NCBI RefSeq assembly: GCF_000172995.2
Contig: NC_014729.1
Span: 240,001 to 272,000 of the forward strand
Length of the DNA stretch: 32,000 nt
Direction: 5' to 3'
Source: Halogeometricum borinquense DSM 11551
GTDB lineage: Archaea > Halobacteriota > Halobacteria > Halobacteriales > Haloferacaceae
This document shows, piece after piece, positions 1-32,000 of this stretch. Below the pieces are notes generated by a model that was given only the letters and a program-made list of their open reading frames with translations, did no database searches and had not been told where the DNA came from. Each line of letters begins with the position of its first letter. Within the stretch, counting starts at the first letter, position 1. The translations under genes were made by a program, and so were the position numbers.

Positions 1-66
1 GAGGTACCGCGATCCCTGAATTGTTCTTGAATGGCTCGCCTTCTCTCCCGACATTGTCTACACTCT

Positions 67-173
67 CGCCGCTTTCAGATGCGTCCGTACACCCGCCGAT
101 TTGGACACATCCGTACACCCGTCGCTTTCGGGCACGTCCGTACACCCGCCGCCTTCGGTGACTTTACGCGCGG
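67..173. repeat. Imperfect tandem direct repeats with a 26-27 bp period: 3 clean units plus a degenerate 4th. Core TCCGTACACCCG at 84-95, 110-121 and 137-148
   Basis: Read directly: cgccgctttcagatgcgtccgtacacc / cgccgatttggacacatccgtacacc / cgtcgctttcgggcacgtccgtacacc / cgccgccttcggtgac... The array ends just upstream of the TATA-like CTTTAC of hisA. Confidence 0.85.
162..167 (+). promoter_or_regulatory. TATA-like element (CTTTAC) about 28 nt upstream of the hisA ATG, suggesting a leaderless transcript
   Basis: A/T-rich hexamer in GC-rich context at the spacing typical for haloarchaeal TATA-to-TSS distance. No TSS data available. Confidence 0.4.
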
Positions 174-192
174 TGCGCGTCCACACACGTCT

Positions 193-930
193 ATGGCTGA
201 GGCGTTCCCGACGTTCGAGGTGGTTCCAGCAGTAGATATGCAGGACGGCGAAGTCGTCCAGTTAGTACAGGGCGAACGCGGCACGGAGAAACGATACGGT
301 GACCCTGTCGCGGCCGCCGAGCGGTGGATCAATGAGGGGGCGGACACGCTCCATCTCGTGGACTTAGACGGTGCGTTCGAGGGTGAGCGACAGAACGCCG
401 ACGCTGTCGAGGCCGTCGTGGATGCCGTGGATGTCCCCGTCCAGTTGGGCGGTGGGATCCGAACTGCCGCGGACGCAATCGACCTCCTCGAACGCGGCGT
501 CGAACGCGTCATTCTCGGCACCGCCGCCGTGGAGAATCCCGACATCGTCCGGGAGATAAGCGACGCACACCCCGGATCGGTAATGGTGAGCCTTGACGCG
601 AAAGACGGCGAAGTCGTCGTCTCCGGATGGACCGAGGGAACGGGGCTGGATCCCGCTGCGGCCGCGGCCCGCTACGAGGAACTCGGTGCGGGCGCGATTT
701 TGTTCACCGACGTGGATGTTGAAGGACAGTTAGAGGGCATTCAGACGGCCGTCACACAGCGTGTCGTCGATGCCGTCACCATCCCCGTTGTCGCCTCCGG
801 CGGCGTCGCGTCGCTCTCGGACGTTCGAGCGTTGAAAGAAGCGGGTGCCGCCGCTGTCGTCGTCGGGACGGCACTCTACGAAGACGCGTTCACGCTTCAA
901 GCCGCACAGGACGCGGTAAGCGAGGACTAA
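193..930 (+). CDS. hisA: HisA, ProFAR isomerase (histidine biosynthesis)
   Basis: From the internal ATG at 193: MAEAFPTFEVVPAVDMQDGEVVQLVQG...GGGIR...VVASGGV, the typical HisA (beta/alpha)8 signature. The ORF-track extension 31-192 is basic and coincides with the tandem repeats, so it is not coding. Confidence 0.9.
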   Translation: MAEAFPTFEVVPAVDMQDGEVVQLVQGERGTEKRYGDPVAAAERWINEGADTLHLVDLDGAFEGERQNADAVEAVVDAVDVPVQLGGGIRTAADAIDLLERGVERVILGTAAVENPDIVREISDAHPGSVMVSLDAKDGEVVVSGWTEGTGLDPAAAAARYEELGAGAILFTDVDVEGQLEGIQTAVTQRVVDAVTIPVVASGGVASLSDVRALKEAGAAAVVVGTALYEDAFTLQAAQDAVSED

Positions 931-960
931 CGCGCAAGGCGTGCAGACGCCGGGACGCGC

Positions 961-1224
961 TCATTTTGGATTTCGGTGTCCACTTCCGCTTTGGCTCCCG
1001 CTCTGACTCCACGCTCTCCTTTTTCCCCCACTCCCGTCTGTGTCCGCTGCCCGGAGCGCAGACAGCTTTGCGACGACTGCGGTCGAAACAAGCGCGATGA
1101 GCGCGACGCCCAGTGCCGCCCCCGTCCCAGACTGTGCGAACAGGAGGAGACACCCGACTCCGAGCGTGTACAGCGCCAGTACTGCCCCCTTTACTCCCAT
1201 GGTGTTTCCTAGCACTGTCGTCAA
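961..1224 (-). CDS. Small hypothetical membrane protein (2 predicted TM helices, Gly/Ser/Gln-rich tail). The start could instead be the internal ATG at 1200
   Basis: The ORF has hydrophobic stretches GAVLALYTLGVGCLLLF and ALGVALIALVSTAVVA and fills the hisA-hisB gap. No recognisable family. Confidence 0.45.
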   Translation of the reverse strand: MTTVLGNTMGVKGAVLALYTLGVGCLLLFAQSGTGAALGVALIALVSTAVVAKLSALRAADTDGSGGKRRAWSQSGSQSGSGHRNPK

Positions 1225-1339
1225 TACCTATGAATATCCGGCAGACAGGCGTCAGACGGGTACAAAACGGATACCAGCGTTTCTGTCTCCCGACTCCGAA
1301 GAACGCAACCGTGATACTGTTTGACGACGACACGCGAAT

Positions 1340-1951
1340 ATGAGCGACGACGCCGACTCGGACGCCACGTCGCGGACGGCCGCCGTCTCCCGTGAGACGG
1401 CCGAGACGACCATCGAGGTGACACTGACGATAGACGGCGACGGCGACGCCACCGTGGATACCGGCGTCGGATTTTTCGATCACATGCTCGAAGCGTTCGC
1501 CAAGCACGGCCTATTCGATCTGACGGTCAACTGTGACGGCGACTTAGAAATCGACGACCACCACACCGTCGAGGACGTGGCTATCGTCATCGGCGACGCC
1601 TTCTCCGAAGCGCTCGGCGACAAACGCGGTATCGTCCGCTACGCCGACCGGCAGGTCCCTCTTGACGAAGCCGTTGCGGGCGTCGTTGTGGACGTGAGCG
1701 GCCGGCCGTACTTCGACTTCGATGGCGAGTTCTCCCAAGAGCAAATCGGGGACTTCACGAGCGACATGGCCCGGCACTTCGGCTACTCGCTGGCGATGCA
1801 CGCCGGACTCACGCTTCATACCGAGATCCGCGGCGAGAACGCCCACCACGAGGCCGAAGCCCTGTTTAAGGCGCTCGCTCGCGCACTGGACGACGCGACG
1901 CGAGTAGACCCGCGGCGAAGCGATACGCCGAGTACGAAGGGCGAACTCTGA
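1340..1951 (+). CDS. hisB: HisB, imidazoleglycerol-phosphate dehydratase
   Basis: Motifs [28 protein letters not shown] and [19 protein letters not shown] are the two conserved His-rich IGPD motifs. Confidence 0.92.
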
Positions 1952-2215
1952 GGTTTGTCGGCGCCCGACGAGTTCCGACCGCGTAACTCCCAGTTATCGG
2001 TCGTAGCGCTCGGAGCGGGCGAGGACAGCGAGTGCAACCCCCATCACGAGCATCGGTGGGACGGTCCCGTCAGTGACTGCTGCTGTCACACCTCCAACGA
2101 CCAGCCCTACTCCGGTGATCCCCGCGTTTTCACCCGATTTCGAGTGGGTGCCGGAAGTGACATACGTGACCCCGTTTTCGCTATCCTATACTTTCTTGCA
2201 GTGGTTTTTGCGGTC

Positions 2216-3022
2216 TCACGCGCGCCGTAACTGGCCGCCGTCGTCGGCTAACACGTCGCGGTGAATGGCGTACTCGATGATGTCGTCCACTTGGCTCGGG
2301 TCGAGGTCGTACGCGCCGCTTGCCAAATCCGCGAATTCGGTTCTTTCGACGGGGAATTCGCGGTTGTTCAGCAGGCGCATTACTTTCCGGAAGTTCGGCG
2401 GTTCCGACTCGGCGGGTTCCGCGTCGGTTTCCTTCGTCTCGGTCGGCGTCTCGTCGGTCTCGTTCGTGGTTTCGTCATCTGCGCGTGACTCTCTTTGCTC
2501 TCCCTCGTCGGCCGCACCGGCGGTGTCATCCCCGCTCGCTGACGCGTCAGAAGTTTCGACAGCGGCGCTCGGGGTGTCCTCAGTGGCATCGTCGGCTTCC
2601 TCATCGACCGGTTGTTTGTCACTGACTGGTTCGGCTTCGGCGGCCGAGTGGTCGGTCGTTGTCGAGCTGTCTTCCCCGACCAACGTCTCAGCGGGAGTCT
2701 GTGCTGTGGCTGAGGTGTCGGGTGACTGGCCGCTCCCTTCGACTCCCCCATGTTCGCCAGACTCGGTAGATGCTGGGGTTGGGTTGGGCGATGAACTTCG
2801 TTCTCGCTGGGTGTCTTTCTCCACCGACTGTCCGGATTCCCCGGCGCGCAGTCGGTTGAGAAGCGGATCGATGACGGTTTCGAGTGTCTCCAAACAGCCG
2901 TCGCAGAGGACGACCCGACGCTGTTCGGACTCCGTTGGAGACAGTTCTGCGGGCAGGACTTCGTAGATTCCGGCGGCATCGCCGCCACAAAAGTCGCAAC
3001 TGCGCAGTTGACGCATGGACAT
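2216..3022 (-). CDS. Hypothetical protein: N-terminal Zn-ribbon (CDFCG...CDGC), about 170-aa extremely acidic low-complexity linker, conserved-looking C-terminal globular domain
   Basis: Start chosen at MSMRQLRSCDFCGG (ATG at 3022). The linker is rich in D/E/T/S/A (ETDETPTETKETDAEPAESEPP). The C-terminus is NFRKVMRLLNNREFPVERTEFADLASGAYDLDPSQVDDIIEYAIHRDVL. Confidence 0.7.
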   Translation of the reverse strand: MSMRQLRSCDFCGGDAAGIYEVLPAELSPTESEQRRVVLCDGCLETLETVIDPLLNRLRAGESGQSVEKDTQRERSSSPNPTPASTESGEHGGVEGSGQSPDTSATAQTPAETLVGEDSSTTTDHSAAEAEPVSDKQPVDEEADDATEDTPSAAVETSDASASGDDTAGAADEGEQRESRADDETTNETDETPTETKETDAEPAESEPPNFRKVMRLLNNREFPVERTEFADLASGAYDLDPSQVDDIIEYAIHRDVLADDGGQLRRA

Positions 3023-3135
3023 ACGCGATTCGTCTGCCCCACACGAGTTAAACCCTCTTTCCACGCTCGCCGCTTTCGGCCGTGCGGGACGAACATGTGT
3101 CTTAATGCGGGTCGGCGTGTATCCCCCGAAAAGCG

Positions 3136-3639
3136 ATGTTCGACGAGATTATGCGAAAGTTCGAGGGAAGCCCCAGCCAACAGGAGGTTATCCGCCTTCT
3201 CCTCGAACGAGGGTTCTCGGTCAACGACGAGGGTCGCGTCGTCTCCGGCGGCATCGAGATTCCGAACACGGGTATCGCCCGCGAAATCGACGTTGACCGC
3301 CGCGTTGTCGATTCGACGACGAGTGCGATTCTCGAAGACGAGGAACTGCGGCGTATCTTCCAGAACATCTCGTCGATTCCGAGTCTGATGGATCTCGCTC
3401 CGGTCCTTGACCTTTCGGTACTCACCGTCGAAGTTGCCGACGCCGACGCACCGGGAATCGTCGCCGAGATAACCGGCCGCCTTGCAGAGCGCGATATCTC
3501 TATCCGGCAGACCATCAGTGAGGACCCCGAGTTCACCGACGACCCGAAACTCTACCTCGTCACCGACCAACCCGTTCCGGGCGACCTGCTGAACGAACTT
3601 TCGAGCATCTCGTTCGTCCGGCAGATCAGCATCGCCTGA
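3136..3639 (+). CDS. ACT-domain protein, predicted regulator of amino-acid metabolism (COG2150-like)
   Basis: N-terminal HTH-like segment (SPSQQEVIRLLLERGFSV, NTGIAREIDVDRRVV) followed by an ACT-like segment (LTVEVADADAPGIVAEITGRLAERDISIRQ). Confidence 0.7.
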   Translation: MFDEIMRKFEGSPSQQEVIRLLLERGFSVNDEGRVVSGGIEIPNTGIAREIDVDRRVVDSTTSAILEDEELRRIFQNISSIPSLMDLAPVLDLSVLTVEVADADAPGIVAEITGRLAERDISIRQTISEDPEFTDDPKLYLVTDQPVPGDLLNELSSISFVRQISIA

Positions 3640-3721
3640 ACCGAGGTCGCCGTCTCGTGCCGGGGAGTGCTGTCTCGCCGCCGACCGAATCCTTTTGACC
3701 GAACCCGAACCAACACCGTCT

Positions 3722-4342
3722 ATGACCGACGCCTACCGCACCGTCGCCGGTCCCGCCGAGGCCAGTTTCGAGGTTCGCGGGTCGGAGTTCATCGGCTACG
3801 TTGACCGCGCAAACACAGTCGAAAAAGCGGAGGCGTTCATCGACCGAATCGAGGAGCGACATCCGGATGCGACGCACAACGTGCCCGCCTATCGGGTTCC
3901 GGCGGGCGGAGACTCGGGAGGAGCGAACACGATGCTCCGCGAGTACTCCTCTGACGACGGTGAACCGTCCGGGTCCTCCGGCAAACCAGCCCTGAACGTC
4001 CTCGTCCAGCAAGAGATTCGAAACGTCGTCGCCGTCGTCACGCGCTACTACGGCGGCACGAACCTCGGCGTCGGCGGACTCGCTCGCGCGTACTCCCGCG
4101 GCGTGAAGGAGGCCGTCGAGGCCGCCGGGACCGTCGAGGAGGTCCCACACGAGACGTTCTCTGTCACCGTCGCCTACGACGACTCCGGTTCCGTCCGAGG
4201 TCTGTTGGAGAGCGCCGACGTGTCGTTCGACGCCGCCTACGAGGCGGACGTGTCGTTCGACGTGCGCGTCCCAGTCGAGGAAGGTGCGGAACTCCGCGAC
4301 CGACTCAGAAGCGCGACCAGCGGCCGGGCGGATATCGAGTAG
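3722..4342 (+). CDS. YigZ/IMPACT family protein (UPF0029)
   Basis: GSEFIGYV...HNVPAYRV...SSDDGEPSGSSGKPALNVL...VVAVVTRYYGGTNLGVGGLARAY matches the IMPACT N-terminal domain signature. ATG at 3722 is preferred over the TTG at 3695. Confidence 0.8.
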   Translation: MTDAYRTVAGPAEASFEVRGSEFIGYVDRANTVEKAEAFIDRIEERHPDATHNVPAYRVPAGGDSGGANTMLREYSSDDGEPSGSSGKPALNVLVQQEIRNVVAVVTRYYGGTNLGVGGLARAYSRGVKEAVEAAGTVEEVPHETFSVTVAYDDSGSVRGLLESADVSFDAAYEADVSFDVRVPVEEGAELRDRLRSATSGRADIE

Positions 4343-4422
4343 CGGCACGATTCCCCGGTGAATTACCCACCTGAACCGCCGGGAGCGACACACTCAGGGT
4401 GTGAACTTTCGTGCCCAAAACC

Positions 4423-5559
4423 ATGACAGACCGACACGAAGCAGTCGTGGTCGGCGGCGGCATCGTCGGGTCGTCCGTCGCCTACCACCTCGCGCGTGAG
4501 GGCGTCGAAACGCTTCTCGTGGACCGCACCGACGACGGCCGCGCCACTGACGCCGGTGCTGGAATCCTCTCGCCCGGTACGACGAGCAGGGACAACGAGC
4601 CGTGGGTCAAGTTCGCCGTCGAAGCAGTGGCCTACTACGACGAGTTGGTTCCTGTTCTCGAACGCGAACAGGACGGCCCGCACGGCTACGCAAAGCGCGG
4701 CGTTTTGAGCGTCGCTATGGACGACGAGGAGGCCAACGTGTGCGACGAAACGCTCGAACGCGTCCGCAAGCGACAGGAGCGCTTCGGCACGCCCGAACCG
4801 GGAACCGTTGAAGAACTCGACGCTGACGAAGCGCAGGCGAAGTTCCCGCCGCTCGCAGAGACGGAGCGCGCGTTCTTCTCAGCGGACGCCGCTCGCGTCA
4901 ATGGACGGACGTTCGAGGGAGCGCTCCGCCGCGCCGGGCGGACTCACGGTCTGTCCGAACGCGAGGCGAGCGTCGAGACGCTTCTCGTCGATGATGGCGG
5001 CGTGGAGGGCGTCGAACTCGCGGGTGGCGACCAAATCGAGGCTGAGAGCGTCATCATCGCGGGCGGTGCGTGGTCGCAGTCGTTCGGATCGCAACTGGGT
5101 GTCGAGATACCCGTCGAACCGCAACGCGGGCAAATCGTCCACCTCGACGTGGACGCCGACACCGACGGCTGGCCCATCGTTAGCCCATTCCGTGGCCACT
5201 ACATGGTTCCGTGGGACGACGGCCGCGTCGCCGCTGGTGCGACCCGCGAAACTGGTTCGGGATACGCTCCACACACGACCATCGAGGGCCTGACCGAGGT
5301 GTTCGAGCAGGTGCTTCGCGTTGCGCCCGGACTCGCAGACGCAACGCTCCGAACCGCGCGTGTCGGCCTCCGCCCATTGAGTCCCGACGGCCTGCCAGTT
5401 TTGGGTTCGGTTCCGGACGTATCGGATGTCTACCTCTGTACGGGGCACGGACCGACGGGACTGCAGTTGGGACCGTACAGCGGGAAGTTGGTCGCGGATG
5501 CCGTCCGCGGTGAAATACCCGAAACTGATCTCGAACCGTTCGCCGTCTCCCGGTTCTAA
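4423..5559 (+). CDS. FAD-dependent oxidoreductase (DAO family; glycine/D-amino-acid oxidase-like)
   Basis: N-terminal dinucleotide fold VVVGGGIVGSSVAYHLAREG. The length and the C-terminal GHGPTGLQLGPYSGKLVA are typical of the DAO family. Substrate unknown. Confidence 0.8.
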   Translation: MTDRHEAVVVGGGIVGSSVAYHLAREGVETLLVDRTDDGRATDAGAGILSPGTTSRDNEPWVKFAVEAVAYYDELVPVLEREQDGPHGYAKRGVLSVAMDDEEANVCDETLERVRKRQERFGTPEPGTVEELDADEAQAKFPPLAETERAFFSADAARVNGRTFEGALRRAGRTHGLSEREASVETLLVDDGGVEGVELAGGDQIEAESVIIAGGAWSQSFGSQLGVEIPVEPQRGQIVHLDVDADTDGWPIVSPFRGHYMVPWDDGRVAAGATRETGSGYAPHTTIEGLTEVFEQVLRVAPGLADATLRTARVGLRPLSPDGLPVLGSVPDVSDVYLCTGHGPTGLQLGPYSGKLVADAVRGEIPETDLEPFAVSRF

Positions 5560-5627
5560 GCCACCGACTCGCGGCCGTCCCCGCCGGTGGGCGTAACACT
5601 TTCACGAGACGCTTCGAAGGCGGCGAC

Positions 5628-7787
5628 ATGTCTCAGATTTCTGCGACTGACTACCACGATATTGTGCAGGTCGAGGATCCGCAGGTGTCACCCGACGGAA
5701 CGCGCGTCGCGTTCGTCCGAAAAGAACCGAAAGATGACGAATCGTACGAACAGACGATCTACGTCGTCCCGGCCGCGGGTGACTCCGATCCACGACGACT
5801 CACCATCGCAGAAGGTGTCGATTCCCAGCCCCGATGGAGTCCTTCGGGCGACCGACTCGCGTTCGTCTCGACACGCGGTGCGGACGACGACCGCCCGCAA
5901 CTGTGGGTCCTTCCAATGGACGGCGGCGAGGCCGAACAGGTGACCGACGTACCGGGCGGCGTTTCGGGCATCGAGTGGAGTCCGGATGGGACTCGAATCG
6001 CCTTCCAGCAGGCGACCACCGAGACCGAACGCGAGGACGGAATCGATCTCGGAATCGGCGACGAGGAGTACGAACGCGAGGCATCCGATCCCCGTGTCAT
6101 CGACCGTCTGATTTATCGCCAACAGACACAGTACCGCGATGGCACGGTCGCGCACGTCTATCTCGCCCACGTGGACCGAGACGACGACCGGGTCGAACGG
6201 GTCACCGACGGTGAACTCGACCACGTCGCTCCTGCGTGGCGCGACGACGACACACTCTATTTCGGCGTGAAGTTCCCGCAGGGTGAGGTCGAACCCGACG
6301 ACAGTCCCGTCATCGATATCCAGTCTGTGGAGTTGCCCTCTGGCGACGTGACGGACGTGACGCAGACGACCTGTTGGGGCCTCGTGATGGACGTTGCCTC
6401 CGACGGCCGCGTCGCCTACGTCCGCACGCCCGAGGAACGAATGTCGATGCGGAGTTCCGACATCGAAGTGTACGACCCCGAGACGGAACGAGCGGTCGTC
6501 CCCACCGAAACGCTCGACCGGACTGTAGACCTTGCGGCCGGCCTCTCGTGGGGACCGGACGAGGAAGACGTGTACTTCCTCACGCCCGATGGAGGCCATT
6601 ACGTCACCCGGCGGGTTTCGGCCGATGTCGAAGAAAGGAGCTCTGCAGACCGGGAAACACAGTCTGACGACGCCGAACCAGAACTCCTCATCAGCGACGG
6701 GCATACTACTGGATTCTCTATCGGCGCTCGCTCCGACTCGCCCGTCCTCGCTGTCGCCAAAAGCGAATGGGACCACCCGGGCGACGTGTTCGTCTTCGAA
6801 TCGGACGAAGAACGTCGTCTGACTGAGGTGAACGCCGATTACCTCACGGAGGTTGACGTACAGGAACCCGAGGAGATCTGGTTCGAGTCCGACGGCGTCG
6901 AGGTGCAGGGATGGGTGCTGACGCCGCCCGGATGCAGCGAAGATGAGACGTACCCGCTCGCAGTCGAGATTCACGGCGGCCCGCACGCGATGTGGTCCAC
7001 CTCGGGGACGATGTGGCACGAGTACCAACTCTTGGCCGCGCGCGGCTACGTCGTTTTCTGGTCGAATCCACGCGGATCGACCGGCTACGGAGAGGAGTTC
7101 GCCACTGCCATCGAATCCGACTGGGGTGACGTGACGATGACCGACGTGATGAACGGCGTCGAGCGCGTCTGCGACCGTGACTACGTGGACGCCGAGAACG
7201 CCTTCGTCACCGGCGGGTCGTTCGGCGGGTACATGACCGGGTGGATCGTCGGCCACACCGACTTTTTCGCGGGTGCTGTCGGTCAACGGGGCGTCTACGA
7301 CCTCTCGTCGTTCTACGGTTCGACAGACGCCTTCAAACTCATCGAGGGCGACTTCGACACGACGCCGTGGGACGACCCCGAGTTCCTCTGGGAGAAGTCA
7401 CCCGTCGCCTACGCCGACAACGTGACGACGCCGACGCTCGTGATGCACGCGGACAACGACTTTCGCGTCCCCGTCAACAACGGTGAGATGTTCTACCTGT
7501 TCATGAAGAAGAACGGCGTCGAGACGCGTTTCGTTCGCTATCCGCGCGAGGGCCACGAACTCTCGCGGTCCGGCGAACCCGGCCACGTCGTAGACCGCCT
7601 CGAACGCACCGTCCGTTGGTTTGACGGCTACTCGGACTACCACGACGTGCCCAAAGCGCTCGAACGCGGTGACGACGGCCTGTCCGCGAATGAGAGTGAC
7701 AGCGAGTCAGACGACGAGGCCGACGCCAGCGACGACGCCGAAACTGGCAACACCGACGGCGACACTTCTGCGGACACCGACGAGTAA
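5628..7787 (+). CDS. S9 family serine peptidase (prolyl oligopeptidase/acylaminoacyl-peptidase type) with N-terminal beta-propeller and acidic C-terminal tail
   Basis: Repeated PxxSPDGxxxAF propeller motifs. Catalytic GGSFGGYM (Ser), HADNDFRVP (Asp) and YPREGHEL (His). Confidence 0.88.
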   Translation: MSQISATDYHDIVQVEDPQVSPDGTRVAFVRKEPKDDESYEQTIYVVPAAGDSDPRRLTIAEGVDSQPRWSPSGDRLAFVSTRGADDDRPQLWVLPMDGGEAEQVTDVPGGVSGIEWSPDGTRIAFQQATTETEREDGIDLGIGDEEYEREASDPRVIDRLIYRQQTQYRDGTVAHVYLAHVDRDDDRVERVTDGELDHVAPAWRDDDTLYFGVKFPQGEVEPDDSPVIDIQSVELPSGDVTDVTQTTCWGLVMDVASDGRVAYVRTPEERMSMRSSDIEVYDPETERAVVPTETLDRTVDLAAGLSWGPDEEDVYFLTPDGGHYVTRRVSADVEERSSADRETQSDDAEPELLISDGHTTGFSIGARSDSPVLAVAKSEWDHPGDVFVFESDEERRLTEVNADYLTEVDVQEPEEIWFESDGVEVQGWVLTPPGCSEDETYPLAVEIHGGPHAMWSTSGTMWHEYQLLAARGYVVFWSNPRGSTGYGEEFATAIESDWGDVTMTDVMNGVERVCDRDYVDAENAFVTGGSFGGYMTGWIVGHTDFFAGAVGQRGVYDLSSFYGSTDAFKLIEGDFDTTPWDDPEFLWEKSPVAYADNVTTPTLVMHADNDFRVPVNNGEMFYLFMKKNGVETRFVRYPREGHELSRSGEPGHVVDRLERTVRWFDGYSDYHDVPKALERGDDGLSANESDSESDDEADASDDAETGNTDGDTSADTDE

Positions 7788-7897
7788 ATTCTTCCCGGCG
7801 TTCCGCTTCTCAGGGGCAATGCGTGGATGATTGTGGTTGTTCTTCATACACGTCAACGTCCGGTGATTTAACCCGGCGACGACGCCATAACGACACC

Positions 7898-8167
7898 GTG
7901 TCACTCCAACTGATCGCGCCGGCAGTCTTGGGACTGGCTTGTCTGGTCGTGGGGTACGTACTCGTGTTTCGCGTTGAGACGGCGCTTGCTGTCCAAGAGA
8001 AGTATGCGGAGGCAGCTAGCTCGACACCGCCCTCAGAGAATCCTGAGTACTACGAAGAGACACACGAGCATCGGCGGTGGACGTTCTATTTGGGTGGTAT
8101 GGTTTTGCTTGCGGTCGGTACCCTGCTGATCGCAGCGGCGGTCTACGGAACGTTCTCCGTCGAATAG
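7898..8167 (+). CDS. Small hypothetical membrane protein (2 TM)
   Basis: GTG at 7898 gives VSLQLIAPAVLGLACLVVGYVLVF...GGMVLLAVGTLLIAAAVYG. A TTTAA element at 7867-7871 lies about 29 nt upstream, consistent with a leaderless start. The longer ORF from 7823 has an implausible Cys/Ser/Arg-rich N-terminus. Confidence 0.45.
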   Translation: MSLQLIAPAVLGLACLVVGYVLVFRVETALAVQEKYAEAASSTPPSENPEYYEETHEHRRWTFYLGGMVLLAVGTLLIAAAVYGTFSVE

Positions 8168-8197
8168 CTCTTGGATCGAGTGTGTTACATGATCTCA

Positions 8198-8223
8198 GAT
8201 ATATAATAACTTCTCGATATATA
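8198..8223. promoter_or_regulatory. Duplicated GATATATA elements (8198-8205 and 8216-8223) in an AT-rich patch between two convergent genes
   Basis: Read directly: cagatatataataacttctcgatatatactg. These are strong TATA-like sequences with no ORF downstream on either strand. Confidence 0.35.
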
Positions 8224-8492
8224 CTGCTCCTAACCGCTATACGGGATAGTTTCATATCCACTTTTTCAATACGCTATCTCACCGCAGTCGGGTGGTTTTC
8301 GAGGCGAAGTGAAGGGGTTTTGACCATCGCAATCTCACTGACGCTCCGTGTCTCTCAGGACGGGTACGTTTCGCGTGGAACGCGACGGGTGGTCCGTTTC
8401 CACTCGTTCGGTTCGAAAGAAAATCGCACGACTGCATCGATGTTCGACCCGAAGCGGAGGGGTTTGGGTGCGACCGAGCTACTTGACGACCG

Positions 8493-9011
8493 CTACGCCG
8501 TGGCTTTTGCGCGCTCGTGGTACCATCCGCCGAAGGCACCGAGCGGGATCACGAACCAGCCAGCGGCCACGAGAGCGAAGACGAATGAGGGGATGAGAAG
8601 GAGGGCGAACCCTGCCGCCTCCGAGACCGGCATCGCACCGCTGTTCACGTTGCTGATAGCCAAGAACAGTGCGGGGCCGAGCGAACCCACTGCGAGACTA
8701 GCGAGCGCAGTCATCGCGCCGAACACTGCGCCGTAGAGTTCTCGATTCTCTTTGGGGTACAGTTTCCGCCAGAGGAGCGTCCCAATGACGAACGAAGTCG
8801 GAAGTACCAGCGGGAGGAAGAACAGACCCATGCCGAAGGTAAATCCGAGCGTTCCGTTTCCGGTCTTCGCGGCGATGGCCCACGCGCCCGCAAACCAGAC
8901 AACTGTCGCCAAGAGTCCAGTCGCGGCCATCGCGATTCCACCGCCGATGTCACGCCGAGAGGCGTAGGGGAGTCGCCCCGGACCGAACCGCTTGCAGAGA
9001 TTTCGTCCCAT
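8493..9011 (-). CDS. Hypothetical integral membrane protein (about 5 TM)
   Basis: From ATG at 9011: MGRNLCKRF..., followed by serial hydrophobic helices (LLATVVWFAGAWAIAA, MGLFFLPLVLPTSFVIGTLLW, FGAMTALASLAVGSLGPALFLAI, FALLLIPSFVFALVAAGWFVIPLGAF). The region upstream of 9011 is AT-rich and non-coding. Confidence 0.6.
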   Translation of the reverse strand: MGRNLCKRFGPGRLPYASRRDIGGGIAMAATGLLATVVWFAGAWAIAAKTGNGTLGFTFGMGLFFLPLVLPTSFVIGTLLWRKLYPKENRELYGAVFGAMTALASLAVGSLGPALFLAISNVNSGAMPVSEAAGFALLLIPSFVFALVAAGWFVIPLGAFGGWYHERAKATA

Positions 9012-9193
9012 GAATAAATGTGGATTGAATAACAGTAAAAATGTATCGTACTCTGACATTAGGTGGCATCTGATTTGCGGTCCTATTCGACTCGTGTTCA
9101 GAAACTTCAGCTTACTTCCTCGGAACCGACGAATAGGGGTTGCATACCGATGAATTTCTCGGTGAAGCGTGGCCTGAGTCACGCTAACCGGCC

Positions 9194-10291
9194 TCAAAAC
9201 TCGCCGCGGAACTCACGGTCGGTGAGTCGTCGCCTATCGACTGGGTGCGCTCCGAGCGTCGTCGATTTGGTCATCTCTTGTCGATACGCGTTGTACACGT
9301 GAACCGTTTCGCCGTCCTGCGTTATCTCGTCGGTACCGCGAACGCTGTCGAAGACGCGCCAGTCGGTCTCTTTCGTATGATTGAACCAACAGACCATCTT
9401 CACGTCTTCTGTCCGCACGTAGTCGTATAGCTCGGTGATCCACGCCCCCTTCCGTTCGGGGTCGTTCCCTGAGTCCACTTCGGTCGAACAGCCGACTTCC
9501 GTGATGGCAATGGGTGCGTCGGTGACGCTCCGTATCTGTTTGAGCGCCTTCCCGTATATCTTCGGCGGCGCGAACCAGCTGACCCAGTTCCACCAGTTGT
9601 ACCCGTTTACCCCCGCCCAATCGACGACATCGTCGCCGGGGTAGTAGTCGGGTATCGGGATGCCGCCGCGCCCACCGGCGTTCGGTCCCCAGATCCACTG
9701 GATGTTCGAGGAGTCGAGTCCGTTCGACATCACGCGCCTGTGGACGTGACGGAACATCGCCACGTAGTCGTCGGGCGTCGAATCGCCAGCGGGCGCACCC
9801 CACGGCACCCAGTCACCGTTCATCTCCGGTGCGAATTCGAGGAATAAACGCCGGTCTGGTCGCCCCCACCCACGTCGCATCCACTTCGTGAGCGCGTCCC
9901 GCCACGCGTCCACGCTGTCGTCGTGTTTTCCGTCGGCGATATCTCTCGAAATCGTCGTTGACGTCTCCGTCTTGGTGCCGAACGTCGGTTCTAACACCAA
10001 CATCGGGACGTGTCCGTGCTGCCAGATCGATTCGAGTGACGAGACCGTTTGCGCTATCTCCTCCTCAGATTGCCCAAGCGTCGCATACTGGACGACGACT
10101 GCGTGCGGCTTGCCGGTCCACTGCTCGAACCGGTCGAGAGACCGAACCGGCGACCGTTGTATCGAAACCCCGGCGAGGAAGTCGCCGGTGCGCGTCTCTC
10201 CGGTACCCGCTACGCTACGTACGATACCAGCCCCGCCAACAGTCGTCCCCGCCGATGCGGCGACCAACCCCAGAAACCGCCGTCTCTCCAT
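9194..10291 (-). CDS. Tat-secreted glycoside hydrolase, GH26-like (clan GH-A, beta-mannanase type)
   Basis: Start at MERRRFLGLVAASAGTTVGGAG (twin-arginine signal). FLEFAPEMNGDWVPWG (acid/base Glu context), IQWIWGPNAGG, YYPGDDVVDWAGVNGYNWW and ITEVGCS (nucleophile Glu context) resemble GH26 signatures. Confidence 0.7.
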   Translation of the reverse strand: MERRRFLGLVAASAGTTVGGAGIVRSVAGTGETRTGDFLAGVSIQRSPVRSLDRFEQWTGKPHAVVVQYATLGQSEEEIAQTVSSLESIWQHGHVPMLVLEPTFGTKTETSTTISRDIADGKHDDSVDAWRDALTKWMRRGWGRPDRRLFLEFAPEMNGDWVPWGAPAGDSTPDDYVAMFRHVHRRVMSNGLDSSNIQWIWGPNAGGRGGIPIPDYYPGDDVVDWAGVNGYNWWNWVSWFAPPKIYGKALKQIRSVTDAPIAITEVGCSTEVDSGNDPERKGAWITELYDYVRTEDVKMVCWFNHTKETDWRVFDSVRGTDEITQDGETVHVYNAYRQEMTKSTTLGAHPVDRRRLTDREFRGEF

Positions 10292-10430
10292 ACTGCTTCG
10301 TCGGCATCCCGACTCCATTAGTAAGATACGACTATTTGGCTGGGTGCTAGGCTAAAGCTCGCATTTCGCACCCGACCATTCCACGCATGCTCGACATAAC
10401 AAAACAGTCGAAAACGCTCTCTTGGGGTGC

Positions 10431-10739
10431 ATGATGGGTGGAGAACAGATATCTACTGGACTGGACGCGAGCGCAGACACGGCTTGTCCCGACTGCGATG
10501 GTGGGCGCGTCCAGCGGGTTGGGATGTTCGAACACACGACGTGTGGATTCGTCGATGTCGCGGCAGGATTCGACGCTGCGGACCGCTATCTCAGTTGTCC
10601 AAAGTGCGACGAAACGCTGACGACGGCGGATGACGGTCTCACGTGCGTCGCGTTCGTCCTTCACTGTCCCGAGTGTGACAGACGCTTCGACGACGTAGCG
10701 ATCCCGTCGCTTGCGCCGCAGTCGGCGGAGGCAGACTGA
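10431..10739 (+). CDS. Small Zn-ribbon protein with three CPxC motifs (CPDC, CPKC, CPEC)
   Basis: ATG at 10431. Its stop lies 5 nt before the GT2 start at 10745. It is acidic and has no TM segment. It may be TackOD1-like, but that rests on memory only and is unverified. Confidence 0.6.
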   Translation: MMGGEQISTGLDASADTACPDCDGGRVQRVGMFEHTTCGFVDVAAGFDAADRYLSCPKCDETLTTADDGLTCVAFVLHCPECDRRFDDVAIPSLAPQSAEAD

Positions 10740-10744
10740 GGGCG

Positions 10745-12448
10745 ATGAACGAACCGACAGACGACGCTTTCGGGTGGTCAACACGCGCGCCGGTACAACT
10801 ATTGCTACTCTTCTTTGTCGTCCTCGCGGGAGTGGTGTTGTTTCCTCCCGTGATGATTTTCGGCCCGCTGGGGTTCGCATTCGTCTTTGCGGCCCTCGTA
10901 TTCGGCGCGGTACGCTGGCAGCGGTGGTCTGAACGACTCTTCGGAACCGGTCTTCCGATTCCCGGGTGGTTCGTGGCGGCGATACTGTCGTCGTTAGGTC
11001 TGTTTGCTCTCCTCGCCTACACCGAACGATACACCACCGAAGCGACGCCGTTCGTCTTTCTCGTGGCGTTTTGCCTTCCGTGGGTGGTCTCACTCACGGT
11101 CGGTGGTCGACTTCGTCGGTTGGCTAACACACGGGTACGACTCTCCATCTGGCTTGCTATTGTCCTCTCAGCACTCGTTCTCACCGGCGGATTCGTGTTC
11201 GGGTGGTCGGTTCCAACACCGTACGAGATGGCCGTCTTCGCTGGATTCGTCGTTATCGCCTTCATCGTCGTTGTGGTATTTCCGCTCACTATCGTGCAAA
11301 TGCGCGGCCGAGAGGAGTCGGACCACACACTTGATGACGACGATGCACCGCTCGTAAGTGTCCTCGTACCTGCGTACAACGAATCGAACTACGTCGGCGA
11401 CTGTCTCGATTCGATACTCGCTTCGGACTATCCAACAGACCGGCTGGAAGTCATCGTCATCGACGACGGAAGCACCGACGGAACGTATGCGGAGGCATCG
11501 GCCTACCGAAACGACCGCGTGTCAGTCTTTCACCGCTCGAACGGTGGAAAGCATGCGGCGCTCAACCTCGGGCTCTCTTGTAGCCGCGGTGATGTTGTCG
11601 TCGCAGTTGATGCCGACAGCATCTTGGCACCGTCCGCTCTCCGAACTGCTGTCGAACAGCTTCAGTCTGATCCACGCTTGGGTGCCGTTGCGGGCACCGT
11701 CGTCGTCAATAACGCCGACGGAATCGTTGGCAGTGTGCAGGCGTTAGAGTACGTTCTCGGCATCAACACGCTCCGTCGGGCGTTTTCCTACCTCGGTACG
11801 GTGATGGTAATTCCCGGTTGCCTCGGCGTGTTCCGCCGTGAGGCGCTCTCGGAGGTCGGCGGCTACGATCCCGACACCGTTACCGAGGACTTCGATTTAA
11901 CCGTCAGACTCCTCAAGGCGGGGTGGCGAGTCGAACTCAGTGAAGCTCTCGTCTACACTGAGGCTCCGTTCTCGCTGACTGACCTTTTGAACCAACGCCT
12001 TCGGTGGACGCGCGGGAACATCCAGACGCTGCTCAAACACCGCGACGTATTTTCGGAACCGGCGTACGGATTCCTTCATCGCTTCGCGTTTCCGCTTTCC
12101 GCGCTGTCGATTCTGTTTGTACCGTTTGCGAGTATTGTTGTTACGACGATGATCTTCGTCGCAATACTCAATGGCGCGTTCCTCGGGGTGGCGCTCGTCG
12201 CAGCATACTTCCTGTTTGTTCTCCTCTTCGTCGCTGCGATGGCGCTCGATCTATCTGACGGCGACTGGCGATTGCTCGCGTACGCCCCGCTCCACCTTGT
12301 CGGCTACCGGCAATTCCTCGATGTCATCGTGATTCGGACGGCGTTAATGCTGCTTCGCGGAACGAATAAACGGTGGGAGTCAGTCACACGCGAACGCCAA
12401 CAGTCGTCGGAGGCGCTAGCAGGATCACAGCGTCCCAGTGACGACTAA
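10745..12448 (+). CDS. Membrane-embedded processive family-2 glycosyltransferase (polysaccharide synthase type; BcsA/PgaC/NodC/CslA-like architecture)
   Basis: About 6 N-terminal TM helices, then VLVPAYNES, VIVIDDGSTDGT, VVAVDADS, VTEDFDL and QRLRW (11993-12007), then about 4 C-terminal TM helices. Confidence 0.85.
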   Translation: MNEPTDDAFGWSTRAPVQLLLLFFVVLAGVVLFPPVMIFGPLGFAFVFAALVFGAVRWQRWSERLFGTGLPIPGWFVAAILSSLGLFALLAYTERYTTEATPFVFLVAFCLPWVVSLTVGGRLRRLANTRVRLSIWLAIVLSALVLTGGFVFGWSVPTPYEMAVFAGFVVIAFIVVVVFPLTIVQMRGREESDHTLDDDDAPLVSVLVPAYNESNYVGDCLDSILASDYPTDRLEVIVIDDGSTDGTYAEASAYRNDRVSVFHRSNGGKHAALNLGLSCSRGDVVVAVDADSILAPSALRTAVEQLQSDPRLGAVAGTVVVNNADGIVGSVQALEYVLGINTLRRAFSYLGTVMVIPGCLGVFRREALSEVGGYDPDTVTEDFDLTVRLLKAGWRVELSEALVYTEAPFSLTDLLNQRLRWTRGNIQTLLKHRDVFSEPAYGFLHRFAFPLSALSILFVPFASIVVTTMIFVAILNGAFLGVALVAAYFLFVLLFVAAMALDLSDGDWRLLAYAPLHLVGYRQFLDVIVIRTALMLLRGTNKRWESVTRERQQSSEALAGSQRPSDD

Positions 12449-12657
12449 TCGACGATGATTCCCGACCCTTCGTCGCCCGTCCGTTCGCTCGCCATCTCGG
12501 TTCGGTAGCGTTCGATCCATCCGGCAAAGCAGTTCGGACAGAGTCGCTGACTGTCAACTTCCGAGCGGTCCACAGTGATTCTGACAGTACGCGCGAGTGC
12601 GTCTGTCACTTGCTCTCCACACGCGTCGCATGGATCGGTATCGCTCATTGCACCCAC
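12445..12657 (-). CDS. Small Zn-ribbon protein (CDAC...CPNC)
   Basis: 70-aa acidic ORF MGAMSDTDPCDACGEQV...RLCPNCFAGWIERY. Its 3' end overlaps the GT2 stop by 4 nt (convergent). A CTATAG element lies about 27 nt upstream of the start. Confidence 0.55.
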   Translation of the reverse strand: MGAMSDTDPCDACGEQVTDALARTVRITVDRSEVDSQRLCPNCFAGWIERYRTEMASERTGDEGSGIIVD

Positions 12658-12728
12658 GTCTGTCGGCCGCCGCTATAGTCGTTGTTCTGCACGAACGCGA
12701 GAACGAGTGTAGAGAGGGGTGGGTCGCG

Positions 12729-13409
12729 CTACTTCGTCCGGAACGCGCGGTCGCCCGCGTCACCGAGTCCGGGGATGATGTAGCCATCGTCGTCGAGGTG
12801 GTCGTCGATAGAGACGGTCAGCAGGTCGGCATCGGGGAACTGGCCGCCGACGCGGAGCAGTCCGTCGGGGGCGGAGACGGCCGAGAGAACGAACAGGTCC
12901 GTGGGTTCGGCCGCGGCGTTCGAGAGTACGTGGTCGAGGACGGCGCACATCGTGCTCCCGGTGGCGAGCATCGGGTCAGCCACGATAACGGTATCTTTCT
13001 CGGTGATCTCGGGTAGTTTCACGTAGTCGATGGTGATGGGGAACTCGCCGTCGTCGTCCATCCCTGCCTCTTCGTCGCGTCCGGCGCTGATGACGCCCTG
13101 CTTTGCCCGCGGGAACGCCTTCAGCAGTCCTTCGACGAACGGCGTCGCCGCGCGCAGCACGTTGATGATGACGACGTTGTCGAGTCCTTTCACGTGCTCG
13201 CCGGTCGTCTCGGTTAGTGGCGTCTCGACGGTGACGTATTCGGTTTCCATCACGCCGTCGATGATTTCGTAGCCACAGATGCGGCCGAGTTTCACCAGAC
13301 CCTTCCGGAACGCTACCTGCTCGGTCTCAACGTCCCGAAGTCTTAGGAGCGTGTCTTTCGCCAGCGCGTGCGTGATAAGGTACGCGTCGTCTCGGTCTTC
13401 GATGGGCAT
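12729..13409 (-). CDS. upp: Uracil phosphoribosyltransferase
   Basis: [33 protein letters not shown]..., the PRPP-binding loop [14 protein letters not shown], and the C-terminal [14 protein letters not shown]. Confidence 0.92.
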
Positions 13410-13537
13410 GTTGTTCGAAACGCGGGCCGTCCACAGACATAAATGCCGTTGAATCCGCCGGAGACTCCTCGTGCGAGTGGTTCACGCGATGTTGTGTACC
13501 GCGGTGATGCCTCCGTTATCGCGTCGTTACCGCGTCG

Positions 13538-13726
13538 TCATCGCGTCACGAGATACGTGACCGCCATCAAGACGAGCGCTAACGACGCGACGTTCACGAA
13601 CGTGAGTTCTACCATGCCGATAAAATCTAATCCCCACACCACGACTGCCGCGAACACTGACGAGAGAACGAGGTTCATCACGAACAACACGCGCGGGTCC
13701 CCGCTCGACGTGGGGTTTGTTCCCAT
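13538..13726 (-). CDS. Small hypothetical membrane protein (2 TM, 62 aa)
   Basis: VLFVMNLVLSSVFAAVVVWGLDFIGMVELTFVNVASLALVLMAVTYLV. Supported only by ORF shape and hydrophobicity. Confidence 0.45.
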   Translation of the reverse strand: MGTNPTSSGDPRVLFVMNLVLSSVFAAVVVWGLDFIGMVELTFVNVASLALVLMAVTYLVTR

Positions 13727-13986
13727 ACACGACCCTCCGCCCTCCGCTACTTAGATTCTTTGTCGTTGTCCGTGCGTCCCGCGGTCGAAACCGACCGTTC
13801 GCCGCCGACTCACACCCGGGTTGGTGGTAACCTATGAGGGAAGCTTCGCCGTGCAGGAGATCTACGACGAGGGCGACAAGACGGTGGTCGTCGCCGGCGC
13901 ACACGGTGTCAGGTTCACCAGTATAACACCACTGACAAGATAGAATTCTAACCATCCCATACTGATCCTGAAAAGATTATTTCAAC

Positions 13987-14002
13987 TCAAAAATACTTTT
14001 GA
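13987..14002. promoter_or_regulatory. Perfect palindrome TCAAAA-ATAC-TTTTGA in an AT-rich intergenic core, flanked by direct repeats TATTTCAACT (13978-13987 and 14045-14054)
   Basis: Read directly from the sequence. It lies in the divergent region upstream of the 14147 operon. Confidence 0.4.
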
Positions 14003-14146
14003 TTAACTTTTGTTTGGAACAAATTAGTCCCGCACAATGGCGGACTATTTCAACTGCTTTCACCCAACGCCCTCTCGCAAACGTGGTATCTGCGTGTTTG
14101 TCTGTGAACGATACCCTTTTCTCCGACGGGAGAGGTACGTGAACTC

Positions 14147-14443
14147 ATGTCAATTGCGGAGCGAATCGCGGAGTACCGCGAAATCGTCGAAGAATGGCTT
14201 CGCGGGTTCTACCACGGGCTTATCTCGCATCCGGCCTACGAGAAGATCGAAAAGGAGGCCGAAGACCAAGAGGACGCCTTCATGCTGGCGTGTTTCCCCG
14301 AGGCGTTCGGCATCCCGAGTCCCGTCTCCTACTACACTGCTGAACTCCTGCCGTATCTTGAAGACGAGTTCGAGGCGTGGGAACGGCGGATGTGGGATCG
14401 TGGGTCGCTTCTCGAACGAAAGGGCCAGCAGTACCATTTCTGA
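14147..14443 (+). CDS. Hypothetical acidic helical protein (98 aa), coupled to the downstream ArsA/Get3-type ATPase
   Basis: MSIAERIAEYREIVEEWLRGFYHG...EDEFEAWERRMWDRGSLLERKGQQYHF. Its TGA at 14441-14443 is followed 2 nt later by the ATPase ATG at 14446. Confidence 0.7.
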   Translation: MSIAERIAEYREIVEEWLRGFYHGLISHPAYEKIEKEAEDQEDAFMLACFPEAFGIPSPVSYYTAELLPYLEDEFEAWERRMWDRGSLLERKGQQYHF

Positions 14444-14445
14444 CC

Positions 14446-15414
14446 ATGCGTAAGTTCGTCTTCTTCGGCGGTAAGGGCGGCGTCGGCAAGACTACGTTGG
14501 CGTCGGCGTACGCGCTCAAATGCGCCCGTGAAGGTCTCGACACGCTTGTCGTCTCGACCGATCCAGCGCACAGTACGTCTGACGTGTTCGACCAACAGTT
14601 CGGCGACGACCCGCAGGCCGTCGAGGGCGAGACGAATCTCGCTGCAATGGAGGTTGACCCGGACACAGAGGTCGAACGGCATCTGATGGAGACAAAGCGA
14701 GCGATGGGCGATCAGGTGAGTCCCGCGATGGTCAACGAGATCGACCGGCAGATAGAGATGGCACACCAGACGCCCGGTGCGTACGAGGCGGCTCTGATGG
14801 ACCGATTTATCGAGGTGATGCGGTCGGCAGACGAGTTCGACCGCGTCGTCTTCGACACCTCTCCGACCGGTGGAACGCTCCGTCTGCTCTCGCTTCCGGA
14901 CCTTCTCGAAAGTTGGATCGACCGCCTCGTCTACAAGCGCGAGAAATCAATCGATCTGTACGAGAAGGCCGCCATCGGCAACAACGAACCCCGGCGCATG
15001 ATGGATGGTGATCCTATCCTCGACCGACTCCGGACTCGAAAAGAGCGCTTCGAGTTCGCCGGGGAGACGCTTCGAGAGAACGCCGCGTTCTTCCTCGTCG
15101 TCAATCCGGACGAACTCTCCATTCGAGAGACGCGTCGGGCTATCGACGACCTCGAATCGTACGACCTGACGATCTGCGGCCTCGCAGCTAATCGTCTTAC
15201 ACCCGAACCCGAACCCCACGAAGAGGGCCGCGGAGCGCGCTTCCTCCGCGACAGAGTCGAGACCGAACGCGAACGACTCCGTGAACTCCGCGAGGACTTT
15301 CGGTATCCGGTCGTCGCTGAAGTCGCCACCCGCGTTTCGGAGGTCAAAGGCGACCTTCTTGATGCGGTGGCCCACGAACTCGATCTCGACGTGACCATCG
15401 AATCACATGCGTAG
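14446..15414 (+). CDS. ArsA/Get3 family P-loop ATPase, single-domain (322 aa)
   Basis: FFGGKGGVGKTTLASAYA (deviant Walker A), VVSTDPAHSTSDVF, and FDTSPTGGTLRLLSLP (switch II/DTAP-like). ATG at 14446 is preferred over the upstream GTG at 14377. Confidence 0.88.
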   Translation: MRKFVFFGGKGGVGKTTLASAYALKCAREGLDTLVVSTDPAHSTSDVFDQQFGDDPQAVEGETNLAAMEVDPDTEVERHLMETKRAMGDQVSPAMVNEIDRQIEMAHQTPGAYEAALMDRFIEVMRSADEFDRVVFDTSPTGGTLRLLSLPDLLESWIDRLVYKREKSIDLYEKAAIGNNEPRRMMDGDPILDRLRTRKERFEFAGETLRENAAFFLVVNPDELSIRETRRAIDDLESYDLTICGLAANRLTPEPEPHEEGRGARFLRDRVETERERLRELREDFRYPVVAEVATRVSEVKGDLLDAVAHELDLDVTIESHA

Positions 15415-15452
15415 TCCGACGGTTTTTCTATCAACTCTCCGAAAGTGTACGT

Positions 15453-15929
15453 ATGGAACATATCGACGTGGACGATATCGACACGTTCCCTCACCCGATG
15501 GGAAGCACATCCGGTGGACAGGCGCTCTCGGATGAACTCGATGCGACGAACGTCGCACTCAACCGCTACACGCTGGAACCCGGTGAAGGTTCTTCTGGTG
15601 GCCTCCACACCCATCTCGATCAAGAAGAGGTGTTCTACGTACTCTCCGGCACGGTCACGTTCCAGACAGTGGAAGGAAGCGTCGAGGTGAGCGAAGACGA
15701 GGCAGTTCGGTTTGCGCCCGGCGACTATCACCACGGAACCAACCAGTCCGACGACCCGGCGACCGTCTTGGCTATCGGTGCACCCGGGCCGCAACACGAC
15801 TGGGAGCAGATTCGTGTTCCCATACCCTGTCCCGACTGTGAGGACGTTGACGCTCTCGGTATCCGATTCACTGACGACGGCGAGACGGCCCTGTCTTGTC
15901 CTGAGTGCGGCCGAGATGTCGAAATATAG
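15453..15929 (+). CDS. Cupin-domain protein with fused C-terminal Zn-ribbon
   Basis: Cupin motifs GGLHTHLDQEEVFYVLSGTVTF and FAPGDYHHGTN. C-terminal CPDCEDV...SCPECGRDVEI. Confidence 0.8.
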   Translation: MEHIDVDDIDTFPHPMGSTSGGQALSDELDATNVALNRYTLEPGEGSSGGLHTHLDQEEVFYVLSGTVTFQTVEGSVEVSEDEAVRFAPGDYHHGTNQSDDPATVLAIGAPGPQHDWEQIRVPIPCPDCEDVDALGIRFTDDGETALSCPECGRDVEI

Positions 15930-16073
15930 CCTTTAATCGCAGCGTACTCGCTCTGTACTCTCACTTTCTCTGCGACCGAATTTTGGGTGTCAGAAACTTG
16001 GTCGGTGTTTTGAATGGTAAAATCGTTATCATTAAGTCGCGGTTTTTCATGGGGGTGAATGAGGCACGACACC

Positions 16074-17909
16074 ATGGTACAAGTTATCTGGCTCGTTATC
16101 GCGGTGCTGGCACTGTTCTCGGCTGGGTACCTCGGGTATTCGAGGTATCTCGCGCAGTTCGTCGAACTTGACGACAGTCGTGAGACACCGGCGCACAAGT
16201 ACGAAGACGGACAGGAGTACGTGCCGGCGAAAAAGCCGGTTCTTCTCGGGCATCACTATTCGAGTATCGCGGGTGGGGCACCAATCGTCGGCCCCATCAC
16301 CGCAGGGGTCGTCTGGGGGTGGGTCCCTGCGCTGGCGTGGATTGCTATCGGTAACCCCCTGATGGGAAGCGTTCACGATTTCGTCTCGCTGTCGGCCAGT
16401 CTCCGACACGAGGGGCGCTCTATCGGCTACATCATCGGCGAGTACGTCGGCGAGCGCGGCAAGAACATGCTGCTTTGGTTCGCGTTCTTGACCATCATCC
16501 TCGTCGTGGGGGTGTTCGCTCTCGTCGTGGCCATCGTGTTCAACGCCTACCCGGAGGCGGCGACAGCGAGTCTGATTTACATCGGACTCGCTGTCCTTCT
16601 GGGGGCGTACCTGTATCAACTCGATCTGCCGTTCATCCCGGGAACTATCGCGTTCGTCGTGGCGATGTTCGTCGGCGTCTGGGTTGGTATCCAGTATCCG
16701 CTTGCCCTCTTCGAACCGGCGTCGCGCGCGCCGGCGCAGACCACCGTCCTGCTCTCGGGAATCGGGACGTGGTGGCTTCCAGCGTCCGATTCGCTCGGCG
16801 CGAACACCGCGGCGTGGGTGCCGATCATTCTCGTCTACGGTGCGTTCGCAAGCGCGCTTCCGGTGTGGGTTCTCCTCCAGCCGCGTGACTATCTCTCGTC
16901 GTTCCTTCTGTACACGGGCGTCGGCGGTGCACTGCTGGCGGTCATCGTTGGCACCGTCGGCGGCGCACTCGGTATCTCGGCGGTGACGCCGAGCCAACCG
17001 CTCGTGACCAATCTCGACCCGTTTTACGGCTTCATCGGCCGCTCCGGCGCACCGCTGTTCCCGCTCTTGTTCATCACTATCGCGTGCGGGACAATCAGCG
17101 GCTTCCACTCGCTCGTCTCCTCGGGGACGACCGCAAAGCAACTGAACCGTGAGTCAGACGCCCGAATCATCGGCTACGGTGGGATGCTCGGCGAGGGTCT
17201 GCTCGCGACTGTCGCGCTCATCACCGTCGCACTCGTCGCGCCTAACGTGGGCGGCGGTATCGGTCTTGCCCTGCCGACGTTCGCCACGGGCGGCGGCGTC
17301 ATCCTGACGAGTTTCGGCATCCCGGCGTCGTTCGGTGCGCCGTTCATGGCGCTCGTCCTCGTGAGTTTCCTCCTCACTTCGACGGACACGGCCGTCCGTC
17401 TCGGTCGGTACATGATGGAGGAAATCGTCGGGACGCCGGGGTCTCCCCTCGGATCGTTCGCGGTGGATCGCTACGGTAACGCAGTCGCACAGGCGCTTCC
17501 GGCGTATCTCCTCGTCACGAGTGGGTCGTGGCTGACCCTGTGGCAACTGTTCGGCGGCGCGAACCAACTGCTTGCGGCGCTTGCACTCCTCACCGCGACG
17601 GTGTGGTTGGCCAACTGGAGCGAGTCGAAACAACTCATCAGCACCGGCGGCCCGATGGTGGTTATGGTCTTTATCACCGTGATGGGCTTGCTGTGGCTCG
17701 CTCTCCACGACAACGTCTACGCGAAGTTCCTCAACGACGCATGGATGGAGTCCGCGACGACGCTCTCTATGGTGTCTGCCGCCGTCCAAGTCGTCGTCGC
17801 GTTCGTCTTGATGTACTTGGCGCTCTCGCTCGTCTTGATGGGCTACCGCAATATTCGGCGCGTCCGCGAGAACCCCAGCGAAGGCGGGTTCTCCTCGGGC
17901 GACGACTGA
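16074..17909 (+). CDS. cstA: Carbon starvation protein A (CstA family peptide/pyruvate transporter)
   Basis: VLLGHHYSSIAGGAPIVGPITAGVVWGWVPALAWIAIGNPLMGSVHDF is the CstA N-terminal signature. About 16 TM helices. The start could also be the ATG at 16059; 16074 lies about 28 nt downstream of a T-rich element. Confidence 0.9.
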   Translation: MVQVIWLVIAVLALFSAGYLGYSRYLAQFVELDDSRETPAHKYEDGQEYVPAKKPVLLGHHYSSIAGGAPIVGPITAGVVWGWVPALAWIAIGNPLMGSVHDFVSLSASLRHEGRSIGYIIGEYVGERGKNMLLWFAFLTIILVVGVFALVVAIVFNAYPEAATASLIYIGLAVLLGAYLYQLDLPFIPGTIAFVVAMFVGVWVGIQYPLALFEPASRAPAQTTVLLSGIGTWWLPASDSLGANTAAWVPIILVYGAFASALPVWVLLQPRDYLSSFLLYTGVGGALLAVIVGTVGGALGISAVTPSQPLVTNLDPFYGFIGRSGAPLFPLLFITIACGTISGFHSLVSSGTTAKQLNRESDARIIGYGGMLGEGLLATVALITVALVAPNVGGGIGLALPTFATGGGVILTSFGIPASFGAPFMALVLVSFLLTSTDTAVRLGRYMMEEIVGTPGSPLGSFAVDRYGNAVAQALPAYLLVTSGSWLTLWQLFGGANQLLAALALLTATVWLANWSESKQLISTGGPMVVMVFITVMGLLWLALHDNVYAKFLNDAWMESATTLSMVSAAVQVVVAFVLMYLALSLVLMGYRNIRRVRENPSEGGFSSGDD

Positions 17910-17971
17910 AATCGGTTGTCTATCTCGGCGGCGTCACTTCGGACGCCGCCGTCGGTCGTCTTCGCCGACGC

Positions 17972-18610
17972 TTACCGACGTAAGCGGTCCAATACGCGGG
18001 CAACGACGCCGCGCTGCTCCGTCTGGCGAACGTCGTCCCACAGGGTAAACGCCTGCGCCACATCCGCATTTTGGCTGGCGACGGCGTCCTCCTCGTCGGG
18101 TGCGACGACAGCGAGGTTCACTTCGTAGTGGCCGTAGTAGCCGAATTTGATGAGCGTCCGGTCGGAGAATTCCGCAACGAACTCCCGCACGTCTGCGGGC
18201 ACTTCGTTGGCGACGAGAACGAACGTGAAATCCGTCCCGAAATGTTCCTCGTCGGCGACAAACCAGTCGTCGCCGTCAGCCAGTTCGTGACCGAGTCCGA
18301 CCAGCCGTTCCAACTCGGCAACCGTGGGATGGGTGACGCGGCGGGCAAACAGGAACTCGTGGCTCTCGTGATTCGCGTAGTTCAGCGCCGGGTGGATGAA
18401 ATGTTTCTCCGATTCGATGCGCATCTCGCCGAACAGGTCGAACCGTTCGCCCGACACCGACCGGTCCTTCTCGAGGTCGTAGTTGAACATGAGACGGTCC
18501 GACACTTTGTCGAGATAGCTGTCCTCCCAGTCGGGGACGTGCGACAGGTCGATGCCCGCCTCCTCGGCGGCGGCTTTCGGATCGAACGAGTCGGCTTCCG
18601 CCTCGCTCAT
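17972..18610 (-). CDS. Conserved-looking hypothetical acidic protein (212 aa), translationally coupled to the upstream cupin gene
   Basis: Clean acidic ORF. Its ATG overlaps the cupin TGA (tcat at 18607-18610 on the + strand, ATGA on the - strand). No family recognised. Confidence 0.7.
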   Translation of the reverse strand: MSEAEADSFDPKAAAEEAGIDLSHVPDWEDSYLDKVSDRLMFNYDLEKDRSVSGERFDLFGEMRIESEKHFIHPALNYANHESHEFLFARRVTHPTVAELERLVGLGHELADGDDWFVADEEHFGTDFTFVLVANEVPADVREFVAEFSDRTLIKFGYYGHYEVNLAVVAPDEEDAVASQNADVAQAFTLWDDVRQTEQRGVVARVLDRLRR

Positions 18611-19029
18611 TCGGTTTCGCCTCCCGGTTCGTTTCCGCGCTCTGATTTGTTCTCTTCCTCCGAGTCGTACATTCTCGTATCACCGGTGACGGCGGGCGCG
18701 CCGATGGCGAGTACTTCCACCGCCTCCGTCGCGTTCGCGGGGTTGTACGCCCGTTGCGGACTGTTCGGTTCGACAGCAAATAGACTCCCCTCGTCCACTT
18801 CGTACGTCTCCGCGGGCGTCTCGACGGCCATCGTCCCCGAAAGGACGTAGAACGCCTCCTCCTGTGTCTCGTGGTAGTGGTACGCTAACGGAATCTGCTC
18901 ACCCGGCGCCGCTCGGAACCGGTTGATAGCGACGTTCTCTAACCCCGCTGCACCCGACAGACGCTGCATCTCGCAGGGACGGTCTTCGACCGTCTCCACC
19001 TCGTCGCAGTCCACGACACGGTATCCCAT
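18607..19029 (-). CDS. Cupin-domain protein (paralog of the 15453-15929 cupin)
   Basis: YHYHETQEEAFYVLSGTMAVE...VEVLAIGAP aligns with HTHLDQEEVFYVLSGTVTFQ...ATVLAIGAP of the other cupin. Confidence 0.8.
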   Translation of the reverse strand: MGYRVVDCDEVETVEDRPCEMQRLSGAAGLENVAINRFRAAPGEQIPLAYHYHETQEEAFYVLSGTMAVETPAETYEVDEGSLFAVEPNSPQRAYNPANATEAVEVLAIGAPAVTGDTRMYDSEEENKSERGNEPGGETE

Positions 19030-19128
19030 ACCTGTTCACAGCGAACACGGCATCAAAAGCACCTCGGGTATTGTCGGGGTCAAAACACTTTACTCGTGCA
19101 AGTCTGCTATTGTATGTGAACTGTTTCC

Positions 19129-19341
19129 ATGTCTGAAACGAAGACGGAATCCTGCGGTCGATGTGCGATGTCCACCGTCGTTGACGCCGCGGACGACGGC
19201 GAGGGGTCGAACCCGTTCGACGGGGGCCGAATCGAGTTGTCCGACCGGGAAGTGCGAGCGATCTCGCCTGCGGCGTGGGTAGCACGTCTCGCCTCGCGTA
19301 TCGACGACGCTGCGACTCGGTTCGTCTACGGGTCGCGCTGA
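19129..19341 (+). CDS. Small hypothetical protein (70 aa)
   Basis: ATG-initiated acidic ORF in an otherwise empty gap, with one CxxC (CGRC). No homology recognised. Confidence 0.35.
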   Translation: MSETKTESCGRCAMSTVVDAADDGEGSNPFDGGRIELSDREVRAISPAAWVARLASRIDDAATRFVYGSR

Positions 19342-19441
19342 GTCGCATTCGTCCGTTTCTCGCGTCCCGTTGGTTGTGGGACCGAGATGCAACTTGCAAG
19401 TAGACTTTTATACGCACCCGAACTTACCACCCGTCAACGAG

Positions 19442-20128
19442 ATGGAAGAGAGCGTTTCCGGCTTCAAAATCCGGGGGACGTGGGGGGACGTCGTTGAACA
19501 CGGCGAGCGGATCACGCGTGCCCTCCGCGATGCAGGCGTCGAAAGCGACGCCTTCAAGCAGTGGGACGAGTGGCGTCCCAAGGCACATGAACGACTGAGC
19601 GAGGACGTTAACGAGAAAACGGCCGCGCAAGCAAGCGTCAGCGAGGGGCAGGGTGAGAAAGCTGGCAAAGAGCCGAACGAAGACCTCCAGACCGCCGGTG
19701 AGAAGCTATCAGAATCGTATCAGAAGGTGGATGAGGGGGACAACGACGGTGCTGTCGAGCGCTGGAGTGAGTCAATCGGCTACGTCGCCCGCGCCGCCGA
19801 TTCCGCCGGTCGGAAGGCGCTTCGGAAGGTCGAAGACACCGTCTACCGGAAGGTGATGACGCAACTCGCGCCGTACTACTTCGACAACGAACTCGTCAGC
19901 GCGAACATCCAGAAGTCGGCGCGCGGCGAAGACGAGGTGACGTTCATCTTCGAGGTGAACATCAACGACGACGACCTGAAGTCGAAGGTGAGTCGCCGCC
20001 TCGGCGAGTACGACGACGAGGTGGACCGGTGGCACGTCGATACCGAAAAGGAGACGACGACTGCCGAAGCGGCGGAAGGCGTCGAAGCGCCGCCGTCGGA
20101 CCCGGACTCGAATTTCACCACGAACTGA
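19442..20128 (+). CDS. Hypothetical acidic cytoplasmic protein (228 aa)
   Basis: From ATG at 19442: MEESVSGFKIRGTWGDVVEHGERITRAL... The coding-like acidic composition is continuous to the stop. The upstream extension from 19370 looks non-coding. Confidence 0.65.
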   Translation: MEESVSGFKIRGTWGDVVEHGERITRALRDAGVESDAFKQWDEWRPKAHERLSEDVNEKTAAQASVSEGQGEKAGKEPNEDLQTAGEKLSESYQKVDEGDNDGAVERWSESIGYVARAADSAGRKALRKVEDTVYRKVMTQLAPYYFDNELVSANIQKSARGEDEVTFIFEVNINDDDLKSKVSRRLGEYDDEVDRWHVDTEKETTTAEAAEGVEAPPSDPDSNFTTN

Positions 20129-20224
20129 CGCGCCCCACCCGTCGAAAGACTACGACCCAGATTCGGGTCTCAGACCTTTGGTCATATTAATAACAATTAT
20201 GGCGAGCGCGATAATGAGCAGTGT

Positions 20225-20428
20225 ATGGTGAGCCAAGCCTATCAACTCGGACTGCTGCTCGTTGTTTTCGGTGGATTTCTCGCAACGAACAGCACGGGAT
20301 CCGTTTCGGGAATCGGTATTTTGTCGATGTATCTGGGGCTACTTGTCGGTATTACGGGCTGCCTCCAGTCTGGGATCCGCGACCGACGTACGCACGTTGA
20401 TCCAGGGAGCGCACGCACCGAGAAGTAA
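20225..20428 (+). CDS. Small hypothetical membrane protein (2 TM, 67 aa)
   Basis: LGLLLVVFGGFLAT and GIGILSMYLGLLVGITGCL. Supported by ORF shape only. Confidence 0.4.
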   Translation: MVSQAYQLGLLLVVFGGFLATNSTGSVSGIGILSMYLGLLVGITGCLQSGIRDRRTHVDPGSARTEK

Positions 20429-20473
20429 CCCGGGCAGTCGCCGACAACGCTCGCTGCAGATAGAAAAGGCGGT

Positions 20474-21556
20474 TCAGCTTTCCAGTGTCGCCGTGACCGT
20501 ACGCAGGTTCTCCAGTCTGTCTTCGACGGACGGGTGAGTTTGCGTGGCGATAGTCGCTTTCTCGTCGTCTTCAGCATCCGTGCTGAACCCGTGCGGCAGG
20601 AAGCAGAGGCCGCTGAGCGTAGACGCCGTCGAACGCAAGTCGCGCCGTGTTCGCTCCTCGTCCGCCAGCGTCCGAATCGCACTCGCCATCGCCGCGGGGT
20701 CACCCGTCGCTCGCGCGCCCGCCGTATCGGCGACGAGTTCGCGCCGCCGCGACAATCGACGAGTGAGGACGACGGCGGGGGCCGCCAACAGGCCAAGGAG
20801 GACGCCGCCGAGGAGGAGTGTGAAGCCGACGACGAGGAGGAACTCGCCGAGTGATGACCCGCCGAACGCCGTCCCCGAAAGTCGCGGCGTCGCCATCACG
20901 TAGAGGACGAACAGACCGATTGCGCCGATGAGGTAGTGTGCGCCGCTCATCGAGGGGATGACAGAGTCCGACGTCGAGTACTCGCCGTTGGCGAGGGCCG
21001 GCAGGACGGACGCGAGCGTCATCACCGTCGCATCGCGGTTTTTCACGTGCGCGAGTTCGTGGGCCAACACGGCGTCGAGTTCGTCGTCCGAGAGGTCGTC
21101 GATGAGTCCCCGACTGATGACGACGGTGGACGCGCGCGGACCACCGACGGCCAGCGAGTTCGGCACGTCGGTATCGACGACGGCCAACTCGGGCGGCCGA
21201 AGGTCGAACTGCGCGGCGAGCCGAGTGATTCGAGCGTGTAAGTTCGGATGTGTTGATTCGCTCACCGTCTTCGCGCCGACGGCGGCGAGAACACCGCGCC
21301 GCGCGTACCGAAGATGGGCGAGGAGGAACACGCCGGTGACGGCGACGATTGCGACACCGCCGACGAGGACGCTCGGCGTGCCGGACGGGAGGTATGGTTC
21401 GACCCACGGCGCGACGAGGTAGCCGAAGGCGGCGACGGCGACGACATCGATAGTAACGACGAGCGCCAGCGCCGCGGCCATCTCACGGACGAGTGACTTG
21501 TCCGCTGTCGGACCTGTGACAGCCGAAGTGTGACCGTCTGACGTGGAGGGCGACAT
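20474..21556 (-). CDS. M48 family zinc metalloprotease (HtpX-like), integral membrane
   Basis: HELAHVKNRD (HExxH), the downstream RRRELVADTAGA (third-ligand Glu context) and 4 or more TM helices. Confidence 0.85.
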   Translation of the reverse strand: MSPSTSDGHTSAVTGPTADKSLVREMAAALALVVTIDVVAVAAFGYLVAPWVEPYLPSGTPSVLVGGVAIVAVTGVFLLAHLRYARRGVLAAVGAKTVSESTHPNLHARITRLAAQFDLRPPELAVVDTDVPNSLAVGGPRASTVVISRGLIDDLSDDELDAVLAHELAHVKNRDATVMTLASVLPALANGEYSTSDSVIPSMSGAHYLIGAIGLFVLYVMATPRLSGTAFGGSSLGEFLLVVGFTLLLGGVLLGLLAAPAVVLTRRLSRRRELVADTAGARATGDPAAMASAIRTLADEERTRRDLRSTASTLSGLCFLPHGFSTDAEDDEKATIATQTHPSVEDRLENLRTVTATLES

Positions 21557-21582
21557 TTCGTGTCTAAGGTAGGAGAGGAGGA

Positions 21583-21615
21583 ATAAATGTTTCCCGGAGA
21601 GGACAAGGATTTTAC
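21583..21615. promoter_or_regulatory. Back-to-back divergent promoters: AATAAA (21583-21588, read as TTTATT on the - strand) for the M48 gene and TTTTAC (21610-21615) for the 21639 operon
   Basis: Each A/T hexamer lies about 25-30 nt from its start codon (21556 and the GTG at 21639) within an 82-bp intergenic region, consistent with leaderless transcripts. Confidence 0.45.
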
Positions 21616-21638
21616 GGGTTTGCCTCTCACCCTATAAC

Positions 21639-22709
21639 GTGTCACGCGACCGCACACGTGCCGCCCTCGCCCTCCTCTGTGTCGTGGTGGTGCTGTTCGG
21701 CGGGTCGCTGTTTCCGACTGCCGGTTTCGGGTCGTACCCGGCCGGTATCGGCGGTGGGAACGGCGTCCCCGGTGCCCCCGGCGATTCGCCGGGTTCCGGC
21801 ATCGACGACCGAGCCACCCCGACACCGAGCCCGACCGAGGCAGCACAGACGGCGGACGATGGACAGACCGAGACTGCAACCGGGACACCAACCCCGACGC
21901 CAACTCCGACAGAGACGCCAGTCTCCGACGGGCCAACGGACGACGGCATCTCGATGGACGGTGCGTTCGCTGGTATCATGCTCATCATCGGCGTGTGCGC
22001 GGCGGGACTGCTCGTGTTCTCGCTCGCGCCGGGTATCGATGAGCAGACGACTTTTGCCGGGCTTCCAATCGGCCGATTCCAGACGAACCTCCGGGCGTTC
22101 TTCGCCGCCGTTCCGCGACGGACGACATCGTTCCTAGTTGGTCTCTCGGCGTCCGTTCCGGGTGTACTCGACAGAGTGTTCTCTGTCACTGTCGCCGCGG
22201 CGGAGTCGTTCGGTGTCATCGCCAAGGGCCTCGTCCGCGGTAGCGGGCGAACCCTCGCGGTCCTCGGCGGAAGTTTGGGAACCGTCGTCACTGTACTTCC
22301 TCGTGCGTTTGGCGGCGGTCTATCAGCCCTGTTCGGCGGACTTCTCCGCGCCGGTTCGGGGGGTCTCACCGGTCGTCGCGGGAACGAACGGGAGCCGAAC
22401 GATGGTTCCCCGACGCCGACTGCCGACGTTGAGGAGGAGACTGACCCGACTCCGCAGAGCGTCGAGGAAGCGTGGGCGATGATGGCCGAACGAGTCCCCA
22501 TCGGAAACCGAAAAGCGGCCACGCCGGGCGAATACGCCCGCGCCGCTGTCGCCGCTGGCTTCCCCGAGTCGGCCGTCCAGCGACTGACTCGTGCGTTCGA
22601 GCGAGTGCGGTACGGCGGGAAATCCGGACGCGACGAACTCCCGAGTGTCCGGGATGCCCTCTCCCGGATTCGCTCGTTCCTCGACAGTAACGGCGGTGAG
22701 AACGCATGA
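21639..22709 (+). CDS. Membrane protein with Thr/Pro-rich linker and C-terminal DUF4129-like domain
   Basis: GTG start. N-terminal TM, a GTPTPTPTPTETP linker (21885-21920), a second TM, and a C-terminus TPGEYARAAVAAGFPESAVQRLTRAFERVRYGG that resembles the DUF4129 signature. Confidence 0.75.
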   Translation: MSRDRTRAALALLCVVVVLFGGSLFPTAGFGSYPAGIGGGNGVPGAPGDSPGSGIDDRATPTPSPTEAAQTADDGQTETATGTPTPTPTPTETPVSDGPTDDGISMDGAFAGIMLIIGVCAAGLLVFSLAPGIDEQTTFAGLPIGRFQTNLRAFFAAVPRRTTSFLVGLSASVPGVLDRVFSVTVAAAESFGVIAKGLVRGSGRTLAVLGGSLGTVVTVLPRAFGGGLSALFGGLLRAGSGGLTGRRGNEREPNDGSPTPTADVEEETDPTPQSVEEAWAMMAERVPIGNRKAATPGEYARAAVAAGFPESAVQRLTRAFERVRYGGKSGRDELPSVRDALSRIRSFLDSNGGENA

Positions 22710-23560
22710 TTCTGTCATGGCTGCGACGCCATTTACAGATCGTATTCGCGGCTTGTGCGCTTATCGGAGCCGTCGTCGTCGTTCTCCCCGAGTGGCTGCT
22801 CCCGTCGTTTGTCGTTACGCTCGCTTCCTCATCGCTTGCGAGTTCCTCGCTCGTCCTCGTTGCTGCCGGACTCGTAGGCCTGTACGGGATTCGTGTCCTC
22901 GTGTCCCCTGACGAGGAGGAAACAAGCCAGACAACGGTCCAGTACCCTCAGACACCGCCCGAAACCGCCGTCCACGAGGTTCGTCGCGTTGTCGGTGAGG
23001 ACGTTAACGGCGCGGCCAGTACCGCTGTTCCCGATGAGAAGTGGAAGCAGCGACGGCATCGGCGTCGGGCGTACGGAACGCTCCGGACTGCGGCCGTTGA
23101 CGCAATCGCCGAGACGACTGGCTGCCCCCGAGAGACGGCGACCGAACTCGTCGCTGAAGGGCGGTGGACGGACAAACCGCGCGCTCGGGCGTATCTCGCA
23201 CAAGATACGTCGATTCATCCTCCGCTTCGAACACGCGTCCGCGATTGGGCGGCCGGTGAGCGGACTGAACGCGCCGTCCAGGACACCGTTTCCGCGATCC
23301 TCTCTATCCGCGACGGCGACGCCGACGTGGCGCGTGCGGAACTTGCGGCGATTGAATCAACAGCTAGCCAGTCTGTTGCTCACGCTGACGCACCGGCGGC
23401 AACGACAGACGAATTTGCGGACGCAGAACCGCCGTACACACCGTCCGAAGACGCAGACACTGAGAAAATCGCTATGGAACGAAACGCTGCATTGGCCGAA
23501 ACTGATGGCGGCGCACCCGCCAAGTCCACAACCGACACTGACGAAGGTGATCGCCGATGA
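22706..23560 (+). CDS. Hypothetical 2-TM membrane protein with acidic cytoplasmic domain
   Basis: ATGA overlap with the upstream gene at 22706-22709. TM helices IVFAACALIGAVVVVL and SSLVLVAAGLVGLYGIRVLV. Confidence 0.7.
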   Translation: MILSWLRRHLQIVFAACALIGAVVVVLPEWLLPSFVVTLASSSLASSSLVLVAAGLVGLYGIRVLVSPDEEETSQTTVQYPQTPPETAVHEVRRVVGEDVNGAASTAVPDEKWKQRRHRRRAYGTLRTAAVDAIAETTGCPRETATELVAEGRWTDKPRARAYLAQDTSIHPPLRTRVRDWAAGERTERAVQDTVSAILSIRDGDADVARAELAAIESTASQSVAHADAPAATTDEFADAEPPYTPSEDADTEKIAMERNAALAETDGGAPAKSTTDTDEGDRR

Positions 23561-24885
23561 GTGGTCGGGGACGAGTCACGACAAGATCGACACAGAGTGA
23601 TTTGAGTCTCGCATCCACGCTGTTGTCCTCGGGACCGGCACGGACTGACATTGGCCTCGTGTTCGCACTGTTTGCCGGTGCAGCGGGCATCGTCGTCTCG
23701 GAGCCAGCAATGTTCGTCTCCGCTATCGTTGGGTTCGTCTACGTTGGCTATCGAAACGCCAACCGCGAACCTGACCCGACGCTGACGCTCGACCGGACGC
23801 TGAGCACGCAGTCACCCGCGCCGGGAGCAACTGTCGAGGTGACGCTTACGGTCACGAACGAGACCGAGGAACCCGTTCCAGACCTTCGTCTCGTGGACGG
23901 CGTTCCCGAACGACTGGCAGTTGTCGATGGCTCACCGCGTCTCGGAACGAGCCTCGGACCCGGTGAGTCGGAGTCGCTGACGTACGCTATCCGCGCTCGC
24001 CGCGGGTCGCACTCGTTCGATGAGTGCGTTGTCGCCGTCCGCAACCTGAGCGGTAGCGCAGAGACGCGTGATGCGGTCGAAATCGACACGAAACTGGATT
24101 GTGAGGGGAGCGTCGATGACGTTCCGCTGACCGGACAGACGATAACCGCGAGCGGCCGTGTTCCGACGGATTCTGGCGGCGAGGGCGTGGAGTTCTACGC
24201 CACTCGACAACACCATCGGACGGACCCGATGCGTCGCGTAGACTGGAAGCGGTACGCGAAGACGGGCGAACTCACTACTGTCGAGTTCCGCCGCGAACGC
24301 GCGGCAACCGTTATCTGTCTCGTGGACGTCCGCGTCGAGGCGCACGTCGCCCGGCGCGAGGGCGAACCCGACGCCGTGTGGCTCTCGAAGTACGCCGCCG
24401 AACGGGCGATGGAGTCACTCCTCTCTACCGGCAACCGGGCCGGTGTGGCACTGTACGGTGCGTTCCCCGGTCAGCGCTATCTCGAACCCAAGACGGGCCG
24501 CGACCAAGTTCTCCGCGCCCGGTCGCTGTTCGAGAAAGCAGAGATACCGGACGCGTCCCGAACCGACCGCAATCAGTCACGCCGGAACGTGAATCTCGAA
24601 ACGCTTCTGAAACGGATCCCCGACGACGCACAGATCGCGTTCTTCTCGCCGTTCCTCGACGAGGATGTGGTTACCGATGCGCGCCGTCTCGCGGCTCACG
24701 GCCACTCCGTGACGGCGTATGTCCCGGATTTAGCCGGGAAAACGCCCGGCGGCGAAATATCGAAATTCGAGCGTGACCGTCGCCTCCGCAAACTCCACGG
24801 TGACGACGTGCGCGTGGTGCTTTGGTCGCCGGACGAACCGCTTCGTGCGGCGACTGACCGCGCGAAAGCGAGGTGGTCGGCATGA
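23557..24885 (+). CDS. DUF58 domain protein (vWA-like fold, the usual MoxR partner) with N-terminal TM pair and Ig/CARDB-like segment
   Basis: ATGA overlap at 23557-23560. APGATVEVTLTVTNETEEPVPDLRLVDGVP is Ig-like. RRVDWKRYAKTGELTTVEFRRERAATVICLVD is the DUF58 hallmark. Confidence 0.8.
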   Translation: MSGRGRVTTRSTQSDLSLASTLLSSGPARTDIGLVFALFAGAAGIVVSEPAMFVSAIVGFVYVGYRNANREPDPTLTLDRTLSTQSPAPGATVEVTLTVTNETEEPVPDLRLVDGVPERLAVVDGSPRLGTSLGPGESESLTYAIRARRGSHSFDECVVAVRNLSGSAETRDAVEIDTKLDCEGSVDDVPLTGQTITASGRVPTDSGGEGVEFYATRQHHRTDPMRRVDWKRYAKTGELTTVEFRRERAATVICLVDVRVEAHVARREGEPDAVWLSKYAAERAMESLLSTGNRAGVALYGAFPGQRYLEPKTGRDQVLRARSLFEKAEIPDASRTDRNQSRRNVNLETLLKRIPDDAQIAFFSPFLDEDVVTDARRLAAHGHSVTAYVPDLAGKTPGGEISKFERDRRLRKLHGDDVRVVLWSPDEPLRAATDRAKARWSA

Positions 24886-26402
24886 GTCAGTTCGGACCTG
24901 AGTGGCACGACGCAGTGGACACTGTTGGCGCGCCGGATTCCTCGGCAGCGCCGTTCTCCGCGTCGCTGGCGTTCGGAATCGCCGTTGTCGCCACTTTCGC
25001 TCTCGGCGTTGCTGTCGGGTCGCCGCTCGGTGCTGTTGTCACCGCTGTCGGTGCGAGCGTCGTCGGCTGGAGCGCAGGCGAGCTCACGAGCAACGAAAAC
25101 AGCCGCCGCGCCGTCGGGAGTATCAGTACCCTTGTTGGTACGTCGCTTCTTGCGGTCTCCATCGGCCTGTTCGGTCCCGAACCGTTTGTTGGTAGTGTCG
25201 CGGCGTTCGCACTCGTCGCTGTAGCATTCGACCGTTTCGCCGGACTGACCGAAGACACAGTCGGTGTCGTCTCCCGGGCGATTATCCACTCCGGTGTGGC
25301 TATCGCCGGCTTTGCCGCGCTGGCCCTGCTTGTACACTTCCACGTCGCCAGCACTGCGGCGTTGACCACGTACGGGCTGTTCTCTCTGCTCTCGAGAATG
25401 AGTCCGCTCGTTTCGGTCCTCGTTATCGAACTGGAAGTGCTGTTCATCGTTCTCACAATCGAACCCGCTATCGAGCGTCTGGAGCGCCTGACCCCGGAAA
25501 CTAGGGTCCTTGACCGTATCACCGCGCTTGATGTTGTTGCTGTCGATATCGCTGCCGTTCCGCGTGGCGTCTGGATCCTCGTCGCTGGAACCGGCTATCT
25601 CACGGCAACTTCGTGGGCGCGAGTGATGTTCGAGCAGTTCCTCGATTCGCTCTCGATGCTCGGTACGGCCGTCGCGTTCCTCCTTCAGTCTGGTTTCATC
25701 ACTGGCCCGCTCGGTTTCGTTGTGGCGCTTCTCTTGGCAGTGTTCGCCGTCAATATGGCTCGTCTGGTCGTCATGTTTTGGCTCGGATCTGACCCGTCGG
25801 AGACGCTTTCGCTGGCCGCGGGTGGGTTCGTCGTCGGATCGGTGGCTTTCGTCGGGGGTCTCATCCCGTCTCTCTCGTCGATTGTCTCAACCACGTTCTC
25901 CGAGGGGCCGCTGTTGCAGATCATGGCTCGCGTGTACGGCACCGGCGCGACACTTCTCGCCGTCGTGGTGGGATTGCTCTTCGTCGTCCTCCTTATCCTC
26001 GCCGTGATCGTCTACCTCGTTGAACACGAGTTTGTTCCACCTGCCGCGGGCGGGTTCGCCCTCGGCAGTGGACTGCTGTTCATCGCCGGACTTCTGGTCG
26101 CCGCCACCGATGCGGCGGCTATCGTCACCGTCGCCACTGTCGGTGCGGCTCTCCTCGTTTGGGATCTCGGCGAGAACGCTGTTGACGTGGGGCAGACGCT
26201 CGGAACCGACGCGGAGACGCGCCGTGGTGAAGCCGTCCACGCCGCCGGGAGTATCGCCGTCGTGACTGGTGCCGTCGTTCTCGCGGCTATCTCGCTGTAC
26301 GTCCTCGGTCCGCTGTCGGTTCCGGCGGGCCGCGCGCGCTTTGCGTTGCTGTTACTCGTCGTGGCGCTCTGCGGTTTCGCCGTGGCGACGTACAACGAGT
26401 GA
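24882..26402 (+). CDS. Polytopic integral membrane protein (about 12 or more TM), unknown function
   Basis: ATG at 24882 overlaps the upstream TGA (ATGA at 24882-24885). The translation is almost entirely hydrophobic helices. Confidence 0.75.
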   Translation: MSQFGPEWHDAVDTVGAPDSSAAPFSASLAFGIAVVATFALGVAVGSPLGAVVTAVGASVVGWSAGELTSNENSRRAVGSISTLVGTSLLAVSIGLFGPEPFVGSVAAFALVAVAFDRFAGLTEDTVGVVSRAIIHSGVAIAGFAALALLVHFHVASTAALTTYGLFSLLSRMSPLVSVLVIELEVLFIVLTIEPAIERLERLTPETRVLDRITALDVVAVDIAAVPRGVWILVAGTGYLTATSWARVMFEQFLDSLSMLGTAVAFLLQSGFITGPLGFVVALLLAVFAVNMARLVVMFWLGSDPSETLSLAAGGFVVGSVAFVGGLIPSLSSIVSTTFSEGPLLQIMARVYGTGATLLAVVVGLLFVVLLILAVIVYLVEHEFVPPAAGGFALGSGLLFIAGLLVAATDAAAIVTVATVGAALLVWDLGENAVDVGQTLGTDAETRRGEAVHAAGSIAVVTGAVVLAAISLYVLGPLSVPAGRARFALLLLVVALCGFAVATYNE

Positions 26403-26480
26403 CGACTCGGCGGCGAACCTCTCCCTCATCCACCGTGTGAACGGTACTATCAATACAGAGACGTTCGTCGGTATGACGCA

Positions 26481-26720
26481 ATGTCAGAGCCACTTCGTGC
26501 GAAGTCCGGCGAGTTGACGGCCGACGAGATACTCGACATACTTCGTGAGGGCCGTCGTGTCATCGTTGAGGCGGAGATGCTCGGTGGGGTACACGAGGTG
26601 TCACTCCGCCACGACGGGACGACGTTCTACTGTGATACGCCGACGACGCTCCACAAACACGCCGAAGAGGAGGAGATGCGAAACTGTATCGTGAAGATGG
26701 GGTACGCGAAGGACGAGTAA
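26481..26720 (+). CDS. Small hypothetical cytoplasmic protein (79 aa)
   Basis: Clean ATG ORF with acidic composition: ELTADEILDILREGRRVIVEAEMLGGVHEVSLRHDGTTFYCDTP. Confidence 0.55.
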   Translation: MSEPLRAKSGELTADEILDILREGRRVIVEAEMLGGVHEVSLRHDGTTFYCDTPTTLHKHAEEEEMRNCIVKMGYAKDE

Positions 26721-26781
26721 TCTAGGCGCGCTCGTTTCCGGTGGCAGGTTCTTTTAATCGGTTGGAGAAAGAGTACGATGT

Positions 26782-27153
26782 ATGAGCGACACGCCAGACA
26801 TGGGGGACCTCATCGAGACCGACGACCCCAGTTTCCAGCACGTCCTCGCGTGTGTCTTCGGGATTCAAGAACACGAGAGCAGAACGTACCTCACTCTCCT
26901 TGATAACCCCGGCAGTACCGTCGCCGAACTGGCTGACATCCTCGACAGAGATCGGAGCAACGTCAACCGTTCGCTGACGACGCTGATGGAGAAGAATCTC
27001 GCTGATCGGGAGCGACGACTGTTGGATCCCGGCGGCTACGTCTACCAGTACACCGGCACGCCGCTCCCGGAGGCGAAAGAGATGCTCCACAACGCGCTGG
27101 ATAAGTGGGCAGAACAAGTCCACGAGAGTATCGAAGAGTACGGCACCGAGTAA
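26782..27153 (+). CDS. Winged helix-turn-helix transcriptional regulator (TrmB/ArsR-like small HTH protein)
   Basis: SRTYLTLLDNPGSTVAELADILDRDRSNVNRSLTTLMEKNLADRE is a typical wHTH recognition segment. Confidence 0.7.
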   Translation: MSDTPDMGDLIETDDPSFQHVLACVFGIQEHESRTYLTLLDNPGSTVAELADILDRDRSNVNRSLTTLMEKNLADRERRLLDPGGYVYQYTGTPLPEAKEMLHNALDKWAEQVHESIEEYGTE

Positions 27154-27283
27154 TCGGAGATACGGACGGTGTGTCGTCAGCGGGCGTGACAGCGCGTTAC
27201 CCCCTGCGAACACCCGACTCTGTACGCTGGCAGGACACGCCCGAACCGTCTCCCTTTTGCCCGCCGAACGTGACCGTCCGACA

Positions 27284-28549
27284 ATGAGCCTCGAACTCAC
27301 CGCCCCCGCGCCGGACGTTCCGGACGTTGCAGACGACGGTGTGTGGTTAGAGTGTATCGAGACGGGCGAGACGTACGCCCCGTTCGACGAGATTCGGTAC
27401 ACAAGCGACCACGGTCACTTACTCGAAGTGCGCTATGCGAACCCGCCGACGTTCGAAGACTTCCAAGGGCAGGGTCGCGGCGTCTGGCGGTATCGCTCGG
27501 CGCTCCCGTTCGAGGAGGGTGTGAGTCTGCCCGAGGGTGACACGCCCCTTCACGAAGCCCCGCGACTGCGCGAGGATATCGGCGTGAACACGCTCCGAAT
27601 CAAACACGAGGGGATGAATCCGACGGGCAGTTTCAAAGACCGAGGCATGACTGTCGGCGTCCGCGTGGCCAAGGAACTCGGCGTTGACCGTCTCGCATGT
27701 GCTTCCACTGGGAACACCTCCGCCGCACTCGCCGCCTACGGCGCGCGCGGCGGGATGGAGACGCTGGTGCTTCTCCCGTCCGGGAAAGTCGCCGCCGGGA
27801 AGATTGCGCAGGCCGCGCTTCACGACGCGCGCATTCTCGAAGTTGACGGAAACTTCGACTCCTGTCTCGATATCGTCCAAGAGTTGGCCGAACGCGGTGA
27901 AGTCTACCTGTTGAACTCGCTCAACCCGTTCCGGTTAGAGGGGCAGAAGACAATCGGACTGGAGATTCTGGAGGCGTTCCGCGACGACTACGGTCGCTTC
28001 CCCGATAGAATCGTCCTTCCCGTCGGCAACGCAGGTAACACTTCGGCGCTGTACAAGGCGTTCCGCGAACTCGTTCAGTCGGGCGCACTCGATCCCGAAC
28101 AGGTGCCGAAACTCACCGGCGTCCAAGCCGAGGGTGCGGCCCCGATGGTCGAAGCCATCGAGAACGGTTGGGAGGATACGAAGCGCTGGGACGAGGTGGA
28201 GACGCGTGCGACGGCCATCCGCATCGGCAACCCGGTCAACGCACCGAAGGCGCTCCCCGGCATCCGCGAGACGGATGGGACGGCCGTCGCCGTCTCCGAC
28301 GAGGAGATTACCGAGGCGCAGCGAGACTTGGCAGGCGAGGGTATCGGTGTCGAACCCGCCTCCGCCGCATCCGTCGCCGGTCTTCAAAAACTCCGCCACG
28401 AGGGCGTCGTAGACCCCGACGAGGACGTGGTGTGTCTCACTACCGGTCATCTCCTGAAGGACCCCGACGCCGCGTTCGAGGCGGGCGGCGAACCCGAACC
28501 GGTGGCAAACGACACCGAAGCCGTGTTAGAACACATCGGCGCGGAGTGA
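27284..28549 (+). CDS. thrC: Threonine synthase
   Basis: PLP-lysine motif HEGMNPTGSFKDRGMTV, then ASTGNTSAALAAY and PVGNAGNTSA. ATG at 27284 is preferred over the TTG at 27257. Confidence 0.92.
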   Translation: MSLELTAPAPDVPDVADDGVWLECIETGETYAPFDEIRYTSDHGHLLEVRYANPPTFEDFQGQGRGVWRYRSALPFEEGVSLPEGDTPLHEAPRLREDIGVNTLRIKHEGMNPTGSFKDRGMTVGVRVAKELGVDRLACASTGNTSAALAAYGARGGMETLVLLPSGKVAAGKIAQAALHDARILEVDGNFDSCLDIVQELAERGEVYLLNSLNPFRLEGQKTIGLEILEAFRDDYGRFPDRIVLPVGNAGNTSALYKAFRELVQSGALDPEQVPKLTGVQAEGAAPMVEAIENGWEDTKRWDEVETRATAIRIGNPVNAPKALPGIRETDGTAVAVSDEEITEAQRDLAGEGIGVEPASAASVAGLQKLRHEGVVDPDEDVVCLTTGHLLKDPDAAFEAGGEPEPVANDTEAVLEHIGAE

Positions 28550-28630
28550 CCCTGCCTCGCTCCCGTTTCTGACTGGCGGATGACGTCAGTCTGACGTACC
28601 TTCTTGCTACTGTGGTACTTCTTCACTAGC

Positions 28631-29056
28631 ATGTCCTCGCAAACGCTCCCGACCGGAACGGTGAGTGGCGGTTCGGACGGGTCGCGGACGTTCCCGGTTC
28701 GAGACGTTCCGCGACTCGAACGCGCCTGCGATGAACCGTCGGAGGCGGCTGATCCGACGACCGAGACCGAATCGCAGTCAGTCTCCGCAGAACTCGCACA
28801 TCTTCGCCGGGAGAACGAAGAACTCCGTCGCGCGCTTTCGGAAGCACGTCAGCAACGGCAAGATGTCATCGACCGATACGAACGACTTCTCGACAGGGCG
28901 CAAGCGGAGGCAAGCGCTGACTCTGCATCCGTCTCTCACCAGTCGGCTGACGGCTCGTCTGATTCGCTCGCACAACGAGTCGCCGACGAATTCGGTTCGC
29001 GGTGGACGGCGTTTCGCAGACGCTGTCGGCAGTGGATTCACGCGCCGAATCTCTGA
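28631..29056 (+). CDS. Hypothetical coiled-coil protein (141 aa)
   Basis: From ATG at 28631. Central heptad-like segment AELAHLRRENEELRRALSEARQQRQDVIDRYERLLDRAQAE and basic aromatic C-terminus WTAFRRRCRQWIH. Confidence 0.55.
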   Translation: MSSQTLPTGTVSGGSDGSRTFPVRDVPRLERACDEPSEAADPTTETESQSVSAELAHLRRENEELRRALSEARQQRQDVIDRYERLLDRAQAEASADSASVSHQSADGSSDSLAQRVADEFGSRWTAFRRRCRQWIHAPNL

Positions 29057-29120
29057 TTAGAATCTAACTGCTATCCTCCAGCAGCCTTTCCCATACCGCA
29101 AAAACTGCCCGCAGAGTCGG

Positions 29121-30713
29121 TTATTCGGCGGTTCCGTTCAGCGTGAGATATTTCACGTCGGTGATGCGTTCGTCGGCCAGCAGTTTCTCGCTGACTTCCT
29201 CCGGGATGGGGTCGTCGAGGTTGTACACAGTCAGTGCCTCGCCGCCGTCCGCGGAGCGTCGGGCGTTGAACATGCCCGCGATGTTCACGTCGTTTTCTCC
29301 GAGAACCGTCCCGATGAAGCCGATGACGCCCGGTTTGTCGTAGTTGCGGGCGACGAGCATCTGTCCGTGCGGGATGGCGTCAACGCGGTAGCCGTCTATG
29401 CGGACGATACGCGGATCCTCGCCGGCGAACAGGGTTCCGCAGACGCTGAGAGATTCGTCGTCGTTACCGACGGTGACGGTGACGAGGCTCTGGAAGTCCT
29501 CTGCCTGTCGGGTTTTTGACTCGGTGACTTCGATGCCGCGCTCCTCAGCGATGCGTGGCGCGTTCACGGCGTTTACCTGCCACTCAAGCGGTTCGAAGAC
29601 ACCCTTGAGTGCCGAGGCGGTAACGAGTTCGATGTCCTCTTCTGCGATATCGCCCTCGTAGGAGACTTCGACGTTCGAGATACGGCCGTCGAGCAGTTGT
29701 GCGGCCACCTTCCCCGCCGTTTCCGCGAGGTCGATGTACGGGCGGATACGCGGGAATGCGCTCTTATCAACCGACGGAGCGTTCAGCGCGTTCATGACGG
29801 GTTCGCCGTTGAATGCGGCGTCTATCTGGTCTGCGATGGACGTGGCGACGTTCTCTTGGGCCGCCTCCGTGGACGCGCCGAGGTGCGGCGTGACGACGAC
29901 ATCATCCACGTCGAGAAGCGGGTTGTCCGGGGAGACCGGTTCGTCTGCGAACACGTCGATAGCCGCGCCGTCGAGTGTTCCATCCTCGACAGCGGCAGCG
30001 AGAGCGTCTTCATCTACGACGCCGCCGCGGGCGCAGTTGACGAGGTAGCCGCCGCCCATCAGTTCCAACTCCTCAGTCGAGATGAGATCTTCCGTCTCCG
30101 GCGTCAGCGGCGTGTGGACCGTCAGGAAGTCCGCACGTTCGAGGCATGCCTCGAACTCGACGAGTTTCGCACCGAGACGTTCGGCGCGTTCCTCGCCGAT
30201 GTACGGGTCGTACGCGACGAGGTCCATGCCGATGCCGTCGAGACGCTTTGCGACCTCTTGACCGACGCGGCCGAGACCGACGATACCCAGCGTCTTGGCG
30301 TTCAGTTCGGTTCCGAGGTAGTCGCCCTTGGCCCACTCGCCCGTTTTGAGTCGCGCGTGCGCTTGCGGGATGGAGCGTGCGGAGGCGAACGCCATTGCCA
30401 CGGTGTGTTCGGCGGCGGCGCGGACGTTCCCCTCGGGTGCGTTAGCGACGATGACGCCGTGGTCGGTGGCGGCGTCGATATCGATGTTGTCTACGCCGAT
30501 GCCCGCGCGTCCGACGATGACGAGGTCGGATGCGGCCTCGAACACCGCGTCGGTCACTTCCGTTCCGGAGCGAACGACGAGTGCGTTCGCGTCCGCGACA
30601 GCGTCCAACAGTGCGTCGCCCGTTACGTCGTAGGCAGTTTCGACTTCGTGACCCGCTTCACGAAGGCGTTCCAGACCCGCATCGTCGATGGGGTCCGTCA
30701 CGAGTACCTTCAT
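29121..30713 (-). CDS. serA: D-3-phosphoglycerate dehydrogenase (long form with C-terminal ACT domain)
   Basis: MKVLVTDPIDDAGLERL..., the NAD fold GIVGLGRVGQEVA, NCARGGVVDE, HLGAST and a C-terminal ACT region. Alternative start at 30725 (MITRMKV). Confidence 0.92.
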   Translation of the reverse strand: MKVLVTDPIDDAGLERLREAGHEVETAYDVTGDALLDAVADANALVVRSGTEVTDAVFEAASDLVIVGRAGIGVDNIDIDAATDHGVIVANAPEGNVRAAAEHTVAMAFASARSIPQAHARLKTGEWAKGDYLGTELNAKTLGIVGLGRVGQEVAKRLDGIGMDLVAYDPYIGEERAERLGAKLVEFEACLERADFLTVHTPLTPETEDLISTEELELMGGGYLVNCARGGVVDEDALAAAVEDGTLDGAAIDVFADEPVSPDNPLLDVDDVVVTPHLGASTEAAQENVATSIADQIDAAFNGEPVMNALNAPSVDKSAFPRIRPYIDLAETAGKVAAQLLDGRISNVEVSYEGDIAEEDIELVTASALKGVFEPLEWQVNAVNAPRIAEERGIEVTESKTRQAEDFQSLVTVTVGNDDESLSVCGTLFAGEDPRIVRIDGYRVDAIPHGQMLVARNYDKPGVIGFIGTVLGENDVNIAGMFNARRSADGGEALTVYNLDDPIPEEVSEKLLADERITDVKYLTLNGTAE

Positions 30714-30880
30714 GCGCGTAATCATCGTATGTCCGGGGTTAAGGGTTTCTTCCTCGGCGGTATTGGCTGTGCTAGTTGCTCGCTTCCGACATACGTCTAT
30801 AAACCGATGACTCGGATTGATCCACACCGGAATGCTGACGGGATGGGTGGTTTCAAACCGTCCGCAGATAAGTAGCGAGT

Positions 30881-31531
30881 ATGCGACTCGTGGCCTTCGA
30901 CTTCGACGGAACGCTCTCGGACTCGGAGATGACGGTCCTCCTCGGCCGCCAGATGGATGTGGCCGACGAGATGGCTGACATCACCGAACGTGCGATGAAC
31001 GACGAACTCTCCTACGCCGACAGTCTCCGCAAACGCGCCGCACTCCTCGATGGACTCGACGACGAGGCCGCATCCGAGGCGTACGGCCAAGTGACGCTTC
31101 GACCCGGTGCGGCGGATCTTATCGAACGACTCCGAGACGCAGGACACCACGTCGCCATCCTCACGGGTGGCTTCGAACGCGGCGTCGAACGCGCTTTAGA
31201 GAAAGACGGTGTGGAGGTGGATTCTATCGTCGCTAACCGACTTCCAGTCGAGGGCGGACGCCTCACTGGTGAGGTCGAAGGACCGCTCATCGAAGGGACG
31301 AAAGACGACGCGTTGGAATCTCTGGCGGACGAACTCGACGTGGACCTTGCACGGACAGTCGCCGTCGGCGACGGCGCGAACGACCTGCCGATGCTCGAAG
31401 TTGCCGGTCTTTCGGTCGGATTCCTCCCGAAACCTGCCGTCAGGCCGTCCTGTGACGCCGTCGTCGCGTCGATGTACCGCCTCGGAAAACTGTTCGAGGG
31501 ACACAGTATGCTGAAGAACTCGGACCAGTAA
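30881..31531 (+). CDS. serB: Phosphoserine phosphatase (HAD superfamily, SerB type)
   Basis: HAD motif I FDFDGTLS, a motif II-like ILTGGF, and motif IV GDGANDLPM. Divergent from serA. Confidence 0.8.
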   Translation: MRLVAFDFDGTLSDSEMTVLLGRQMDVADEMADITERAMNDELSYADSLRKRAALLDGLDDEAASEAYGQVTLRPGAADLIERLRDAGHHVAILTGGFERGVERALEKDGVEVDSIVANRLPVEGGRLTGEVEGPLIEGTKDDALESLADELDVDLARTVAVGDGANDLPMLEVAGLSVGFLPKPAVRPSCDAVVASMYRLGKLFEGHSMLKNSDQ

Positions 31532-31577
31532 CGTCACCACAGCCACATTTTTACTGCGGTCGGGAGACGACCGTGAT

Positions 31578-32000
31578 ATGACGACATCCGACCGTTCGTC
31601 GGCGACTGACTTTCGTGTCGCCCAGCAGTGGGATGATGGCTTAAGTTGGATCTCCGACCCCGACGAGATAGTACGACGGGCCAGTCACGCCGTCCGCGGT
31701 GATGACGACGGTGTGTGGTTGTTCGACCCAGTCGATGCACCCGGCATTGATGACGCCATCGCGGAACTCGGCCCGGTCGAGGGTGTGGCTGTTCTCTCGG
31801 CGTACCACGCACGCGACGCTGGCGCGTTCGCTACTCGCCACGACGTGCCGGTGTCGATTCCGCGGTGGCTTCCGCGCGTTGCGGAACGAGTTGATGCGGC
31901 TGTCGAACGGTTCAGCGGCGAACTCGGTGATTCAGGCTTTCGCGTCCGCCGATACGAGCCGATTCCGGGATGGTCTGAGGCCATCGCTTACCGCTCATCT
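31578..32000 (+). CDS. Hypothetical protein, 5' partial view (the ORF runs off the window end)
   Basis: My own translation from ATG at 31578: MTTSDRSSATDFRVAQQWDDGLSWISDPDEIVRRASHAVRGDDDGVWLFDPVDAPGIDDAIAELG... It is open for 141 codons to the window edge. It is absent from the ORF track, presumably because it has no stop. Confidence 0.6.
   Translation, partial: MTTSDRSSATDFRVAQQWDDGLSWISDPDEIVRRASHAVRGDDDGVWLFDPVDAPGIDDAIAELGPVEGVAVLSAYHARDAGAFATRHDVPVSIPRWLPRVAERVDAAVERFSGELGDSGFRVRRYEPIPGWSEAIAYRSS

Follow-up and report, generated by a model that had tools for sequence, protein, structure and literature searches.

Related polysaccharide synthase systems

The PNAG machineries PgaABCD of E. 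coli, IcaADBC of Staphylococcus and MatAB of Streptomyces are among the described systems closest to the locus considered here, and it is PgaC and IcaA to which the family-2 glycosyltransferase (GT2) of Halogeometricum borinquense is most similar. As at this locus, the synthase is accompanied by a small co-translated accessory protein (PgaD, IcaD, MatA), and the dedicated glycoside hydrolase formed by the C-terminal domain of PgaB has a GH26 enzyme as its counterpart. An extracellular de-N-acetylase occurs in relatives of the GT2, either as a separate DUF2334 protein or in a fusion like that of MatB, which has a CE4+TM+GT2 architecture and produces PNAG (PMC5972031). Several features differ: the hydrolases of the PNAG systems belong to GH153 or GH20, not to GH26; their accessory is a small membrane protein, whereas that of H. 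borinquense is a soluble zinc ribbon; no deacetylase was found in the H. borinquense window, the stretch of 32,000 nucleotides analysed here; and the organism is an archaeon without an outer membrane.

The BcsA-BcsB system with BcsZ (GH8) and PilZ has in common with the locus a presumably processive GT2, the QxxRW motif and, according to the structural model, the TM channel fold. Both also comprise a secreted dedicated endoglycanase, and BcsA carries a cytoplasmic regulatory module for which the zinc ribbon is the candidate equivalent. However, neither PilZ nor BcsB is encoded at the H. borinquense locus, where a separate TackOD1-like zinc ribbon is the candidate regulator; the hydrolase is of another family, and the GT2 sequence is less similar to BcsA than to PgaC. 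To our knowledge, no c-di-GMP signalling has been reported for this archaeon.

Two further comparisons concern the GT2 itself. Class I hyaluronan synthases (X. laevis HAS1, Chlorella virus HAS), which combine synthase and translocase in a single subunit, yield the best full-length superposition of the GT2 model, but identity is just ~20%; they make an alternating copolymer, to which nothing points in the case of the H. borinquense GT2, and have a GDDR-type motif where it has TED. PcManGT, an archaeal N-glycan mannosyltransferase of 355 aa from Pyrobaculum calidifontis for which we know of no GH26 or zinc-ribbon partners, has a minimal cellulose-synthase-like fold and a similar GT-A core, but few TM helices and no equivalent of the N-terminal 6-TM bundle.

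Organization of the locus

All four ORFs that the first-pass annotation had reported in the window are present where it had placed them. The zinc-ribbon mini-protein of 102 aa (10431-10739, plus strand) precedes the 567-aa GT2 (10745-12448, plus strand), the stop codon TGA of the former being separated from the ATG of the latter by the 5 nt GGGCG. Transcribed divergently, the ORF of the hydrolase spans 9194-10318 on the minus strand; translation probably begins at the second Met (10291), which gives a protein of 365 aa (9194-10291) beginning with MERRRFLG. The 139 nt between the hydrolase gene and the zinc ribbon-GT2 operon (10292-10430) presumably contain a bidirectional promoter; no archaeal promoter element was established in this region, and a bacterial sigma-70 scan is uninformative for archaea. 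At the opposite end lies a gene for a DUF7569 zinc-finger mini-protein of 70 aa (12445-12657, minus strand; full-length Pfam match, E 2.3e-34), the 3' end of which overlaps that of the GT2 gene. This second mini-protein does converge on the GT2, as had been observed, but it is not part of the module: the related loci examined contain no homologue at that position or elsewhere.

The membrane-integrated glycosyltransferase

The GT2 matches the Pfam families Glycos_transf_2, Glyco_tranf_2_3 and Glyco_trans_2_3 with E values of 1e-32 to 1e-35. Among the NCBIfam models, PgaC_IcaA ranks first with 199 bits, far under its equivalog cutoff of 422, followed by NodC (113), CelA (92) and the N-glycosylation models AglG (39) and AglJ (31). 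Judged by its sequence, the enzyme is PgaC-like, its score relative to the equivalog cutoff and its six N-terminal TM helices distinguishing it from the synthases of the PNAG systems. The motifs VIDDGSTDG (residues 238-246), VDADS (288-292), TED (380-382) and QRLRW (417-421) are all in place, and in an alignment of 23 family members DDG, DAD, TED and QRLRW are invariant, with Q417, R418, R420 and W421 unchanged throughout. The full processive signature claimed previously is thus intact, and the position given for QRLRW in the interface helix (11993-12007, plus strand) is exact. The first-pass annotation had envisaged about six N-terminal and about four C-terminal TM helices; hydropathy and an AF2 model (pLDDT 87.7) agree with the former number, whereas the C-terminus comprises about three long helices, of which two are strongly hydrophobic and the third is amphipathic.

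In a Foldseek search with the model, BcsA (E 5e-16) and hyaluronan synthases rank at the top, with TM-scores up to 0.61; on X. laevis HAS1, the model superposes with a TM-score of 0.60-0.61 and an rmsd of 4.2 Å over 447-456 columns. These comparisons support the earlier proposal that the enzyme groups with processive membrane synthases and not with the Dol-P-sugar and N-glycosylation GT2s; its processivity and its substrate we infer. A different reading would make the GT2 a PcManGT-like transferase that acts on a lipid-linked glycan in N-glycosylation, S-layer or lipid glycosylation, the hydrolase and the zinc ribbon being loosely related to it. PcManGT is indeed its best PDB sequence match (6yv7, E 3e-23) and stands at Foldseek rank 6, and in Halorientalis, Haloarchaeobius and the MAG L089 the neighbours of the GT2 gene include a MOP flippase, soluble GT2s and a GT-C enzyme, so that the pathway in these three genomes may be mixed or lipid-linked. 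However, the PcManGT alignment covers the GT-A core only (residues 197-407) and ends ahead of QRLRW, whereas the matches to BcsA and HAS run on through the interface helix and the TM region. Given also the low scores of the AglG and AglJ models and the linkage to a secreted glycanase and an extracellular deacetylase, which suits a secreted polymer, such a role is improbable.

The zinc-ribbon mini-protein

The 102-aa protein displays the motif series CPDC...EHTTCG...CPKC...CPEC, i.e. the three CPxC motifs recognized previously and, beyond these, HTTC; the Cys/His ligands are invariant across orthologues. It matches the Pfam domain TackOD1 with 38.9 bits (cutoff 32) over profile positions 89-160 of 188, neither a TM segment nor a signal peptide was found in it, and its AF2 model is all-beta (pLDDT 71.6). 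From its sequence, it can be classified as a truncated TackOD1 domain, presumably a cytoplasmic double zinc ribbon. TackOD1 (PF18551) was described as a response-regulator output domain of TACK archaea, its function was termed obscure and the reported links were to REC, wHTH and type IV pilus loci, without glycosyltransferases (Galperin et al. 2018, PMC5847659). The mini-protein shares the CxxC / EHxxCG / CPKC / CxxC core but has three CxxC and one HxxC, compared to five and one in the full domain, and it lacks the N-terminal part as well as the ~130-150-aa C-terminal extension of the full-length proteins.

The coupling to the GT2 is tight in many genomes. In seven haloarchaeal loci, the zinc ribbon gene and the GT2 gene downstream of it are no more than 5 nt apart or overlap. 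In Natronococcus and the metagenome contig L091, the zinc ribbon and a DUF2334/CE4-like ectodomain form a single protein, connected by one TM helix, and the stop codon of this fusion gene overlaps the GT2 start. Full-length TackOD1 genes are found directly 5' of PgaC-like GT2 genes in Brockarchaeota, Chryseobacterium and Saprospiraceae, and in Nitrosopumilaceae a REC-TackOD1 gene is situated two genes past a GT2. When 80 metagenomic loci were anchored on TackOD1 (25 protein clusters at 50% identity), a PgaC-like GT2 followed immediately downstream of the full-length TackOD1 gene in 76, the other four terminating at a contig end (76/76 testable); for 72 of these pairs, the gap measured -14 to +17 nt. 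The zinc ribbon is missing from Haloprofundus and from two Halomarina species and is therefore not essential to every member of the GT2 family. Its tight coupling to the GT2 and its membership in a family of response-regulator output domains lend some substance to the suggestion that it takes the position of a regulatory subunit.

Conservation of the gene cluster

The hydrolase and GT2 genes are linked in a syntenic group consisting of the window, Halogranum, Hgm. luteum and one further locus (L084), and again, with different flanks or order, in Halorientalis, the two Halomarina species, L089 and L091. Bacterial operons of Desulfatitalea and Verrucomicrobiia likewise combine a GH26 gene with this GT2 family. 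The association is thus supported in at least five unrelated haloarchaeal neighbourhoods and two bacterial operons, and its recurrence in several non-syntenic contexts indicates that it goes beyond chance. The three genes might nevertheless be coincidental neighbours, with a hydrolase that serves nutrition on exogenous plant or algal glycans and an unrelated small zinc-ribbon protein: glycanase secretion occurs in haloarchaea, and small zinc-finger proteins are plentiful in their genomes. Against this stand the persistence of the linkage despite rearrangement and in bacteria, the close spacing or overlap of zinc ribbon and GT2, the fusions to another pathway component and the outcome of the TackOD1-anchored test, all of which leave coincidence very little probability. 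The description of the module as minimal holds for the H. borinquense genome only; other haloarchaeal loci include extra genes for a deacetylase, a GT-C enzyme (PMT_2), a MOP flippase and small GT2s.

The GH26 hydrolase

The first-pass annotation had recognized a twin-arginine signal and GH26-like motifs in the hydrolase, and both are borne out. The orthologues are 365 aa long and all start with M-x-RR-x-[FYL]-L; the motifs EMNGDW, YYPGDDVVDWAGVNGY and ITEVG are present with both Glu invariant, and Pfam GH26 is matched with 27.7 bits (cutoff 20.2). The closest characterised relative is CtLic26A, the GH26 module of C. thermocellum CelH and a beta-1,3-1,4-glucanase, which was retrieved from the PDB with E 6.5e-24 for the single sequence and 3e-57 for the family profile. 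The match spans the whole catalytic domain at an identity of ~35% or less, and E156 and E265, invariant in the family, align to E109 and E222 of CtLic26A. On sequence evidence, the protein is a genuine, lichenase-like GH26 enzyme from a clade sister to CtLic26A, and it carries a haloarchaeal-specific C-terminal tail. In H. borinquense it is a stand-alone, Tat-secreted enzyme that is genetically tied to a synthase, and its substrate may not be glucan.

The polymer had originally been proposed as possibly beta-mannan-like, GH26 enzymes being mostly mannanases; mannanases dominate Pfam GH26, and NCBI annotates the hydrolase as a beta-mannanase. Solved mannanases, however, are distant: a search with the single sequence puts them at E 1e-6, the best has E 7e-20 with the family profile, and the profile gives 197 bits for CtLic26A versus at most 75 for mannanases and xylanases, the best mannanase scoring 75. 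Moreover, where CtLic26A has a His ahead of its acid/base Glu (LHE), the H. borinquense enzyme has a Pro (APE), and the GT2 belongs to a family whose context suggests GlcNAc. A mannan is accordingly a highly unlikely product, and this part of the proposal is not supported.

Nature of the polymer

The closest bacterial relatives of the GT2 are CE4-deacetylase fusions of the MatB architecture: all eight sampled are CE4+GT2 or GH18-like+CE4+GT2 fusions. In four haloarchaeal loci, the GT2 is partnered by a DUF2334/Polysacc_deac_1 protein. Together with the PgaC-like character of the GT2, these CE4-fused relatives and the DUF2334 deacetylase in some haloarchaeal relatives make a poly-GlcNAc-type polymer likelier than a mannan. 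A PNAG-like or chitin-like poly-N-acetylhexosamine is the most probable product, ahead of a beta-glucan and, in last place, a beta-mannan. Nothing on PNAG in haloarchaea turned up in the literature searched.

CtLic26A, a beta-1,3-1,4-glucanase, is the sole close relative of the hydrolase to have been characterised, and its specificity is easier to reconcile with a glucan than with a GlcNAc polymer. The same module could accordingly synthesize a beta-glucan, either mixed-linkage beta-1,3-1,4 or beta-1,3 or beta-1,4, with the hydrolase as matching endoglucanase by analogy to BcsZ and cellulose. The proximity of its clade to the lichenase, the lack of a deacetylase in the window and the matches of the GT2 to cellulose synthase models and BcsA structures are in line with such a product. 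Yet the PgaC_IcaA score is twice that of CelA, and an unsubstituted glucan would offer no role to the de-N-acetylases that are fused to the sampled bacterial relatives, some of them with a GH18-like domain as well, or paired with the GT2 in haloarchaea. A glucan thus remains a minority option, albeit the foremost among the alternatives.

A model for polymer synthesis and remodelling

With a probability of roughly 60%, the three genes form a synthase-dependent extracellular polysaccharide module composed of a processive GT2, a zinc-ribbon partner and a GH26 remodeller. It could function in the following manner: The cytoplasmic GT-A domain of the GT2, with its DDG, DAD, TED and QRLRW motifs, would add sugars from a nucleotide sugar, and the growing chain would be threaded outward between the TM helices of the same protein. 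The zinc ribbon, encoded on the same mRNA, may dock on the synthase as a cytoplasmic partner, where it could assist or regulate the enzyme as a subunit or else tether other components. Outside the cell, the exported GH26 enzyme, probably a retaining endo-beta-glycanase, would trim, release or remodel the polymer.

The kit of membrane synthase, zinc-binding partner and secreted hydrolase, three genes in all, is conserved; the identity of the mini-protein as a truncated TackOD1 domain, its fusion to the deacetylase in two haloarchaeal loci and the adjacency of TackOD1 to PgaC-like synthases in many archaea and bacteria are new findings.

Organization of the locus

The candidate locus consists of four ORFs, all of which were recovered in the interval proposed for it by the first-pass annotation: the gene for a Tat-signal hydrolase of family GH26 on the reverse strand (9194–10318), the genes for a Cys-rich mini-protein of 102 aa (10431–10739) and for a family-2 glycosyltransferase (GT2) of 567 aa (10745–12448) on the forward strand, and a convergent reverse-strand gene for a 70-aa DUF7569 zinc-finger protein (12445–12657), the 3′ end of which overlaps the stop codon of the GT2 gene. 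Translation of the hydrolase probably begins at the second Met (10291), which yields a protein of 365 aa with MERRRFLG at its N-terminus; its orthologues comprise 365 aa and have a matching start. The TGA of the mini-protein gene ends 5 nt before the ATG of the GT2 gene, exactly as described before, and the three CPxC motifs ascribed to the mini-protein are found as CPDC, CPKC and CPEC, together with an additional HTTC motif. The GT2 shares 99% identity with a Halogeometricum borinquense protein in NCBI, which assigns the window to this species.

The third-position GC content is lower in the GT2 gene and both mini-protein genes (0.62–0.66) than in the GH26 gene and in those flanking the locus (0.71–0.82), a possible sign of a separate history or of lower expression. 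Downstream of the GH26 gene and on the same strand, an ORF at 8493–9197 encodes a hydrophobic protein of ~145 aa with ~4 TM helices if MAATGLL is taken as its start; neither a Pfam match nor an equivalent in the related loci was found for it.

Gene neighbourhoods in relatives

Haloarchaeal synteny was built from contigs encoding individual GT2 or GH26 homologues; among the matches listed in a genomic contig scan with the GT2 alignment, most were bacterial loci and two were haloarchaeal. The trio of GH26, zinc-ribbon mini-protein and GT2 also occurs in Halogranum, Hgm. luteum and a third relative. As peptidase S9, UPRTase, CobW, ArsA and CstA genes flank it in the window and in these three loci, all four were counted as one context. 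Independent contexts were found in (i) Halorientalis (GH26, small GT2, zinc ribbon and GT2, plus a MOP flippase and another GT2); (ii) the MAG locus L089 (GH26, PMT_2, zinc ribbon, GT2, small GT2s and a flippase); (iii) Haloarchaeobius (a 164-aa zinc-ribbon homologue and GT2 with a flippase and small GT2s, without GH26); (iv) two species of Halomarina (a divergent GH26, GT2 and a membrane-anchored DUF2334/Polysacc_deac_1 protein, without zinc ribbon); (v) Natronococcus (a zinc ribbon–DUF2334 fusion and GT2, with GH26 absent from the flanks); and (vi) contig L091 (a zinc ribbon–DUF2334 fusion, GT2, PMT_2 and a convergent GH26). Haloprofundus possesses a GT2 of the shorter paralogue type (499 aa) without any partner, and the GH26 homologue P0143 (locus L090) has no GT2 in the 8 kb of sequence at hand, the upstream side of its locus being truncated by the contig end.

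In three haloarchaeal genomes (loci L085, L087 and L089), the zinc ribbon–GT2 pair lies inside a larger conserved set comprising a MOP/Wzx-type flippase (503 aa), a TuaG/EpsD-like GT2 (~330 aa) and a small GT2-like protein (~245 aa); a GT-C (PMT_2) enzyme is additionally present in L089 and L091. This gene content suggests either a decorated polymer or a second pathway that is co-located.

The DUF7569 protein was considered as a possible second subunit. Its gene occurs in H. borinquense only and in none of the related loci examined, where a UPRTase gene follows the GT2 gene at ~30–70 nt in its place. A role as second subunit is therefore rejected, and the protein is regarded as a neighbour rather than a component.

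A predicted membrane synthase of the processive type

The motifs D240-D241, D289-A-D291, T380-E-D382 and Q417-R-x-R-W421 are invariant in an alignment of 23 GT2 sequences; the DDGSTDG, DADS and TED signatures reported for the protein are therefore all present, and QRLRW (residues 417–421) maps to nt 11993–12007 as reported. Hydropathy and the AF2 model agree with 6 TM helices in the N-terminal region, whereas three long helices are seen at the C-terminus instead of the ~4 TM helices assumed initially. In Pfam, the protein matches Glycos_transf_2, Glyco_tranf_2_3 and Glyco_trans_2_3, with weaker matches to chitin synthase and cellulose synthase. The best NCBIfam model is PgaC_IcaA (199.1 bits, E 1e-58), a score below the curated cutoff of the PgaC/IcaA equivalog TIGR03937 (422.3 bits), followed by NodC (113 bits) and CelA (92 bits). 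The models for archaeal N-glycosylation enzymes score far below their cutoffs (AglG, 38.6 bits, cutoff 440; AglJ, 31.2 bits, cutoff 325). Both family scores and structural matches favour the BcsA/HAS/PgaC types; no clustering with Dol-P-hexose synthases was seen in NCBIfam scores, Foldseek or PDB matches, which supports the original view that the enzyme is not of the Dol-P-sugar type.

The AF2 model of the GT2 (pLDDT 87.7, pTM 0.86) finds E. coli BcsA (E 5e-16), Xenopus HAS1, Chlorella virus HAS and PcManGT as its best PDB matches in Foldseek, and aligns to XlHAS1 with a TM-score of 0.60–0.61 and an rmsd of 4.2 Å over 447–456 columns. With its interface helices and TM bundle, it superposes on solved, channel-forming GT2 synthases, an indirect hint at a putative continuous polysaccharide channel through the TM domain. 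By sequence, the best PDB match is PcManGT, confined to the GT-A core (residues 197–407); matches to BcsA continue past the QRLRW helix into the TM region. Motifs and predicted fold together argue for a membrane-integrated synthase of the processive type, for which processivity and export are predicted. No PgaD/IcaD-like small membrane subunit was found; the coupled small protein is a zinc ribbon without TM segment.

The N-terminal 6-TM region of the GT2 (residues 1–190; 10745–11320) resembles an internal duplication, in which the order TM–TM, amphipathic helix (short and basic), beta strand, TM occurs twice, with the conserved loop motifs RW......F and R.P.W. Shorter GT2 paralogues of ~500 aa are devoid of the first half of this region, and some metagenomic homologues of 639–748 aa (P0044, P0048, P0057, P0059, P0061 and P0114) carry an added PF07411 (DUF1508) domain.

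The zinc ribbon and TackOD1

The mini-protein matches the Pfam model TackOD1 (PF18551) with 38.9 bits (gathering threshold 32) over profile positions 89–160 of 188 only, and it contains three CxxC motifs and one HxxC motif compared to five CxxC motifs and HxxC in full-length TackOD1; it is read, from these sequence features, as a truncated TackOD1 member. The pattern CxxC...EHxxCG...CPxC...CxxC is invariant among its orthologues, and hydropathy indicates neither a TM segment nor a signal peptide. An exhaustive search of 1.8 billion representatives with the mini-protein retrieved only four close stand-alone relatives and, as distant matches, ~40 TackOD1 proteins of full length, including one GGDEF fusion. 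A word-indexed homologue search returned the query itself only, no member of the haloarchaeal mini-protein family was detected in a scan of metagenomes, and the AF2 model (pLDDT 71.6) has no Foldseek match below E 0.2, the matches above this value being generic zinc-ribbon-containing proteins, e.g., the MCM N-terminal domain.

TackOD1 was defined in TACK archaea, as an output domain of response regulators; some bacteria and type IV pilus loci of thaumarchaea were noted to contain it as well, and its function was called obscure in 2018 (Galperin et al., PMC5847659). Its link to GT2 was sought in two ways, by a profile search of GT2-anchored loci and by a reverse search of metagenome contigs anchored on TackOD1. 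A full-length TackOD1 gene is located directly upstream of a PgaC-like GT2 gene in a Brockarchaeota MAG (overlapping), in Chryseobacterium (9-nt gap) and in a Saprospiraceae MAG (3-nt gap), and a REC–TackOD1 response regulator is encoded two genes after the GT2 in Nitrosopumilaceae. The reverse search provided 80 loci, the TackOD1 proteins of which form 25 clusters at 50% identity. A PgaC-like GT2 gene follows directly downstream on the same strand in all 76 loci with enough sequence, the other four having <700 nt of contig left downstream. The distance from the TackOD1 stop to the first possible GT2 start is −14 to +17 nt in 72 of these 76 loci; in most of the 76, stop and start codons overlap. 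Judged by gene order and spacing, translational coupling of TackOD1 to a PgaC-like synthase is almost without exception. No paper reporting this association was found in the literature searched, in which a single paper names TackOD1.

An HlyD-like adaptor and a ~670-aa protein without Pfam match are encoded upstream in most TackOD1-anchored loci. The operon of the ~670-aa protein, the adaptor, a ~470-aa TackOD1 protein and a ~435-aa PgaC-like GT2 is seen in the metagenome contigs L092–L171 as well as in L054 (5766–13184) and L061 (2642–7978); the hosts are probably Bacteroidota. The bacterial TackOD1 proteins have ~125 extra N-terminal residues, which might be a degenerate receiver domain.

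In Natronococcus and on contig L091, the zinc ribbon lies at the cytoplasmic N-terminal end of a protein with one TM helix, whose ectodomain is a putative deacetylase (DUF2334/CE4-like, Polysacc_deac_1); the stop codon of the fusion gene overlaps the GT2 start. Such natural fusions are encoded at 8403–9704 of locus L001 (433 aa) and at 1571–3079 of L091 (502 aa).

The hydrolase and the nature of the polymer

Pfam PF02156 covers a partial stretch of the hydrolase with 27.7 bits (cutoff 20.2), and 40 GH26 structures are retrieved at E ≤1e-3 with a profile built from 21 members of the family. The glutamates E156 (EMNGDW) and E265 (ITEVG) are invariant in the 21 sequences and align to E109 and E222 of CtLic26A, the lichenase module of C. 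thermocellum CelH, which were reportedly assigned as its catalytic acid/base and nucleophile by Taylor et al. 2005. With the family model above threshold and both glutamates in register, the assignment to GH26 (clan GH-A) is corroborated. The N-terminus (MERRRFLGLVAASAGTTVGG) combines a twin-arginine motif with a hydrophobic segment (residues 6–24 by hydropathy), and the motif stands at the start of all archaeal family members in the alignment, which supports the proposed Tat signal. A C-terminal tail, HP..R.LTD.EF.G.F, is common to the haloarchaeal GH26 partners and missing from the bacterial members and from CtLic26A.

A beta-mannanase acting on a mannan-like polymer had been envisaged. The single sequence, however, matches CtLic26A with E 6.5e-24 and mannanases only with ~1e-6, and the 21-member profile scores 197 bits over the whole domain of CtLic26A, compared to 74.6 bits for the best mannanase and ≤59 for xylanases. 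The hydrolase is, by these comparisons, a genuine GH26, but lichenase-like; both the mannan proposal and the NCBI name ‘beta-mannanase’ are therefore weakly founded, and this annotation is probably wrong for synthase-linked GH26 genes. In Desulfatitalea and Verrucomicrobiia operons, a lichenase-like GH26 gene directly follows a gene for a GH18-like+CE4+GT2 fusion. The lichenase-like clade is here linked to synthases, not to plant-biomass degradation.

Bacterial triple-domain proteins of a GH18-like domain, a CE4 deacetylase and a PgaC-like GT2 are encoded by ORFs of 1118–1141 aa in L004, L026, L029 and L042, with an Acyl_transf_3 domain added in L031; the gene directly downstream in L026 (7778–8968) and L042 codes for a lichenase-like GH26, either a lipoprotein or a secreted protein.

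The synthase context points to a polymer of the GlcNAc type, since PgaC_IcaA is the best model for the GT2 of the window and every relative tested, the sampled bacterial GT2 relatives (35–41% identity) are all CE4+GT2 or GH18-like+CE4+GT2 fusions (8/8), and a DUF2334/CE4-like ectoenzyme is paired with the GT2 in four haloarchaeal loci (Halomarina, Natronococcus and L091). MatB, with a CE4+TM+GT2 architecture, makes PNAG in Streptomyces (PMC5972031). Alternatively, the product may be a glucan, as would suit the lichenase-like hydrolase and the 32-kb window, in which no deacetylase and hence no de-N-acetylase partner of PgaC/IcaA is encoded; the model scores and deacetylase partners favour the GlcNAc type. 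A mannan is the least likely product in view of the hydrolase and of the synthase context. If the polymer is of the GlcNAc type, the GH26 clade would have a specificity so far undescribed for the family; GH26 genes in EPS clusters were described as uncharacterised in an Actinoplanes study (PMC13390465).

Proposed mechanism and implications

The locus could operate in the following manner: The operon of zinc ribbon and GT2 would yield a synthase with the zinc-ribbon partner docked on its cytoplasmic face. The synthase, as its family and fold suggest, may polymerise and export a beta-linked chain, which the Tat-exported GH26, judged from its family, its signal and its genetic linkage, would cut outside the cell. 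Elsewhere, the zinc ribbon may tether a deacetylase to the synthase, and in TACK archaea and Bacteroidota full-length TackOD1, in some cases joined to REC or GGDEF, would link synthesis to signalling.

A joint reading, to which we assign as a whole a probability of roughly 0.4, goes further: TackOD1-type zinc ribbons would serve as dedicated cytoplasmic partners to a clade of PgaC-like synthases that is widespread among Archaea and Bacteroidota, in a role comparable to that of PilZ or PgaD in proteobacterial systems. REC– and GGDEF–TackOD1 proteins would switch EPS synthesis on or off by direct contact with the synthase, the haloarchaeal mini-protein and the zinc ribbon–TM–deacetylase fusions would represent a stripped-down docking module, and the Lic26A-like GH26 clade would supply the hydrolase matched to this polymer, perhaps with a GlcNAc/GlcN specificity that is new to GH26.

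The locus as first noticed is thus confirmed and its interpretation upheld in part, for the synthase and the hydrolase, whereas the mannan and the second zinc ribbon are abandoned. The ways in which archaea assemble a matrix of extracellular polysaccharides are poorly understood, and no characterised archaeal synthase-dependent pathway was found in the literature searched. As read from its genes, the module of the window is a new variant that differs from the described synthase-dependent EPS systems, and it provides a compact, conserved and genetically testable EPS candidate in cultivable haloarchaea. The linkage of TackOD1 to GT2 gives a first functional context to this two-component output domain. 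Because the coupling to PgaC-like synthases is almost invariable, it suggests that, in archaea and Bacteroidota, signal transduction may reach EPS synthesis by a route independent of c-di-GMP.

Follow-up and report, generated by a model that had tools for sequence, protein, structure and literature searches.

A protease-linked paralogue of the MoxR-associated DUF58 membrane module in Halogeometricum borinquense

Four consecutive plus-strand genes of Halogeometricum borinquense DSM 11551 (21639-26402 of the window, i.e., the whole 32,000-nucleotide stretch of DNA analysed here, NC_014729.1:240001-272000) encode DUF4129, DUF7269, DUF58 and DUF7519 membrane proteins and lie divergently to the gene of an HtpX-like M48 protease. 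The features of the locus, with positions counted from the first letter of the window and Pfam matches in brackets, are:

20474-21556, minus strand: HtpX-like M48 zinc metalloprotease, 360 aa, four predicted TM segments, HELAH motif (Peptidase_M48, 2.4e-26)
21557-21638, between the divergent genes: intergenic region from the M48 ATG (21556) to the gene 1 GTG (21639), 82 bp, with back-to-back TATA-like elements
21583-21588, minus strand: TATA-like element of the M48 gene, ATTTAT, AT-rich
21609-21615, plus strand: TATA-like element of gene 1, ATTTTAC, AT-rich
21639-22709, plus strand: gene 1, 2-TM protein with a C-terminal DUF4129 domain, 356 aa, GTG start (DUF4129, 1.4e-11)
22706-23560, plus strand: gene 2, DUF7269 protein, 284 aa, N-terminal TM hairpin followed by a helical domain and an acidic tail (DUF7269, 5.7e-26)
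23557-24885, plus strand: gene 3, DUF58 protein, 442 aa (DUF58, 1.5e-10)
24882-26402, plus strand: gene 4, polytopic membrane protein, 506 aa from its ATG (DUF7519, 6.3e-13)

Genes 1 to 4 are linked by three start/stop overlaps, each an ATGA tetranucleotide (at 22706, 23557 and 24882), just as the initial annotation had described. In a comparison set of 83 related loci from Halobacteria (Halogranum, Haloarcula, Halomicrobium, Halorussus, Haladaptatus, Natronoglomus, Halomarina and other genera), comprising 48 loci of type A, to which the operon in the window belongs, and 35 of type B, the DUF4129/DUF7269/DUF58/DUF7519 gene order is kept in every case (83/83). Within type A, a 4-nt NTGA overlap is kept between genes 2 and 3 in 43/46 loci and between genes 3 and 4 in 46/47, and joins genes 1 and 2 in 27/46 (with a 1-nt overlap in 11 more), so the overlaps in H. 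borinquense are no local accident. The 82-bp divergent spacing and the back-to-back TATA-like elements, also pointed out beforehand, were recovered from the sequence as well: both elements lie 23-30 nt upstream of their respective start codons, an AT-rich peak at -35 to -25 from the start of gene 1 (consensus gAAA-TATTTAc) is conserved across type A loci, nearly all of which keep the gene 1 element in its place at -33 to -24, and the region between M48 and gene 1 has a median estimated length of 91 bp. Translational coupling joins the four genes, and they appear to share one conserved promoter, probably leaderless, that is back to back with that of the M48 gene. A TrmB/MarR-type regulator gene is located 380 bp downstream of the operon (26782-27153).

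The DUF4129 domain proposed for protein 1 was confirmed by profile search (PF13559, residues 277-340, 44.7 bits against a gathering cut-off of 24.8), and hydropathy places its TM segments at 5-32 and 103-134, separated by a T/P/D-rich stretch of ca. 70 aa. Across type A loci the median loop length is 72 aa, with 77% T/P/S/D/E/G and 1% K/R; the loop is predicted to lie outside, with the DUF4129 domain in the cytoplasm. Pfam scans found no Transglut_core domain in protein 1 or in any other large ORF of the 32-kb window, in agreement with the earlier statement that no transglutaminase core is encoded here, and none occurs in the Pfam-labelled gene calls of eight related loci. The accompanying view of DUF4129 as normally a transglutaminase tail is corrected in that the domain is not confined to such tails: a stand-alone 2-TM DUF4129 protein is the rule in all eight of these loci. 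Proteins 2 and 4 had been described simply as "2-TM" and "polytopic"; their TM helices were borne out, and the description is corrected in that both belong to existing Pfam families (DUF7269 and DUF7519). Protein 2 scores 92 bits against DUF7269 (PF23933, cut-off 29.1), and in its AF2 model, for which the PDB gave no fold match, residues 110-205 form a helical core (pLDDT above 85). In-frame fusions of DUF7269 to DUF58 were found at five loci and in 10 database proteins, across both types A and B; they retain both TM hairpins, which fits a common cytoplasmic orientation of the two domains, and the separate DUF58 and DUF7269 proteins are probably in direct contact.

Protein 3 has its TM hairpin at the N-terminus (31-68), followed by an Ig-like beta-sandwich (76-182); residues 211-440 form an alpha/beta domain that is putatively vWA-like. 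Both assignments made for it, DUF58 and Ig-like, were upheld: DUF58 (PF01882) matches residues 216-387 with 41.1 bits (gathering cut-off 23.4), more than 200 homologues are annotated as DUF58, and a weak DUF11/CLIPPER Ig-like Pfam match covers residues 76-131. Foldseek searches with the AF2 model (mean pLDDT 84.8) matched the Ig-like domains of TRAP-beta (9e-09) and CLIPPER (9ifr); with the full-length model, most matches fall on the Ig-like domain and mask the C-terminal alpha/beta domain, and a sequence-profile search of the PDB returned no vWA entry. Where a functional vWA MIDAS has DxSxS, at the close of the first beta-strand in the alpha/beta domain, protein 3 carries D257-V-R259-V-E, i.e., the MIDAS serines are replaced, and VDxRxxA is conserved in 84 DUF58 sequences of types A, B and C. 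D257 is predicted to be equivalent to the MIDAS position, which was assigned from the secondary structure of the AF2 model only (strand 251-257, then helix 273-290), and the C-terminal domain would accordingly be vWA-like without a functional MIDAS.

Protein 4 differs in size between the two types. As stated initially, it is a ca. 500-aa protein (506 aa) with ca. 12 or more TM segments by hydropathy; DUF7519 (PF24363) covers only its residues 354-495 (49.3 bits, cut-off 27). The DUF7519 protein has ca. 500 aa in the 48 type A loci and ca. 170 aa in the 35 of type B, and an HMM of the short type B form matches only positions ca. 330-490 of the type A proteins. By these alignments, protein 4 is best described as a C-terminal DUF7519 unit of ca. 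150 aa preceded by an N-terminal extension of ca. 330 aa specific to type A. The DUF7519 family is small (131 clusters among 1.84 billion representatives, long and short forms together), and no DUF7519-M48 fusions were present among these clusters.

The M48 gene is the one constant neighbour of the type A operon. It is adjacent and divergent in all 46 evaluable loci (those with a readable upstream side and a scorable M48; of the remaining two of the 48, one is cut upstream and the other, L069, has no M48), compared with 2-5 of 46 for the other neighbours of the H. borinquense operon, and clustering of all flanking ORFs revealed no further universal partner. The suggestion that the protease is a functional partner and no chance neighbour thus gains support. 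The enzyme scores 93.1 bits against Peptidase_M48 (cut-off 20.3), and across 47 orthologues the conservation of the H, E and H of its HExxH motif and of the Glu further downstream is 95% or higher. It falls below every NCBIfam HtpX equivalog cut-off (best model PRK02391, 160 bits against 341), which makes it a divergent HtpX-like paralogue; a weak M56 (BlaR1) match (7.2e-07) is also below cut-off. PADLOC anti-phage defence models gave 0 matches at E up to 0.01 for all five proteins.

M48 occurs in 0/35 type B loci; in 26/35 the four genes are closely followed by a confirmed MoxR (AAA_3) gene, almost always in convergent orientation, and all 23 MoxR candidates tested were AAA_3. MoxR was found in a single type A locus (1/48), the atypical L069, which has a long gene 4 and lacks M48, so M48 is not strictly required by the long form of DUF7519. 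The same division appears in external, Pfam-labelled gene calls (8 loci). In the window, neither Pfam scans of the large ORFs nor a MoxR HMM run on all six-frame ORFs detected AAA_3/MoxR, and the lack of a MoxR gene beside this operon is real and evolutionarily conserved. In a neighbour-joining tree of DUF58 proteins types A (48/48) and B (35/35) are each monophyletic, with ca. 41% identity between the types and ca. 50% within each; the M48 and MoxR associations may thus each stem from a single ancestral event and subsequent retention, as opposed to repeated independent gains. H. borinquense itself carries both a type A locus and a type B locus with MoxR, as do other genomes in having both types (Halorussus amylolyticus L019/L038, Haloarchaeobius L021/L041, Halorussus ruber L024/L070 and Haladaptatus AB618). 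The neighbourhood comparison that had been suggested across Halobacteria consequently alters the picture of an operon "lacking its usual MoxR": none is adjacent, but the operon is one of two ancient paralogues, the sister of which keeps a convergent MoxR, and not an orphan left by MoxR loss. Of the two options offered, MoxR independence is unproven and service in trans is possible, given that both types share the H. borinquense genome.

Several known systems resemble these modules. Operons of MoxR (MRP-type AAA+), DUF58 and vWA proteins in bacteria include the Bacteroides Bat operon and Rhizobium RL3499-RL3502. Borrelia BB0172-0176 is a further example (PMC5700661). Common to these and the haloarchaeal loci are a DUF58 core with membrane-anchored accessory proteins and, in type B, an adjacent AAA_3 MoxR; in contrast, type A has no MoxR and a conserved M48 neighbour, the type B MoxR is convergent and not co-transcribed, and both haloarchaeal modules lack BatA/BatB-type vWA and TPR proteins and have replaced MIDAS serines (D-x-R). 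The mycobacterial Rv3689-Rv3695 block, which is co-regulated and encodes a membrane protein, DUF4350, MoxR, DUF58, a SpoIIM-like protein and RDD (PMC8191103), likewise places MoxR and DUF58 among small membrane proteins, but DUF4350, SpoIIM and RDD are missing from the haloarchaeal loci, DUF7269 and DUF7519 are missing from the mycobacterial cluster, and no protease partner has been reported for the latter. DUF4129 and DUF58 also occur together with MoxR in systems of TgpA-type transglutaminases and in the Bifidobacterium PFNA cluster (pkb2-fn3-MoxR-duf58-tgm; PMC8430577), whereas the window and the gene-called loci contain no transglutaminase core and DUF4129 is here a stand-alone 2-TM protein. 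A role in membrane-protein quality control has been put forward for archaeal HtpX homologues (PMC9263693); the protease resembles HtpX (M48B) in its four TM segments, its HExxH plus Glu and its Pfam M48 score, and departs from it as the divergent paralogue described above.

The positive-inside rule, together with the architecture of the fusions, predicts that DUF4129, DUF7269 and the Ig-like and vWA-like parts of the DUF58 protein are cytoplasmic, on the same side as MoxR and the HtpX active site; on the outside there would be only the loops of protein 4 and the T/P-rich loop of protein 1. Such a topology favours events at the inner side of the membrane over the envelope role initially proposed and over roles at the S-layer. 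The complex probably acts at the cytoplasmic membrane face, in membrane-protein quality control or remodelling. We postulate that the four proteins would assemble into a membrane-anchored complex with its soluble parts toward the cytoplasm, as the fusions and the conserved adjacency suggest, in which DUF58 together with DUF7269 could form a platform that binds clients or partners. In type B this platform would pass clients to the remodelling ATPase MoxR; in type A, the ca. 330-aa membrane extension gained by the DUF7519 protein would recruit or gate the HtpX-like protease, so that membrane or membrane-proximal proteins would be cleaved independently of ATP, either for quality control or to process them during assembly.

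It is near certain that M48 and the four genes form a conserved unit and that MoxR goes with the sister type B. That the H. borinquense operon, as the protease-linked paralogue of a MoxR-linked, membrane-anchored DUF58 complex, works by the protease-adaptor mechanism outlined above is in our estimate the likeliest option, at a probability of ca. 0.5. The stronger statement, that a DUF58 (vWA-like) membrane platform now works with an ATP-independent HtpX-like metalloprotease which has replaced the MoxR AAA+ ATPase as its partner, is one we advance tentatively and with the odds against it. Type A might instead still be a client or adaptor of MoxR, served in trans by the single MoxR gene beside type B, with M48 co-regulated and no mechanistic replacement. 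Such an arrangement would accord with the genomes that hold both types (H. borinquense with its MoxR included), with the invariant DUF58 motifs common to both (VDxRxxA among them) and with L069, which combines a long gene 4 and MoxR. However, despite heavily rearranged flanks across the sampled families M48 is kept in 46/46 loci and MoxR lies beside only 1/48, the MoxR orthologues stay physically near type B (L069 excepted), and the lower identity between types than within them makes diverged partner specificity plausible; we regard service by MoxR in trans as rather unlikely.

A secretion or membrane-remodelling apparatus, in which M48 would process exported or surface proteins, is suggested by the complex that Makarova et al. 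2015 (PMC5898192) predicted for archaeal clusters of arCOG01314 (DUF4350), MoxR, an Ig-vWA protein and small 2-5 TM proteins. The likeness extends to an Ig-like plus vWA protein, partners with 2-3 and 5 TM segments and a MoxR/GvpN-family ATPase (here in type B only), and the Thr/Pro-rich outside loop of protein 1 resembles an O-glycosylated S-layer linker. Yet DUF4350, S-layer-like and secreted components are absent from the conserved ORF clusters and, by their Pfam labels, from the eight gene-called loci, and the Ig-vWA protein is here predicted, along with DUF4129 and DUF7269, to be cytoplasmic and not secreted; this reading seems improbable to us. The M48-linked form goes unmentioned in that study. 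Even less probable is a signal-transducing protease (BlaR1/M56-like or anti-sigma-type), the four membrane proteins sensing an envelope cue and controlling M48 cleavage of a regulator: the weak M56 match and the TrmB/MarR-type gene 380 bp downstream speak for it, but no more than 3/46 type A loci keep that gene, the NCBIfam models clearly mark the enzyme as HtpX-like, no sensor domain emerged, and MoxR use by the type B paralogue fits such logic poorly. Back-to-back promoters would also permit co-regulation without physical interaction, M48 and the operon being independent stress genes on a bidirectional promoter region; this explanation is hardly credible, as M48 has stayed adjacent in 46/46 loci despite the turnover of every other neighbour, and its adjacency co-varies with the N-terminal extension of protein 4.

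Returning to the protease-adaptor reading, the literature searched contains no HtpX with a dedicated DUF58-type partner operon, nor do we know of one, and no published description of a protease-linked DUF58 module was found. The gene linkage points to type A as an undescribed protease-coupled variant of a widespread, mechanistically unexplained membrane complex. To our knowledge, MoxR-DUF58/vWA modules are among the most widespread bacterial and archaeal operons still without a mechanism, archaea lack FtsH, and archaeal membrane proteolysis is poorly understood. One genome with two paralogous modules that share the same four-protein core and have exclusive partners (MoxR, or an HtpX-like protease plus an extended polytopic subunit) offers a clean comparative handle: the comparison predicts that the partner docks on the N-terminal extension of DUF7519, suggests a core that serves as a client-binding platform whose outputs can be exchanged, and gives a testable function to DUF4129, DUF7269, DUF58, DUF7519 and one uncharacterised haloarchaeal HtpX paralogue. 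If a protease has indeed taken the place of MoxR, type A would be the first protease-coupled DUF58/vWA adaptor system and would define a dedicated archaeal membrane-proteostasis machine, and the paralogue pair would constitute a natural experiment on the role of the MoxR-DUF58 module.

The initial annotation had described four ATGA-coupled plus-strand genes, a DUF4129-like first and a DUF58 third product, and an M48 protease gene diverging at a distance of 82 bp. This observation is right in all checkable details, since the open reading frames, overlaps, domains and gap, as well as the absence of MoxR and of a transglutaminase core, were all verified. The window corresponds to contig AOHT01000037 of the H. 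borinquense assembly GCA_000337855.1. ATGA at 22706, 23557 and 24882 joins the four ORFs, 82 bp lie between the start codons of the M48 gene and gene 1, and the proposed HMM searches for DUF58, DUF4129 and haloarchaeal DUFs matched DUF58, DUF4129, DUF7269 and DUF7519:

Genes of the unit in the window
20474-21556, divergent to gene 1: M48 peptidase gene (Pfam)
21639-22709, + strand: gene 1, DUF4129 (ORF, Pfam above gathering score)
22706-23560, + strand: gene 2, DUF7269 (ORF, Pfam above gathering score)
23557-24885, + strand: gene 3, DUF58 with a weak DUF11/CLIPPER Ig-like match (ORF, Pfam above gathering score)
24882-26402, + strand: gene 4, DUF7519 confined to the C-terminal 150 aa (ORF, Pfam above gathering score)

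The M48 protein resembles HtpX, but reaches none of the NCBIfam HtpX equivalog cut-offs. Pfam searches of all other large ORFs of the window found neither a transglutaminase core nor AAA_3 (the family of MoxR ATPases), and a MoxR HMM built from verified sequences found no match among the six-frame ORFs. The Rfam scan of the window returned no RNA families and PADLOC nothing tying the system to defence systems.

The unit of an M48 gene and four coupled genes is kept in all genera of the sample, which reaches from relatives of Haloferax to Haloarcula and the natronoarchaea, and a paralogous unit exists with MoxR where the former has M48. The neighbourhood comparison that had been proposed covered the best 80 of 381 matches of a DUF58 orthologue profile to Halobacteria genomes and five loci added by exact-protein look-up (L004-L006, L087 and L088), with the window's own copies left out of the counts; HMMs for the five window proteins were searched against six-frame ORFs of all loci. 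Within this set, essentially all loci keep the order DUF4129 - DUF7269 - DUF58 - DUF7519. Window-like loci (type A, n = 48) encode a DUF7519 protein of ~470-570 aa, and M48 is divergent and adjacent in 46/48; of the remaining two, locus L016 is truncated on the upstream side and L069 has no M48. Paralogous loci (type B, n = 35) encode a DUF7519 protein of ~150-230 aa, M48 was found in none of the 35 by HMM on six-frame ORFs, and 26 of them have a MoxR gene no more than 10 kb downstream, convergent in 25 cases. All 23 MoxR candidates tested by Pfam carry AAA_3 and AAA_lid_2. The structure of the polytopic subunit thus co-varies with the partner. The earlier claim that MoxR is missing beside the operon stands for the window, and the MoxR HMM found no match in type A loci other than L069. 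Both layouts recur in independently made gene calls whose Pfam labels were precomputed (loci L089 and L090, gene-called examples only, are outside the counts).

Neighbour joining of the DUF58 proteins groups type A (48/48) in one clade and type B (35/35) in another; mean identity is 0.50 inside A, 0.52 inside B and 0.41 across the two. As both types are single clades, the M48 and MoxR associations may each stem from one ancestral event, and the comparison demonstrates only that they have long persisted while the surroundings were extensively rearranged, not that they were acquired repeatedly and independently. The DUF58 of L069, an 8-kb metagenomic contig, branches between the two types; its locus (1129-8164) has a long DUF7519 protein (495 aa), a convergent MoxR gene 26 nt downstream and no M48. 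In the Haloarchaeobius type B loci, DUF4129 (gene 1) is present as two paralogues in tandem (L041:6256-9252, L043:6922-9261 and L046:7258-9282).

The linkage to M48 is not matched by any other neighbour of the operon: CstA, DUF8052, cupin, DUF5828, a TrmB-like regulator, ThrC, SerA, ArsA and DUF8001 each have homologues in the flanks of 2-5 of 46 type A loci, M48 in all 46, and all-against-all clustering of flanking ORFs revealed no universal gene besides M48 (type A) and MoxR (type B). The TrmB-like regulator (kept in 3/46) and the DUF8001 gene (2/46) were accordingly rejected as module members; the latter (79 aa, window 26481-26720) lies directly 3' of gene 4 and is kept in close relatives only. 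The M48 orthologues are probably active enzymes, since at least 95% of the 47 sequences keep HExxH and the downstream Glu. Elsewhere in the window, a GH26-like gene (- strand) and a GT2, cellulose- or chitin-synthase-like gene (+ strand) at 9194-12448, of lower G+C (~0.58), may constitute an exopolysaccharide locus, and long minus-strand ORFs of 310 and 450 aa (2216-3732) that overlap a plus-strand ACT-domain ORF gave no Pfam hit and are probably non-coding shadow frames.

In type A, NTGA overlaps of 4 nt are kept at the gene 2/gene 3 junction in 43/46 loci, at gene 3/gene 4 in 46/47 and at gene 1/gene 2 in 27/46, where a further 11 overlap by 1 nt, and the type B figures are similar. An in-frame fusion joins DUF7269 to DUF58 at the DNA level in one type A and four type B loci (gene 2-gene 3 region of L037, L050, L052, L072 and L084) and in ten database proteins (P0055, P0069, P0091, P0093, P0102, P0113, P0118, P0120, P0123 and P0124). 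The fusions measure ~630-670 aa and have four TM segments, and as both TM hairpins are retained, the DUF7269 C-terminus and the DUF58 N-terminus would lie on the same, cytoplasmic, side, which fits a direct contact between the two proteins.

Nearly all type A loci have an AT-rich element (consensus gAAA-TATTTAc) at -33 to -24 relative to the gene 1 start codon; the window's copy reads AAGGATTTTAC (21605-21615), 23 nt 5' of the GTG. This spacing from the start codon is expected of haloarchaeal BRE/TATA elements driving leaderless or near-leaderless transcripts. GTG is the gene 1 start codon in ~39 of 43 type A loci (window and L004-L076), an unusual choice to be conserved, and together with the element it implies a gene 1 mRNA that would be leaderless or near-leaderless and GUG-initiated. 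The M48 element (ATTTAT, minus strand, 21583-21588, ~27-30 nt 5' of the M48 ATG) is less clearly conserved than that of gene 1, in part because M48 start codons were assigned roughly. A scan for sigma-70 promoters and intrinsic terminators was set aside, such bacterial models not being applicable to archaea.

By hydropathy, the two TM segments of protein 1 lie at 5-32 and 103-134, separated by ~70 residues rich in T/P/D and nearly without K/R; across type A loci this loop has a median of 72 aa, 77% T/P/S/D/E/G and 1% K/R. The positive-inside rule predicts an external loop and a DUF4129 domain in the cytoplasm. Both protein 2 and protein 3 start with a TM hairpin, and protein 4 is polytopic. 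The gene 2 sequence has a third-position G+C of 0.62 against 0.71-0.80 in neighbouring genes (window 22706-23560), and an acidic, low-complexity tail at the C-terminus makes its product ~95 aa longer than the type B counterparts (183-190 aa). The AF2 model of protein 2 is a helical bundle (core 110-205, pLDDT above 85) without a significant match in a PDB fold search; a homologue search with protein 2 alone gave only 5 hits, because the word index cannot follow so fast-evolving a family. For protein 3 (alignment of 101 sequences, mean pLDDT 84.8), AF2 predicts:

Parts of the protein 3 model
residues 31-68: TM hairpin
residues 76-182: beta-sandwich
residues 211-440: alpha/beta domain

Foldseek matched its Ig-like part alone (TRAP-beta, 9e-09; CLIPPER domain 9ifr), so the putative vWA fold rests on the Pfam family assignment and the secondary-structure pattern; a profile search against PDB sequences yielded no relative. 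After the strand at 251-257, D-V-R-V-E stands where the MIDAS DxSxS of vWA domains would sit, and with VDxRxxA kept in 84/84 relatives examined, protein 3 and its relatives appear to lack the canonical metal site. Residues ~330-490 of the long DUF7519 protein are the counterpart of the short type B form, and the N-terminal stretch of ~330 aa ahead of them occurs in type A only; that this extension repeats the DUF7519 unit was rejected by a negative internal-repeat test of protein 4. Long and short forms fall into 131 clusters among 1.84 billion representative proteins, with no DUF7519-M48 fusion among them.

As to the mechanism of the type A system, we infer that the four proteins would make up a membrane complex with cytoplasmic soluble domains, placed on the side where the MoxR ATPase and the catalytic domain of HtpX also lie. 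DUF58 and DUF7269 would provide a platform for binding, the output would come from the partner, be it ATPase or protease, and the type A extension of DUF7519 would be the best candidate for the part that docks M48. Membrane-protein quality control or processing is the most economical function. It is possible, though we think it unlikely, that MoxR acts in trans on type A: the type B DUF58 of Halogeometricum limi led to an 83% identical protein, C499_15565, in H. borinquense DSM 11551 itself, at a DUF4129 - DUF7269 - DUF58 - DUF7519 (177 aa) locus with a convergent MoxR gene 22 nt further, a layout shared by Haloferax volcanii. The source organism of the window thus encodes a MoxR that could serve in this way.

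The system belongs to the broad kind of MoxR-DUF58/vWA membrane modules, such as the mycobacterial Rv3689-Rv3695 block (PMC8191103), the Bifidobacterium PFNA cluster and the archaeal arCOG01314 neighbourhood, whose DUF4350/MoxR/Ig-vWA clusters were predicted to act in secretion or remodelling (Makarova et al. 2015, PMC5898192). A comparable apparatus seems improbable here. Unlike these systems, type A has no adjacent MoxR, their defining feature, and it is also without DUF4350, transglutaminase, BatA/B-type vWA proteins and MIDAS serines. That the probably active M48 enzyme is a signalling protease is more doubtful still, and mere co-regulation of M48 with the operon, given how constantly the two are linked, is the least credible reading. 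In full-text searches we found no mention of DUF7269 or DUF7519 and no DUF58-M48 link (apparent DUF58 matches in PMC11023807 were rejected, being DUF5821), and searches of the literature on DUF4129 with DUF4350 and MoxR, MoxR with Haloferax, or the MoxR subfamily with haloarchaea turned up no description of the module. The pair of type A and type B paralogues offers a natural experiment on a module that has long gone unexplained.
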